Source of the DNA: Malacoraja senta
Taxonomy: Eukaryota
Length of the DNA: 64,000 nt
Assembly (NCBI GenBank): GCA_038087875.1
Contig: CM075988.1
Location: 5,890,001-5,954,000, forward strand
Reading direction: 5' to 3'
A model generated the notes under the pieces. That model was not told the DNA's origin, ran no database searches, and saw only the letters and a list, made by a program, of their open reading frames with translations. Position numbers and translations under genes: made by a program. Of this stretch, positions 1-64,000 are shown piece after piece. Within the stretch, counting starts at the first letter, position 1. Each line of letters opens with the position of its first letter.

Positions 1-354
1 ACCTGTGAGCTGCACAAGCTTACTAGATATTGGGCAATTGCCTGTGACCTTTGCTGTTGCATATCAGGAAAGTATTTGGCAAGATTTCCATGATTGTATG
101 TTTTTAACACTACAGTTTGGATTACTTAGTGTTTTTAATGTCATAAAATACTTAAGCGTTTCACAAAGTTTTGTTAAACAAAATCTGATTCTGCTACTTA
201 ATATATATATATAGTACAACAGCGGATTAAAGAAAGATTTTAAGAAATCATGAAAGAGGAGAGGTCAAGATGTTTACTAAGGGATTTTTAGAATTTTGGA
301 TCTAGGTAGCAGAAGGCATGGCAATCAAAATTAAGAGTTTAGAAGGATGATGGA

Positions 355-735
355 GGATCTTATTGAAACCTGTCAAATAACAAAAGGCCTAGATAGCGTG
401 GATGTGAGGAGGATGTTTCCAATCGTGGGTGAGCCTAGAATCAGAGAGTGCAGCTTCAGAATAAAAGGATGTACCTTTGGAATAGAGATGAGGAGAAATG
501 TCTTTAGCCAGAGCGTGTGAAATTCTGTGGAATTCATTGCCACCGTAGGCAGTGGAGGCCAAGTCATTGGGTATTTTTACAGTGGAGATTGATACATTCT
601 TGATTAGTAATGGTGTCAAAGGTTTCAGGGAAAAGGCAGGAGAATGGGGTTAAATGGGGGAAAAAAATAGATCGTCCATCATCAAATGGCAGAGCCGACT
701 CGATGGGCAGATTAGCCCAATTCTGCTCCTATATC
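355..735 (+). mobile_element. CR1-type LINE 3' end, degraded
   Basis: GGATCTTATTGAAACC...GAATTCATTGCCAC..GCAGTGGAGGCC...AATTCTGCTCCTAT tail. Confidence 0.7.
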
Positions 736-1652
736 TAACGAACATCAATAAAGGTAACTGAATGTGAGCACAGACGTGGAGAGGTGTAGAGACACTGGAG
801 GGTTAGTGAAGATTACAGAGGTAAAGAGTGGTGACTTTGTTGGAATACAAGGTTGACATTTTTAAATTGACACCCTTTGAAACTATTTGAGACAGGCATC
901 ATGGAGGTGATGTGTGAAGGGAATTTTGAGTTGCCAGTGTGGATTTGGGAATTGAGGGTGTATTACACAAAGAGTGGAAAGTGGTCCACATGCTTGCATT
1001 TACCTTCATCTCACATTTTGCATTCACAAAGGTCTTCCAGCATAGAGAAAAGTTAAATATTGTTGTTTCAATGTTGAGCTGTGAGAATTTGTGCTTCTGT
1101 GACATTCTAGTGCGCTGACTGTGCTCTTGATATAAATAAATGATTATCAGATTTCAATGGCTAAGGTGGGGCTACATTAGTACTAGATACTTAAATGGTT
1201 TATTCCAAAGAAACAAGCTGTTTTCATGTATAACCTTTAACAAAATAACATTTCATCAAAAAGTGAAAAATGCATTCCAAGACTTGTTAGATGGAGTAAC
1301 CAAAGTTTGAGATGAGCTTTCAGAAAAATGTTTTAGAACAGGGAGAAGGAGTAAGAGGTTGTGGGAGCTTAGGAGAGAAATGCTAAAGCCTGATGCCTAG
1401 GCAACTGAAAATTGTAAGTGGAAGTTAGTGCAGTATAGAAAATGTGGTTAATGGTTGATGCAGAGGAAATTATAGATGGGAGGGTTAAGGTTATATAAAT
1501 ACAAGGAGAAATTTCAGGTTATGAGGCACTTGGCGTTAATCTTGCTCTGTTCTAATGGCAAAGGTACGTGAGGGTAACCTCTTGGTTTTTGATGAGTTGT
1601 GGGATGAGAAGTTTCCATGGGATCATTGGATAATTGTCTGGAAGTCCAAAAG

Positions 1653-2200
1653 TCATAGTGATACAGTTTGGAAACAGGCCCTTCGGCCCAACTTGCCCAG
1701 ACCGGCCAACATGTCCCACTTACCTGCGCTTGGTCCATATCCCTCCAAACCTGTCCTATCCATGTACCTGTCTAACTGTTTCTTAAACGTTGGGATAGTC
1801 CCAGCCTCAACTACCTCATCTGGCAGCTTGTTCCACACACCCACCACCCTCTGTATGAAAAAGTTACCCCTCAGATTCCTATTAAATCTTTTCCCCTTCA
1901 CCTTGAACCTATGTCCTCTGGTCCTCAATTCCCCTACTCTGGGCAAGAGACTCTGTGCATCGACCCAATCTATTCCTCTCATGATTTTGTACACCTCTAT
2001 AAGATCACCCCTCATCCTCCTGCATTCCAAGAAATAGAGACCCGGCCTACTCAACCTCTCCCTATAGTTCAGACCCTCTAGTCCTGGCAACAACCTCGTC
2101 AATCTCTAAACCCTTTCAAGCTTGACAATATCTTTCCTATAACATGTGCCCAGAACTGAACACAATACTCTAAATGCGGTCTCACCAACGTTTTATACGT
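1653..2200 (-). mobile_element. CR1-type LINE 3' end
   Basis: ORF 1653-2102 (YRERL..LE.RRMRGDLIEVYKIM...TRGH...FF.QRVV..WN.LP) typical of the CR1 ORF2 C-terminus. Confidence 0.85.
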
Positions 2201-2819
2201 TATAAGTCTTGAATGAAGATTTTACCTGAAGTAGAATGGAGGTGCTTGACATTATGGTTGACTTTTATGAAGCAGAATAGATGGGATTGGAAGCATAGGA
2301 TCGGGATTGAAGAGGACGATGTGGCTGCAAACAATTTTAGTTAGCTCTGAGACTGGCCGGGTAGGGGATGGAATTATTGGGGATCTTTTCTGGTATTGAC
2401 AACGGCAGGTCACTTCAGTCTACCCAATTAAATAGTTGGAATAGAGGAATCTATAGTTTATTTAGTTCTGACCATCACTCTGAGAATGCACAGGCACTAG
2501 ATGAATGGAGGGAAGTAGTGGGCAAGTTTTACCATCCGTGCAGCTGTGAAAGTTAACCCCATGAAATAAAGAAGTATGGTACTGGTATTTACAGATGGAA
2601 GGCCGCAATAATCCACAGGAAGAGAAACCATTGTTCAAGTTCTGTTGATAGTTAATCTAATGTGAACAGAATGTCTCAACCAAATTGCATGGTGACAAAT
2701 CGTGTGATCAACTGTGTCAAGCTGTTGACCCGTTAGTATAATGTTTCATGGTCACAATTCGCACATCTCAGTCAAGAACTTGCATTCAGACTTATTTGCT
2801 GTCTCTGTTTGCTTTCTAG

Positions 2820-2958
2820 GGCCGAGGTGCATTGCAGGATATTGACCAGCTGTCACTTTTCAAAACACTCTGTAAATTCTGTGGCACAGTTCGGACAGTC
2901 CGAGACATCGTTCCAGTGCTCCGGAAGGCTATTGCGGTGGCACAATCGGGAACTCCAG
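2820..2958 (+). CDS. ILVBL: ILVBL/HACL2 internal coding exon (first seen in window): GRGALQDIDQLSLFKTLCKFCGTVRTVRDIVPVLRKAIAVAQSGTP
   Basis: ttctag acceptor and gtacg donor; translation matches recalled vertebrate ILVBL (RGALQ..DQLSLF..LCKFC..VRDIVP..AQSGTPG); phases fit downstream exons. Upstream exons lie outside the window. Confidence 0.95.
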
Positions 2959-4479
2959 GTACGAAACCAGGCATATTCACTGACTATGGGGAACAGCTTT
3001 TATAATCACAGGTGCCAAAGCAGCGAAAATAGATTTAAATAATAAATTTAGCATGTCTTTTGTGAGATGAGGGAGAAAGAGGAACGGTTGATGTTTCTTC
3101 CTTCAGAAGATTTTTTTTCACTTTCAGGGAAGAGTAATTCAACTTTATTTCTCACAACTGATCCAGGACATGAAAGGCAGGATTAAATCTCATCAACCCA
3201 GAGTAGAAATATCATAGTGAATTTATTTTCCAGTGATTTCAGTTGTCATCAGAAAGCACTGAGTGACGTTTTTTTGGAAGGGAACATTGCATTTCTGTCA
3301 GGAATGCTCCAATATTCAGATATATTTTATATCCTCAAGCTTTTAAGATCAGCATTGTTGGGTGAGATGCAGGTTAAAGCTTCCTTGCAACAATTAATCC
3401 GAGAGTCTGAAGAAGGGTCTCGATCTGAAGCGTCACCCATTCCTTCTCTCCAGAGATGCTGCCTGTCCTGCTGAGTTACTCCAGCTTTTTGTGTCTATCT
3501 TCTTTTTAAACCAGCATCTGCAGTTCCTTCCTACACAATCCAAAAGCAGGTATGCCCGGAGTTATAGCAAGGTAAAGCTTTCTCTGCTTTTAATCCAGAA
3601 TATGTCTTGGCCCTGGAAGGGTGCAGCCTGCTCATACTGGGAGAGGCAAACATTTGGGTATGCAGCTATGGGACATTTGTTTTTTTACCAACTTAACAGT
3701 TAATATGACTTGGAGAAAAAAGGAACTGCAGATACAGAACAAAAAAAACACACATTGCTGGAGTAACTCCAGCACAGTGGCCCTGCGGTACAGCGCCAGA
3801 GAGGCGGGCTCATGCCTGACCTTAGGTGCTGTCTCTATGAAGTTTGTATGTTCTCCGCATGGGTTTCCTCCGAGTGCTCCGGTTTCCTCCCACATTCCAT
3901 AGATGTGCAAATTTGTAGGTTAATTGACTTCTGTAAATTGATCCTAGTGTGTAAGACAGAACGTGTGCGGGTGATTGCTGGCATGGACTCGGTGGGCCAA
4001 AGTGCCTGTTTCCATGCTGTATCTCTAAACTCAGTGAGTCAGGCAGCATCCTGGAGGACATAAATAGGTGACATTTCAGGTCAGGACTGTTCTTCACAAA
4101 GTCTTCAAAGGGGTAGGGAAGAATCTGACAATATTCTAGCTTATTGAAGGACTGTTCAGAAGCCTAATAACGAGAGAAGCTGTTCCTGAGTGACGGTGCA
4201 TGTTTTCAAGCTTCTATATCTTCTGCCCAACAGGGCGGGAAGAAGAAGGAAGGACTGGATTGGGATTACTTTGATTATGTTGGCTGCTTATCAGAGGCAG
4301 CATGAAGTGTAGTGGCATTTCGGAGAAGCTTAATGTATAATGGAGAAATGCTTGCAGATGACAACCAGTATGCTCTGTGTTCCCATATTGTCAAATATCA
4401 ACTATTCTTGTACCTACTATCATAAGCCAAAATGCTTGGAAGTTAAAAACATTTTTGCACTCATTTGGTATCTGCTTAG

Positions 4480-4591
4480 GACCTGTGTTCGTTGAGTTTC
4501 CAATTGATGTCCTCTACCCATATCACGTGGTTCAGAGAGAAATCATACCAAAGACGGCACCCAAAGGACTTATGGGAAAATCCGTAAGCTG
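4480..4591 (+). CDS. ILVBL: ILVBL exon: GPVFVEFPIDVLYPYHVVQREIIPKTAPKGLMGKSVSW
   Basis: AG/GT boundaries (cttag, gtgag); GPVFVE.P.DVLYPY motif. Confidence 0.95.
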
Positions 4592-6259
4592 GTGAGTTTA
4601 TTAACACAGCTAATATTGACTGTTTATTAGTTGGGCAGAGAATAAACCAATGTAACTGATATAAGGTTGTTCACTATAATTGAATCTTTTAAATGACTGC
4701 TGACCAATTGAGCTGAATAGTTCACTAAGTTATCTTTTCATTAAGCTCTATATATTTCAGACACTGATGGGCAATTTTTTTCACAGCATTGTTTGTCAGC
4801 CTTAGTGCAGACTAACGGTGGTAGGAAGATGGGATACATAGATCTGTCAGGAGGAGCTGGTGTCGTTTATTTTTTCCCCCCATTTTATTTTATTTTTTGC
4901 TCCATTATCCATTATCTCCATTGGCAATAACTGAACATGGCCACAAGTATTGCTTTCCGATTTTCTTTCCCTTAGTGCTGCAGGACATTTCCATGGGCAC
5001 CTTTCAGCATCTCACTCGTGGCCATTTTCCCAATCTGAGCCCAGAAAGTGAGTGTGAATGGCCAATTCAAACGTGGAGGCATCTCAGCAGAGCTGGCCCA
5101 GTCTTCACCCAGAAACCGCACACTTTCCAGTAGAGGTAAGCTGGCTAGGGATTGGGAACTGGAACACTGGCTGTTTTTCTTTTCCCCTTTCCTAGACAGG
5201 GGTGCAGAGCCTAAGAATACCCCCATGTGCTGACCACTCTTATTTCTGTTAAATAAATAACCGTGGAAAGAAAGTGTGTCCATTTTTCTCAGTTCTATTT
5301 GGGTATGCGGGAGTTTTGTTGCAGTGAAAGAAATTAGTGGTGGACTCAAGTCAGAACTCATCACTGTTCCCACCCCCCAAAATATCAGCATATTTGCTTA
5401 AAACTAGTTTTATTGAATGTTTGCAGCTTGTTTTTGATCAATAGAACCGAGTCATTTTTATTAGCCTTTCTGTGTTACTGTCAACATCTCTTTTGCATGT
5501 TGTGTCACACAATACTAGACATGGAATAATCGAGCCACAGTAAACTGATTAGTGATAGTGTTGTGAGTAGATAGAATTACAGTAAATCCTCAAACCTCTT
5601 TATAACGGATATTGGTTATAGCGGAAAGAGCGTCCCGACAGTAATCAGACACAACAGTCTCTTTAAGAACAGGCTGCTAGTTACACTACAGAGGCCATTG
5701 AATCCACCAAATGCAGGAGTAACTCAGAGGGTCAGGCAGCATCTCTGGGGGAAAAAAAGGATTGCTGACGTTTTCGGTCGGGACCCTTCTTCAGACCCAA
5801 AAAGATTCTTCGGGTCACCTTTTTCTCCAGAGATGCTGTCTGACCAACTGAGTTACTCCAGCACTTTGTATCTATCACAGGAAACTGCAGGTTACTTACC
5901 TTAACATCTGTTGTTGGGGAAATGTTAAAACTATTAAAGTTTGTATCACATTAAAAAAAAATCAAGGCAACCAGACAAAACCCAAGTGATTTAATGCAAT
6001 GGAAATAGCGTTTGAACAATTTATTAGAGAGCGTTGATAAAATGCCAGCTTCTATGGATAATGGAGCTGTTTGGGCTGCACTGGAGACTTTGGTCTTTTT
6101 TATTTTTGCACTATATTGGATTTTATATTTATTGAACATTGTGTTATGTATTGAGTGCCATTTTTACAAACCAGTTGTGCTGCTGTTGCGCATAAGACTT
6201 TCTTTGTTCTGTTTTGGCACACAAGACAATAAAACACTCTTTACCCACTGTGGAGAAGA

Positions 6260-8110
6260 AAATAGGTATTCCATATTTGGGTTTCCAACGATAGTTGAAA
6301 AGGTGCCTCATCGAAGATTATTGCAGAGAGTAAAAGCTTGTGGTACAGGAGGCAATGTATTGACTTAGATAGAAGATTAGCTGGATAACAAGAAACACGG
6401 AGGAGGCTGGAATGGGTCTTTTTCTCTTTGTCAAGGTGTAACAGATAGTGTGCCCATCGTAGGCAGTGCTGGGACCTTAACCTTTTACAGTTGATATAAA
6501 TGGATGAAGTAGTTGAAGATGTTGCCAGGTTTGCTGATGAATCAAAGATGGATAGAACATTCTGAAGAAGGGTTTCGGCCCGAAACGTTGCCTATTTCCT
6601 TCGCTCCATAGATGCTGCTGCACCCGCTGAGTTTCTCCAGCATTTTTGTGTACCATGGATAGAACATTAATTTGGGAAGAGGTGAGGAAGCCACAAAATG
6701 GGTTATGTGAGTTCTGGCAAATGGAGTTTGATGGACAAAAGACGTGAAATTGTCTATTAGTTTACTTTGGAGATACAGTGCAGAAACAGACCCTGTGTCC
6801 CTGCCGACCAGCGATTTCCCCCTTACACTTATACTATCCTACACACACTAAGGACAATTTGCAATTATGCCAAGCCAATTAGCCTACAAACCTGTATGTC
6901 TTTGGATAATGTATGTAGGTATTAAGCAAGAAAAATAAAGAAGCCTATTGTCCATGTTATCTGAATGTGAGAAGCTGCAGTCTTCTGAAAGTGGTCTTGT
7001 ACGTGATTTGCAAAAGTCTAGATTTGCAGGTAGAACGTGTAATTGGGGAAACTAACAATCTATTTTGAAGAAATACATTCAGTATTTCAGTAAGAAACTC
7101 AGTCTGAAGAAGGGTCTTGACCTGAAACATCACCTATTCCTTCGCTCCATAGATGCTGCCTCACCCGCTGAGTTTCTCCAGCATTTTTGTCTAACGTATT
7201 TTGTTCGATTAACACAAAATGCTGGAAAAGGGTCTTGGCTCAATGTCACCCATTACTTCTCTACAGAGATGTTGCCTGCCCGCTGAGTTTCTCCAGCATT
7301 TTGTGTTTGTCTTTGTTTTTTAACCAGCATCGCAGTTCCTTCCTACACAATGTATTTTGCTAGGGACATTGATATGAAAGAAAAGAGGTTGTGCTTCAAT
7401 TATATAGAGCACAGGTGACAATGGATACTGTAGTATTAGCACTGTGTAGACCTCTTTATTTAAGGAAAAATATAGATGATGGATGCCGTTTGCAAAAGGT
7501 TTATTGGATTAAAATATTAAGTTGGACATGCTAGGCTTATTCCCCTTTAGAAGAGTAAATGGGGAACTTCACATGGTGAATGTTGAGAGAATGTTTGAAA
7601 CGTATAAAATCCTGAGGAATCTCAACAGTTCCCCAGATACAGTTTTTATAGATCAAGTGTTCGCTTTGTTAAATTTTCTTTTTAAATATCCATAGAAACT
7701 CTAATTTCTGGTCAGCTTTGTCTTCTACTACAATTTTGCGGTACTAAGTATTCTTCCAATCCTTCTTTCCTCTTGATGTGGAGGATATTTCCTTGTGGAA
7801 GAATCCATAGAAAAACACTGAGTGCTGGAGTAGCTCAATGGGTCAGGCAGCATCTCTGTAGGAGGAAATAGATAGGCAACTAGATGTTGCTGTTGAAAAA
7901 TAAGAGACCATCCACTGATATGATATGAGGCACAATTTTTCTGAGGGTTGTGAGTCTGTGAAACTGCAGAACTTGCCCTTCTGAGGAAGAGTCTTAGAAC
8001 ATTGTTAAACGAAGGTTGACAGATTCTTGCTAAGCATGGGTTGGTGCGTTACCAGGAGTCAGTGGAAACATGGAAGTGCAGTTGCAATTAAATTGGCCAT
8101 TTTCTTGAAT
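6260..8110 (+). mobile_element. Old fragmented CR1/L2-type RT, interrupted by SINE and pLTR inserts
   Basis: EKVPHRRLLQRVKACGTGG, RFADESK remnants. Confidence 0.55.
6562..6654 (+). mobile_element. Solo ~93-nt Penelope-pLTR-derived unit with minimal hammerhead core and 14-bp TSD
   Basis: ATGGATAGAACATT at 6548-6561 and 6655-6668; insert starts CTGAAGA AGGG TTTCGG CCC GAAAC GTT. Confidence 0.8.
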
Positions 8111-8508
8111 AACAGACCAGCCCATTCCTGCATCTATTTCACGTGTGCACGCATGTATTTTCATTTGACTTTGATGATACTATTGCAACATTTTTATTCA
8201 ATACTCGGATAGTTGTTACTTGGACAGCACTAATTTTGGATCTCGGCTCTTTAGAGAAGCGCACAATCATTACTCATCATTTAGGCTGCCCGTAGTGACA
8301 TTACTCATCTAAACCCTAACAGAATTAAATAAGCACCCAGTGGCTGATGGTATCTGTGGAAATCTTCCACAGGAAAGACAGCTGTTTGGCATTAAAGGGG
8401 ATGTGTATGTTTTTTTTCATCAATTCTCAGGGAGAGAATAGTGTTAAGATAAGAATAAGATTCCTTGTGTGTAACAAAAATCACTTATCTCACTGCCTCA
8501 CTTTGTAG

Positions 8509-8608
8509 GTATCTACAGAACCATCTACATAACTTGTTTGCTGGAGCCTGGGATGCAAGAGACGTGTCTCCTTTGCCAGTGGATGTACCCATGGCCACTG
8601 CTGTCGAG
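8509..8608 (+). CDS. ILVBL: ILVBL exon: YLQNHLHNLFAGAWDARDVSPLPVDVPMATAVE
   Basis: ttgtag/gtagat; NLFAGAW motif; phase 2 in, phase 0 out. Confidence 0.93.
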
Positions 8609-11600
8609 GTAGATCCCTGAAACTTCTGATACTCTGTATGCAAATTAATATTTATACAGCACCAAAAGGAATTTGTGTCGGCTACAAAAGAAGATATGTG
8701 ACCTTTAGGAATAACTAATTCACAGTCTGAAGAAGGGTCCCAACCCAAAACGTCACCTATCCATGTTATCCAGAAATGTTGCCTGACTGATTTTTTTTTT
8801 TCAAACCTGCATCTGCAGTTCCTTATTTCTCCTTTCTCGCATCTCTTCTTACAATCTTTTCTTAAATTGAAGTCTATTTCCCAGAGTGGAAATGACATGG
8901 TTCATAAATTGCCACCAAACAATAGCCTATTTTGTTTTGAGTGAGGGGAAGTCCAGACTTAACCCCTTCAGTGCCAGTATAACCTTTTAATTACTTGAAT
9001 TTTTAAAATCTTGCTACTTAGTATAATACAGAATGGAGCCAGCAAAGTATTTTTGGCCTATCAGGAACATGTTGGCTCCCAACAAGGCAATTATTTCAGT
9101 TACATTTCCTTCCTCTATATTTCCTTGTAACTTTTCTCCTTCACATTTTCAACAACTCTGTATCTCATTATTTTTTACACTAACTGACACTAATGAGTAG
9201 TGTACAATCACCACGTAACGTATCCGAATGTGGGAGGAAACGAGAGCACCTGGTGGAAACTCACATGCAAACATGTGGAGAACATGCAAACTCCACACAG
9301 ATAACATCCAAAGTCAGGATTGAACCTGCATTCCTGGACCTGCGAGGCAGTAGTATTTTATGCAGCACCAGTATGCAGCCTTTCTAATTCATCTCCCTAA
9401 ATGTCTTAATGCATGTCCAACTGTTGGTTGATTAGTGAGTAATGTATAGCGTAGTTTTCAAGTTAACTTTGTTGGCGTTGGCAGGCAAAAATCTTGTTAT
9501 TCTACCTGTTTGTATGGTGTAAAACGAGTATCCTGCATTAATAGGTATAAGATCTTAAGACACAGGAGCAGAATTAGGTCATTCAACCCATCGAGTCTGC
9601 ACTGCCATTTGATCATGGCCGATCTATATTTTTCTCTCTCAACCTCATTCTCCTAACACCCTTAGTAATCAAGAACCTATCGATTTCTGCTTTAAAAATA
9701 CCCAATAACTTGAGTTGTTTATTGTCAATGACGGCCTCCACAGCCAGCATAATCTAGTCATTCTTTGTTAAATATACCCCATGTTCCTTAATATCATCTC
9801 TTCTGCATAACATGACAGGTGAAGAAATTGCTGCATGCCCATCACTGCCAATTCCAATAAAAACACATGACAAGCAGTGAGTGATATTAATGTATCTCTT
9901 GCAGGAACTGGCAGTGTTCCCACAGCTAATTAGAAAATACTCTACACTCATCTGCCCTTGTCTCTTCTAAAAACACAATTGGCTATTAAAACAGAAAATG
10001 CTGGTGGCTTCTGTGAACCAGAAATTAAGCTAGCATCTCAAGTCAATTAAATTTCATCAGAACTAGGAAAAATTGGGAGATAAAACTAGTTTTAAGCAGT
10101 CGAGATTGGTGAATGAGCCAGAGAGAACCAAAGGGAATATCTATCATAGTATGGACAGAATAGAGGTAGTGGACAAAGTAATGTCAATGCTCTCTGACAA
10201 AGGATGATAAAGAATTGTGAATAACAAATTATATATCAGGCGGAAGTGTTAGTCAGAGAAGGTAATCATATGAAATTTAGAGACGAGAAGTAAAAACTGA
10301 ATGATACAAGGCTGGCGTGGCTGATAATATGAAATTGTTGAGACAGTATTGGAAATCAAATGTGGCATGCATTGCCAATCTGAGTATTTCCAATACTTGC
10401 TATGTTTTCCCAGCATCCGTGCCATTTTGCTTCAGAGTCAACTGAGGTTGTGCTCGCATTCACTGTGCAATGTCTTTCATGCAGTATAGATGTATTGAGA
10501 CTGAAGCTGAAATGGTAATGAATGAGCATGGCTGTGAATATCATAGTTTGAAAAGCTTACCAAAAGCCATTCGAAACCTAGGCAAAGAACCAGAGAGTGA
10601 TAACGTCTCAGGCATCTCTCACAAGTGAAGGATGTTGAGGCTGATTGAAACTACCTTATCAGTAGGGTGATGAAAATGATTAACAGCACTGAGATAGGAC
10701 CGTACTGGATAGGTCTTGTTTTCTCATCAACATGCACACACTGCCCGATTCCAGGTGCAGAGTTCCAACTTTAGAATCCAGCAGCACAATCTAAATGGCT
10801 GCTGGAAATTGGGGAACATAAGGCGATGCCACTGTGTACAAGAAACTCCTTGATATATTTCTGCTTCTGCTATAGGTACAAACAGAGCTTTGTCACCAAA
10901 GAGGCATGTCTCATCAGTTGGTAGAGAATTAAAAAAAACTATGAAAAGTGCAGTAACTAATTGCAAATATAAAATTGAAAAATGTTGATTAAAAACACAA
11001 TGTGCTTTTGAATAATTAAAACACTAAACTGGATCAAAATAATTTAAAAAAAATGTACCTTTACATTTTGTGTCCTAATTCGTATCCCTAGAATCCCTGA
11101 TGATATGATGCCTGGACAAATCACCTCTTGGATCATGTTCTGATGCAGAACGTGATCCCAGTGTTGATTTTTTTTCCAGTGTAATGCTGGCAAATTCTAG
11201 CAGGATCTTGCCCTGCCATTGAACTGTATGCAGAGATCAATGGTTCAATGGTGCCTTATTGTCACGTGTACCGAAATTATGCCAGATGCATTTCCACATC
11301 CTGACGTTACACACATGGAAGCCTGGGCATTAACCACCCTCCCAGGGCATGAGTACCAGCACTTGTAATTGAAACTGCTGCAAAAGCCAGCCAAATCACA
11401 TCTGCTATCAATCTTTCATGTTCTTTTCAGCTCAAGATCATTCAGTATTAATCAATGCGTGCATCAGTTGAATGTTTCCTGTATGTTATAAACACAGAAA
11501 ATGCTGGTAAATCCAGGCAGCTTCTTTAGAAGGAGAAAGAGTTAAACTTCCATGTTGAAGAATGACAGGGTATATTTGGTAATCTTCCTCTTTCCACGGG

Positions 11601-11738
11601 TGTTGCCTGACCTGCGGAACGTTTCCAGTATCTGCAGTTTTTAAAAATTTCAATTTTCAGTGTGATGCTCTGTGGTTATTGTATTTTGCATACACTGATT
11701 TTGCAGTGATTTCGGCAACTTTATTCTTGTTTCTTCAG

Positions 11739-11836
11739 GTGCAGAGCTGCGTTGAGATGGTGAGCAGGGCTAAAAAACCAGTCATTCTTCTTGGAAGCCA
11801 GGCAACACTCCCGCCTACACCAGTGAAGAAAGTCCA
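11739..11836 (+). CDS. ILVBL: ILVBL exon: VQSCVEMVSRAKKPVILLGSQATLPPTPVKKVQ
   Basis: ttcag/gtaag; SRAK.P...LGSQA motif. Confidence 0.95.
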
Positions 11837-12524
11837 GTAAGTTGGTAACTATCTGATATCTAAGGGATAATTTCCGTTGTCCGTGCTCCAGTTGAGTAGC
11901 CAGTTTAGTAGCTCATTATTATATGTGAAAGATAAATATAAATGGCAAAGCCTAAGATATTCTGCTGATTCAAATTTCAATTTGGTCTACGCTTGAAGCT
12001 GATGGATGGGTTTACTGTAAGAGGTATGTCTTCTAATGTTCAGAGTCAAAACATCACCACCAATTTGCTTGAAGATAGATGATACTTCTCTCCCAGGGGA
12101 AGATGTTGCAACTCTTCAGAGGATGTGGTAATCCTTTTTCCCCATTTTAGACACTGCAAAGCATTTATGATGCATTTAAAAAATGTATATCCAGATGTTT
12201 TGCACACAAACCCAAAGATATACAAATTAGTGGACTGCCATGTAAGTGTTTGATAGCATAGGTCTTTACTTTGGACATTAGAGATGCAGCATGGAAACAG
12301 GCCACCGAGTCCGCGTCGACCGGTGATCACCCTGCACACTAGCACTATCCTACACACTAGAGACAATTTACAGAAGCCAATTAATCTCCATACCTGCATG
12401 ATTTTGGAGTGTGGGAGGAAACCAGAGCACCCAGAGAAAACCTATACGGTCACAGGGAGAACGTATAAACTCCAGAAAGACAGCACCCGTAGTCGGGATC
12501 GAACCCAGGTCTCTGGTTCTGTAA

Positions 12525-13041
12525 AAGGCCTGTCTCACGAGTCTGCGGTCATTGGCGGTGAAACAGGAAGTATCTACCGCTCGTGGACCGTCAGAGACCG
12601 CGGGTTCGGTCAAACGCACACTGCCGGGGCCGTGCGGCGTTGGTCCCAACACCGCACGGTGCTCATAAAAAATCAACAATGTCTAAAAATATTTTCCTAC
12701 CGCACAGCCGGCGCCAGTGAGGCACGAGTGCGGCACGGTCACCGCCACAGCCGCCGCTAGTGCGGCACGAGCGCCGTGAGTCGAACTTTCACCGCCACAG
12801 CCGCCGCCAGTGAGGCACGTGTGCAGCACGGCCGCCGCCACAGCCCCGCGATCCGAAAGACGTCAGCGCGTTGCGCGATGACGTCATCACCCGACGCCGC
12901 TAGCTCGTGGAACCGGCCGTACGGAGATCACTCGGCCCCCGCTCAGCATCCGTGCGGCGCTCTCGTGGTTGCCGTGCGGTCCCCTCTTCCGGCGACGCCG
13001 CGCTTCACCGCCAATGACCGCAAACCCGTGGGACAGAGCCT
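12525..13041. mobile_element. CpG-rich PIF/Harbinger-like MITE inserted in a SINE
   Basis: ~40-bp imperfect TIRs (AGGCCTGTCTCACGAGTCTGCGGTCATTGGCGGTGAA / TTCACCGCCAATGACCGCAAACCCGTGGGACAGAGCCT), TAA TSD. Confidence 0.78.
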
Positions 13042-13231
13042 TAAGGCAGCAACTCTATCTCTGCCACCCTAATCAAGATGCTGTAGCTGCTGATGGTGCA
13101 AATAGTGCTTCGCGTGACTTTAGAACATACAGTATTTTCAGATCAATAGAAACTCTTATTAGTCAGAATTGCACAATTAATGGTCAACAGTCATTCAATG
13201 ATGCCTGACATGTACACTTTTTTCCAAATAG

Positions 13232-13368
13232 GTCAGCGTTGGAATCTCTGGCCATTCCCTGCTTCCTGGGAGGCATGGCTCGGGGAATGTTAGGAAGGGA
13301 CAGTCCCATTCATATCCGACAGAATCGAAGGGATGCTCTAAGAAAAGCTGACCTGGTCATTCTTGCAG
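13232..13368 (+). CDS. ILVBL: ILVBL exon: [45 protein letters not shown]
   Basis: aatag/gtcag; [10 protein letters not shown] motif. Confidence 0.95.
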
Positions 13369-13617
13369 GTCAGTATGCTGCTGACTGAATGGAGATCTTC
13401 ATCCATGATGTCTCGTGCTGGCGTCGACTGCTAAATAAATCTGAATAAAAGGACTCGTGCCTATTGTGAGAATGTCACATCATGGTTAACTTGAACTCTG
13501 ACTGTAATCAGGCGTCCTAACTGTCATGTTATTGTGTGGAATGACTGTGCTCTGAGTTCAGTGATTACAGATCCCCCCCCCCCCCCATAATCCAATGGCT
13601 TTATTTCCCCACAACAG

Positions 13618-13752
13618 GCACTGTGTGTGATTTCCGTTTGTCCTATGGACGTGTGCTCACTAGAAGCAGCAAGATAATTGCCGTTAATCGCGATCACTCT
13701 CAGCTACTAAAAAACTCGGATATTTTCTGGAAGCCGACACTCGCTGTAAAAG
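13618..13752 (+). CDS. ILVBL: ILVBL exon: GTVCDFRLSYGRVLTRSSKIIAVNRDHSQLLKNSDIFWKPTLAVK
   Basis: aacag/gtaag; GTVCDFRLSYGRVL motif. Confidence 0.96.
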
Positions 13753-15472
13753 GTAAGTGGTGGTTTTGTCATTAAAAATGCAGAATTGGATGCCACATAT
13801 TCCTGATGAAATCTGTGAACCATCTAGTGACTAGTCTAGTCTCTTGCCTTTGTAAGGTTACCATTGGTACCAGCCATTTTTTCTCTATGCTCTCACATTA
13901 AATAGAAGATGCATTTGGTCAGGGCTTTCAACGTAGAATTTGTATTGAGTTTTCAATTTCCATTGTTAGAAAATATTTGCCTAGGGTTGGACTTGAGCTT
14001 TGCCAGGTTCATGTAGAAAGAGTCTTTTTGGGAAAATATGAAAATAAGTGATGGGAGCAAAATTGGGTGATTCAGTTCAAGTCTACACTGCCATTCAATC
14101 ATGGCTGATCTATCTCCCTCCTAACCCCGTTCTCCTGCCTTCTCCCCATAACCCATGACAATAAGGTGGCAGTGTTCAAGCACCTTTTACCTTCAAGTGG
14201 AGAGGGAGTTTGGTATAGTGAGCGGACAATGAGAAATTGGTCGGGGTAGATTCATGTAAGCGCAGAAACTGCTGCAAACACTCGGGTCAGTGATCCGTCT
14301 TCAGAACTGGAAAAGTGTGAACACGAGGAAATTTAAAGTTGCAGAAAGGAAAGATAAGAAGGGAATGTCTGATCGGGTAGGGACTAAGGTGGTCCAGTTA
14401 ACACGATTGGTTTTGGTGTCTATCAGAAAGGAAATGAATGTCTGTAAGTTGTAGCTAATCTGTCTGGAGCAGTGTAAATGGAGGAAGATAACAATATTTT
14501 AAAGGTGGGATAAGTTCTGGAGGTGTGAAATGAAAAGCATAGCAGTTATTAGAAACTGGAAATAAAGAAGAAAGTTATAAATGATCAGCGCACCATCTGG
14601 AGAGGAAAAACTGACGTTAATGTTGTTGGTGAATGATATTAGCACTGGCTGGCTCTGATATAATTCTCTGAAAATGAGAATTATGTGAAATAATTAAAAT
14701 TAATTGAGTTCTGAAGGCTGTGTTGTGCCAAGATGAAAAATGGGTTCTTGAGTTTGTACGTGGCTTTGTTGAACAGGGGTGGAGGGAGGGAGGGAGAGGG
14801 GAAAGACAAAGGTTAGGATGAAGGATTACTGAAAGGTTACTGGTACCTCAGTTGGTTTTGTGACTTTATAGAGGTGTTCTGCACCCAATCTGTGTGTGTT
14901 TTTTCTGATGTGGAGAGACAATATTTTGAACATTGAATGCAATATGCTAAATTGTAAAACTTGCAAGTAATTACTGCTTTAAAGCAGATCGAGGAACTAT
15001 TTGTAAAAAAATTCCATTCATTTCACAATGGTGACTCGGAACTTCCGGAAGCCTATTATTTTAATCCTTTGCACATCCACTTAAGGCTATAATGCTGGTC
15101 CAACTCTATCTAAGTTCGAGGAGCAACATTTCATCTTCTGTCTTGGCACGTTGCAACCTTTAGGACTCCATATTCAACAATTTCAGCCAACCATATTTTC
15201 CTATTTATTTGTTGACTGGTCATTCTTGACACACAATCATCCAAATGTAACTTAAATTCAGTTCTTCGACACTCCACCGAACGTCAATCATAGTTTATAA
15301 ACATTAATTTCCCTCTCCTTGATACCAAAAACTTTGGTATCAAGGCCCTTATTTCGCTCCAATATCTCCTTGTTCGTGGCTCTTCCACTACTGAAAGATT
15401 TTTGTCCTGTCAAGCTTCACCAGGAAAATCTTGGTCTATCAACCCTACTGCAACCCTACTTGGTCTATCAAC

Positions 15473-15503
<31 letters not shown>

Positions 15504-16034
15504 ACACACATCCCCCTCCCTCGCTCTGTGGTCAAAGACTGCAGTTCTAGCTTTTCATTTGAGGTTCATATAAGATGTTGCTTGAAAGTGAACAAGAGAA
15601 GAACTTACGGTTCCCTCCATCCCCCTCCATGTATTGTCTTGGGGAGACGTAAGCCTTCCCCATGGTGGGGGTGGGGGGGGAGGGAGGAGGAGGACAACAC
15701 TGCTTTATCCCTGACTAGTCTCCAGATTCTGTCCTTGAACCAATTGCGGTGAAACTTCCTGTACTAGAAGTTTAGTTTAGGAAGGAACATATTTTCAGTG
15801 CCCTGTTGTTTCTTCAGTATTATTTATTACTGCAAAGACCGCAGCTTGTCACTTAATAAAATTGGCTGATTATTGACTATGCTTGAGTTTTACAAGGATG
15901 CTTCTTTAAATGGGCAACCATTGACTGGACCCAATCTAAACACACTGTTCTGAGATTTGATCATATCAGGATGTTCCGCTGTAGCTCCGCTTGCAACGTA
16001 TCTCACTGTCATAATTATATTTCTGCCCTGTCAG

Positions 16035-16149
16035 GAGATGCTGGATCCTTTTTAGCGATGTTGGCAGAAGGGCTAAAGGGCTACCAGGCTCCCAGCGACT
16101 GGACCCAGTATCTGAAGGAGGAAGATGTTAAGAAGGATAAGGCCAATAG
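16035..16149 (+). CDS. ILVBL: ILVBL exon: GDAGSFLAMLAEGLKGYQAPSDWTQYLKEEDVKKDKAN
   Basis: gtcag/gtagg; GD.GSF...L.EGL.G; phase consistent. Confidence 0.93.
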
Positions 16150-16789
16150 GTAGGATTGTAACGAGAAAAGATTCTTCATTCTTAAAAAATCTATTGGAAT
16201 AAGGGTTTTTTTTCCCCCAGAACATGGATTAAACGGGTCACAACAAATGCTTTAAGCTACAAAATGATGAGTGAGAATAGATGTGTCGAGTGGAGACTAG
16301 GCATAGTGAAGACTAAACTTAATTGTTAAGGGATTTGGGTGTAAGATACAAGAGAAACTTTAGGTTTGTGAGATCTTTCATCTTCACAATTAGTGATTGG
16401 GATGCAAACTATGTAAAATAACAAATGTAAACTAATTTATTTTCAAGCTTATTCTGATTAAGGATCTTCAATCATAAAGTATCTGTTTCTCGGTTCATAG
16501 ATGCTGATGACTAGCTGACTCTTTAATTTTCTGCTTTTTATTTCTGATTTCCTGTTTGTACAATTTGTTTTGGGTTTTCGCTGAACATTTAATATTGGAT
16601 TGGCTTAAAGTGATGTAGGAGTGGTTAATGGGGTATGGAGGGTATTTGCTCTGGTGGTGAAAACCAACATGGACTGTTTAAAAGAGATTTCCTGCTTCTA
16701 AAAAAGTAAACAATTTAAGGAACTACAGCATTTGTTGCATAATTATGTTTGCTGCTGATTCAGGTTCTACTGAAAGATTCATGTTGAAA

Positions 16790-18200
16790 GATGCTGAGGA
16801 TTCCAGGATATGTAAAACTAACCAATGTAATTCCCTTGTTCAAAAAGAAAGCCAGAAGGTGGGGACCTAAAGGCCAGTTAAATCATCTTATTGTTAGCAA
16901 GATGCTGAAATCAATAATCAGAGGAAATCACTAATTATTTAAGAAAGCTGAATATTTTCAAATCTTGTCAACATTGATTTAATGAAAAGTAAATAGTTTT
17001 TGACAAATGTTCTCATTCTTTTAGGAATTGACAGGAAGATTTGATTGAGGGAACCTCACACTGTAGTGCATTTAGATTTCCAATGGGCATTTGACAAGAT
17101 TTCTCATAAGAGCCTAATGCATAAATTCAAGGGCCTGTCCCACTTGGGCGTCATTTGCGCATCATTTAGGCGACATCATTTACGCGTCACGACGCGTGGT
17201 TCAGAAGGCAAATGCCAGTATTGGGAAGGGGTTGGAGTTTAGTTTGGAGATACAGCACGGAAACAGGCCCATCGGCCCACTGGGTCCGCGCCGACCAGCG
17301 ATCCCCGCACATTAACACTATCCTACACCCACTAGGGCCAATTTTCACATTTACCAAGCCAATTAACCAACAAACCTGTACGTCTTTGGAGTGTGGGAGG
17401 AAACCGGAGATCTCAGAGAAAACCTATGCAGGTCATGGGGAGAACGTGCAAGCTCCGTACAGACAGCACCCGTGTTCAGGATCGAACCCGGGTCGACGGC
17501 ACTGCATTCGCTGTAAGGCAGCAACTCTACCGCTGCACCACCGTGACTAATTTATGATTAGGGAGGTTTGGTGTACGATGTTTGTGCGACCACGCCTGGA
17601 ATACTGGCCACAACTTTTGTCCTCTTTCTTATGAAAGGATATAGTAGCTTTGGAAGAAGTCCAAAGGAGATTTAACAGGTTAATTCCCAGGATGAAAGGG
17701 TTGTTCTATCAAGTGAATTTAATCAGTTTTGGTCGGTATTCCTCGGAGTTTGGAAGAATGACGGCGATCCTATTCAAACCAAGGAAGCTTGACGGGATAG
17801 ACATGTTTCAATAGTGGAAGAGTTACGATCAAGGAGATAGAGGAGCAAAATAAGGGCCTATTATGTAAAACTGCAGAAAACATTCCCCTCTTGAAAGGTT
17901 GTAAATCACTGGAATTCTCTGCCACAGAGGATGGCGCAGGCCAGATTTTTAGATATATTTAAGGTTGAGATAGATTAAATATTTCAAATATTAAGGAATT
18001 GAAAGTAAAACACCAAGTGTTGGAGTAACGCAGCGGGTCAGGCAGCATCTATGGATGACATGGATAGGCATGTTTTGGATTAGGATCCTTCTTCAGACAT
18101 GAAACTGGCACAGAAAAGTTGGGGACAGCATAGATCATCCATGATTGTAGTGAATAGTGGGGCAGGCTTGAGGGGCTCCTTGCCTACTCTTGCTCCTGTT
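16790..18200 (+). mobile_element. Old fragmented CR1-type RT with nested SINE and MITE
   Basis: VHLDFQWAFDKISHKSL, FVRPRLEY remnants. Confidence 0.55.
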
Positions 18201-18601
18201 TTCTTGTGTTCTTGTTCTTGCGGACGAATGTCTTGGAAAAATACAAACTGTTGGCAATACTCATCAGGCCAGGCACTGAATGGGGAGAGAAAAGATTAGA
18301 TTGTTTCAGATCAGTAACCTTTCAACAGCTGAAGAAGGATCTCGACCCGAAACGTCACCCATTCCATCTCTCCAGAGATGCTGCATGTCCCACTGGGTTA
18401 CTCCAGCATTTTGTGTCAACCTTTCAACAGAACTAGGTTACCTACTTGGAGTTTTACTTGAAGCCTACACGTTTCCACCTGAGATAAAAATGTTACCAAC
18501 ATAGCCGCGCGAGGTTTCTAATTTTTAGAACCATGAAATGTTTTGTTGAGACGTTAAGAACTGCCAATGTTTCTGAAGTGCTTTATTCATTTCTCTTCCA
18601 G

Positions 18602-18771
18602 TGAAAAGTCGGAGGAGAAATTGGAAAAGTATCTGAACCCCTTGAAGGTACTGCATCGTGTTGAACACCTATTGGAGGAGGATAGCATAATTGTTACAGA
18701 TGGTGGTGATTTTGTGGGCAGTGCTGCCTATATCTTAAAACCCAGAGGACCGCTTCGATGGCTCGATCCTG
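18602..18771 (+). CDS. ILVBL: ILVBL exon: EKSEEKLEKYLNPLKVLHRVEHLLEEDSIIVTDGGDFVGSAAYILKPRGPLRWLDP
   Basis: ttccag/gtaag; DGGDFVG..A...PRGPLRWLDPG motif. Confidence 0.96.
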
Positions 18772-18829
18772 GTAAGTGCTAACTGAATCATCAAAGTTAC
18801 GGGGTATGGAAGAGTTACAGGGTCTTCTA

Positions 18830-19732
18830 CATCCCGTAACTCTGCTCTCACTCCCCATCCCCTCCACTCGTAACAAGGGGAGAATCCCCCTTGTCCTAAC
18901 CTTCCACCCTACCAGCCGTCACGTACAACAAATAATCCTCCGACATTTTAACCACCTCCAACGGGATCCCACCACTGGCCACATCTTCCCATCTCCTCCC
19001 CTTTCGGCTTTCCGCAGACACCACTCCCTCCGTAACTCCCTGGTCAATTCGTCCCTTCCCACCCAAACCACCCCCTCTCCTGGCACTTTCCCTTGCAACC
19101 GCAGGAAATGCTACACTTGTCGCTTTGCCTCCCCCCTTGACTCCATCCAAGGACCCTAGCAGTCTTTCCAGGTGCGGCAGAGGTTCACCTGCACCTTCTC
19201 CAACCTCATCTATTGCATCCGCTGCTCTAGGTGTCAGCTGCTCTACATCAGTGAGACCAAGCGTAGGCTTGGCGATCGCTTCACCCAACGCCTCCGCTCG
19301 GTTCGCAATAACCAACCTGATCTCCCGGTGGCCCAGCACTTCAATTCCCCCTCCCATTCCGAATCCGACCTTTCTGTCCTGGGCCTCCTCCATGGCCAGA
19401 GTGAGGCCCACCGTAAATTGGAGGAGCAGCACCTCATATTTCACTTGGGTAGTTTACACCCCAGCAGTATGAACATTGACTTCTCCAATTTCAGGTAGTC
19501 CTTGCTTTCTCCTTCTTTCCCCTCCCCTTCCCAGCTCTCCAAAGCCCACTGTCTCCGCCTCTTCCTTTCTTCTTCCCGCCCCCCCCCCACCCCCACATCA
19601 GACTGAAGAAGAATCTCGACCCGAAACGTCGCCTATTTCCTTCGCTCCATAGATGCTGCCTCACCCGTTGAGTTTCTCCAGCATTTTTGTCTACCTTCGA
19701 TTTTCCAGCATCTGCAGTTCCTTCTTAAACAC
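18830..19732 (+). mobile_element. Penelope-like element 3' part: RT-thumb/linker, GIY-YIG endonuclease and pLTR with hammerhead-like core
   Basis: IPLVLTFHP, TFPCNRRKCYTC, FTC...NLIYCIRC..C.LLYI.ET.RRL..RF..., followed by CTGAAGA...CCCGAAACGTC at ~19603-19630. Confidence 0.88.
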
Positions 19733-19845
19733 AGATTTGCCAGTGATTTACCACCTTTGTTGGACTCATAACAATGAGTCAAAGTAAGAAAGGGGATCAA
19801 TATTCTGATTGAACGGTGGCAGAACAAAGTTCTTGCTCTCAACAT

Positions 19846-22452
19846 TAGATCAGATTCAGATTCAACTTTATTGTCATTGTGCAGTGTACAGTACAGAGAC
19901 AACGAAATGCAGTTAGCATCTCCCTAGAAGAGCGACATAAATATGAGCAGTAAATAAATAAATCTAATAAATCCTGGTGGGAGGAGTGTCCGGGGGGGGG
20001 GGGGGGTGTGATTGGCAGTCACCGAGGTACAGTGTTGAGTAGTGTAACCGCCGCAGGGAAGAAGCTGTTCCTGGACCTGCTGGTCCGGCAACGGAGAGAC
20101 CTGTAACGCCTCCCGGATGGTAGGAGGGTAAACAGTCTGTGGTTGGGGTGAGAGCAGTCCTTGGCGATGCTGAGCGCCCTTCGCAGACAACGCTTGCTTT
20201 GGACAGACTCAATGGTGGGGAGTGAGGAACCGGTGATGCGTTGGGCAATTTTCACCACCCTCTGCAGTGCTTTCCGGTCGGAGACAGAGCAGTTGCCATA
20301 CCATACTGTGATGCAGTTGGTAAGGATGCTCTCGATGGTGCAGCGGTAGAAGTTCACCAGAATCCGAGGAGACAGATGGACCTTCTTTAGTCTCCTCAGG
20401 AAGAAGAGACGCTGGTGAGCCTTCTTGACCAGAGTTGAGGTATTGTTGGTCCAAGAGAGGTCATCGGAGATGTTGACCCCCAGGAACCTGAAGCTGGAAA
20501 CACGTTCCACCTCCCTCCCGTTAATGTGGATGGGGGTGTGCATGCCGCCCCTAGACTTCCTGAAGTCTACAATGAGCTCCTTGGTCTTCTTGGAGTTAAG
20601 GGCCAGGTTGTTGTCAGCGCACCATGCTGCTAGGAGCTGGACCTCCTCCCTATAGGCCGACTCATCGTTGTTGCTGATGAGGCCAATCACCGTTGTATCA
20701 TCTGCATACTTGATGGTGGTGTTAGTACCATGTACAGGTGTGCAGTCGTAGGTGAAGAGGGAGTAGAGGAGGGGGCTCAGCACACAGCCCTGTGGAACGC
20801 CGGTGTTCAGGGTGAGGGTTGAAGAGGTGTGCTTGTCTAACCTAACAGACGGGTCTGTTGGTTAGAAAGTCCAGTATCCAGTTGCAGAGGGAGGGGTCGA
20901 TGCCCAGGTCACCGAGTTTGGTGATCAGTTTAGAGGGTATGATGGTGTTGAATGCTGAGCTGTAATCGATGAACAGCATTCTTACGTAAGTGTCTCTGTT
21001 GTCGAGGTGGGAGAGGGCGGAGTGAAGTGCCGTTGAGATGGCATCCTCCGTACTCCTGTTCTTGCGGTAGGCAAACTGATAGGGATCCAACGTGGGGGGT
21101 AGGCAGCCTTTGAGGTGTGCCAGGACCAGCCTCTCGAAGCACTTGGCGATGATGGGAGTAAGTGCAACTGGGCGGAAGTCGTTGAGGCTTGCCGCAGTGG
21201 AGTGTTTTGGCACCGGCACGATGGAGGTGGATTTAAGGCACGTGGGCACAACTGCTTGGGCAAGTGACAGGTTGAAGATGTCAGTCCAGACGTCTGTCAG
21301 CTGCGCAGCACAGGCTCTGAGGATGCGCCCGGGGATGCCGTCGGGGCCAGCAGCCTTACGTGCATTAGTCCTACTCAGTGCCACGTACACGTCGAAGGGG
21401 GTGAGTGAGAGGGGCTGGTGATCGGCAGGGAGCACCGCCTTGATGGCCAACTGCCGATTGTCCCTATCGAAACGGCCATAGAAGTGGTTGAGCTCCTCAA
21501 GGAAGGAGGCGTTACTGGATGTGGGGGTGGTGTTGGTGGGTCTAAAGTCCGTGATGGCCTGGATGCCTTGCCACATGCGTCGGGGGTCGGAGTTGTTGAA
21601 GTGCTCCTCAATCCTGAGTTTATGGCAGTGCTTGGCCTTCTTTATGCCCTTCTTCAGGTTAGCCCTGGATGAACTATAGGCTCGGGCATCGCCTGACCTG
21701 AAAGCGGTGTCCCGTGCTTTCAGCAGTAGCCTGACCTCGCTGTTCATCCATGGCTTCTGATTCGGGAATATGGTCACCTGTTTGAGGGAGGTGACACTGT
21801 TGATGGTGGAGTTTATAAAGTCCAGAACAGATGATGTATAGGAGTCAATGTCCGTGTGGGAGTCAAGGGTGGCCTGGGCTGCAAACGCCTTCCAGTCAGT
21901 GTTTCCAAAACACTGCTGAAGTGTGGAGTCCACATCCTCTGACCAGACTTTAACTGTCCTCACAGTGGGTTTAACCCGTCTGATGAGTGGGGAGTACTTT
22001 GGGAGCAGGAACAATGAGAGGTGATCAGACTGTCCAAGGTGGGGGAGGGGGACGGCTTTGTAAGCTTCAGCCATGTTGGTGTAGACTTTGTCCAGTGTCT
22101 TGCCTTCTCTAGTGGCGAAGGAGACATGTTGGTGGAATTTGGGGAGTACAGTCTTCAGGTTGGAGTGATTGAAGTCACCCGCAACAATGAAGGCTGCCTC
22201 GGGGTTGTGAGTCTGTTGTTTGCTAATGGCAGAATGCAGATCTTTCATTGCAAGCTTGGCATTAGCATCAGGAGGAATATAGGCTGCAGTCACAACAGTG
22301 GAGGTAAACTCTCTGGGCAGATAGAACGGTCTGCATCTAACCAAGAGGAACTCTAGGTTAGCTGAGCAGTGACTCTCGATGATGGTGGTGTCCGTGCACC
22401 ATGCTTTGTTTACATAAATGCACAGACCTCCACCTCTGGTCTTACCGGAGGC
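19846..22452 (-). mobile_element. Rex1/Babar non-LTR retrotransposon, 5'-truncated (APE C-terminal part + RT), in ILVBL intron
   Basis: ORFs 20842-22596 and 20019-20783 with AGDFNH, PHLGQSDH, NQKPWM, GVPQG, YADD; 2-nt deletion near 20850 relative to the second copy; 3' tail ACAATAAAGTTGAATCTGAATCTG. Confidence 0.9.
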
Positions 22453-22454
22453 AA

Positions 22455-23230
22455 GACTAAGTAGCCGATTGACCAGGAATGGAAACACAAGGATCCATGA
22501 AATGTCTGTTGATCGATAGGACAATGGAGGAGTGAGAGACAATATCTGGAAGATCCTGGGGGTGCAACTCTTTGAAGATCTGTCTAGGCCCAGCACATTG
22601 ATGCAGTCTCAAAGAAAGCTCTTCAATGCCTCTAATTCCTCACAATGTTGAGGAGATTCAGTATGTTGCTGAACACTTGCATGGACCTCCTCACCATTGA
22701 TGGAAGCACAACTTCAAGAAGGCAGTTACTATCAAAGACCCACACCACTTTCAACTTGCTGCTACAAGCGATAAGAAGGTACAGGAGTCGGAGACCTGGG
22801 CTATCTGCAGCAGGCATCGCAAGACACGTCACAAATACCACCAATACCATCCAGTTTTGCTTTTTAGTTTATTGCTATCGTGTGCACTGACATACAGTGA
22901 TAAGTGAAAATCTCAGCAAAATGCTCCTAAATCACTGGAAGGATCAGTGAAACAATTATCCGTGTCCTCCCTCGGGTCAAGTTCCCCAGCATTAAGACAG
23001 TCTACATTGGGCATGCTGTATCACACACGTCTCACAACAAGCTCTTGAAAAAGATGTTCTGTTATCCCAAACTCTCATGGGAAGGGATTAAGAAAGACAT
23101 TGACAGATTCAAGGATGTGCTTAAAACCTTCATTGAAAAAAAGTATAACATCCCCGTGGAGTCCTGACAGACTACCCATTGATGCCTAAAGTGGCGAGAG
23201 AGCATTCAGGCTGACAATGAGTGCACAAGT
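22455..23230 (+). mobile_element. Degraded RTE-type LINE remnant (continues from ~19735-19845, split by Rex1)
   Basis: Decayed KISWKD/RFKDVLK-like segments (ACAGATTCAAGGATGTGCTTAAA). Confidence 0.45.
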
Positions 23231-24156
23231 TCAAGAACTAACCACCCACCTATTCGGGCCTCCTGCGTCATTGGCAGATGAGCCCATGGTCCTCACATTG
23301 GCCCCATTGGCCACCACAGTACCTGTGAGATTAAAGTGCAGTCAAGTTAGTGACGTGAAGCACGGTGCACAAAGGTGTTATGTACCCCAAGGACTAATGT
23401 TGGTATCGTAAAAGTCCTAACTCCAAACTGAGCAATGGATTTTAGGTAGAATTTGCTTTCATTTAGCACCTTATCAAATCTTCAGAGCAACATAAAGTTT
23501 TGCAACCAGTAAATTACTTCTGAATAACAAAAGCCAACTTGCTTACAATAAAGTCCTACAAACAGCAGAAATGAGCAAGCGGGTAATTTGCTTTTAATTT
23601 GACAAGTTGTAGGAAACCGTTATACAGGCTGCATGCGCCCACTCTGCCCTTACTGTAGTGTCTTTGGTCTTGTGTGAATAAGACAATGTTCAATGCTTCT
23701 TATTAGGGAGCAGCTCTGGATCAATATAGTGCTCTTTCAGTGCCACCATGTTGTTTCTTTTTTGCTAAATCAAATGCCAATATGAAATTTCAAGCCATAA
23801 TTTTTCACATAGAGAGTTGTGAGTCTGTGGAATTCTCTGCCTCAGAGGGCGGTGGAGGCTGGCTCTCTGGGTGCTTTCAAAAGAGAGCTAGATAGGGCTC
23901 TTAAAGATAGCGGAGTCAAGGGATATGGGAAGAAGGCAGGAACGGTGGACTGATTGTGGATGATCAGCCATGATCACATTAAATGGCAGTGCTGGTTCGA
24001 AGGGCTGAATGGCCTACTCCTGTGTCTATTGTCTAATTATCTGATCACGGTGCAAACCTCTACCTTTGACGCACACCTTGGTGTGCGTTTTTTAATTTGA
24101 TCGTAACTATCTCTGCATTTCTAATGGATTTGTCATATCTTATTTTTCTGTTCCAG

Positions 24157-24227
24157 GAGCTTTTGGGACACTTGGAGTAGGTGGCGGTTTTGCACTTGGA
24201 GCCAAGCTTTGCCGGCCAGAGTCTCAG
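24157..24227 (+). CDS. ILVBL: ILVBL exon: [24 protein letters not shown]
   Basis: ttccag/gttaa; [20 protein letters not shown] motif. Confidence 0.96.
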
Positions 24228-24882
24228 GTTAATAGAATCTTTGTACACAGTATATTGCTCTAGTTTGTGAACTTCGGTGAGCCTAGGCACTGGTTTCCTC
24301 CCACACCCCAAAGACCAGTGGGTTTGTAGGTTAATTGGCCTCTGTAAAATTGCCTCTAGTGTGTAGTGGATGAGAAAGTGACCTGACAGAGCTACAGATA
24401 GGAAACATAGTATGTAACATTTTGTCATAGTAGATGGTGTCTTACACTAGCTGTCATGTAAAGGATAAAAGATTTGGATTAAATATGAGGAAGAATTATG
24501 TCACGAAGTGGGTGGTGGGAAGTTGGGACGCTGCCTGAGAGGATGGTGGGGGCAGACACCCAGAAAACATTGAAGAAATAGCCGAACAAGCACTTGAATT
24601 GCAAAGACCTAGATGACTATGAACCAAGTGCTGCTAAATGGGAATGGTATAGATGGATACTTGATGGTTGGCATACATTTGATGGGCTGAAAGGCCTGTT
24701 TCTAAGCTGAAGCATTCTTTGACTGGAAAAATATGCTTGTTCAGAGATTATAAACATATTCATTGACTTAATTCAAAAACATTAAGTTTAAAAATCCATA
24801 CTCAATTTTAGAATTGAGCTGCGCTCTGCCTAAGAGGATGATACAACTATGGAAATCTGTAATTATGTTTTACCTTATCCAG

Positions 24883-24954
24883 GTTTGGATCATTTATGGA
24901 GATGGTTCTCTGGGCTACAGCATTGCAGAATTCGACACTTTCAAACGGCACAAG
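24883..24954 (+). CDS. ILVBL: ILVBL exon with TPP-binding [27 protein letters not shown]
   Basis: atccag/gtgtg; GDG of the GDG-x(n)-N thiamine diphosphate motif. Confidence 0.96.
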
Positions 24955-26171
24955 GTGTGTGGTACTTTTGCTAGAATTAAATCTATGACTCTCAACAATT
25001 TTATGACAATAACAGAGCTGCTTTGCAGAGTGCAATCTCCAGCAAAGTAATACCTTGTCTGTCGGCCATGGTTGGAAGTTAAAATGTACAAGATGTCCTG
25101 CTGCTGCCTTTTTGCAAACCACCTCTTTGCACTATGCTTTTTTTCTTGTTAGAATGGTGTCAGCTTGGATTTCCAGGGCCACATTACAGCCACAGTTGAG
25201 TGAGCACTGGGACAGCTTGTCCTGAGCCTTCGGGAATATTTTGCCTAATTTTTAATTTTTAATCGGGTCAATTATTTTTCCAATTGCAGCCTTGAGATAT
25301 TTTAATTATGTTAAGCATGTATCGTTCTTATAGTTTGAGAGGTACACATATGAATGATTAGAATGAGGCAGATCTTTCTTTCTCGCAGAATTGCTTACCA
25401 TCTCTCTGAGACATGCTGTTGGTTTCTGGGAGCAGTTGCCACTTGAGAGTCGGCCTCAGCACACTTGGTGTGGCAGAGTGCACTCTGGGGGCTGTCTCAC
25501 CACAGCCCTGCAACATTTTGACAGTCTGTGAGTCTGCATGTCCCCTGGCACATGAGCTGTTGAAGCTGCCAGCGTGGCTGGAGCCTGTGAACATTTGTGA
25601 ACGTATTTGGTATTCACAAACATTCAGTTATACATGAATATGTTTGCTCTTTAAATATTAAATTATAAGCAGTTTATTTTTCACTTTAAAATGTTTTCAT
25701 GCATCTAGAATCAAAATAAATTATCAAACCAACTCGAATGCTAAAAGGTAACTTGACTTTCTATGGCGCGCCGATTTGTCCCATTAGTTTGTATGACGAT
25801 GTTTCTGCATGTGCCAAGGTGTAGATTCCCCAGGCTGAAGTCTACAAATGATCATTCAGCCCCCGATGAGCAGCAAAGGAGGAGCTGCAACTGGCTGGGA
25901 CAGGCCGAAAGTGCCATGGCTGACCAGCACACCTGGATGAAGTCACGGTATAAGTGCTGGTGTGGGGGAACATCTGCCTCCTCAGTTGTTGAGTTTGGTT
26001 TCAATGGCTGGTGTTAATCAACCTCCTACCTAGAATCACTGCTCCTTCACCACCCTGTTACCAACTATTTTAAAGCAGATCTCATGATATATATATATTT
26101 GCAGAGGTCTTAATGCGTGGTCCAATTGTGTGTACATTAAAAGTTGAATCTTCCTATACCTGTTCTTTCAG

Positions 26172-26278
26172 ACTCCAGTGATTGCCTTGGTGGGCAATGA
26201 TGCGGGCTGGAGCCAGATTTCTCGAGAACAGGTTCCGTTGCTAGGTAGCAGCGTGGCCCTGTGACCTGGCGTATACCG
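26172..26278 (+). CDS. ILVBL: ILVBL penultimate exon: [29 protein letters not shown][+1 C]CDLAYT; frameshifted as assembled
   Basis: tttcag/gtacg; [19 protein letters not shown] motif. The exon is 107 nt where phase needs 106; CCC at 26257-26259 gives TGA at 26262-26264. Confidence 0.93.
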
Positions 26279-26599
26279 GTACGTGGCTAACTGTTAGATC
26301 TGGTCTATGGAGTTCCATTGAAATGTAGCTGGTTGCACTGACCGCTGGCTTTTGTTTTGCACTAATATTGGGTTTTCGTATTGAACTTTCTTTTGATTAT
26401 TCTGTTATCCAAGAGTAGAGTGGATTCCAGATCTGTTGTGCTGCTGCAAGAAATAATGTCATTGTTCTGTTTTATGGTGACATAGAATTATGGTACACAT
26501 TGAACCCTCTTGACTCATTTTTGATGCCTGATATCTCCCTTCCCCAGCCACCATTACCACTGGCTGCTCTGTTGTATGAATGGAAGGGATGGGAATGGA

Positions 26600-28450
26600 A
26601 CAAAGAGTAGGAATAGGCTGCTTGGTTCTCCCAAGCCTGCCCCACCCCTCAATATAACCCTAGTTGATCTGTCCCCAGCCTCAATTCCTCTTCTGTGCTA
26701 TTTCCCCATAGCCCTGAATTACCTGTTTTTTAAAAAATAATGTTTAACTCTTTGAGTATCTCCATTGATCTAGCCTTCATAAACTTCCTGGGAAGAGAAT
26801 TTCATTGATTCACCACCCACTGAGAGATGAAGCTCATACATACCACAGCTTTAACTGACCACCACCTTCTCTTATAACTATGTCCGTGTTGGCGATTCAC
26901 CCACTCGTGGAAACATTTCAACATCTACCTTGTCATGCCCGTTTGGATCTTGTATATGTCAATGAGGTCTCACCCTCATTCTTCTAAAATCCAACGTCTT
27001 TAGTTACTCGTGATAAGACAGCTCTCTCATCTCAGGAATTCAACCAATGAATACATCTTGGGCTTCTTCATTCTTCATAAGAATATATTCATTCTTAAAT
27101 GAGGGTACCAAAACTGCACAATACTCCAGGTGTGGACTCGCCAACATCTTGTACAATTGTAGCACACTTTCTTATTTCTAAATTCCCAACCCCCATGCTA
27201 TAAAAGACAATATGTCATGTGCCTTTCTAACTAATTGCTGCATCTGCCTGCTAACTAGTGGTCCATGCACAAAAGGACACCTAGATCCTTCTAAAATGTT
27301 CTTGTGTACTATTTGTTTCCATTTAAAAAAAATGTCTATCTTTAGCCTATCAGTAAGATTTTCTCTTACTGAAGTGATATTTTCACATTTCCCCACGTTA
27401 AGCCCATTTGCCAAGTTTTTACCTCACATTCATCCTATCTAAATCCTGCCAGTCTAATTTTCCTCACTGCAATGTGCCACCTGGCTATTTTAGTGTCATC
27501 AATAAAACAGGATAACGTGCTCTGCTCTCTCCTTCAGGTCATTATATAAATTATCAATAATTGAGTCCAATCCTCGGGATACAATACTTGTTGCATCCTT
27601 TTAGCTGAAAAAAGAACACGAATAACACAACTGGCGCAGCTTGTAGAGATTCTGCCACACAGTGCCAGAGACCCGAGGTCAATCCTGACCTTGTGTTCTA
27701 TCTGTGTGGAGTTTGCATGTTCTCCTTATGCCTGCATCTGTTTCCTCGGGTGCTCCAATTTCCTACCAAGTCCCAAAGACGTATGAGCTTGTGGGTTAAT
27801 TGACTTCTGTAAACTGTCCCATAGTTTGTGAGAAAGTGGGATAACGTAGAACTAGTGTGATCGATGGTCAGCGTGAACTCAGTGAGCTGAAGGGCCTGTT
27901 TCCATGCTGTAGCTCTAAACTAAACATTTATTCTAATACGCTGCTTTCTATGTGATAACCAGTGTTCAATCCATGCTGACACACTTTCCCCAAATACCTT
28001 GTGATCTTGTGCATCAGCTATTCATCTGGCACTTGTAAAATGCCTTCAGGAAATCTAAACGCACTGTATATTCAAGTTCCCCTCTTTCAATTGCTTGTTA
28101 CATCCTCAAAGAATCAAACATGATTTATTTTTCAATAAGTTATGTTCATTTGGTTTGATTACATTAAGCTTCTCTAAATCTCCAGTTTCTTTCTTGATTG
28201 TAGACTCCAGTATCTTGCCAACTGTAAATACTAAACTAAAGACTTAAAGCTTGTTGCTTTTTCAATCCTTCCCTTGTTGAACAAGCAAATTACATTTTAT
28301 GCTTTTCTCATTCATTGATACTTTCTTGGAACTTGCTCTGTTGTGATAAACCTCAACTAACAGTTCCATTATTTCTGCTGCCAGTTCCTTTGAGATCGTT
28401 AGGTGGAAGACATCAGGAACTATTGACATGTCTGCCTTTGGACCCATTAG
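26600..28450 (-). mobile_element. Old fragmented CR1-type LINE
   Basis: NVGKCE, KAHDILSFIA, CCACACCTGGAGTAT on - strand. Confidence 0.5.
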
Positions 28451-29063
28451 ATTTTCTTATACTTTGTCTTCCATGATCTGGATTGTTACGTTATTCAATG
28501 TGATTTGAAATTAGTCCAACTCAAGAAAACATGGAGCACAGTTTGCATAAATACCAAACTACGTGAAAAGCAAACATCCCTTGAGTTGCATACAAGAAGT
28601 CTGTTTGAACACCAGTATGCCTCCAAAACAAAGCCACAACTGTACGCATGAAGTTTAGTTTAGAGATATAGCTTGGAAATAGGCCCTTCTGCTCACCAAC
28701 TCCCACCTCAACTGTCATCACCCATTCACACCAGTTCTATGTTATCCCACTTCCTCATCCACTCCCTATATATTAGCAGCAATTTTTACATGCCAGTTCA
28801 CCTACAAACCCGCATGTCTATGGGATGTGGGAGGAAAGTAGTACAGGGAGAGCATGCAAACTCCACACAGACAGCACCTGAGGCTGGGATCTAACCTAGG
28901 TCTCTGGTGCTGAGAGAGCACCTTTACTAGCTGCCCAATTGTGACATTCTGTGACAAAAAAAATCATTGTGTACACTAAGGTGTAGGTGCAATAGCCTTT
29001 GGAAAGCGAACTACTTCCCAAGTAAAAGTTTTTTTTTTAATCACTCTGTTCATTTCTTCACAG

Positions 29064-29242
29064 ATTACCACACTGTTGCTCAGGGATATGGTGGTACAGG
29101 CTTTTTACTGAACCAGGAGAATGAAGAAGGAATGGATGATCTAATAAAAGCGGCTCAGGAGGAGTGTCGGAATGGGAATCCGACCCTTATAAATGTCCTA
29201 ATAGGAAAAACAAACTTCAGGGAAGGTTCCATCTCTGTGTGA
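29064..29242 (+). CDS. ILVBL: ILVBL terminal coding exon: DYHTVAQGYGGTGFLLNQENEEGMDDLIKAAQEECRNGNPTLINVLIGKTNFREGSISV*
   Basis: cacag acceptor; C-terminus N.LIG.T.FR.GSI.V* typical of ILVBL. Confidence 0.96.
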
Positions 29243-32200
29243 TAACAAGTTCCATGTGGATCACGGGTTTGATGTTTCACGTGTGCCTTGCCTCATTATA
29301 TTCTCACCCTCCTGGGTATAAATACATAGAAAGCAAAGTGAAAAAATTTAGAATCATGCAATAACATTCAATGCAAAGAGTACTTTATATATAATTTACC
29401 AAATCAAAGACTAATTACACTAATGACCACTAGATCTTTTTGGAAAAAAAAATCATTGCAAATTTTATGAATTTTTAGATTTAATATCTTAATTTTCCTA
29501 TAAATTCCTGTGCAGTTTGGAACTGTTCATCAATAGTGGCTCCGTTTACATAGTCTTAAAGGTTCGGGAAGACTTTCTGTGGTGGTACAGTGGTTTTTGT
29601 AGACAGTGAGTAGACTAAATGATCCTAAGGTCGTACATAATTGAAGCGAGTTGCAAAAAGAAAACCAAGGATTTTGGTTTCTATTTCTGTGGAGGCCAGA
29701 CACTGACAATACCACTGTCCATGGTAACGTAATCAAACTTAGGAACTGGCTGTTGAATTGTAGGCAGCCGTGCCATTTTTTCTGTGGGATTTTCTGATTT
29801 AGCATTACTGAAGATTTAATCCCTATGGTTCATTATACTTGCAAACTTGATTCTACAGCTGGAGGTCTTATTAAAATGTCTTTCTCTGCCTCCCCCTCCA
29901 TTCTTTCACGTTAATTTTCAAGCAGATCCCCTTTTGAATGAAGTAAAATGACTTTCATTAATGACTTGGTCTGTCTAATATCCAAACATTTCCTGGACAA
30001 GGTACAATATTGGAAGCATCTGGAGTTTGTCAGGAGGCTCGTCAGAATGTATGCAGGACATGGTTATATTCTATTATTCCTGCTTCTGCTTTGGAAGGCT
30101 TTGTGAGATGTACGGGGTCTGAGGGCCAGAATATAACTTGCACCACTTCTGCGTTGATTCTCTCACTCACGATCAGATGTGCAACCATGGGATTTTAAGA
30201 GCTTGATACACAAGTAGTTAGAAAATGGAATCGCAATGCCAAAGTTTCCAAGGACGGAGCACCTAATTCCCACTATAAGCCAATTTGAGGATTGAGGGTT
30301 CTGGCAGCTTTATCGTGGTTGCAGATGCTTGCGTGTTAACTTGCACTTGAGCATCCATGCAGGTGTTCCAAAGGTGACTAGATATGTCAACAACTGATAT
30401 ACAATTTCAGTCCCAAAATATTCCATGTTCAACATTCCCTTCAACCAATGGAGAGTAGAACTATATTAATGGTTGTAATAATTATAAATTCTTATTCCTG
30501 TTGTGATTGTCATTTTTTTCCTTTGTACCGTTTCTATAGCTTTAATACCCTTTCAGTACAGCGCTGTTTGCCACCAATTGCCAGCATAAAGTTGTGATAA
30601 TTTATGTTTGATGTCTCATGGTCTAAACTCAAATTTGTCTTTTGGTATACATTTAAGATCTCTGTGTTTGAACTCCAGTTTCCTGGTTATTCCTGATCTC
30701 AAAATTATTTTGGGAAAATAAAACTTCAGGGAAAGTTCCCCCTTTTGACACACTTTTCTCCCATAAATAAATGCATTTGATTTTCAGGCACTGGGCACAG
30801 CTGGCAAGACCATCTCTAATTGTCCATTGAACCGATGTCCATTCTAGGCCTTCTTACAATGAACCATTCTACATTTCCTATATCATCGTCTGCTTTGATC
30901 TGTCATTTTCAAACCTTATCCTTCCATATCTCTAGTTTTCCTCCCCCCCCCCCACCCCCCCCCCCCGACTCTCATTCTGAAGAAAGGTCTCAAACCGAAA
31001 CGTCACCCATTTTCCTGTCCCACTGAGTTACTCCAGCATTTTGTGTACACCTTAGTCCATTTTAGTTGGCATTTAATAATCAACCACATTGCTGTGAGTG
31101 AGCTTGCATACAGACCTAACTGGTAAGGACAGCTCATCTTTTCCCTGAGAGACATTGGTGAATCAAATGTTTCTTGTTTCCAACTTTCTGATTGTTTTCT
31201 ATTGTTGCTATAACCAACTATTTTATAATTGAAATTCTTAACTGAATTTAAATCCCCCCCCCCCCCCCCCCCCCCCCACACACACACACAGCTATCATGG
31301 ATTTCTGATCAGTTCTCTGGATTGTTAGTTCAGTTCTCTGAGTTACTTGTCACATTACTTAACATTCATCTACCACAATACCTGTGCCTCGGCATCAATC
31401 GGTACATGGTCAATCTGTTCATAGACTCTTCAGAGTCATACAACATGGAAACAGGCCCTTTGACCAAACCCGTCCATGCTGGCCCATCTAAGCCAGTCGT
31501 ATTTGTCTGCGTTTGACCCATATCCCTCTTAACCGATTCTATCCATGTACCTGTCCAAATGTCTTTTAAATATTGTTATTATACCTGCCTCAACCACTTC
31601 CTCCTCTGGCTCGTTGCATATATCCAATGTCCTCTGCGTGGAAAAGGTCCTCTCAGGTTCCTATTAAATCTTTCCCCTCGCCTTAAACCTATGCCCTCTA
31701 GTTCTGGAAGAACTTGGGAAAAATAAATGTTTCTTGTTTATGCCCCTCGTGAATCTATACTCTGCTATACAATCGCCTCTCGTTCTCCTATCTCCAAGGA
31801 ATATCGTTTCCCTATAACTCAGTCCCATGAGTCCTGCCATCAAGTAAATCTTTTATGCTTTCTTTCCAGCTTAGTGGCATCTGTCCAATAGCAGGGTGAC
31901 CAAAACTGAACACAATGCTCAGGTCTGAAGGGTTCCCACCAGAAACATCCTACCCCTAGCTCTCCAGAAATGCTGCCTGACCCACTGAGTTGCTCCAGTA
32001 CTTAATGACTTTTTTTTAGTAGATCAGCATTGGCAATTCCCTGTATCTACAATTCTCCAACTTCTGCCTCGCCAACACCATGTACGACTAACATAACATC
32101 CCAAATTCCATACTCAATGGAGATGCAAGGAACTGCAGACATGGGAATCTTAAGTAGAGAACAAAGTGCTGGAGGAACCCAACAGGTCAGGCGTCAGGGA

Positions 32201-33885
32201 ATGAATAGGTGACGGGTTTCCACTACTTGAATTTGTTCTACTAAGTGGAAGTGAGATCCCTTGTGCTCACCAGCCTTAATCTAATGCAATCCCCTCTGTT
32301 TCAGTAGAGGTCAGCCGCTGTCAATGCCTCATTCAACAATGGAGCCAGGTTCCTTCAATCAAAGGAAGTCCCCAACCCCCTTGCCCCAGGGGCATTGTGA
32401 CTCAATGACTTTTACCATGTCTTGGCTCGTCCTGGTTTTCCATAAGCCTGAACTAATGCATAGATTCACCCGTGAAACCTTTGCAAGAACATCAACAAAG
32501 AGTGGGAAATTTGGTAAATGGCTTCCATGTGCAATATATTCACAAGGAGCCATGGTACATAGAAAAATGCATTACTTTTGAATCTCAAAATCAGTTGACT
32601 AGAACAGTAGGATCTTTTTTTTTTTAAGTCCATAAATATATAATAGGTGATTGTGAGCTGAGTTGTTCTACCTCCTTTTAATGGTAAATGCTGTGTTTTA
32701 GTATTGTACCTTTTACTGTATATTAAAATAGTTTAATTCAATCTTAGCCTCACTATGTAACTCATCATTTTAACTTCTGTACATCTTGTAGAATATCATG
32801 CTGTGATATGCTATTTTCACTAGTATGCCATCTCTCGACCTGCCAGAGGCAGATACATATTTTTGATTGGGATATTTTTGTGGTTTGTCCTATTTTAGTT
32901 CATTGTATCTCTTAAAACCTGCTTACTTATTTGCTGGACAAATGTTTTTTTGGTTACCTTTTGCTAACTTACTCGTGTTTTCTTTGCCCAGCTTGCTTGC
33001 CACTACACTACTCCCTCTCTACAGATTGTATTTGGCCTAGATCTTGCTTGATTAATTTAGCTGACATGCATTCTTCACTTTCTATTTCCCATCATATTTT
33101 CCACCTCTCTACTCTAAGGAGCTCGACCTTCGAACTTGAAGTTCTCGACCTTAATGTATCTGTACCAGAAGCAGTGTCCCAAAAGGTCACTCATTGATTT
33201 GTCACAGATCATATTTTATCCTATCTTTTATCCCATAGAAGTTAGCCTTCCAGTTTAGTTTGCATAGTTTCTCCACGTTGAACAAAATAGATATACACGG
33301 CAGTGGACAGTGTAAGGGTGGGAAGTACAGTATGACTTCACTAGATTGATTAAAAGACACAGCCTGGAAACGGGTCCTACACCCCACCGAGTTCACACTG
33401 ACCATCAATCATCTGCGCACTGGTTCTATGTCACCACACTTTTGCATCCACTCCCTGCACACTAGGGCCAACTAAGAGAACAAGTAAAAAAACATACTAG
33501 CACGAGAAAGACACAAAATGCTGGAGTAACTCAGTGGGTTGGGCAGCATCTTTGGAGAACATGGATGGAACATGGACGGGTGACATTTCGGGTCAGGAAC
33601 CCTTCTTCAGACTGATTGCAGGGATTTCATTTCACCCCAGGCAATCATCCCAAGCATCCCGACCCAAAACGTCACCTATCCATGTTTTCCAGGAATGCTG
33701 CCTGATCTGCTGAGGTATTGCAGCATTTTGTGTCTTTCCAGAGTAAACTAGCACCTGCAGTTCCTTGTCCTTTTACAAAATAGAATGGAAGAAGTAGTCT
33801 CCGTAGTAGGAATGTGTGCTCAGCCTTAATAAACTCCCTTATTTCAGAGAATGACTATGAACAGAGATAATGCAAATCGAGTTCC

Positions 33886-33891
33886 TTTATT
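33886..33891 (-). promoter_or_regulatory. Candidate polyadenylation signal (AATAAA) of the ENDOU-like gene
   Basis: TTTATT on + strand ~90 nt past the stop codon. Confidence 0.55.
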
Positions 33892-33981
33892 TCACATTGG
33901 ATTGTCTTGGAAGCACAATTCTGGCTCTGAATCGGCAGGAAGGCGTTTGTCCTCTCACGGTGTCAGAAAGTTGCTGGTTTC

Positions 33982-34096
33982 TCAAGGTGTAAGTGGGAAT
34001 ACTGATGCTATGTACTTCTTTCCATTTCCATATGTGGACTTGGTCCAGGTGTAGCTCTGAATGTTCATGAAGTTCCCACCAAGGCTCAGCTTGCAT
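33982..34096 (-). CDS. ENDOU-like terminal exon: CKLSLGGNFMNIQSYTWTKSTYGNGKKYIASVFPLTP*
   Basis: ccacag acceptor; YTW.KSTYGNGKKYIA as in vertebrate ENDOU; TGA at 33982-33984. Confidence 0.96.
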
Positions 34097-34589
34097 CTGT
34101 GGAAGTAACAGAAGAGAAAATAGTCGCTAAATAGTTCAGCTTTGATGGCCACCATTCCATTGGTTAGAGCGCAACAAAAGCTTTTCACTGTACCTTGGTA
34201 CACGTGACAATGAACTAAACGGAAACTGAAACCGCTTCACCTCCCTATAAGACCTAGGACACTCGCTGTTATTTCAGAGCTAGTCACTTAGCCTGAATAT
34301 AACTGACTGGTGATAATGCAGGAACCCCCTCTGCAGCACAGCCTAATCATAATATCAAGACTAGCTTTATGACTGAAAGACTTTGATGTGCATCTTTTGC
34401 CAATTTAGACTACTTTATACTTTAGAGCTACAGCATGGAAACAGGCCCCTTGGCCCAACGAGTCAGTGCCGAACAATGATCACTCCTTATATTAGCACTA
34501 TCCAACACACTAGGGATAATTTACAGAAGCCAATTAACCTACAAACCTGAGACTGACACAAAATGCTGGAGTAACTCAACGGGACAGGC

Positions 34590-34990
34590 AACATCACTTC
34601 AACTCTCCCTCCCATTCCCAATCTGACCTTTCAGTCCTGGGCCTCAACCATTGCCAGAGTGAGGCCCAGTGCAAATTGGAGCAACAGCACCTCATATTTT
34701 ACTTGGGTAGATTGCACCCCAACGGTATGAACGTTGACTTCTCTAACTTCAGATAGCCCTTGCTTTCTCTCTCCATCCCGTCCCCCTTCCCAGTTCTCCC
34801 ACGAGGCTTACTGTCTCCGCCTACATTCTTTCCTTGTCCTGCCCCTCCCCTGACATCAGTCTGAAGAAGGGTCTCGACCTGAAACTTTGCCAATTCCTTC
34901 TCTCCATAGATGCTGCCTCATCCGCTGAGTTATTCCGGCATTTTGTGTCTACCTTCGATTTACCAGCATCTGCAGTTCTTTCTTAAACAT
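34590..34990 (+). mobile_element. Penelope-like 3' fragment plus pLTR
   Basis: Nucleotide match to 19337-19730 (GACCTTTCAGTCCTGGGCCTC...CTGAAGAAGGGTCTCGACC). Confidence 0.8.
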
Positions 34991-35761
34991 CCCCTATCAC
35001 CATCACCCTTGCTGTGGAAGGATGTAAAACGCCCAGAAGCAGACTGTTTCCGCTCGTTATAAAAATGCTGGAAAAACTCAGCAGGTCAGGCTGCAACTGT
35101 GGGAAGAGAAACAGAGTTAATGTCTCACATCACAAACCCCTTGTCAGAATTGGGAGGGAGCCAAAAGAGGCTGGAGGAAAGAGGATATCTTTACTTGGAT
35201 AAAACCAGGATGAACATGGGAATTAGTGGTAAACTAGGTTATCACGTCGGCAAGTGAATGGAAGCAGTTAGGAGAGTGAGAACATAGACATAAAGAATGT
35301 AGGAGCTGCAAAATACAGAGCAGGAAGATGGGGAATAGAGGTCAGGCTAGACAAATCGACCACTCTCCCCATGGTCACCCCACTTTCACCCTATCAAAGA
35401 CATTCCTCTTCCCGCAGCTGAACAAGCCTCTTTTGTCTCCTTCCCAGTTCTGATGATGGGACTTTAACCCAAAACATTAACTCTGTTTTTCTTCCCGCAG
35501 TTGCGGGGACCTGCTGGGATTTTCCAGCACTTGTATTCGTACCTGGCCGAAACACTTGTGCTTCAGGGTGGTTTACGTCCTTCTACAACAAGGGTGATGG
35601 TTTAGATCTCTGATCAGGTGAAATTACCATCCTTCTCATAAACAGACATGGAACCAAAAGAGGCCATTCAGTCCATTGATCCCATGTTGGCTCTTTGAAA
35701 TGCCTATTTAAAAAATCAGTCCTAGTTCGGAGCCATGTTCTCTGAAAAAAGCTATCCAGGA

Positions 35762-36060
35762 GCGGCACAGTGGTGCTGAGGTAGAGTTGCTGCCTTGCAG
35801 CGCCAGAGACCCGGGTTCGATCCTGATTACTGGTGCTGTCTGTACGGAGTTTGTACATTCTCCCCATGACCACGTGGCTTTTCCCAGGTGCTCTAGTTTC
35901 CTCACACATTCCAAAGACATACATGTTTGTAGGCTAATTGGCATGGTAAAGATTGTAAATTGTCCCTAGTGTGTAGGATAGTGCTAGTGTACGGTGATCG
36001 GTGGTCAGCGTGGACACAGTGGGCGGAAGGGCCTGTTTCCGCGCAGTATCTCTAAAGTAA
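35762..36060 (+). mobile_element. tRNA-derived V-SINE (HE1-like). Other copies at ~3773-4030(+), 9220-9380(-), 12270-13070(-), 17235-17547(-), 27632-27925(+), 28655-28935(-), 38331-38942(+), 39720-40012(-), 48960-49258(-), 49705-49865(-), 52615-53075(-), 54720-55020(-), 57270-57565(+)
   Basis: Pol III A-box (TGGCGCAGCGG-like) and B-box (GGTTCGATCC), central GGGTTTTCTCCGGGTGCTCCGGTTTCCTCCCAC domain, CR1-like 3' tail GGGCCGAAGGGCCTGTTTCC. Confidence 0.85.
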
Positions 36061-36311
36061 ACTTATTTCAGATATTTACCAATTTCCATTTTTAAGCTGA
36101 TTACTGAAGAAATGCTAAGAACTTGGTGTCTCAATGTTTTCTGCCTCTGACCCTCAGCTTAATTTTGTCTCACATGATGATCACACTTTCTGACAATAGA
36201 ACCAATTTGTCCTTATTTGACCTATTTCCATAGATAAATTCCATTTGCATGTAAATTGGAAAATGAGACATAACTCAGATATCCACCGAGGAATTGTCAA
36301 AACACACTTAC

Positions 36312-36454
36312 TGTTTATTAGGCCTGGCGATGAAGCAAAGAGTAAAAATGGCAAAATCAAACTCCGGACTGGAGCCAATGAACCCTGATCCAACTTGCTT
36401 GTAGTATCCGTTCCAGTTAAACTGCATTGCCAGCACGTCTGGGTAGTTGACCCA
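36312..36454 (-). CDS. ENDOU-like exon 9 with catalytic Lys: [47 protein letters not shown]
   Basis: tcacag/gtaagt; [17 protein letters not shown] signature. Confidence 0.96.
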
Positions 36455-36878
36455 CTGTGAAGATACGGTGAAATATCAAACCATTGCACCTCTGAGAAAA
36501 TGAAAACGGTAAAACCTTTCCCAGGGCAGAGAAAGTGTATAACATCATGAGAGGAATAGATCAGGTAGATGCACAGAGGACCAGAGGACCAGAGGACATG
36601 GGTTTAAGGTAAAAGGGGAATGCTTTAATAGGAATCTGAGGGGTAACTATTTCACACAAAGGGTGGTGAGTGAATGGAACAAGCTGCCAGAGGAGGTAGT
36701 TGAGGCAAGGGCTATCCTAATGTTTAAGAAATAGTTAGATAGGTACATGGCTATGACCGGTTTGGAGGAATTATTGTATGGGCCAAACACAGAGAGGTGG
36801 GACTGGTGTAGCTGGGACATGTTGGCCGGTTTTGGTAAGATGGGCCGAAGGGGCTGTTTCCATGCTGTATGACTCTAA

Positions 36879-37081
36879 AGGGCCTGTCCCACTTACGCAA
36901 TTTTTTTCGGTGACCTGTCGCGGGGAGACGCCTGTTTGGTGGTGAGTAGTCGCCCAAAGAGTCGAAACTTTTTCTGGTCGCCGCTGGATTGTCAACATGG
37001 TGAAAATTTTCGCCAACATGCTGCGACTATGACGGGGTGCCGGCAAGTCGCCGAAAAAATTGCGTGTGTGGGACAGGCCCT
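36879..37081. mobile_element. PIF/Harbinger-like MITE (partial copies at ~17129-17200, 53309-53470, 58297-58460)
   Basis: TIR AGGGCCTGTCCCACTTACGCAATTTTTT / AAAAAATTGCGTGTGTGGGACAGGCCCT flanked by TAA/TAA. Confidence 0.8.
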
Positions 37082-38522
37082 TAACTCAAAAAACAGAGGA
37101 TATAGATTTAGGGTGAGAAGGGAAAGATCTATTATGAAGCCAAGCGGCAACTTTTTAACACTTCTTTCTACAGCAACCCGAGAGCAGTCCCAAACTACTC
37201 TGTACCTCATCGGGGACCCTCAGACTTTTTTGATCGGACTTTGCTGGCTTTACCTTGCACTAAATGTTATTCCCTTATCATGTATCTGTACGCTGAATGG
37301 CTCGATTGTAATCATGTATTGTCTTCAACAGCTTTTCACTGTATCTCGGGACACATGACAATAAACTGAACTGAACATTTTAAGGGTGGTGGACATATGA
37401 AACCATGGGAATAAGGGGAGAATGAATTGGGATAAGTGTTGGGTGAATGTAAATGGGTGCTTGATGATTGCATAGACCTGGAGGGCTAAAGGGCCTATTT
37501 CCATGCTGTATGACTAAAGGGACTGATATCCGAATTAAAGAATGGGATAATGTTGATTTCCGGAAGAGGGAATATTTGCACCAACAAAAGGGAGACTATT
37601 AGCGGATGGGGGAGAGAGATTAACACAAAAATTAAAAGCATTCTGGAAAAGGGGTGTATTGGCAGCCCATGAGAAGACGGACCTTAGCACCTGACAAAAT
37701 AATACAGGAATGGCAAAACCGGGGAAAGGGGGAATATGAGCACTTCCGGATGCTCAGAGTAGACTCCGTTTAGAGGGATATGGGTCAAATGTGGGCAGGT
37801 GGGACTAGTTTAGATGGACATCTTGTTTGGGGTAGATAAGTTGAGCCAGAAGGTCTGTTTCTGTGCTGCATAACTCTTTGACGATCTTAAACTTCAATTA
37901 TCCCTTTGTCTCCACGCACACAGAGTGACCCGCTGAGATCCACAGAATTTGTATTTTGCTTCTGATACCAGCATCTGCAGTCTCTTGTGTCTCCATTTTT
38001 CCCAATGACTTTGGATTTAAAACTTTCTTTTCCACGTGAGGGGATTTTATTTTTGTGGCGGAAGAGCGATTAGGTTACTTCATCTAAAGATATTGAAGCA
38101 CTTGCAAACCTTAGGCCGGGGGCTTCGAGCTGTTGAAAGCACATCACCAATGTACACGTGAACAAAGGAAGGGAATGGATTGGATGTCATCATTGAAAGA
38201 GTTCAGATATCATGGAGGTTTGTGAGGCTAAAAGGGTTAACATTTTGAGGCAGAATCGAGGCCATGGAGCAATTAGAACACAAAATGAAAATGTTAAACC
38301 TCAGGTGTTTAGTGATGAGGAGATAAAGGGTGGCAAGGTGGCGCAGCGGTGGAGTTGCTGCCTTACAGCGCCAGAGACCCGGGTTCGGTCCTGACTACGA
38401 ATGCTGTCTGTACGTTCTCCCCGTGACCTCCGTGGGTTTTCTCCAGGAGCTCCAGTTTCCCCCCACACTCCAATGACGTACAGGTTTGTAGGTTAATTGG
38501 ATTCGGTAAAATTGTAAATTGT

Positions 38523-38838
38523 CATCATCGGCGGTCACTCGAAACGAGTACGACTGTCCTCTTGTGAGGACACCTGTGCTTGACTTTGTTTAACGTGGGG
38601 AGACTGGTGCACAGACAGCCACCTCATGGTCCTTGACAGATCTGGGTCAGGATCCAGTCAGCCACCATCCTCCGCCTGTTCCACCGTTAAGGTCTTGGTT
38701 GGATTGCTTTTTGTCAGGGACTTCCCTCTCGACCTTACCGCCATGGGTGGCCCTACCAGGAGCATAGCTCCGGACGGCATCGCTCTCAGGATCTCAGTAC
38801 CACACAAGCTTCTCCACCACGACAAGGTGACAATCCAC
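38523..38838 (-). mobile_element. 316-bp non-autonomous RTE-like element inserted in a V-SINE
   Basis: 9-bp TSD GTAAATTGT (38514-38522, 38839-38847); 5' end CACCTTGTCGTGGTGG...GAGCTATGCTCCTGGTAGGG resembles RTE 5' UTRs; (GAT)n-like 3' end. Confidence 0.65.
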
Positions 38839-39466
38839 GTAAATTGTGCTTAGTGTGTGTAAGGTAGTGTGAGTGTGCAGGGATCGCAGATTCGATGGGC
38901 CAAAGGGCCTGTTTCCGCGCTGTATCTCTAAGCTAAACTAAACATTCTTCAATGAGCAGAGGGTTACTGGATGTCTAGGACTTGATACCGGTTCATTTAT
39001 TGGATATATAGGAGGAGATGGTGAGAGGCTGGGGAAGGACTAGAATAGTCAGGCCTGGAGATAATAAGAACATCAGTCAGGATTTCACCGTAAATGACGC
39101 GGAGGAAGAGAAAGGAAATGTTACCGAAGTGGAATTGTGCCGATGCTGTTTATTCAGAAAGTGAAGGAAAGAGCTGCAGATGCTGCTTTAAATCGAAGGT
39201 AGACATAAAATGCCGGAGTAACTCAGCGGGACAGGCAGCATCTCTGGAGAGAAGGGTCTCGACCCGAAACGTCACCCATTCCTTCTCTCCGGAGATGCTG
39301 CCTGTCCCGCTGAGTTACTCCGGCATTTTGTGTCTACTGCCGTTTATACTGAGTTCATCTTCAGGAGACCACAGAGAACAGGGCCCCTGGAGAGTACTCT
39401 AACATTCCACGCATTCATAGCTCTCCACATACCTCAGTTCATGGCCATTTCCAATGGGGCACTCAC

Positions 39467-39573
39467 CGGGCCATTGTAGTTATAACTGTAATAGTTGAGT
39501 TCGTTGTTTTTCTCTGCCAAGTAAAACCGCACCCAGTTATGGAACCCAGACACCTTGCCTCGCTTCACTTCAC
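39467..39573 (-). CDS. ENDOU-like exon 8 with second catalytic His: [36 protein letters not shown]
   Basis: gaacag/gtgagt; GFHNW.RFY..EK signature. Confidence 0.96.
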
Positions 39574-42500
39574 CTGTTCCCGAAAGGAATTTGGAGCAAG
39601 TGAATTAATGGACAACCATCGTCTACAGACACAGAACCAAAACCAAGCAGCTACATTCCCTCCACAGGCTCACTAAGTTCCTCCAGCACTTTGTACTTTG
39701 CTCCAGGTTCCAGCATCTACAGTTTAGTTTCATTTAATGTGGAGATACAGCGTGGAAACAGGCCCTTCGGCCCAACGACTCTGCTCACACACACACACAC
39801 ACACGGAACATTTTTTTTTCCATTTACACCAAGCCACTTAACCCACAAACCTGTACGTCTTTGGAGTGTGGGAGGAAACCGAAGATCTTTGACAAAACCT
39901 GAGCACCTGGAGAAAATCACACAAGTCGCAGGTAGAAAACTCTTCACAGGCAGCACCCGTAGTCGGGATCAAACCCGGGTCACAGGCGCTTTAAGGCAGC
40001 AACTCTACCGCAGCCCGTGCAGTTCCTTTTGTCTTCAACTGCCAGTCAATCTTTTGTACAAAGGAAGGTACACAAAAATGCTGGAGAAACTCAGCGGGTG
40101 CAGCAGCATCTATGGAGCGAAGGAGATAGGCAACGTTTCGGGCTGAAACCCCTGTTCAGACAAAAGATGTGTCTGATCATTGAGGTTCAGAGTACCTTAG
40201 CAGCTGGAGGAGACAACCTTGCTGTTTTACTTCACCATCAGGCATTTCACACCTGCCAATCGGAACAGCCTCCGAAATGGCCTTTCATTTTCATTCAGCA
40301 TAAAACGGACCACATTACATCAGCCCACCTCCTTGATACAGCTAGAATCATAGTCATACAGCATGGAAACAGACCCTTCACCCCAAGTCGTCCATGCTGA
40401 CTGAGATGCCCCATTTATGATAGACACAAAGTGCTGGAATACTTCAGTGGGTCGAGCAACAACTCTGGAGAAAAGGATCAGATGCCATTTCAGGTCGGAA
40501 CCCTTCTTTAGACTGAAAATAGAAGGGTGGGGTGGGGTGGTCCTATCTAGTTAGTCCCATTTGTACCTTGTGAGCTGTGACCTCATTTGCTTGTGTTTGG
40601 CCCATGTCACACTAAACCTATCCTATCCATGTACCTGTCCAAGTGTCTTTTAAATGTTCTTAGAGTACTTGCCGCAACTACTTCCTCTGGCGACTTGTTC
40701 TATATACACACCACCCTCTGATTCTTAATTCCCTTACCTTCAGTAAAAGCCTCTGTGCATTCACAGTATCTATTTCACCTCAGGACTTTGTACACTTCCA
40801 TTAGATCATCCCACAGCCTCCTGTGCAGCCAAGGAATAAAGTCCTAGTCTGCCCTATAGCTCAGGCCCTCGAGTCCTGGAAACATCCTTGTAAATCTTCA
40901 CTGCAGTCTTTCCAACAACATCCTACAGCAGGGTGACCAAAACTGAACAGAATACTCCGTGTGGCTTCACCGACGTCTTGTGCAACGGTAACATCAAGGT
41001 TTCTCAGAGGTGAGTTTACCTTGCGAAGTACTCATCCCCTCTCCCTTGGTGAGACCGGATGAGAGTTCTCTTGAATCATCCATATCTTGCACCTCGCATG
41101 CAACAAAAGCTTTTCACTGTACCTCGGTACGTATGCTAGTAAACTAAACTTAAACTAAAACTCTGCTCTCAGCCCTCCTCCTGCGTTCCCTTGATCCTCG
41201 CCTTCCAACCACCCTCTGCATTCAACAATTTCTGCCAGCTCCAACAAGATTTCACTACCACACATGTACCTCTTCTCCCCAAATGTCATAAGGACTCAAA
41301 TTTGCCAACCTTAAGGTAACTCACTCACTCTTTCTGTTTGTATATCAGAACAGGCCATGGCCTCTCCTCATATTACACACTCTCCATGAATCTCTGCTGA
41401 ACCTTGATTGCACTCACACTACAGTAAGTGTAATCCTTCGGTGAGACTAGACTTGTGACCCTCGGTCTGCTTGCAGTCTCACCAGCGTCCACTTTTATCC
41501 TTCAACTCAAATCTTCTTGCGATAAACATCAACCTTCCTTTTCCCCTGACTCTCAGTCCGAAGGGTCTTGACCCGAAACGTCACCCATTCCATCTATTTC
41601 TCCATAGATGCTGCCTGACCTGCTGAGTTACTCCAGCTTTTTGCATCTATATACAGTTTACATTCCTAATTGCTTGCTCAACACAATGTTAACTTTCAGC
41701 ATCTGAACATTAATCTCTCAGCATCTACAAAACACTCGCCTCTTCTTTTTTTTTTTAGACCAAAATAGATATCATATTTTTCCTCATTCCATTCCATTCG
41801 TCCATTTATTTAGCCTATGTTCTTTTATTGTGCATCCTCCTCACAATCCAACTTAGTACAAACTGTACAATCAAGGTCTCCTAATCCAAATCAGTAATAT
41901 GGACACAAAAAGCTGGAGTAATTCAGCGGGGCAGGCAGCATCTCTGGAGAGAATGACTTTTCGGGTCGAGACCCTTCTCAATCTGGACAGCTCCTTGTGA
42001 CTCCAGTTACAATGCAATCCTACCTGAAATCACCTGTTCATTCCTAGTCTCTGCTTTCTCTCTGCTAACCATTCATCAGCCCATGTCAATATATCGCTCT
42101 GAAGAAGGGTCCCAACCCAAAACGTTACCTATCTTTGTTCTCCAGGGATGCTGCCTAACTCACAGAGTTACTCCAGCACTTTGTATATTTCAATATATTC
42201 CATCCAGTTCTCATGCACACTCATTTTGTTGGAACTATATCAAATACCTTCTGGAAATACGAATACCGCATCCATTCATTCATTCATTTACTTTAGTTTA
42301 TTGTCACATGTACCGAGGTACAGTGAAAAGCTTTTGTCGCATGCTAACCAATTAGCGGAAAGATAATACATGATTACAATCGAGCCATTCACAGTGTACA
42401 GATACTGTATGTGATAAGGGAATAACGTTTAGTGCAAGATAAAGCCAGTAAAGTCTGATCAAAGATGGTCCAATGAGGTAGATAGTAGTTCAGGACTGCT

Positions 42501-43539
42501 ACTTGTCTATACCAATAGTTACATTCCTACAAACTTTAACAGATTTATAAAATATGACTTATTTTCATAAATCCGTGTTGATTCAGCCCAGTCCCATTAT
42601 AATTTTTCAAGTGTTCTGATACCCTTTTTTTTATACTGTGTGACTTTGCTGTAAAGTTCAACGTTTGGAATGATTCAAGCATGAAAGTAAGGTTGACTTT
42701 TATAGGTTGTCTTTCATGGCGTCAAAATGTCCCAAAATGAATCAAATATTTTTTTTGTGAAAACAAAGTTAAATTCTGAAAGTAATGATTAAAAATATGA
42801 AGACAACTGTCTGACAGTGAAAAAGGTGCTGGTGAAAATAGGATTGGTGGAATAACGATGAAAGTACAACAGATAATCGCATGGTTGAAATGTTGACGTC
42901 TGACGATAGAAATGTTGAAAAAGTAACTGAACTGAATGGTGAGAGTGTGATTAAAAAGCTAGGGATTGGATGAAGGAAGAGCAGGGAAGACATGGAATAG
43001 AGGAATGAGAGAGACACAAAGTGCTGGAGTAACTCAGCGGGTCAGACAGCACCTCTGGAGAAAAAGAATAGGTAAGGTTTCGGGTCGAGACCCTTCTTCA
43101 GACTTGAATGAGATGTGGAGATGTGAGGAAAATGTTCAATTCAATTCAATTCAACTTTAATGTCATTGCACAAATACTGAGTATGGGTACAACGAAATGC
43201 AGTTTTGCGTCAGGAAAATGTTGATGCTGAAAGTGTTATATTGACACGCGGTGAAGGTATGATAAAGAAAGATTAATATAGGTCATCATTGTAGAACATG
43301 AATGTGAGCAAATGTATAACTATGGGCAGGTATAACTATGGCAACTGATAAATTGGGCAGGGTTTTGATTAATGACACTGCTCAGTTTGTTAGTTAGTTA
43401 GTTAGTTACAATACAATACCGTTTATTGTCATTTGAACCTCAAATGAAGTTCAAACGGAATTTGGTTTCTGCAGTCAAACAACAAGAAAAAAAAAAACCC
43501 AAGACACACAATAAATACAATTTACACAAACATCCATCA

Positions 43540-45997
43540 AGCTAATGCTAAGCTTGCAATGAAAGATCTGCATTCTGCCATTAGCAAACAACAGACTCAC
43601 AACCCCGAGGCAGCCTTCATTGTTGCGGGTGACTTCAATCACTCCAACCTGAAGACTGTACTCCCCATATTCCACCAACATATCTCCTTCACCACTAGAG
43701 AGGACAAGACACTGGACAAAGTCTACACAAACATGGTTGAAGCTTACAAAGCCACCCCCCTCCCCCACCTTGGTCAGTCTGATCACTTCTCATTGTTCCT
43801 GCTCCCTAAGTACTCCCCACTCATCAGACATGTTAAACCCACAGTGAGGACAGTTAAAGTTTGGTCAGAGGAGGCGGACTCCACACTCCAGCAGCGTTTT
43901 GGAAACACTGACTGGAATGCGTTTGCAGCTCAAGCCACCCTTGACTCCCACACGGACATTGACTCCTATACATCCTCTGTTTTGGACTTTATCAACACCA
44001 TCATCAACAGTGTCACCACTCTCAAACGGATCACCACATTCCCGAACCAGAAGCCATGGATGAACAGTGAGGTCAGGCTACTGCTGAAAGCACGGGACAC
44101 CGCTTTCAGGTCAGGCGATGCTCGTGCCTACAGTTCATCCAGGGCCAACCTGAAGAGGGGCATCAAGAAGGCCAAGCATAGCTACAAGCTTAGGATTGAG
44201 GAGCACTTCAATAACAACTCCGACCCCCGACGCATGTGGCAAGGCATCCAGGCCATCACGGACTATAGATCCACCAACACCACCCCCACATCGAGTGACG
44301 CATCCTTCCTTGAGGAGCTCAACCACTTTTATGGCCGCTTTGACAGGGACAATCAAGAGATGGCACTCAAGGCTGTTCTCCCTGCTGATCACCAGCCCCT
44401 CACACTCACACCCTACGACGTGTATGTAGCACTGAGTAGGATTAATGCACGTAAGGCTGCTGGCCCTGACGGCATCCCCGGGCGTGTCCTCAGGACCTGC
44501 GCTGCGCAACTGACAGACGTCTGGACTGACATCTTCAACCTGTCACTTGCCCAAACAGTTGTCCCCACGTGCCTTAAAACCACCTCCATCGTGCCGGTGC
44601 CAAAACACTCCACTGCAGCGAGCCTTAATGACTTCCGCCCAGTTGCACTTACTCCCATCATCACCAAGTGCTTCGAGAGGCTGGTCCTGGCTCACCTCAA
44701 AGGCTGCCTACCTCCCACACTGGACCCCTATCAGTTTGCCTACCGCAAGAACAGGAGTACGGAGGATGCCATCTCAACGGCACTCCACTCCGCCCTCTCC
44801 AACCTCGACAACACAAACACCTACGTGACAATGCTGTTCATCGACTATAGCTCAGCATTCAACACCATTATCCCCTCAAAACTGATCACCAAACTCAGCG
44901 ACCTGGGCATCAACCCCTCCCTCTGCAACTGGTTACTGGACTTCCTAACTAACAGACCCCAGACTGTTAGGTTGGACAACCACACCTCTTCAACCCTCAC
45001 CCTGAACACCGGCGTTCCACAGGGCTGTGTACTGAGCCCCCTCCTCTACTCCCTCTTCACCTACGACTGCACACCTGTACATGGTACTAACACCATCATC
45101 AAGTATGCAGATGATGCAACGGTGATTGGCCTCATCAGCGACAACGGTGAGTCGGCCTATAGGGAGGAGGTTCAGCTCCTAGCAGCATGGTGCACTGACA
45201 ACAACCTGGCCCTTAACTCCAAGAAGACCAAGGAGCTCATTGTGGACTACAGGAGGTCTAGGGGCGGCACGCACACCCCCATCCATATTAACGGGACGGA
45301 GGTGGAATGTGTTTCCAGCTTCAGGTTTCTGGGGGTCAACATCTCTGATGACCTCTCTTGGACCCACAATATATCAATACTGGTCACGAAGGCTCACCAG
45401 CGTCTCTTCTTCCTGAGGAGACTAAAGAAGGTCCATCTGTCTCCTCAGATTCTGGTGAACTTCTACCGCTGCACCATCGAGAGCATCCTTACCAACTGCA
45501 TCACAGTATGGTATGGCAACTGCTCTGTCTCCGACCGGAAAGCATTGCAGAGGGTGGTGAAAACCGCCCGACGCATCACCGGATCCTCACTCCCCTCCAT
45601 TGAGTCTGTCCAAAGCAAGCGATGTCTGCGAAGGGCGCGCAGCATCGTCATGGACTGCTCTCATCCCAACCACAGACTGTTTACCCTCCTCCCATCCAGG
45701 AGGCGCTACAGGTCCCTCCGTTGCTGAACCAGCAGGTTCAGGAACAGCTTCTTCCCTGCGGCTGTTACACTAATGAACTCTGCACCTCGGTGATTGCCAG
45801 TCACCCCCCCCCCCCGGGCACTCCTACCCCCAGAAAAATTGCGCTACTGATACTGCTGTATATATATATTTTTTACTGCTCATTATTCCTAAGTTCGCTC
45901 TTCTGGGTGAGATGCTAACTGCATTTTGTTGTCTCTGTACTGTACCCTGCACAATGACAATTAAAGATTGAATTGAATTGAATTGAATTGAATTGAA
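43540..45997 (+). mobile_element. Rex1/Babar non-LTR retrotransposon, 5'-truncated, 722-aa APE-RT ORF, in ENDOU-like intron
   Basis: ORF 43559-45727 with AGDFNH, GVPQGCVLSP, YADD; premature TGA ~20 codons before the end seen in copy 1; (ATTGA)n tail. Confidence 0.9.
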
Positions 45998-46592
45998 TCA
46001 CAGTGAATCTCCTCCTCACTGTGATGGAAGGCAAAGTCCCTTCTCTCCCCTGTTTTCCAGACTTCTCCCGATGATAAAGCTCCCGGTGGGCGATGGCAAG
46101 TCGGGCGATGTAAGGCCCTGCTCCGGGTCGTTTTCAACCCCACAATTCGGGCGGGAGAAGTTGCCGTTGCGGGAGCTCTGAAAAGCGGTCTCCCACCAGG
46201 GACCCACGAGCTCCCGATGTCACCGTCCACCGGGCCTGCGGCTGGAGCCTCCGAAGCTCCGAAGTCGGGTCGCAGCAGCGCGCCACCACAGCTCTCCACG
46301 CTCCGAAGCCTGCCAGCACCACGATGGTGAGTCTGCAGGCTCCGCGACTGGAGCCCCCAAGTCGTTCCGGTTGGAGGCCGCTCCACGGTGCTAGGCCCCA
46401 ACGACAACGGAGACCCGACAGGGAAAAGGTTGGGTCCCCCGCACAGGGAAGAGATTTAAAAGTTCCCCTCCCCCCACATCTGCACAGCTAAAAACAATAT
46501 ATAAACTACAACCAAAATATACACTCAACAGGACAAAAATAAAAAAAGACAGACGGACTGCAGAGGCCACTGCCGCGAGGCGCCGCCATCTT
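45998..46592 (-). mobile_element. GC-rich non-autonomous retroelement (5' part; 3' part at ~43408-43539), host of the Rex1 copy
   Basis: Starts CAAGATGGCGGCGCC on - strand; rejoins across Rex1 as ACATCCATCA|CAGTGAATC; 3' tail ACAATAAACGGTATTGTATTGTA. Confidence 0.6.
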
Positions 46593-46923
46593 GTATATTG
46601 TCACGTGTACCGAGGTACAGTGAAAAGCTTTTGTTGCGTGCTATTCCAGTCAGCAGAAAGACAATACATAATTACCATCGAGCCATTTACAGTGTATAGA
46701 CACATGATAAGGGAATAACGTTTAATACAAGGTTAAGCCAGCAAAGTCCGATCAAGGATAGTCTGAGGGTGATCAATGGTAGTTCAGCACTCAGTTTTAT
46801 AAAACAAGGTGCAGATATTTCCAATTCTTACAATATTGACCTGGGGTTGTACTGACATTTTCCACGGATCATTGTCATAGATTCTCCTTGTCTTTAAACA
46901 TTCTGTCAAGAGATTCTACGCAC

Positions 46924-47037
46924 CTGAAAAGACGTGCTCAAAGCCACTGGAGTCGAGGATGTCATTGTATCTACAGTACAATCCAAACCACATCTTCTTC
47001 AGGTCTTCTTCAAACTCAACTTTGGAAGTATACAATT
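46924..47037 (-). CDS. ENDOU-like exon 7 with first catalytic His: LYTSKVEFEEDLKKMWFGLYCRYNDILDSSGFEHVFS
   Basis: ttcatag/gtgcgt; WFGLY...DSSGFEHVF.GE signature. Confidence 0.96.
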
Positions 47038-47959
47038 CTATGAAAGGGGAGAAAGAGAACACCTGGAATCCAAACCTTCAAGATGTATGCATGGCACCAT
47101 ATATGTGCGTGAAATCTCTTGTGGAGACAGACTGTGTGTGAATGTGACTTTTATATCCCTATACAGTATACACTGCATGCAGCATGTATACTACATGTAT
47201 GTAACTTCTCGTGTGTCATGCACATTATATACTCTGTAAATAATCTGGAGTCTGTGTAAATACCTTATGCACGCTGCTTTTATCATTTACTCTGCATGAG
47301 TCTTTTTCACATTGAAGTCTGGCTCAGTCAGTGGCACCTAGGAATAGACTGGGTGACAACCAAGAATAGTTTGGTGACTACTGGAGAGACAGTAGACTCT
47401 GGAGAGATGGCACGGAAAGATGGCACCCGGGCCAGGCTGGGTTAGCACACCAGTCTGTGACTTTCGTGTGAAAGACACCCAATAAAGCTACAGAAAGGCC
47501 TAATGAACCACCGTGGCCTAAAAATCGATCAGGCGAGAATAAAATTTTCGGGGAAGGAGAAAGAGGTGCAGTGCACAGGCCTTGAACCTGGTGAGACGCA
47601 GGAGGAGCCCGGCCAGGACTCACCCCACAGAGCCCAGTCCCTCCACGCACTAGAGTCTCCCAACCCCTGCAGAGTAGTTATTAAGATGGCTGATCCGTGG
47701 GCGGTTGCCGCTGGGACGCAAGTCGGGGCCTGATCAACCCCGGCTGGGTGGCCTGGGCGAGGGTGTCTGACGTTGTGAGACCCGAAACACCCGATGACCC
47801 CAGGACACATCACTGAGGATGCGTCCCAGCGCATCTAGAAGATGTATCTTTTTCACTACTACATTCAAGGCCTGCTTAATAAAACCTTGTCTTGCAGCTT
47901 GTCTTGTCTTGAACTCCTTGTTGCAGTACCCCCACCCCAGGTCCCCCCAGGACACTTAC

Positions 47960-48162
47960 TCTTTGAGTGGAGGATGCTGTACAGATGCTCCATGATGGGG
48001 GTGTGCATGATCTCTTTGATAAACGCATCCTCTTCTCCCAACTGCTCGGGTGTGAAGTTCTCAGGGGTGCCTGTCATTCGGTGGTAGTTGTCCAGGAGTG
48101 CAATGAGTTTAGCAAAGGTTGGCTTGGAGAATATGGCGGCCTCGTTCACATATTCATAGAGG
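47960..48162 (-). CDS. ENDOU-like exon 6: LYEYVNEAAIFSKPTFAKLIALLDNYHRMTGTPENFTPEQLGEEDAFIKEIMHTPIMEHLYSILHSK
   Basis: ttgcag/gtaagt; YVNE..FSKPT...LL.NY...TG..E.F motif of EndoU/XendoU. Confidence 0.95.
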
Positions 48163-50448
48163 CTGCAACGTAAATAAAAGGCCAAAGAACCATGAGACCC
48201 TAAATTGAGGGGCTTAAACCCAACAGAGAGGCAACGTTTAAAGGGGATGGGTGGGTCAAGTCTTTTTTACACAGAGAGTGGTGGGTGCCTGGATCACGTT
48301 GTCAGGGTTAATGGTGGAGGCAGATATAATAGCAGTGTTTAAGTGACCTTTATCCAGGCACGTGGATATACAAGGAATTGAGTGATATGGATTAGGTACA
48401 GGCAGATGAGATTAATTTATCTTGGCATCATGTTCGTTAAGGACATTGTGGGCTGAAGGGCCTGTTCTTGTGCTGTACAGTTCTATGTTCTATGTTCTGT
48501 TACCTGTGCCCTAATATTTTGCAAATTCCTGTGCTGTTTCTGCATGTGCCAAGATTGTTCATGAGTCATATTATTATCAGTTTAAAGTGTTGCACAGCAG
48601 AATCCTGCAATATTGCACCTCGTTAAGCGGTGAGACAGACTGGATGAGATTATTGTACTGGGACAACTGATTGTATCAATCACACCCAGCATAGTTTTAA
48701 AAAGAAGCTCTATAATATCCTGGCCTGAACTATACTGAGTCACATTCAAGTCCAGGTTCACATTGTTTAATGGTTGTATGTATTGACAACGAAACTATGA
48801 AATATCTTACTTGCAGCAGCTTAATACACCTGTAAATGTAATACATGGATAAAATATAATAGTCAAACATTCAATAAAGTAATAACTGTAATATTATGCA
48901 CAAAAAATCCCAGGCACAACAGGCATAATAGTGAGAGGTTATAACCTCCGTTTAGCATGGTTTAGTTTAAAAACACAGCGTGCAAACAGGTCCTTCTGCC
49001 CACTGAGTCCACGCTGATCAGCGATCCCCGAGCACTAACACTTTCCTACACACACTAGGGCCAATTCACAATTATACCAAGCCTATTAACCTACAAACCA
49101 GTACGTCTTTGGGGTGTGGGAGGAAACGGGGGATCCCGGAGAAAACCCACGCAGGTCACGGGAGAACGTACATGCTCCGTATAGAAAAGCACCCGTAGTC
49201 AGGATCGAACCCGGGACTCTGGCGCTGTGAGGCAGCAACTCTGCGCCACGGTGCCGCCCGGTTCCAATGCTACAGTGTTGTGCATGTCACACAGACTAGT
49301 GTTGATTATTCTGTGCAGGGATGTCACACACTCATCACCAATCTCTCTAAGACTGGGAGTGAGAGCGAGGTAGCTAAGCGGGGGGTGTCGCCATTGACCA
49401 CATTGATTCCATCTACACCTCACGCTGCCTCGGCAAGTCCACCAGCATAATCAAGGACAAGTCGCCCCCAATCACTCCCTCTTCTCCCCTCTCCCATCAG
49501 GCAAGAGGTACAGAAGTGTAAAAATGCACACCTCCACATTCAGGGACAGTTTCTTCCCAGCTGTTATCAGGCAACTGAACCATCCTACCGCAACTAGGCA
49601 GCAGTCCTGAACTACTATCCATCTCACTGGAGACCCTCGGACTATGTTTAATTGGACTTTACTAGACTTTATCTTGCACGGTACGTTATTCACGTTATTC
49701 TCATAAGTTTTTGGAGTGTGGGAGGAAACCGGAGCACCCGGAGAAACCCACGCAGTCACAGGGAGAACGTACAAACTCCGTCCAGACTGTACCCATAGTC
49801 AGGATTGAACCAGGGTCTCTGGTGCTGTGAGGCAACAACTCAACCGCTGCACCACTGTGCTGCCCTTTATCCTTTAACTGTACACTGTGGATGGCTCAAA
49901 TGTAATCATGTATTTGTCTTTCCGATGACTGGTTTGCACTCAACAAAAACACTTTTCACTGTACCTTGGTACACGCGACAATAAACTGAACTAAAACTAA
50001 AAAATGGTTAATTTGTGGTTTGGGAGACAAGGTGGATCAGCAGGGATTGATTGGTACGGGTGTCAGGGGTTATGGGCTGAAGGCAAGAGAATGGGGTTAG
50101 GAGTGAGAGATAGATCAGCCATGATTGAATGGGAGAGTAGACCTGATGGGCCGAATGGCCTAATTCTGGTCCTATCACTTATGGAACCAATCTAAGACCC
50201 AGTGGTATATGTCGATTAGCTGCTAGGTGCAACTTTAACGTTGGTGAGTTGACCATGGCACCCGATTCTGCTTCGTTAGATTGTTTTGACCCCCCTCACA
50301 ATACTGAGGGTGGCGTTATCTTAAATGCCATCGCTAAATGAATAAACAAGTGACACTGACATTCCACCATGGAAGTTAGTTCAGAAGAAGTCACAATTTA
50401 GTTACAAACTGCAGAGTTTCTGATGTTGGAGTATTTGTATGCTCCCAC

Positions 50449-50614
50449 CGGTTTGAGGCCAGATCGACCTTGGCCCCAGTCTGGGAGTTGGTAACGGGAC
50501 TCTGAAGGTTCAAGCGAATGTCGCCGTCTGAAGCTTTGTTGATGTCCAGTGCGTAGATCTGTTCAGAAACGTTGAGAAGCTCCTGCGCAGTGAATCCAGT
50601 CCCAGGGTTGCTGG
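50449..50614 (-). CDS. ENDOU-like exon 5: SNPGTGFTAQELLNVSEQIYALDINKASDGDIRLNLQSPVTNSQTGAKVDLASNR
   Basis: ttgcag/gtggga; SE.IY..D.NKA...DI.LN.Q start of the EndoU domain. Confidence 0.92.
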
Positions 50615-50674
50615 CTGCAAGACAGTGACATGCACTACTGTCAGCTGTGAGTGTGAAACCCTCCCCATCACAGA

Positions 50675-51690
<1,016 letters not shown>

Positions 51691-52120
51691 AACCAATCAG
51701 CAGAGGTGGGCAAAACTCAGAAGAGGGACTTAGTGTGGACATGCTGTGACTAGATGCTGCCAACAACTTTGTGGATGTTTCAGACCAAAACTGGCCGGTG
51801 TTATAGAGTATGAAGGACAAGCTTTGTGATTGAAGTAGATTTGCTCACTTCAGGACAGCTGAAGGATGCATCCACAAAAGATCTCTTGACAACATCAGAA
51901 AAAAGTTATAATTTGAACCATTGGAGGTTGCTGCAAGTTATCATTTGGAGGAGGAAAGGAATCAACAATACGAGGAGGTGGGTGGATGTATTGTTGCACT
52001 CAGAAAGCTTTCAATACACTGCAATTTTGTAAATGACTGGGGGACAATGTTGTGTGACTATTTTGTGGCTGTAAAATGAACGCATTGGTGGGGAACGGTT
52101 CACAACTCTCAAAATTGGGA

Positions 52121-52166
52121 GTTAGACAATAGACAATAGACAATAGTCTATTGTCTATTGTCTAAC
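52121..52166. repeat. Perfect 21-bp inverted repeat with 4-nt loop
   Basis: GTTAGACAATAGACAATAGAC-AATA-GTCTATTGTCTATTGTCTAAC. Confidence 0.95.
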
Positions 52167-54389
52167 CCAATTCAACATTTAATTTGATGTCAAATAGCAT
52201 TCTTCACGACAGGAATGTCTAGATTGTGTGCTCAATATGGACAGTGACAGCAGGGCAGTGTATATCCTCTATCATCGTGGGTTTTAGATCAGCCTACCTT
52301 ATATCAGGTCCTCCCTCAGACTCCAACTGTACTCCAGAGAAACCCTGCCAAGTGCCTACAGAATCCAAGCCTGGCACCTGTAGAACCACAAACTCCGCTT
52401 CTGTCCCCACAGGTGCTGCTTGTGCTGCTGAGTATCTCCAGTATTTTCTGCCTGAAATGGAGACCCCTAACTAGGGCCCGATCTTGATGGTGCAAATGTC
52501 TCCTCCGATTCAGACGAGAGCAAAGTCTGAAAGTTTGGTGAAGGGGAATTTGAAACTTAAGTTTCATTTGTGGAAAAACAGCATCACAGTATTTGCTTGA
52601 TTTCAATTGAATGATTGAAAGATACAGCACGGAAACAGGCCCTTCAGCCCACCCAGTCCATGCCGGCCATCGATCACCGTTCACACTGGTTCTATGTCAT
52701 CCCACCTTCGCATCCACTTGCTACACTATAGAAGCAATTTACAGGGACCAATTAACCTACAAACCCGCACGTCTTTGGGATGTGGGAGGAAACCGGGGGC
52801 ACCCAGAGAAAACTCAGATGGTCACAAGGAGAACGTGCAAACTCCAGAAGATAAGCACACAATGCTGGAGTAGCTCAGCGGGACAGGCATCATCTCCGGA
52901 GAGAAGGAATGGGTGACGTTTCGGGTCGAGACTCTTCTTCAGGTCTTTGGGTCTTGGGTTTAAACCAGCATCTGCAGTTCCTTCCTACATATGTAAACTC
53001 CTCACAGACATAGCACCCGAGGTAGGATTGAACCCAGGTCTGTGGCGCTTTGTGGAAACAGCTCTACGAACTGCACCGACTATCCAAATTGTGGTACTGC
53101 TCTAAATTCAGATCAAGAATTTTTTCATTGTGTTTTGTTGTGAAGTTATTGCATCAAAAATGGGTGATAACCGAGAAGTTATCATTCAAATTCAATGATA
53201 TTTGTATTAATGTAATTCCACTTTCTCCTTGAGCAAGCAGTGTAATGCCGCCCTCTTCTGGCTGAAGATGTAAACTACTGCTTTGCAGTTTTGACTGCAG
53301 AAATCTTAAGGGCCTGTCCCACTGACGCGACCTTTACAGGCGACTGCTGGCACCCGTGATAGGTCGCCGAAATTTTTAACATGTTGAAAATTCAGCGGCG
53401 ATCAGAAAGACGCTACGACTCTTTGGAGACCTCTCACGACTATAGGAGACCTCTCATGACCATACAGGCTGTTACAGTCGTTTGGGCAATGGAAATTCAC
53501 CCTGGCAGAATTCACAAATCACAAGCCAAAACAAAAAGACTTGCCCCCAGTCATTCCTCCTTCTCCTTGCTCCCGTCAGGACAAAGGTACAGAAGCTTGC
53601 CCATATCTCTCTAAACCTATTCTATCCATGTATCTGTCCAAATGTCTCTTAAATGCTATGCTAATATCTGCAAAGTATGAAGAAGAATCTGCAATATCCC
53701 CAAACTACACAATTCTAATCCTACCCCGATGACAGAACACTACCGACCACCTCTTACCCAACTATGGATTTCGAGTGATAGATTGATACAGTATGGAAAC
53801 AGGCCCTTTGGCCCAACTTGCCCACACCGGCCAACATGTCCCAGCTACACTAGTCCCACCTGCCCGCATTTGGCCCATATCCCTCCAAACCTCCAAACCT
53901 GTCCTTTGAGCTGGGAACCAAACCTATCTTTCCACATGACGTGGACTTTGCCTTGTTGGTCTGGGTAGAGATTATGTGAGAGGCAACAGAAGGAAAGAGG
54001 GTAGCAGTAGTGATGGGGTGCGAAAGAGAGAGAGAGAGAGAGAGTGGGGCTGCAAGGGAAGGGGATAATGGGCAGAAAACTGAAGAATGAAAGAGAGAGA
54101 GAGGGGTACAATGCCAAAAAAAGGAGAAAGGAATGCTGGTTAACAAAAAAAAGACACAAAGTGCTGGAGCAACTTAGCAGGTCAGGCAGCATCTCTGGAG
54201 AACATGGATAGGTCACACTTTGGGCCGACGATAGTGAGGATCAGAGCATGAGAGAAAATGAGCGAGAGAGGAAAAACCAATCAGTCGTCAAAAGGTATGA
54301 GTGGATGGATGCAGAGAGAGGAAGAAAGAAATGGAGAGAGATTAAAAAAGAAAGAACGGTCTCCAAATCCATTCGTAGGTCACACTTAC

Positions 54390-54507
54390 CCCGCACAGAG
54401 AATAGTAATCGTGGCAGCAGTTCTGGTACTGGTCACACTTGCTGTTGCAATGGCAGAGATTGTTACGGTCTAATTGCTCATTGCATCTTCCCTTGCAGAT
54501 GTTCTTG
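54390..54507 (-). CDS. ENDOU-like exon 4, somatomedin-B domain 2: KNICKGRCNEQLDRNNLCHCNSKCDQYQNCCHDYYSLCG
   Basis: ttgcag/gtaagt; complete 8-Cys SMB pattern; ends phase 0 although the next exon needs phase 1. Confidence 0.9.
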
Positions 54508-55659
54508 CTGCAATGACCACGGACAGAAAAGACAGCGTTCTGTTAGCCCGAAACTTGACCAACTTGGGTCACCCCTATCTATCCTGATAGTCACAACTTC
54601 ACATAACTCTGGTTTATTTGTGAAACATTGCTTCCCTTTCATACGTCAACCTTGACTCTGCCCAATCCACTCCCCTGGTAATGGATCCCAGTGTGTTCCC
54701 TGTGACTGATGCTTTAGGTTTTAAAGACACAGCATGGAAACGGGCCCTTCAGCCCACTGTACCCACGCTGACCATCGATCATCCATTCACACTAGTTCCA
54801 TGTTAGCCCACTTTTGTATCCATTCCCTATACATTAGGGGAAATTTACAGAGGTCAATTATTTACAAACCCACACGCTTTGGGATGTGGGAGGAAATCAG
54901 AGCACCCGTAAGAAACCCATGTTGTCACAGTGAGAACGTGCAAACTCCACACAGACAGCACTCGAGGTCGGGATCGAACCTGGGTCTCTGGCGATGCGAG
55001 CAGCAACAGCATCACTGTACACCTCATAGATGTCAGGCTAACTCATCTATAATCCCCATTTTCTTTCCATTTTTGCTCTTCAATAGTAACATTATGAATG
55101 AATGAATAAGTTTATTAGCCAAGTATGTTCACATACAAGGAATTTGCCGTGGTGCTCCGCCCACAAGTGACAACATGACATACAGTGACAATTAAGAATG
55201 ACGCAAAACATTAAACATTATACACACTATCTTTGACTTTGTGGGAACTATTCTAGGTTCTATTCAATTTAAATAAGTAACAACCGTTGCATCCATTGCC
55301 TCATACAGCATATAGGCCATTCGGTCTTTCTCCTCTATGCCGACCACTGTGTCTTCCTGATCTCGGCCACTTGGCTGCATTTGGCCCATATCCCTCTCCA
55401 TTCTTCCTATACATGTACCTGTCTTTTTATTTATGTATTTATTTATTTATTCTTTATTTCAAACAGAATAAAAAGCAAGTGTGAAACAGCATACAAAAAA
55501 CACACAAAAAACAAGAATATTTATTAAGTGTCATAAACAATATTTATAAATAAATGAAATCGTATGTGGTCTGAAAAGGAGCAGGAAGAAGCCGAAGCTT
55601 ATTAATTCCACCCCTTATTCAACTGCTTATAATTATCTTATACAAATTTAGCAGCTATA

Positions 55660-56842
55660 AGGAAGCTGGCAAACAGGAAGCAAAGAGTAGGAGTAAACGG
55701 GTCCTTTTCACAATGGCAGGCAGTGACTAGTGGGGTACCGCAAGCAGCTCAGTGCTGGGATCCAGCTATTTACAATCTATATTAATGATCTGGATGAGGG
55801 AATTGAAAGCAACATCTCCAAGTTTGCGGATGACACTAGCTGGGGGGCAGTGTTAGCTGTGAGGAGGATGCTAGGAGACTGCAAGGTGACTTGGATAGGC
55901 TGGGTGAGTGGGCAAATGTTTGGCAGATGCAGTATAATGTGGATAAATTTGAGGTTATCCACTATTATCTAAATGGTGGCCGATTAGGAAATGGGAGATG
56001 CAGCGAGACCTGGGTGTCATGGTACACCAGTCATTGAAAGTAGGCAGGTACACAAAAATGCTGGAGAAACTCAGCGGGTGCAACAGCATCTATGGAGCAA
56101 AGGAAATAGGTAACGTTTCGGCCAAAACCCTTCTTCAGACTTCCATTGAAAGTAGGCATGCAGGTGCAGCAGGCAGTGAAGAAAGCGAATGGTATGTTGG
56201 CTTTCATAGCAAGAGGATTTGAGTATAGGAGCAGGGAGGTTCTACTGCAGTTGTACAGGGTCTTGGTGAGACCACACCTGGAGTATTGCGTACAGTTTTG
56301 GTCTCCAAATCTGAGGAAGGACATTATAGCCATAGAGGGAATGGCAGAGAAGGTTCACCAGACTGATTCCTGGGATGTCAGGACTTTCATATGAAGAAAG
56401 GACTGGATAGACTTGGCTTATACTCGCTAGAATTTAGGAGATTGAGAGGGGATCTTATAGAAACGTACAAAATCTTATGGGGTTGGACAGGCTAGATGCA
56501 GGAAGATTGTTCCCAATGTTGGGGAAGTCCAGGACAAGGGGTCACAGCTTAAGGATAAGGGGGAAATCCTTTAAGACCAAGATGAGGAAAAACTTTTTCA
56601 CACAGAGAGTGGTGAATCTCTGGAACTCTCTGCCACAGAGGGTAGTTGAGGCCAGTTCGTTGGCTATATTTAAGAGGGAGTTAGATGTGGCCCTTGTGGC
56701 TAAGGGGATCAGGGGGTATGGAGAGAAGGCAGGTACGGGATACTGAGTTGGATGATCAGCCATGATCATATTGAATGGCGGTGCAGGCTCGAAGGGCCGA
56801 ATGGCCTACTCCTGCACCTATTTTCTGTGTATCTATGTATCT
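55660..56842 (+). mobile_element. CR1-type LINE RT and 3' end
   Basis: LFTIYINDLDEG, ISKFADDT, LVRPHLEYCVQFWSP, FFTQRVVNLWNSLP. Confidence 0.88.
56047..56143 (-). mobile_element. Solo ~97-nt pLTR/hammerhead unit with 15-bp TSD inside a CR1
   Basis: CATTGAAAGTAGGCA at 56032-56046 and 56144-56158. Confidence 0.8.
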
Positions 56843-58000
56843 ATAAAAAACTATTTCCATATGTACACCAAATTATTTACATTTATATACTAATCAAATA
56901 TTTACAAAGCCATACAAAAAAAGAGAGACAAAAAGAAAAAAGAAAAGAAAAAAGAAAAAACCCTCATATACTATACAGTATCTGTTATTGATATATACAA
57001 CCCATCACCCTATAATCACCCTTCCCAATACAATCAGTATAACAAATATCCCACTCAAAATCACCTATCCTCATCCCAATATCCTTTTAAACAACATAAT
57101 CATGCCCACCTCTTCTGGCAGCTCCTTCTGTATACCTAACACTCTCTGCGTGAAAAACTTGCCCCTCAGCTACCCTTTAAATCTTTCCCCTCCCACCTTA
57201 TACCTCTGCACTAGTTTTAGACTTCCCTACCCTAGAGAAAATGCTGTGACAATTCATAGGCGGCATGCTGGAGGCGCAGCGGTAGAGTTGCTGCCTTAAA
57301 GCGGCAGACACCCGGGTTCGATCCTGACTGCGGGTGCTGTATGTACGGAGAGTGCACGTTCTCCCTGTGACTGCGTGGGTTTTCTCCGGGTGCTCTGGTT
57401 TCCTCCCACACTCCAAAGATGTAGGGGTTTGTCGGTTAATTTGCGTTGGTAAAAATGTTAAATTGTCGCTAGTGTGTTGGATAGTGCTAGTGTATGGGTG
57501 ATGGCCAGTCGTCATGTACTCGGTGGCCGAAGGGCCTGTTTCTGTGATGTATCTCTAAAGTCTAAAGTCATCTTATCTCTGTCCATGCACATCCAACGCT
57601 TTCTAAGTGGAGTTTTCTTGGACTGGGTAGGATTGTAGGACAGCGAGCACAAGGGAGTGGGTGATACGAGACATGCGGCATGGTTAAAAAGGCCCTTTGG
57701 CCCTCGGAGTCCATGCTATCAAATATCGATGCACATTAAACCTACACCGCCTCTTTTTTATTCTTGCAACATTCCATCGACTCCTCTGAAATTCTAGCAC
57801 TCACTTGCACACTTGTGGCAATTGGCCCACCAAGCTGCACGTCTTTGGGATGGAGAGGAAATCGGAGGAATCCCAGACTGTCATAGGGAGAACATGCAAA
57901 CTCCACACTGGCAGCAAGGGAGGTTGGGAATGAACTAGGACCGCCGGAGCCAAGGGGCAGCATCTCCGATAGAATCTGGTGCAAGTTAGGATCTGGTTAC

Positions 58001-58088
58001 GGGATGTTTGGATGTGTTCTGGAGGATGGGTAACTGTAGGCAGCCCAGGAGTGTAATGGAAGTGGAGGCAGCTCATGTTCAAGAGATG
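58001..58088 (-). CDS. ENDOU-like putative linker exon 3: SSLEHELPPLPLHSWAAYSYPSSRTHPNIP
   Basis: cctacag/gtaacc; open phase 1 to phase 2, exactly bridging SMB1 (ends phase 1) and SMB2 (starts phase 2); no sequence homology recognised. Confidence 0.55.
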
Positions 58089-59197
58089 CTGTAGGATCGA
58101 GAGGTGAGCCTGAGGTCAGGTCCAGGGAGCGGGCTACAGTTATAAACACTTCACTTCTGCACCAGCCTTGACAAAGCTGCACACACACCCAAAATACATT
58201 GATGGTGCCAAAGTAGAGCCGGTCGAAAACATCAAGTTTCTTAGGAACAATGTCACCAGCAACTTGTCCTGGACCGGCCACATTGAAGCAATGGCCGCGA
58301 CTCTCTGGGTGACGCCTGTATGGTCGTGAGTAGTCGCCCAGAGAGTCGTACCTTTTCGCCGCTGGGTTTTCAACATTTTGACATTTTCCGGCGACCTGCT
58401 GCGACTATGACGGGTGCCGGGAAAGTTGCCGAATAAATCGCGTAAGTGGGACAGGCCCTTTAGGAAGTTCGGCATGTCCCAAACAACCTTCACCAACTTC
58501 TACAGATGCGCCGTAGAAAAACATTTACTCGGCATGCAAAACACCATGGTTTGGAGACAGCTCCATCCAAGACCGCGAGAAATTGCAGAGAAGTTGTGGA
58601 CGCAGCCCAGACCATCACGCAAACCAACCTCCCTTCCATTGACTCCAACTACACTTCACGCTGCCTTAGCAAGGCCACCAGCATAATCAAGGACCAGGCT
58701 CCTCCCGGTCACTCCCTCTTCTCCCTCTCCCATCAGGTCCGAGGTACAGAAGTTTAGTTCAGTTCATTGTCATGTATAGCGAGGTACAGTGAAACACTTT
58801 TGTTGCGTGCTAACCTGTCACTGGAAAGACTATACACGATTACACTCGACGCATCCATTGTGTACAGATACAGGATAAAGGGAATAAGTTTTAAAATGCA
58901 TACCTCCAGATTCAGGGACAGTTTCTTCCCTGCTGTTATCAGGCAACTGAACCACTCCCTCTCCAACTTGACTGCAGTCCCAAACCTCCCATCATTAGAG
59001 TCCTTTGAACTATCTTTAATCAGACTTTATCTTGCACTAAATGATATACACTTTATCCTGTATCGATACACTGTGGACGTATTGATTGTAATCATGCATA
59101 GTCTTTTGTTTAACTGGATAGCATGCAACAAAAACATCTTTTCACTGGACCTTGGTGCACGTGACAAGAATGTACTAAAGTAAGGTTTGTTACTTAC

Positions 59198-59317
59198 AAT
59201 TGCATGTATTGTAGTCCTGGCAGCAGGTCTCCATATCTCCCACAGGCACTGTTGCACTGGCAGTTGTAATTGTGGCTCAAGTTGTCCCACAGCGGCCCAC
59301 ACATGAGTCGTTATTTC
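59198..59317 (-). CDS. ENDOU-like exon 2, somatomedin-B domain 1 (NNDSCVGRCG[D]NLSHNYNCQCNSACGRYGDCCQDYNTCN after correcting two indels)
   Basis: tttgcag/gtaagt; SMB cysteine pattern C-x3-C...C-x-C-x3-C-x5-CC-x-DY recovered only with a -1 and a +1 correction; 120 nt, phase 1-1. Confidence 0.85.
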
Positions 59318-59459
59318 CTGCAAACAAGAGAAGAGATTAATGGAAGGACTAATGGTCCCTTCCATCATTGCACCACATCTCCTCAGGAACGAGCTGGAAG
59401 GTATAACCCCCATTCATCAAGGGCAAGCCCAGGCTCATGAGCTTGAAGTTCAATCATAT

Positions 59460-59920
<461 letters not shown>

Positions 59921-60164
59921 GTGGGTGCCGGATGGGTGCGGAACAAACTCAAGGGTTCCTGTGTAAGGGATGGGCTGTGGTTCATGTCTGCTACACAAAT
60001 TGAAGTGTCATTGGCTGTGGACCACAGTCCTCTCGATGTATTTCATATGCTTTGCATGGAACATACTATCATCCTTTTCTGCATGAGCTAGTCAGGCAGG
60101 GACAGGTCGGACAGACAAGGAGTCTGGAATTGCTCTCCCAGCATGCACTGCAGGCAGGCACAAA

Positions 60165-60745
60165 AAGCTGGAGTAACTCAGCATTTGTGTCTGGCAGCAA
60201 CTCTGGAGAGAAGGAATGGGGTGACGTTTCGGGTCGAGACCTTCTTCAGACTAGTTAGGGATAAGAGAAACGAGAGATATAGATGCTGATGTAGAGAGAT
60301 AAAGGATGATGAATGAAAGATATGCAAAAAAGTAACGATGATAAAGGAAACAGGCCATTGTTAACTGTTTGTTGGGTGAGAAGGAGAAGCTGGTGTAACT
60401 TGGGTGGGCGGAGGGATAGAGAGAGAGGGAATGGAGGGGCTACCTGAAGTTACAGAAATCAATATTCATACCACTGGGCTGTAAGCTGCCCAAGCAAAAT
60501 ATGAGTTGCTGTTTCTCCAATTTGCATTTAACCTCACTGACAATGGAGGAGACCCAGGACAGAAAGGTCTGTGTGGGAATGGGAAGGAGAATTAAAGTGT
60601 TTGGCAACTGGGAGATAAGGTTGGTTCAGGCAGACTGAGCGAAGGTATTCCGCGAAACGATCGGCCAGTCTACGAGTCCACATCTTGTACAACAGATACA
60701 GTAGATGAGGTTGGAGGAGGTACAAGTGAACCTCCTACACATGTA
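60165..60745 (-). mobile_element. Penelope-like GIY-YIG fragment plus pLTR
   Basis: RRFTCTSSNLIYCICCTRC, RLADRFAEYLRSV, VAKHFNSPSHSHTDLSVLGLLHCQ. Confidence 0.8.
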
Positions 60746-61009
60746 CTGCAGACAGGACTGCCAGCTCTGCATGAGAAGCGTCCCAGAGCCTCGGTGTGGC
60801 CTGCTGAGGCATGTGCCACGTTGCAGTGTCTCTGATAGGAATGGTGCCCTGGAACCTGTGATCCATTGAGTGAAGAGGTAGAAACTAGGAAATGCAGGCG
60901 CTGTTTTTGTAAACAAAAAGCCACAAAGTACTGGAGTAACTCAGCAGGTCAATCTGCATCTTTGGAGAACATTGATTGGTGACGTTTCGGGTCGGGACCC
61001 TTGGAGTCT

Positions 61010-61360
61010 TAGAGTCACAGAGTGATACAGTGTGGAAACAAGCCCTTCGGTCCAACTTGCCCCACACCGGCCAACAATGTCCCAGCTACCCTAGTCCCAC
61101 TTGCCTGCGCTTGGTCCATAACTCTCCAAACCTGTCCTATCCATGTACCTGTCCAACTGTTTCTTAAACAATGGGATAGTCCCAGCCTCACTACCTCCTC
61201 TGGCAGCTTGTTCCCTACACCCACCACCCTCTGTGTGAAAAAGTTACCCCTCGGATTCCTATTAAATCTTTTCCCCTTCACCTTGAACCTATGTTCTCTG
61301 GTCCTCGATCCCCCTACTCTGGGTTAAAGACTCTGTGCATCGACCTGATTTATTCCTCTC
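61010..61360 (-). mobile_element. CR1-type LINE 3' end (near-identical to 1653-1980)
   Basis: Direct nucleotide similarity to 1655-1980. Confidence 0.85.
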
Positions 61361-61424
61361 AATTCCTTCTTCGGTATGATTATGGGGGGTGACAAGTTGG
61401 AAGAGAGGAGCTGCAGGCCAATCC

Positions 61425-62220
61425 ATCCAGGGACCCCAACAGTCCTTTCAGTTGAGGCAGAGGTTCACTTGCATCTCCTCCCACTTCATCTACTTCATCC
61501 GTCGTTCTCGGGAGGGCTCCGATGTATCAGCGAGACCAGCGATCGTTTCGCGGAACACTTACGCTCAGCCTGAACACTTGGCCTACATGAGCTCCTGGTT
61601 GCCAAACGTTTAACTCCCATCCCAACCCCACATTGACCTTTCTGTCCTGGGCCTCCTCCACTGTCAGAGTGAGGCCACACCCATATTGGAGGAACAACAC
61701 CTCATATTTCACTTGGGCAGCTTACAACCCAGCGGTATGAACGTTGATTTCTCTCATTTCAAGTAACCCTTGCATCCTTTCTCTCCCCCCCCTCCCCCAC
61801 CCTAGTCATCCTACTAGTTCCACTGTAGATAAAAATGATGGAGAAACTCAGCGGGTGAGGCAGCATCTATGGAGCAAAGGAAATAGGCAACGTTTCGGGT
61901 CGAGACCCTTCTTCAGACTTATTCAGACTACTAGTTCCACTATTCACATCCTTGTATCTCATTTGTTCTCACCCCTTCCCCAGCCAACAATGGACCATTG
62001 TGGGCTCCACCCTTCCTTGGTCATCTGTTACCAGCCCTGTTTTGTTCTGTCCTTTTACCTTCCTCCAGTTCTCTCCCCTCTACCTGCAGCCAGAAGAAGG
62101 CACCGGACATGAAACGTCACCCATCCTTTTCCTCCAGAGATGCGGGCTGATCTGCCGTTACTCCAGCACTTTTTGTCCATCTTGGGTATATACCGGCATC
62201 TGCAGCTCCTTTCTACACAT
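61425..62220 (+). mobile_element. Penelope-like GIY-YIG fragment plus pLTR (inverted relative to 60165-60745)
   Basis: SIQGPQQSFQLRQRFTCISSHFIY, DRFAEHLRS, DLSVLGLLHCQ; pLTR at ~62090-62220. Confidence 0.78.
61825..61927 (-). mobile_element. Solo ~103-nt pLTR/hammerhead unit with 14-bp TSD
   Basis: CTACTAGTTCCACT at 61811-61824 and 61928-61941. Confidence 0.8.
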
Positions 62221-63055
62221 CAATATTAGCGTAATCTCCTCTGTCTGTACATGATCTATAACCCTCCATTCCCTGCGTATCTATGTGCCTATCTGAAAGC
62301 CTCTTAAACGTTACTATTGTGTCTGAAACCCACCACCCACTGTGGTGGGTGGCAGACGGCCCGTACAAAACGGCCCGTACATCTCCTTTAAAGATGTCCC
62401 CTCTTACCTTAAAGATATGTCCTCTAGTCTTTAACAGTCCCAACCTGGGAAAAAGGTTCTGACTGTCTACCCGACCCTATTTATGCCTCTCATAATTTTA
62501 CATACTTCAACCAGGTCTCACCTCAACCTGTAATGCTCCAGAGAAAACGATGCAAGTTTGCCCAAGAGTTTAAGAAAGAACTGCAGATGCTGGAAAAATC
62601 GAAGGTAGACAAAAATGCAGGAGAAACTTAGGGTCGTCACCTATTCCTTCGCTCCATAGATGCTGCCTCACCCGCTGAGTTTCTCCAGCATTTTTGTCTA
62701 CCTTGAAGTTTGTCCAACCGCTCATTATAGCAAAGACCCTCTAATCCGGGCAGCATTCAGTTGAATCTCATTACACCCATCTTCAAAGCTTCCACTTCCT
62801 TTCTGCAATGGGGCACCCAGAACTGTGTACTGTACTCCAAATGCGCTCCAAGCAAAGTGCTATATTCCTGACTTATACTCAGTGGCCCGACCGATCAAGG
62901 TTAGGATACCATATGCCTTCCTCGCCACTCTATGTTCTTGCATTGCTATTTTCAGAGAGCTATGTATTTGGAACACAACATCCCTGAGAGGGAAACGTAA
63001 TAAAATTACAACCAATGCCAGAGATCACAAGTTGAGATGTAGAGTGCGGACTCAC

Positions 63056-63119
63056 GGATTTGGATGGTCTTTCCAGCAGCTGAACACAGGAGCAATGAGA
63101 TGATGACAAGGTGCATCAT
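63056..63119 (-). CDS. ENDOU-like exon 1, signal peptide: MMHLVIISLLLCSAAGKTIQI
   Basis: ATG, hydrophobic core, strong gtgagt donor, phase 1 matching the SMB1 exon; TATA-like element ~55 nt upstream. Confidence 0.8.
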
Positions 63120-63171
63120 TGTGATGAGCCACGGATCTCCCTGCAATGGTCTCCAGACCTTTGGCACCCTG

Positions 63172-63179
63172 TATAAATA
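63172..63179 (-). promoter_or_regulatory. Candidate TATA box (TATTTATA) of the ENDOU-like gene
   Basis: TATTTATA on - strand ~55 nt upstream of the putative ATG. Confidence 0.5.
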
Positions 63180-64000
63180 CACAGCCCTGGCCAATCCCCT
63201 GGACTTGAGGAACCATGCGGGCTGGTATATATATCCTGGAAATATCGTTGGCAGTGTCAATACTCGTGTTTCTGTAAACATATACGCGATAAAGTTGCTG
63301 AGCGACAGATCCTGGCTGAGCCAAATATCCATATTAATATTTAATGGGAAATGAGGAGGCAAGACTGGGAATGAGTCAAGGCACTACACCTGTACTGACA
63401 GTGGGAAACTACAGTCTGACAGGTAGTAGACACAATATGCTGGAGTAACTCAGCGGGACAGGCAGCATCTCTGGTGAAAAGGGAAAGGATGATATTTTGG
63501 GCCACAATGTCACCTATTCCTTATCTCCAGAGATGCTGCCTCCCCCCGCTGAGTTACTCCAGCATTTTGTGTCTGTCTTCGGTGTAAACCAGCATCTGCG
63601 TATAATCTGATAGGTACTGTGTGCTGAAGGAGTGTGCGGTTATGTCCACAAAAGTAATTCAGACAACGTTTTAGGGGTAGAGGGGGGGGGGGGGGGGAGG
63701 GGCGGTGGCTTCTCCTCACTTCAGCCCGGCTTCAGGCACCAGCCTGCCCACTGTCATGGCATGGGTAAATGGCAATGTAGGGAGGAACTGCAGATGCTGG
63801 ATTACAACGAAAATAGACACAACATTCTGGAGTAACTCAGTGGTCAGACAGGATCTCTGGAGAAAAGGAATTGGTGTCATTTTCTCACAAAGACGCCCGG
63901 GTTTGTAGGTCAGTTTGAAGAACGGTCTCGACCCGTAAACGCTGTCAATTCCTTTTCTCCAGAGATGCTGTCTGATCCGCTGAGTTACTCCAGCACTTTG

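Follow-up and report, generated by a model that had tools for sequence, protein, structure and literature searches.

A 93-nt insert lies at 6562–6654 on the forward strand of the window, the 64-kb stretch of Malacoraja senta DNA analyzed here. It carries a hammerhead motif at its head and sits between exact 14-bp repeats. The locus raises the question of which element the insert comes from, how units of such constant size are made, and whether the ribozyme takes part. The initial annotation viewed it as a retrozyme-like SINE, propagated by Penelope enzymes, possibly through self-cleaved or circular RNA. Positions within the unit are numbered from the C of CTGAAGA (+1 = position 6562), and the insert thus spans +1 to +93, without tail.

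Solo tips and their parent element

Copies which stand alone, here called solo tips of a pseudo-LTR (pLTR), and their target-site duplications (TSDs) are as follows.

6548–6561, + strand: left TSD of the 6562 insert, 14 bp, in an old LINE-like fragment
6562–6654, + strand: solo pLTR tip, 93 nt, youngest variant, no tail
6655–6668, + strand: right TSD of the 6562 insert
56047–56143, − strand: solo tip, 97 nt, 15-bp TSD (56032–56046, 56144–56158)
61825–61927, − strand: solo tip, 103 nt, 14-bp TSD (61811–61824, 61928–61941)
18329–18417, + strand: solo tip, 89 nt, 13-bp TSD, start at +1
42095–42189, + strand: solo tip, 95 nt, 9-bp TSD (weaker)
43011–43105, − strand: solo tip, 95 nt, 8-bp low-complexity TSD (weaker)
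40067–40159, − strand: solo tip, same young variant as the 6562 insert (96% identity to it), no TSD called

The insert starting at CTGAAGA and its perfect duplication were found again in the sequence as first described, and so were the recurrences at 56047–56143 and 61825–61927, both on the minus strand. The three copies named in the initial annotation, which did not list the one at 18329–18417, are real, but the unit is far commoner. A profile built from seven window copies gave 50 matches; 41 exceed 30 bits, nine weaker ones being dropped, and jointly cover 4,187 bases (6.5% of the window). Tips standing alone are the commonest class there. The ends had been called similar; the copies are alike at the 5′ end, but their 5′ ends are not identical. 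The 56047–56143 copy has element sequence from −2, plus two extra purines. The 61825–61927 tip is nested within an older copy linked to a reading frame (ORF), and has a short repeat of its own first bases at its head. This repeat (61916–61927) follows the terminal AG of the TSD, and suggests an aborted microhomology-primed second strand.

In the LINE-like frames flanking the inserts the TSD peptide is repeated once (MDRT at 6548, LKVG at 56047). Only the duplicated peptide recurs in the host frame, and the copies are therefore true insertions into sites which once held one copy. TSD scores of at least 10, with a 5′ end between −25 and +12, were found in 4/41 copies, and in 2/558 mismatched flank pairs used as chance control. 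At 7099–7349 a solo tip directly adjoins an inverted stub, itself next to a tailed copy; three flanking strings of 11–13 bp resemble one another.

The same sequence is found downstream of protein frames.

18830–19498, + strand: 3′ end of a Neptune-type Penelope-like element (PLE) frame, CX4CxxC linker and endonuclease domain
19499–19602, + strand: pyrimidine-rich spacer, about 104 nt, from stop codon to hammerhead, missing in solo tips
19603–19695, + strand: ORF-linked tip copy
19696–19731, + strand: optional 36-nt tail with a second CAGCAU, able to replace the first in the 3′ stem
34592–34989, + strand: second ORF-linked copy, 5′-truncated, tailed
60153–60739, − strand: third ORF-linked copy, about 586 nt, imperfect TSD, no tail, ends approximate
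61422–62219, + strand: fourth ORF-linked copy, older, tailed, split by the 61825–61927 solo tip

The frame at 18830–19498 has one internal stop, ends with the stop codon 19496–19498, and shares 61% identity with P0001, a whale shark protein carrying RVT_1 and GIY-YIG domains; a Pfam search with the window fragment alone gave no match. CX2-5CxxC linkers before the endonuclease mark the Neptune or Nematis clades (PMC8557442). The term Neptune-type, preferred here to Nematis, follows vertebrate distribution rather than an RT tree. The 6562 insert is 90% identical to 19603–19695. Since tip and spacer follow the stop of a GIY-YIG-type frame, the unit is the outer part of a PLE pseudo-LTR in a cartilaginous fish. 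The terminal repeats of endonuclease-bearing (EN+) PLEs are matched in the position after a GIY-YIG frame, the linker, the 36-nt tail and the inverted partners. On sequence grounds, the insert is the end piece of a Neptune-type PLE. Its identity to the ORF-linked tip and the TSD calls uphold the description of a hammerhead-bearing pLTR tip inserted alone, and solo tips were most likely inserted by the PLE reverse transcriptase and endonuclease. The motif had also been said to end the Penelope at 18830–19732; it does follow the endonuclease frame, at 19603, and this copy extends 36 nt past the tip, to 19731.

Tips follow the end of a protein frame in 4/41 cases, and all four ORF-linked copies are 5′-truncated. 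The window contains no RT-half sequence. No full-length chondrichthyan Neptune element or ORF was found, and translations of the tip match none of 114 N-termini of relatives. The tip was also considered as an ORF start, and discarded: the ATG at +51 shifts frame between variants and matches no protein. Searches for relatives of P0001 in viral contigs found none. Pattern scans for the tip gave no hits in viral contigs, and none in two scans of metagenomes; nine loci in bacterial records, from scans of prokaryote genomes, are taken as chance.

Tips are also arranged in fold-back pairs.

62568–62713: head-to-head fold-back pair of tips, 12-bp TSD with one mismatch
5688–5892, 33503–33767, 39161–39346, 63425–63599, 63776–63999: similar fold-back pairs

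One partner of the head-to-head pairs is often tailed, which is a known PLE pattern (PMC3846280). Tandem arrays of the tip are missing from the window, which holds only two close same-strand pairs, not arranged as head-to-tail repeats.

Ends of the tips and the spacer

The 5′ ends of the 41 copies were classed by eye. Eighteen start within −5 to +3 of CUGAAGA, a spread of about 9 nt; 8 run upstream into spacer or ORF, and 15 start further inside, 11 of these in fold-backs. Compared with uniform ends, the clustering has a binomial p of 8e-11 to 1e-6 (entered as 18/34). Short solo copies with a called TSD all start (6/6) at −2 to +1 of the element sequence, counted in a set in which three copies carry 1–8 extra bases and two have TSDs of only 8–9 bp. 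The hammerhead is predicted to cut between 6589 and 6590, after +28. None of the 41 copies starts at +29, the nearest starts being at +24 to +27, and permuted copies were not seen in the window. The proposal that the 5′ ends, unlike those of ordinary truncated Penelope insertions, are not random is supported by the 18/41 starts in a 9-nt interval.

Contigs of four sequencing runs (X1, X6, X15, X18) were aligned to 18800–19760; X1 may be the window's own sample, and X15 and X18 are putative RNA runs. At the 5′ loose ends, the consensus keeps the head of the hammerhead, then decays to A/T-rich letters. Contigs with such ends (X1 186, X6 241, X15 29 and 26, X18 12 at 19603) are among the 24 loose ends listed out of more than 3,600, a set from which contigs continuing upstream are excluded by construction. 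The summed contig depth of the tip is 2.6, 5.0, 16 and 4.8 times that of the ORF end in the four runs; contig depth does not equal copy number, and these ratios are inflated if ORFs of other subfamilies fall under 80% identity. Tip depth is 1.5–4.8 times the extrapolated truncation slope, an excess within about 1–3 residual standard deviations. Contigs from the four runs point the same way as the clustering in the window. The 5′ clustering is real in the window, and probably genome-wide. Literature searches found no report of such clustering for PLE tips; Figure S2 of PMC11167929, on genomic ends, could bear on the point, and Repbase or Dfam may list the short unit.

Before the X6 loose end at 19616, the consensus immediately upstream of CTGAAGA is complementary to the strand that follows the cut, and would give an 8-bp helix I, possibly by cDNA folding back on the 2-bp helix I. 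The case has one informative letter only (G at −2), found also in the window copies at 31923 and 5794.

TSD-bounded copies end 3′ at +87 to +94, others at the tail. The loose ends listed for the contigs include 19687–19696 in all four runs, and 19731 in X6, X15 and X18. There are thus two 3′ end sites, 36 nt apart. In the Anolis PLE, reverse transcription starts inside the RNA at two sites, and the tail is the stretch between them (Frangieh et al., PMC11167929). The two 3′ ends found here fit the Anolis finding directly, and are the known PLE tail signature of internal RT starts. Folding predicts a stem just 5′ of the first 3′ end.

6610–6645, + strand: predicted 8-bp 3′ stem, AGAUGCUG paired with CAGCAUUU

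When the tail is present, the 3′ strand of the predicted stem is swapped, in the folding, for a near-identical one in the tail, and the stem could set the two start sites. For none of the three stems (helix I, helix II, 3′ stem) was covariation stronger than in shuffled alignments (48–180 of 500 shuffles).

The spacer at 19493–19602, as similar parts of 34592–34860 and 60250–60420, features a donor-like CAG/GTAG over the stop codon, a pyrimidine tract, and a branch-like YYRAC only 5–6 nt before a YAG abutting the hammerhead. Donor, tract, YYRAC and YAG are marks which we take to be splice-like. The layout resembles the position of the intron in the Drosophila pLTR. No GT..AG joint occurs among the 15 joints listed of 513 in the contigs of the four runs, and no intron-less copy among the 41 window tips. 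The X6 joint 19465–19603 was considered as a splice and rejected, being a deletion-type join. Joints from 19682/19693 back to 18958, in X1, X6 and X15, link the end of a tip to a 5′-truncated start, and denote a shared partial tandem.

Origin of the fixed-length copies

The reading put first here, held about evenly between belief and doubt, is that the 93-nt units are run-off copies of an RNA starting just before the hammerhead. The PLE reverse transcriptase would begin copying within the RNA, some 93 nt away from its 5′ end, and continue until the RNA ends. This RNA would begin at about −5 to −2, where two CA steps (at −5 and −2) resemble initiators; it would normally be the element's own transcript, with the ORF downstream, and nicked target DNA would prime the copy. 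Because the enzyme's start site would lie only some 93 nt downstream of the RNA start, priming at the near repeat would run off the end and insert a fixed short copy. Priming at the far repeat of a longer RNA would yield the ORF-linked truncated copies. The identity to PLE tips, the TSDs, the two fixed 3′ ends, the clustered 5′ ends and the lack of ends at the cut site argue for run-off copying. In Drosophila, Penelope has a transcription start and an internal promoter within the pLTR (PMC2377424), and PLE pLTRs overlap the ORF start (PMC11167929, PMC3846280). As no full-length shark or ray element was found, and no N-terminal match, an ORF following the tip is a feature borrowed from other PLEs. 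Of the eight copies which reach −2, three also match at −3 and −4 (chance p about 0.01); the ends, scattered over some 9 nt, are thus at odds with one start at −2. Against run-off copying, moreover, TSD-bounded copies lack the lone extra G which cap copying would leave, and the Drosophila start maps about 120 nt upstream of the end of an intron abutting the hammerhead (PMC2377424, PMC4209133).

Alternatively, the RNA would be longer, and the enzyme would tend to fall off on reaching the C-rich spacer, or where a branch or a bound protein lies just upstream of the hammerhead, a few bases being trimmed on joining. Solo ends would then be preferred 5′ truncations. Such a copying barrier is possible, yet doubtful. 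It would account for the lack of solo ends beyond −5, the C-run beginning near −7, and for copies ending inside the spacer (40413, 41555); it agrees with the splice-like marks and with the intron of the Drosophila Penelope, which ends at helix I (PMC4209133). The boundary is however crossed by 8/41 copies, the joints and copies surveyed include neither a splice nor an intron-less form, and the branch-like motif is only 5–6 nt from the AG. Were the enzyme to stall at helix II, copies would stop near +20 instead of +1.

Solo tips could also form an independent SINE-like lineage: a signal within the 93 nt would drive their transcription, and the PLE enzyme would copy the RNA anew, with no cleavage; this is unlikely, but compatible with run-off copying as a second step. 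Solo tips share the 3′ end with an autonomous partner, are flanked by TSDs and have no ORF, as SINEs; for a tRNA-, 5S- or 7SL-derived head, no Rfam match was found over the unit at E up to 5. In other PLEs, pLTRs are reported to hold internal promoters and to suffice in cis (PMC3846280, PMC2377424). The copies at 6562, 56138 and 40159, which make up the youngest variant, form a clade (support 100/97), are 93–96% alike and are all solo (3/3), so that this variant could be a lineage in itself. A count of three out of three is unremarkable when only 4/41 copies are ORF-linked, and the three young copies have no common head. In the tree, solo copies belong to four or more sequence variants and alternate with ORF-linked ones, a pattern in favour of a by-product made repeatedly. 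Solo TSD copies need 3–4 label changes, no fewer than shuffled labels, in a tree in which support is low outside the young clade, so that one origin may still hold, and the solo copy at 61916 is 92% identical to the ORF-linked 19603 tip. A stronger version appears rather unlikely: the 93-nt tip would be a parasite complete in its own right, with its own transcription start, the sites where the Neptune enzyme binds and begins internal copying, and a hammerhead fold left uncut. Solo copies would seed further copies. The outcome would be a Penelope-driven SINE class of less than 100 nt, which arose as a strong-stop-like by-product and makes up several percent of the DNA of rays and sharks.

If a full-length insertion lost its interior because its two direct tips recombined, with the TSD kept, TSD-bounded tips with a fixed 5′ end would also result. 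Ninety-three nt is a short length for recombination between direct tips. The ORF-linked copies are 5′-truncated (4/4), and no RT half is found in the window. Solo pLTRs are mentioned in rotifer PLEs, and those ascribed to recombination had no TSDs (PMC3846280); we regard this origin as very unlikely.

Going back to run-off copying, a very abundant product of fixed length records in the genome where its template begins and where it ends. Should the 5′ limit correspond to the RNA start, it maps the Neptune promoter, and internal priming would also fire at the 5′ copy of the repeat, as if a strong-stop product were inserted.

The hammerhead motif and related elements

6562–6589, + strand: minimal type I hammerhead motif, CUGAAGA, extra A, 4-bp helix II (6570–6581), GAAAC-GU-U

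The minimal descriptor comprises CUGANGA, an extra base, G10.1-C11.1, GAAA and a palindromic CG at 15–16 (Cervera and de la Pena, PMC4209133). All these features are found in the tip motif, a predicted ribozyme. Helix I measures 0–2 bp, the main family having 2 bp and the 6562 copy a single U-G pair, below the 4–5 bp of the published motifs. Helix II is present, as initially drawn, but is better viewed as a 4-bp stem with a 4-nt loop, closed by U-G at 6562 and by U-A in 21/26 aligned copies. The claim that core nucleotides are better conserved than the rest of the unit holds in a sample of 28 hand-picked copies, biased to those found via the core motif: non-CpG core columns are 0.94 conserved, the others 0.84 (p about 0.002). 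An older variant of the tip, found at 35449–35532 and 35062–35132, reads CUGAUGA, has a larger loop on helix II and a helix I of 4 bp, and makes its own branch. Core conservation, along with an older variant which changes the free N7 and has a 4-bp helix I, argues that the motif is under selection in the source elements. Rfam has no hammerhead match over the unit. The Rfam scan of the window gave eight weak matches, none to a ribozyme; three are fold-back hairpins of the tip repeat matched to a microRNA model, one is to a plastid model.

A self-cleaved or circular RNA intermediate had been proposed. Cleavage would yield monomers running from +29 round to +28; no such starts, permuted copies or arrays are found, hence the inserted RNA was not cut at this site. 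The core is intact at the head of the unit, and the hammerhead rides along uncut. A minimal retrozyme, whose template would be a self-cleaved linear or circular monomer, agrees with the conserved core and with the solo retrozyme monomers and PLE origin described in vertebrates, yet is highly improbable, since the tips are not tandem, helix I does not exceed 2 bp in the main family, solo copies arise in several subfamilies, the core is buried when the monomer is folded in silico (z 0.1), the dimer is predicted to adopt a form other than the hammerhead dimer, and hammerhead mutants of the Anolis PLE insert normally (PMC11167929); the retrozyme route is largely refuted by the end positions.

Judged from its features, the unit belongs to the PLE terminal-repeat class, and would work as a 5′-limited PLE insertion, SINE-like in form. 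The 5′-truncated insertions and pLTRs of EN+ Neptune PLEs (PMC8557442, PMC3846280) are alike in GIY-YIG frame and linker, 30–40 bp tail, inverted partners and TSDs. In contrast to these, 5′ ends in the window do not vary freely, but pile up in 9 nt, and the tip-only class is the commonest. The Poseidon element of Anolis, PAc (PMC11167929), similarly features two internal starts about one tail length apart, some 0.1 kb downstream of a hammerhead whose cleavage is not needed. PAc belongs to another clade; its main text describes no solo product of fixed length, and its ORF start at helix II is not seen in the window tip. Minimal type I hammerheads of PLEs (PMC4209133) share the core, the extra base after A9, G10.1-C11.1 and the palindromic 15–16, and are mostly single motifs from truncated PLEs, as here. 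They differ in helix I, which measures 4–5 bp (2 bp in Drosophila) as opposed to 0–2 bp, and the 6562 variant has U at the cut position.

Non-LTR retrozymes (PMC7229834; bioRxiv 10.64898/2026.07.22.740005) are also short, non-coding, hammerhead-bearing and PLE-related, and occur as monomers as well. The window tips, unlike these, are not tandem, have no canonical hammerhead, end away from the cut site, and are each bounded by a TSD. Assignment to this class was set aside, as neither a tandem layout with at least two hammerheads nor a monomer bounded by cut sites is found. The pLTR, tail, hammerhead, TSD, inverted partners and lone minimal hammerheads have all been published already; only the 5′ clustering has no report among those found. 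The transposition route of PLEs and the role of the hammerhead are stated to be open (PMC8557442). The fixed-length product also argues that the numerous lone minimal hammerheads of vertebrate genomes are carried along uncut, and do not represent retrozyme circles.

The window features other coding regions. An open frame at 18600–18772, ending at a splice donor, is probably a host exon; it recalls a thiamine-dependent lyase (ILVBL-like), an identity which Pfam and PDB searches did not confirm. LINE-type reverse transcriptase frames reside at 43448–45727 (759 aa; Pfam RVT_1 and ALKBH8_N) and at 20842–22608 (588 aa; RVT_1).
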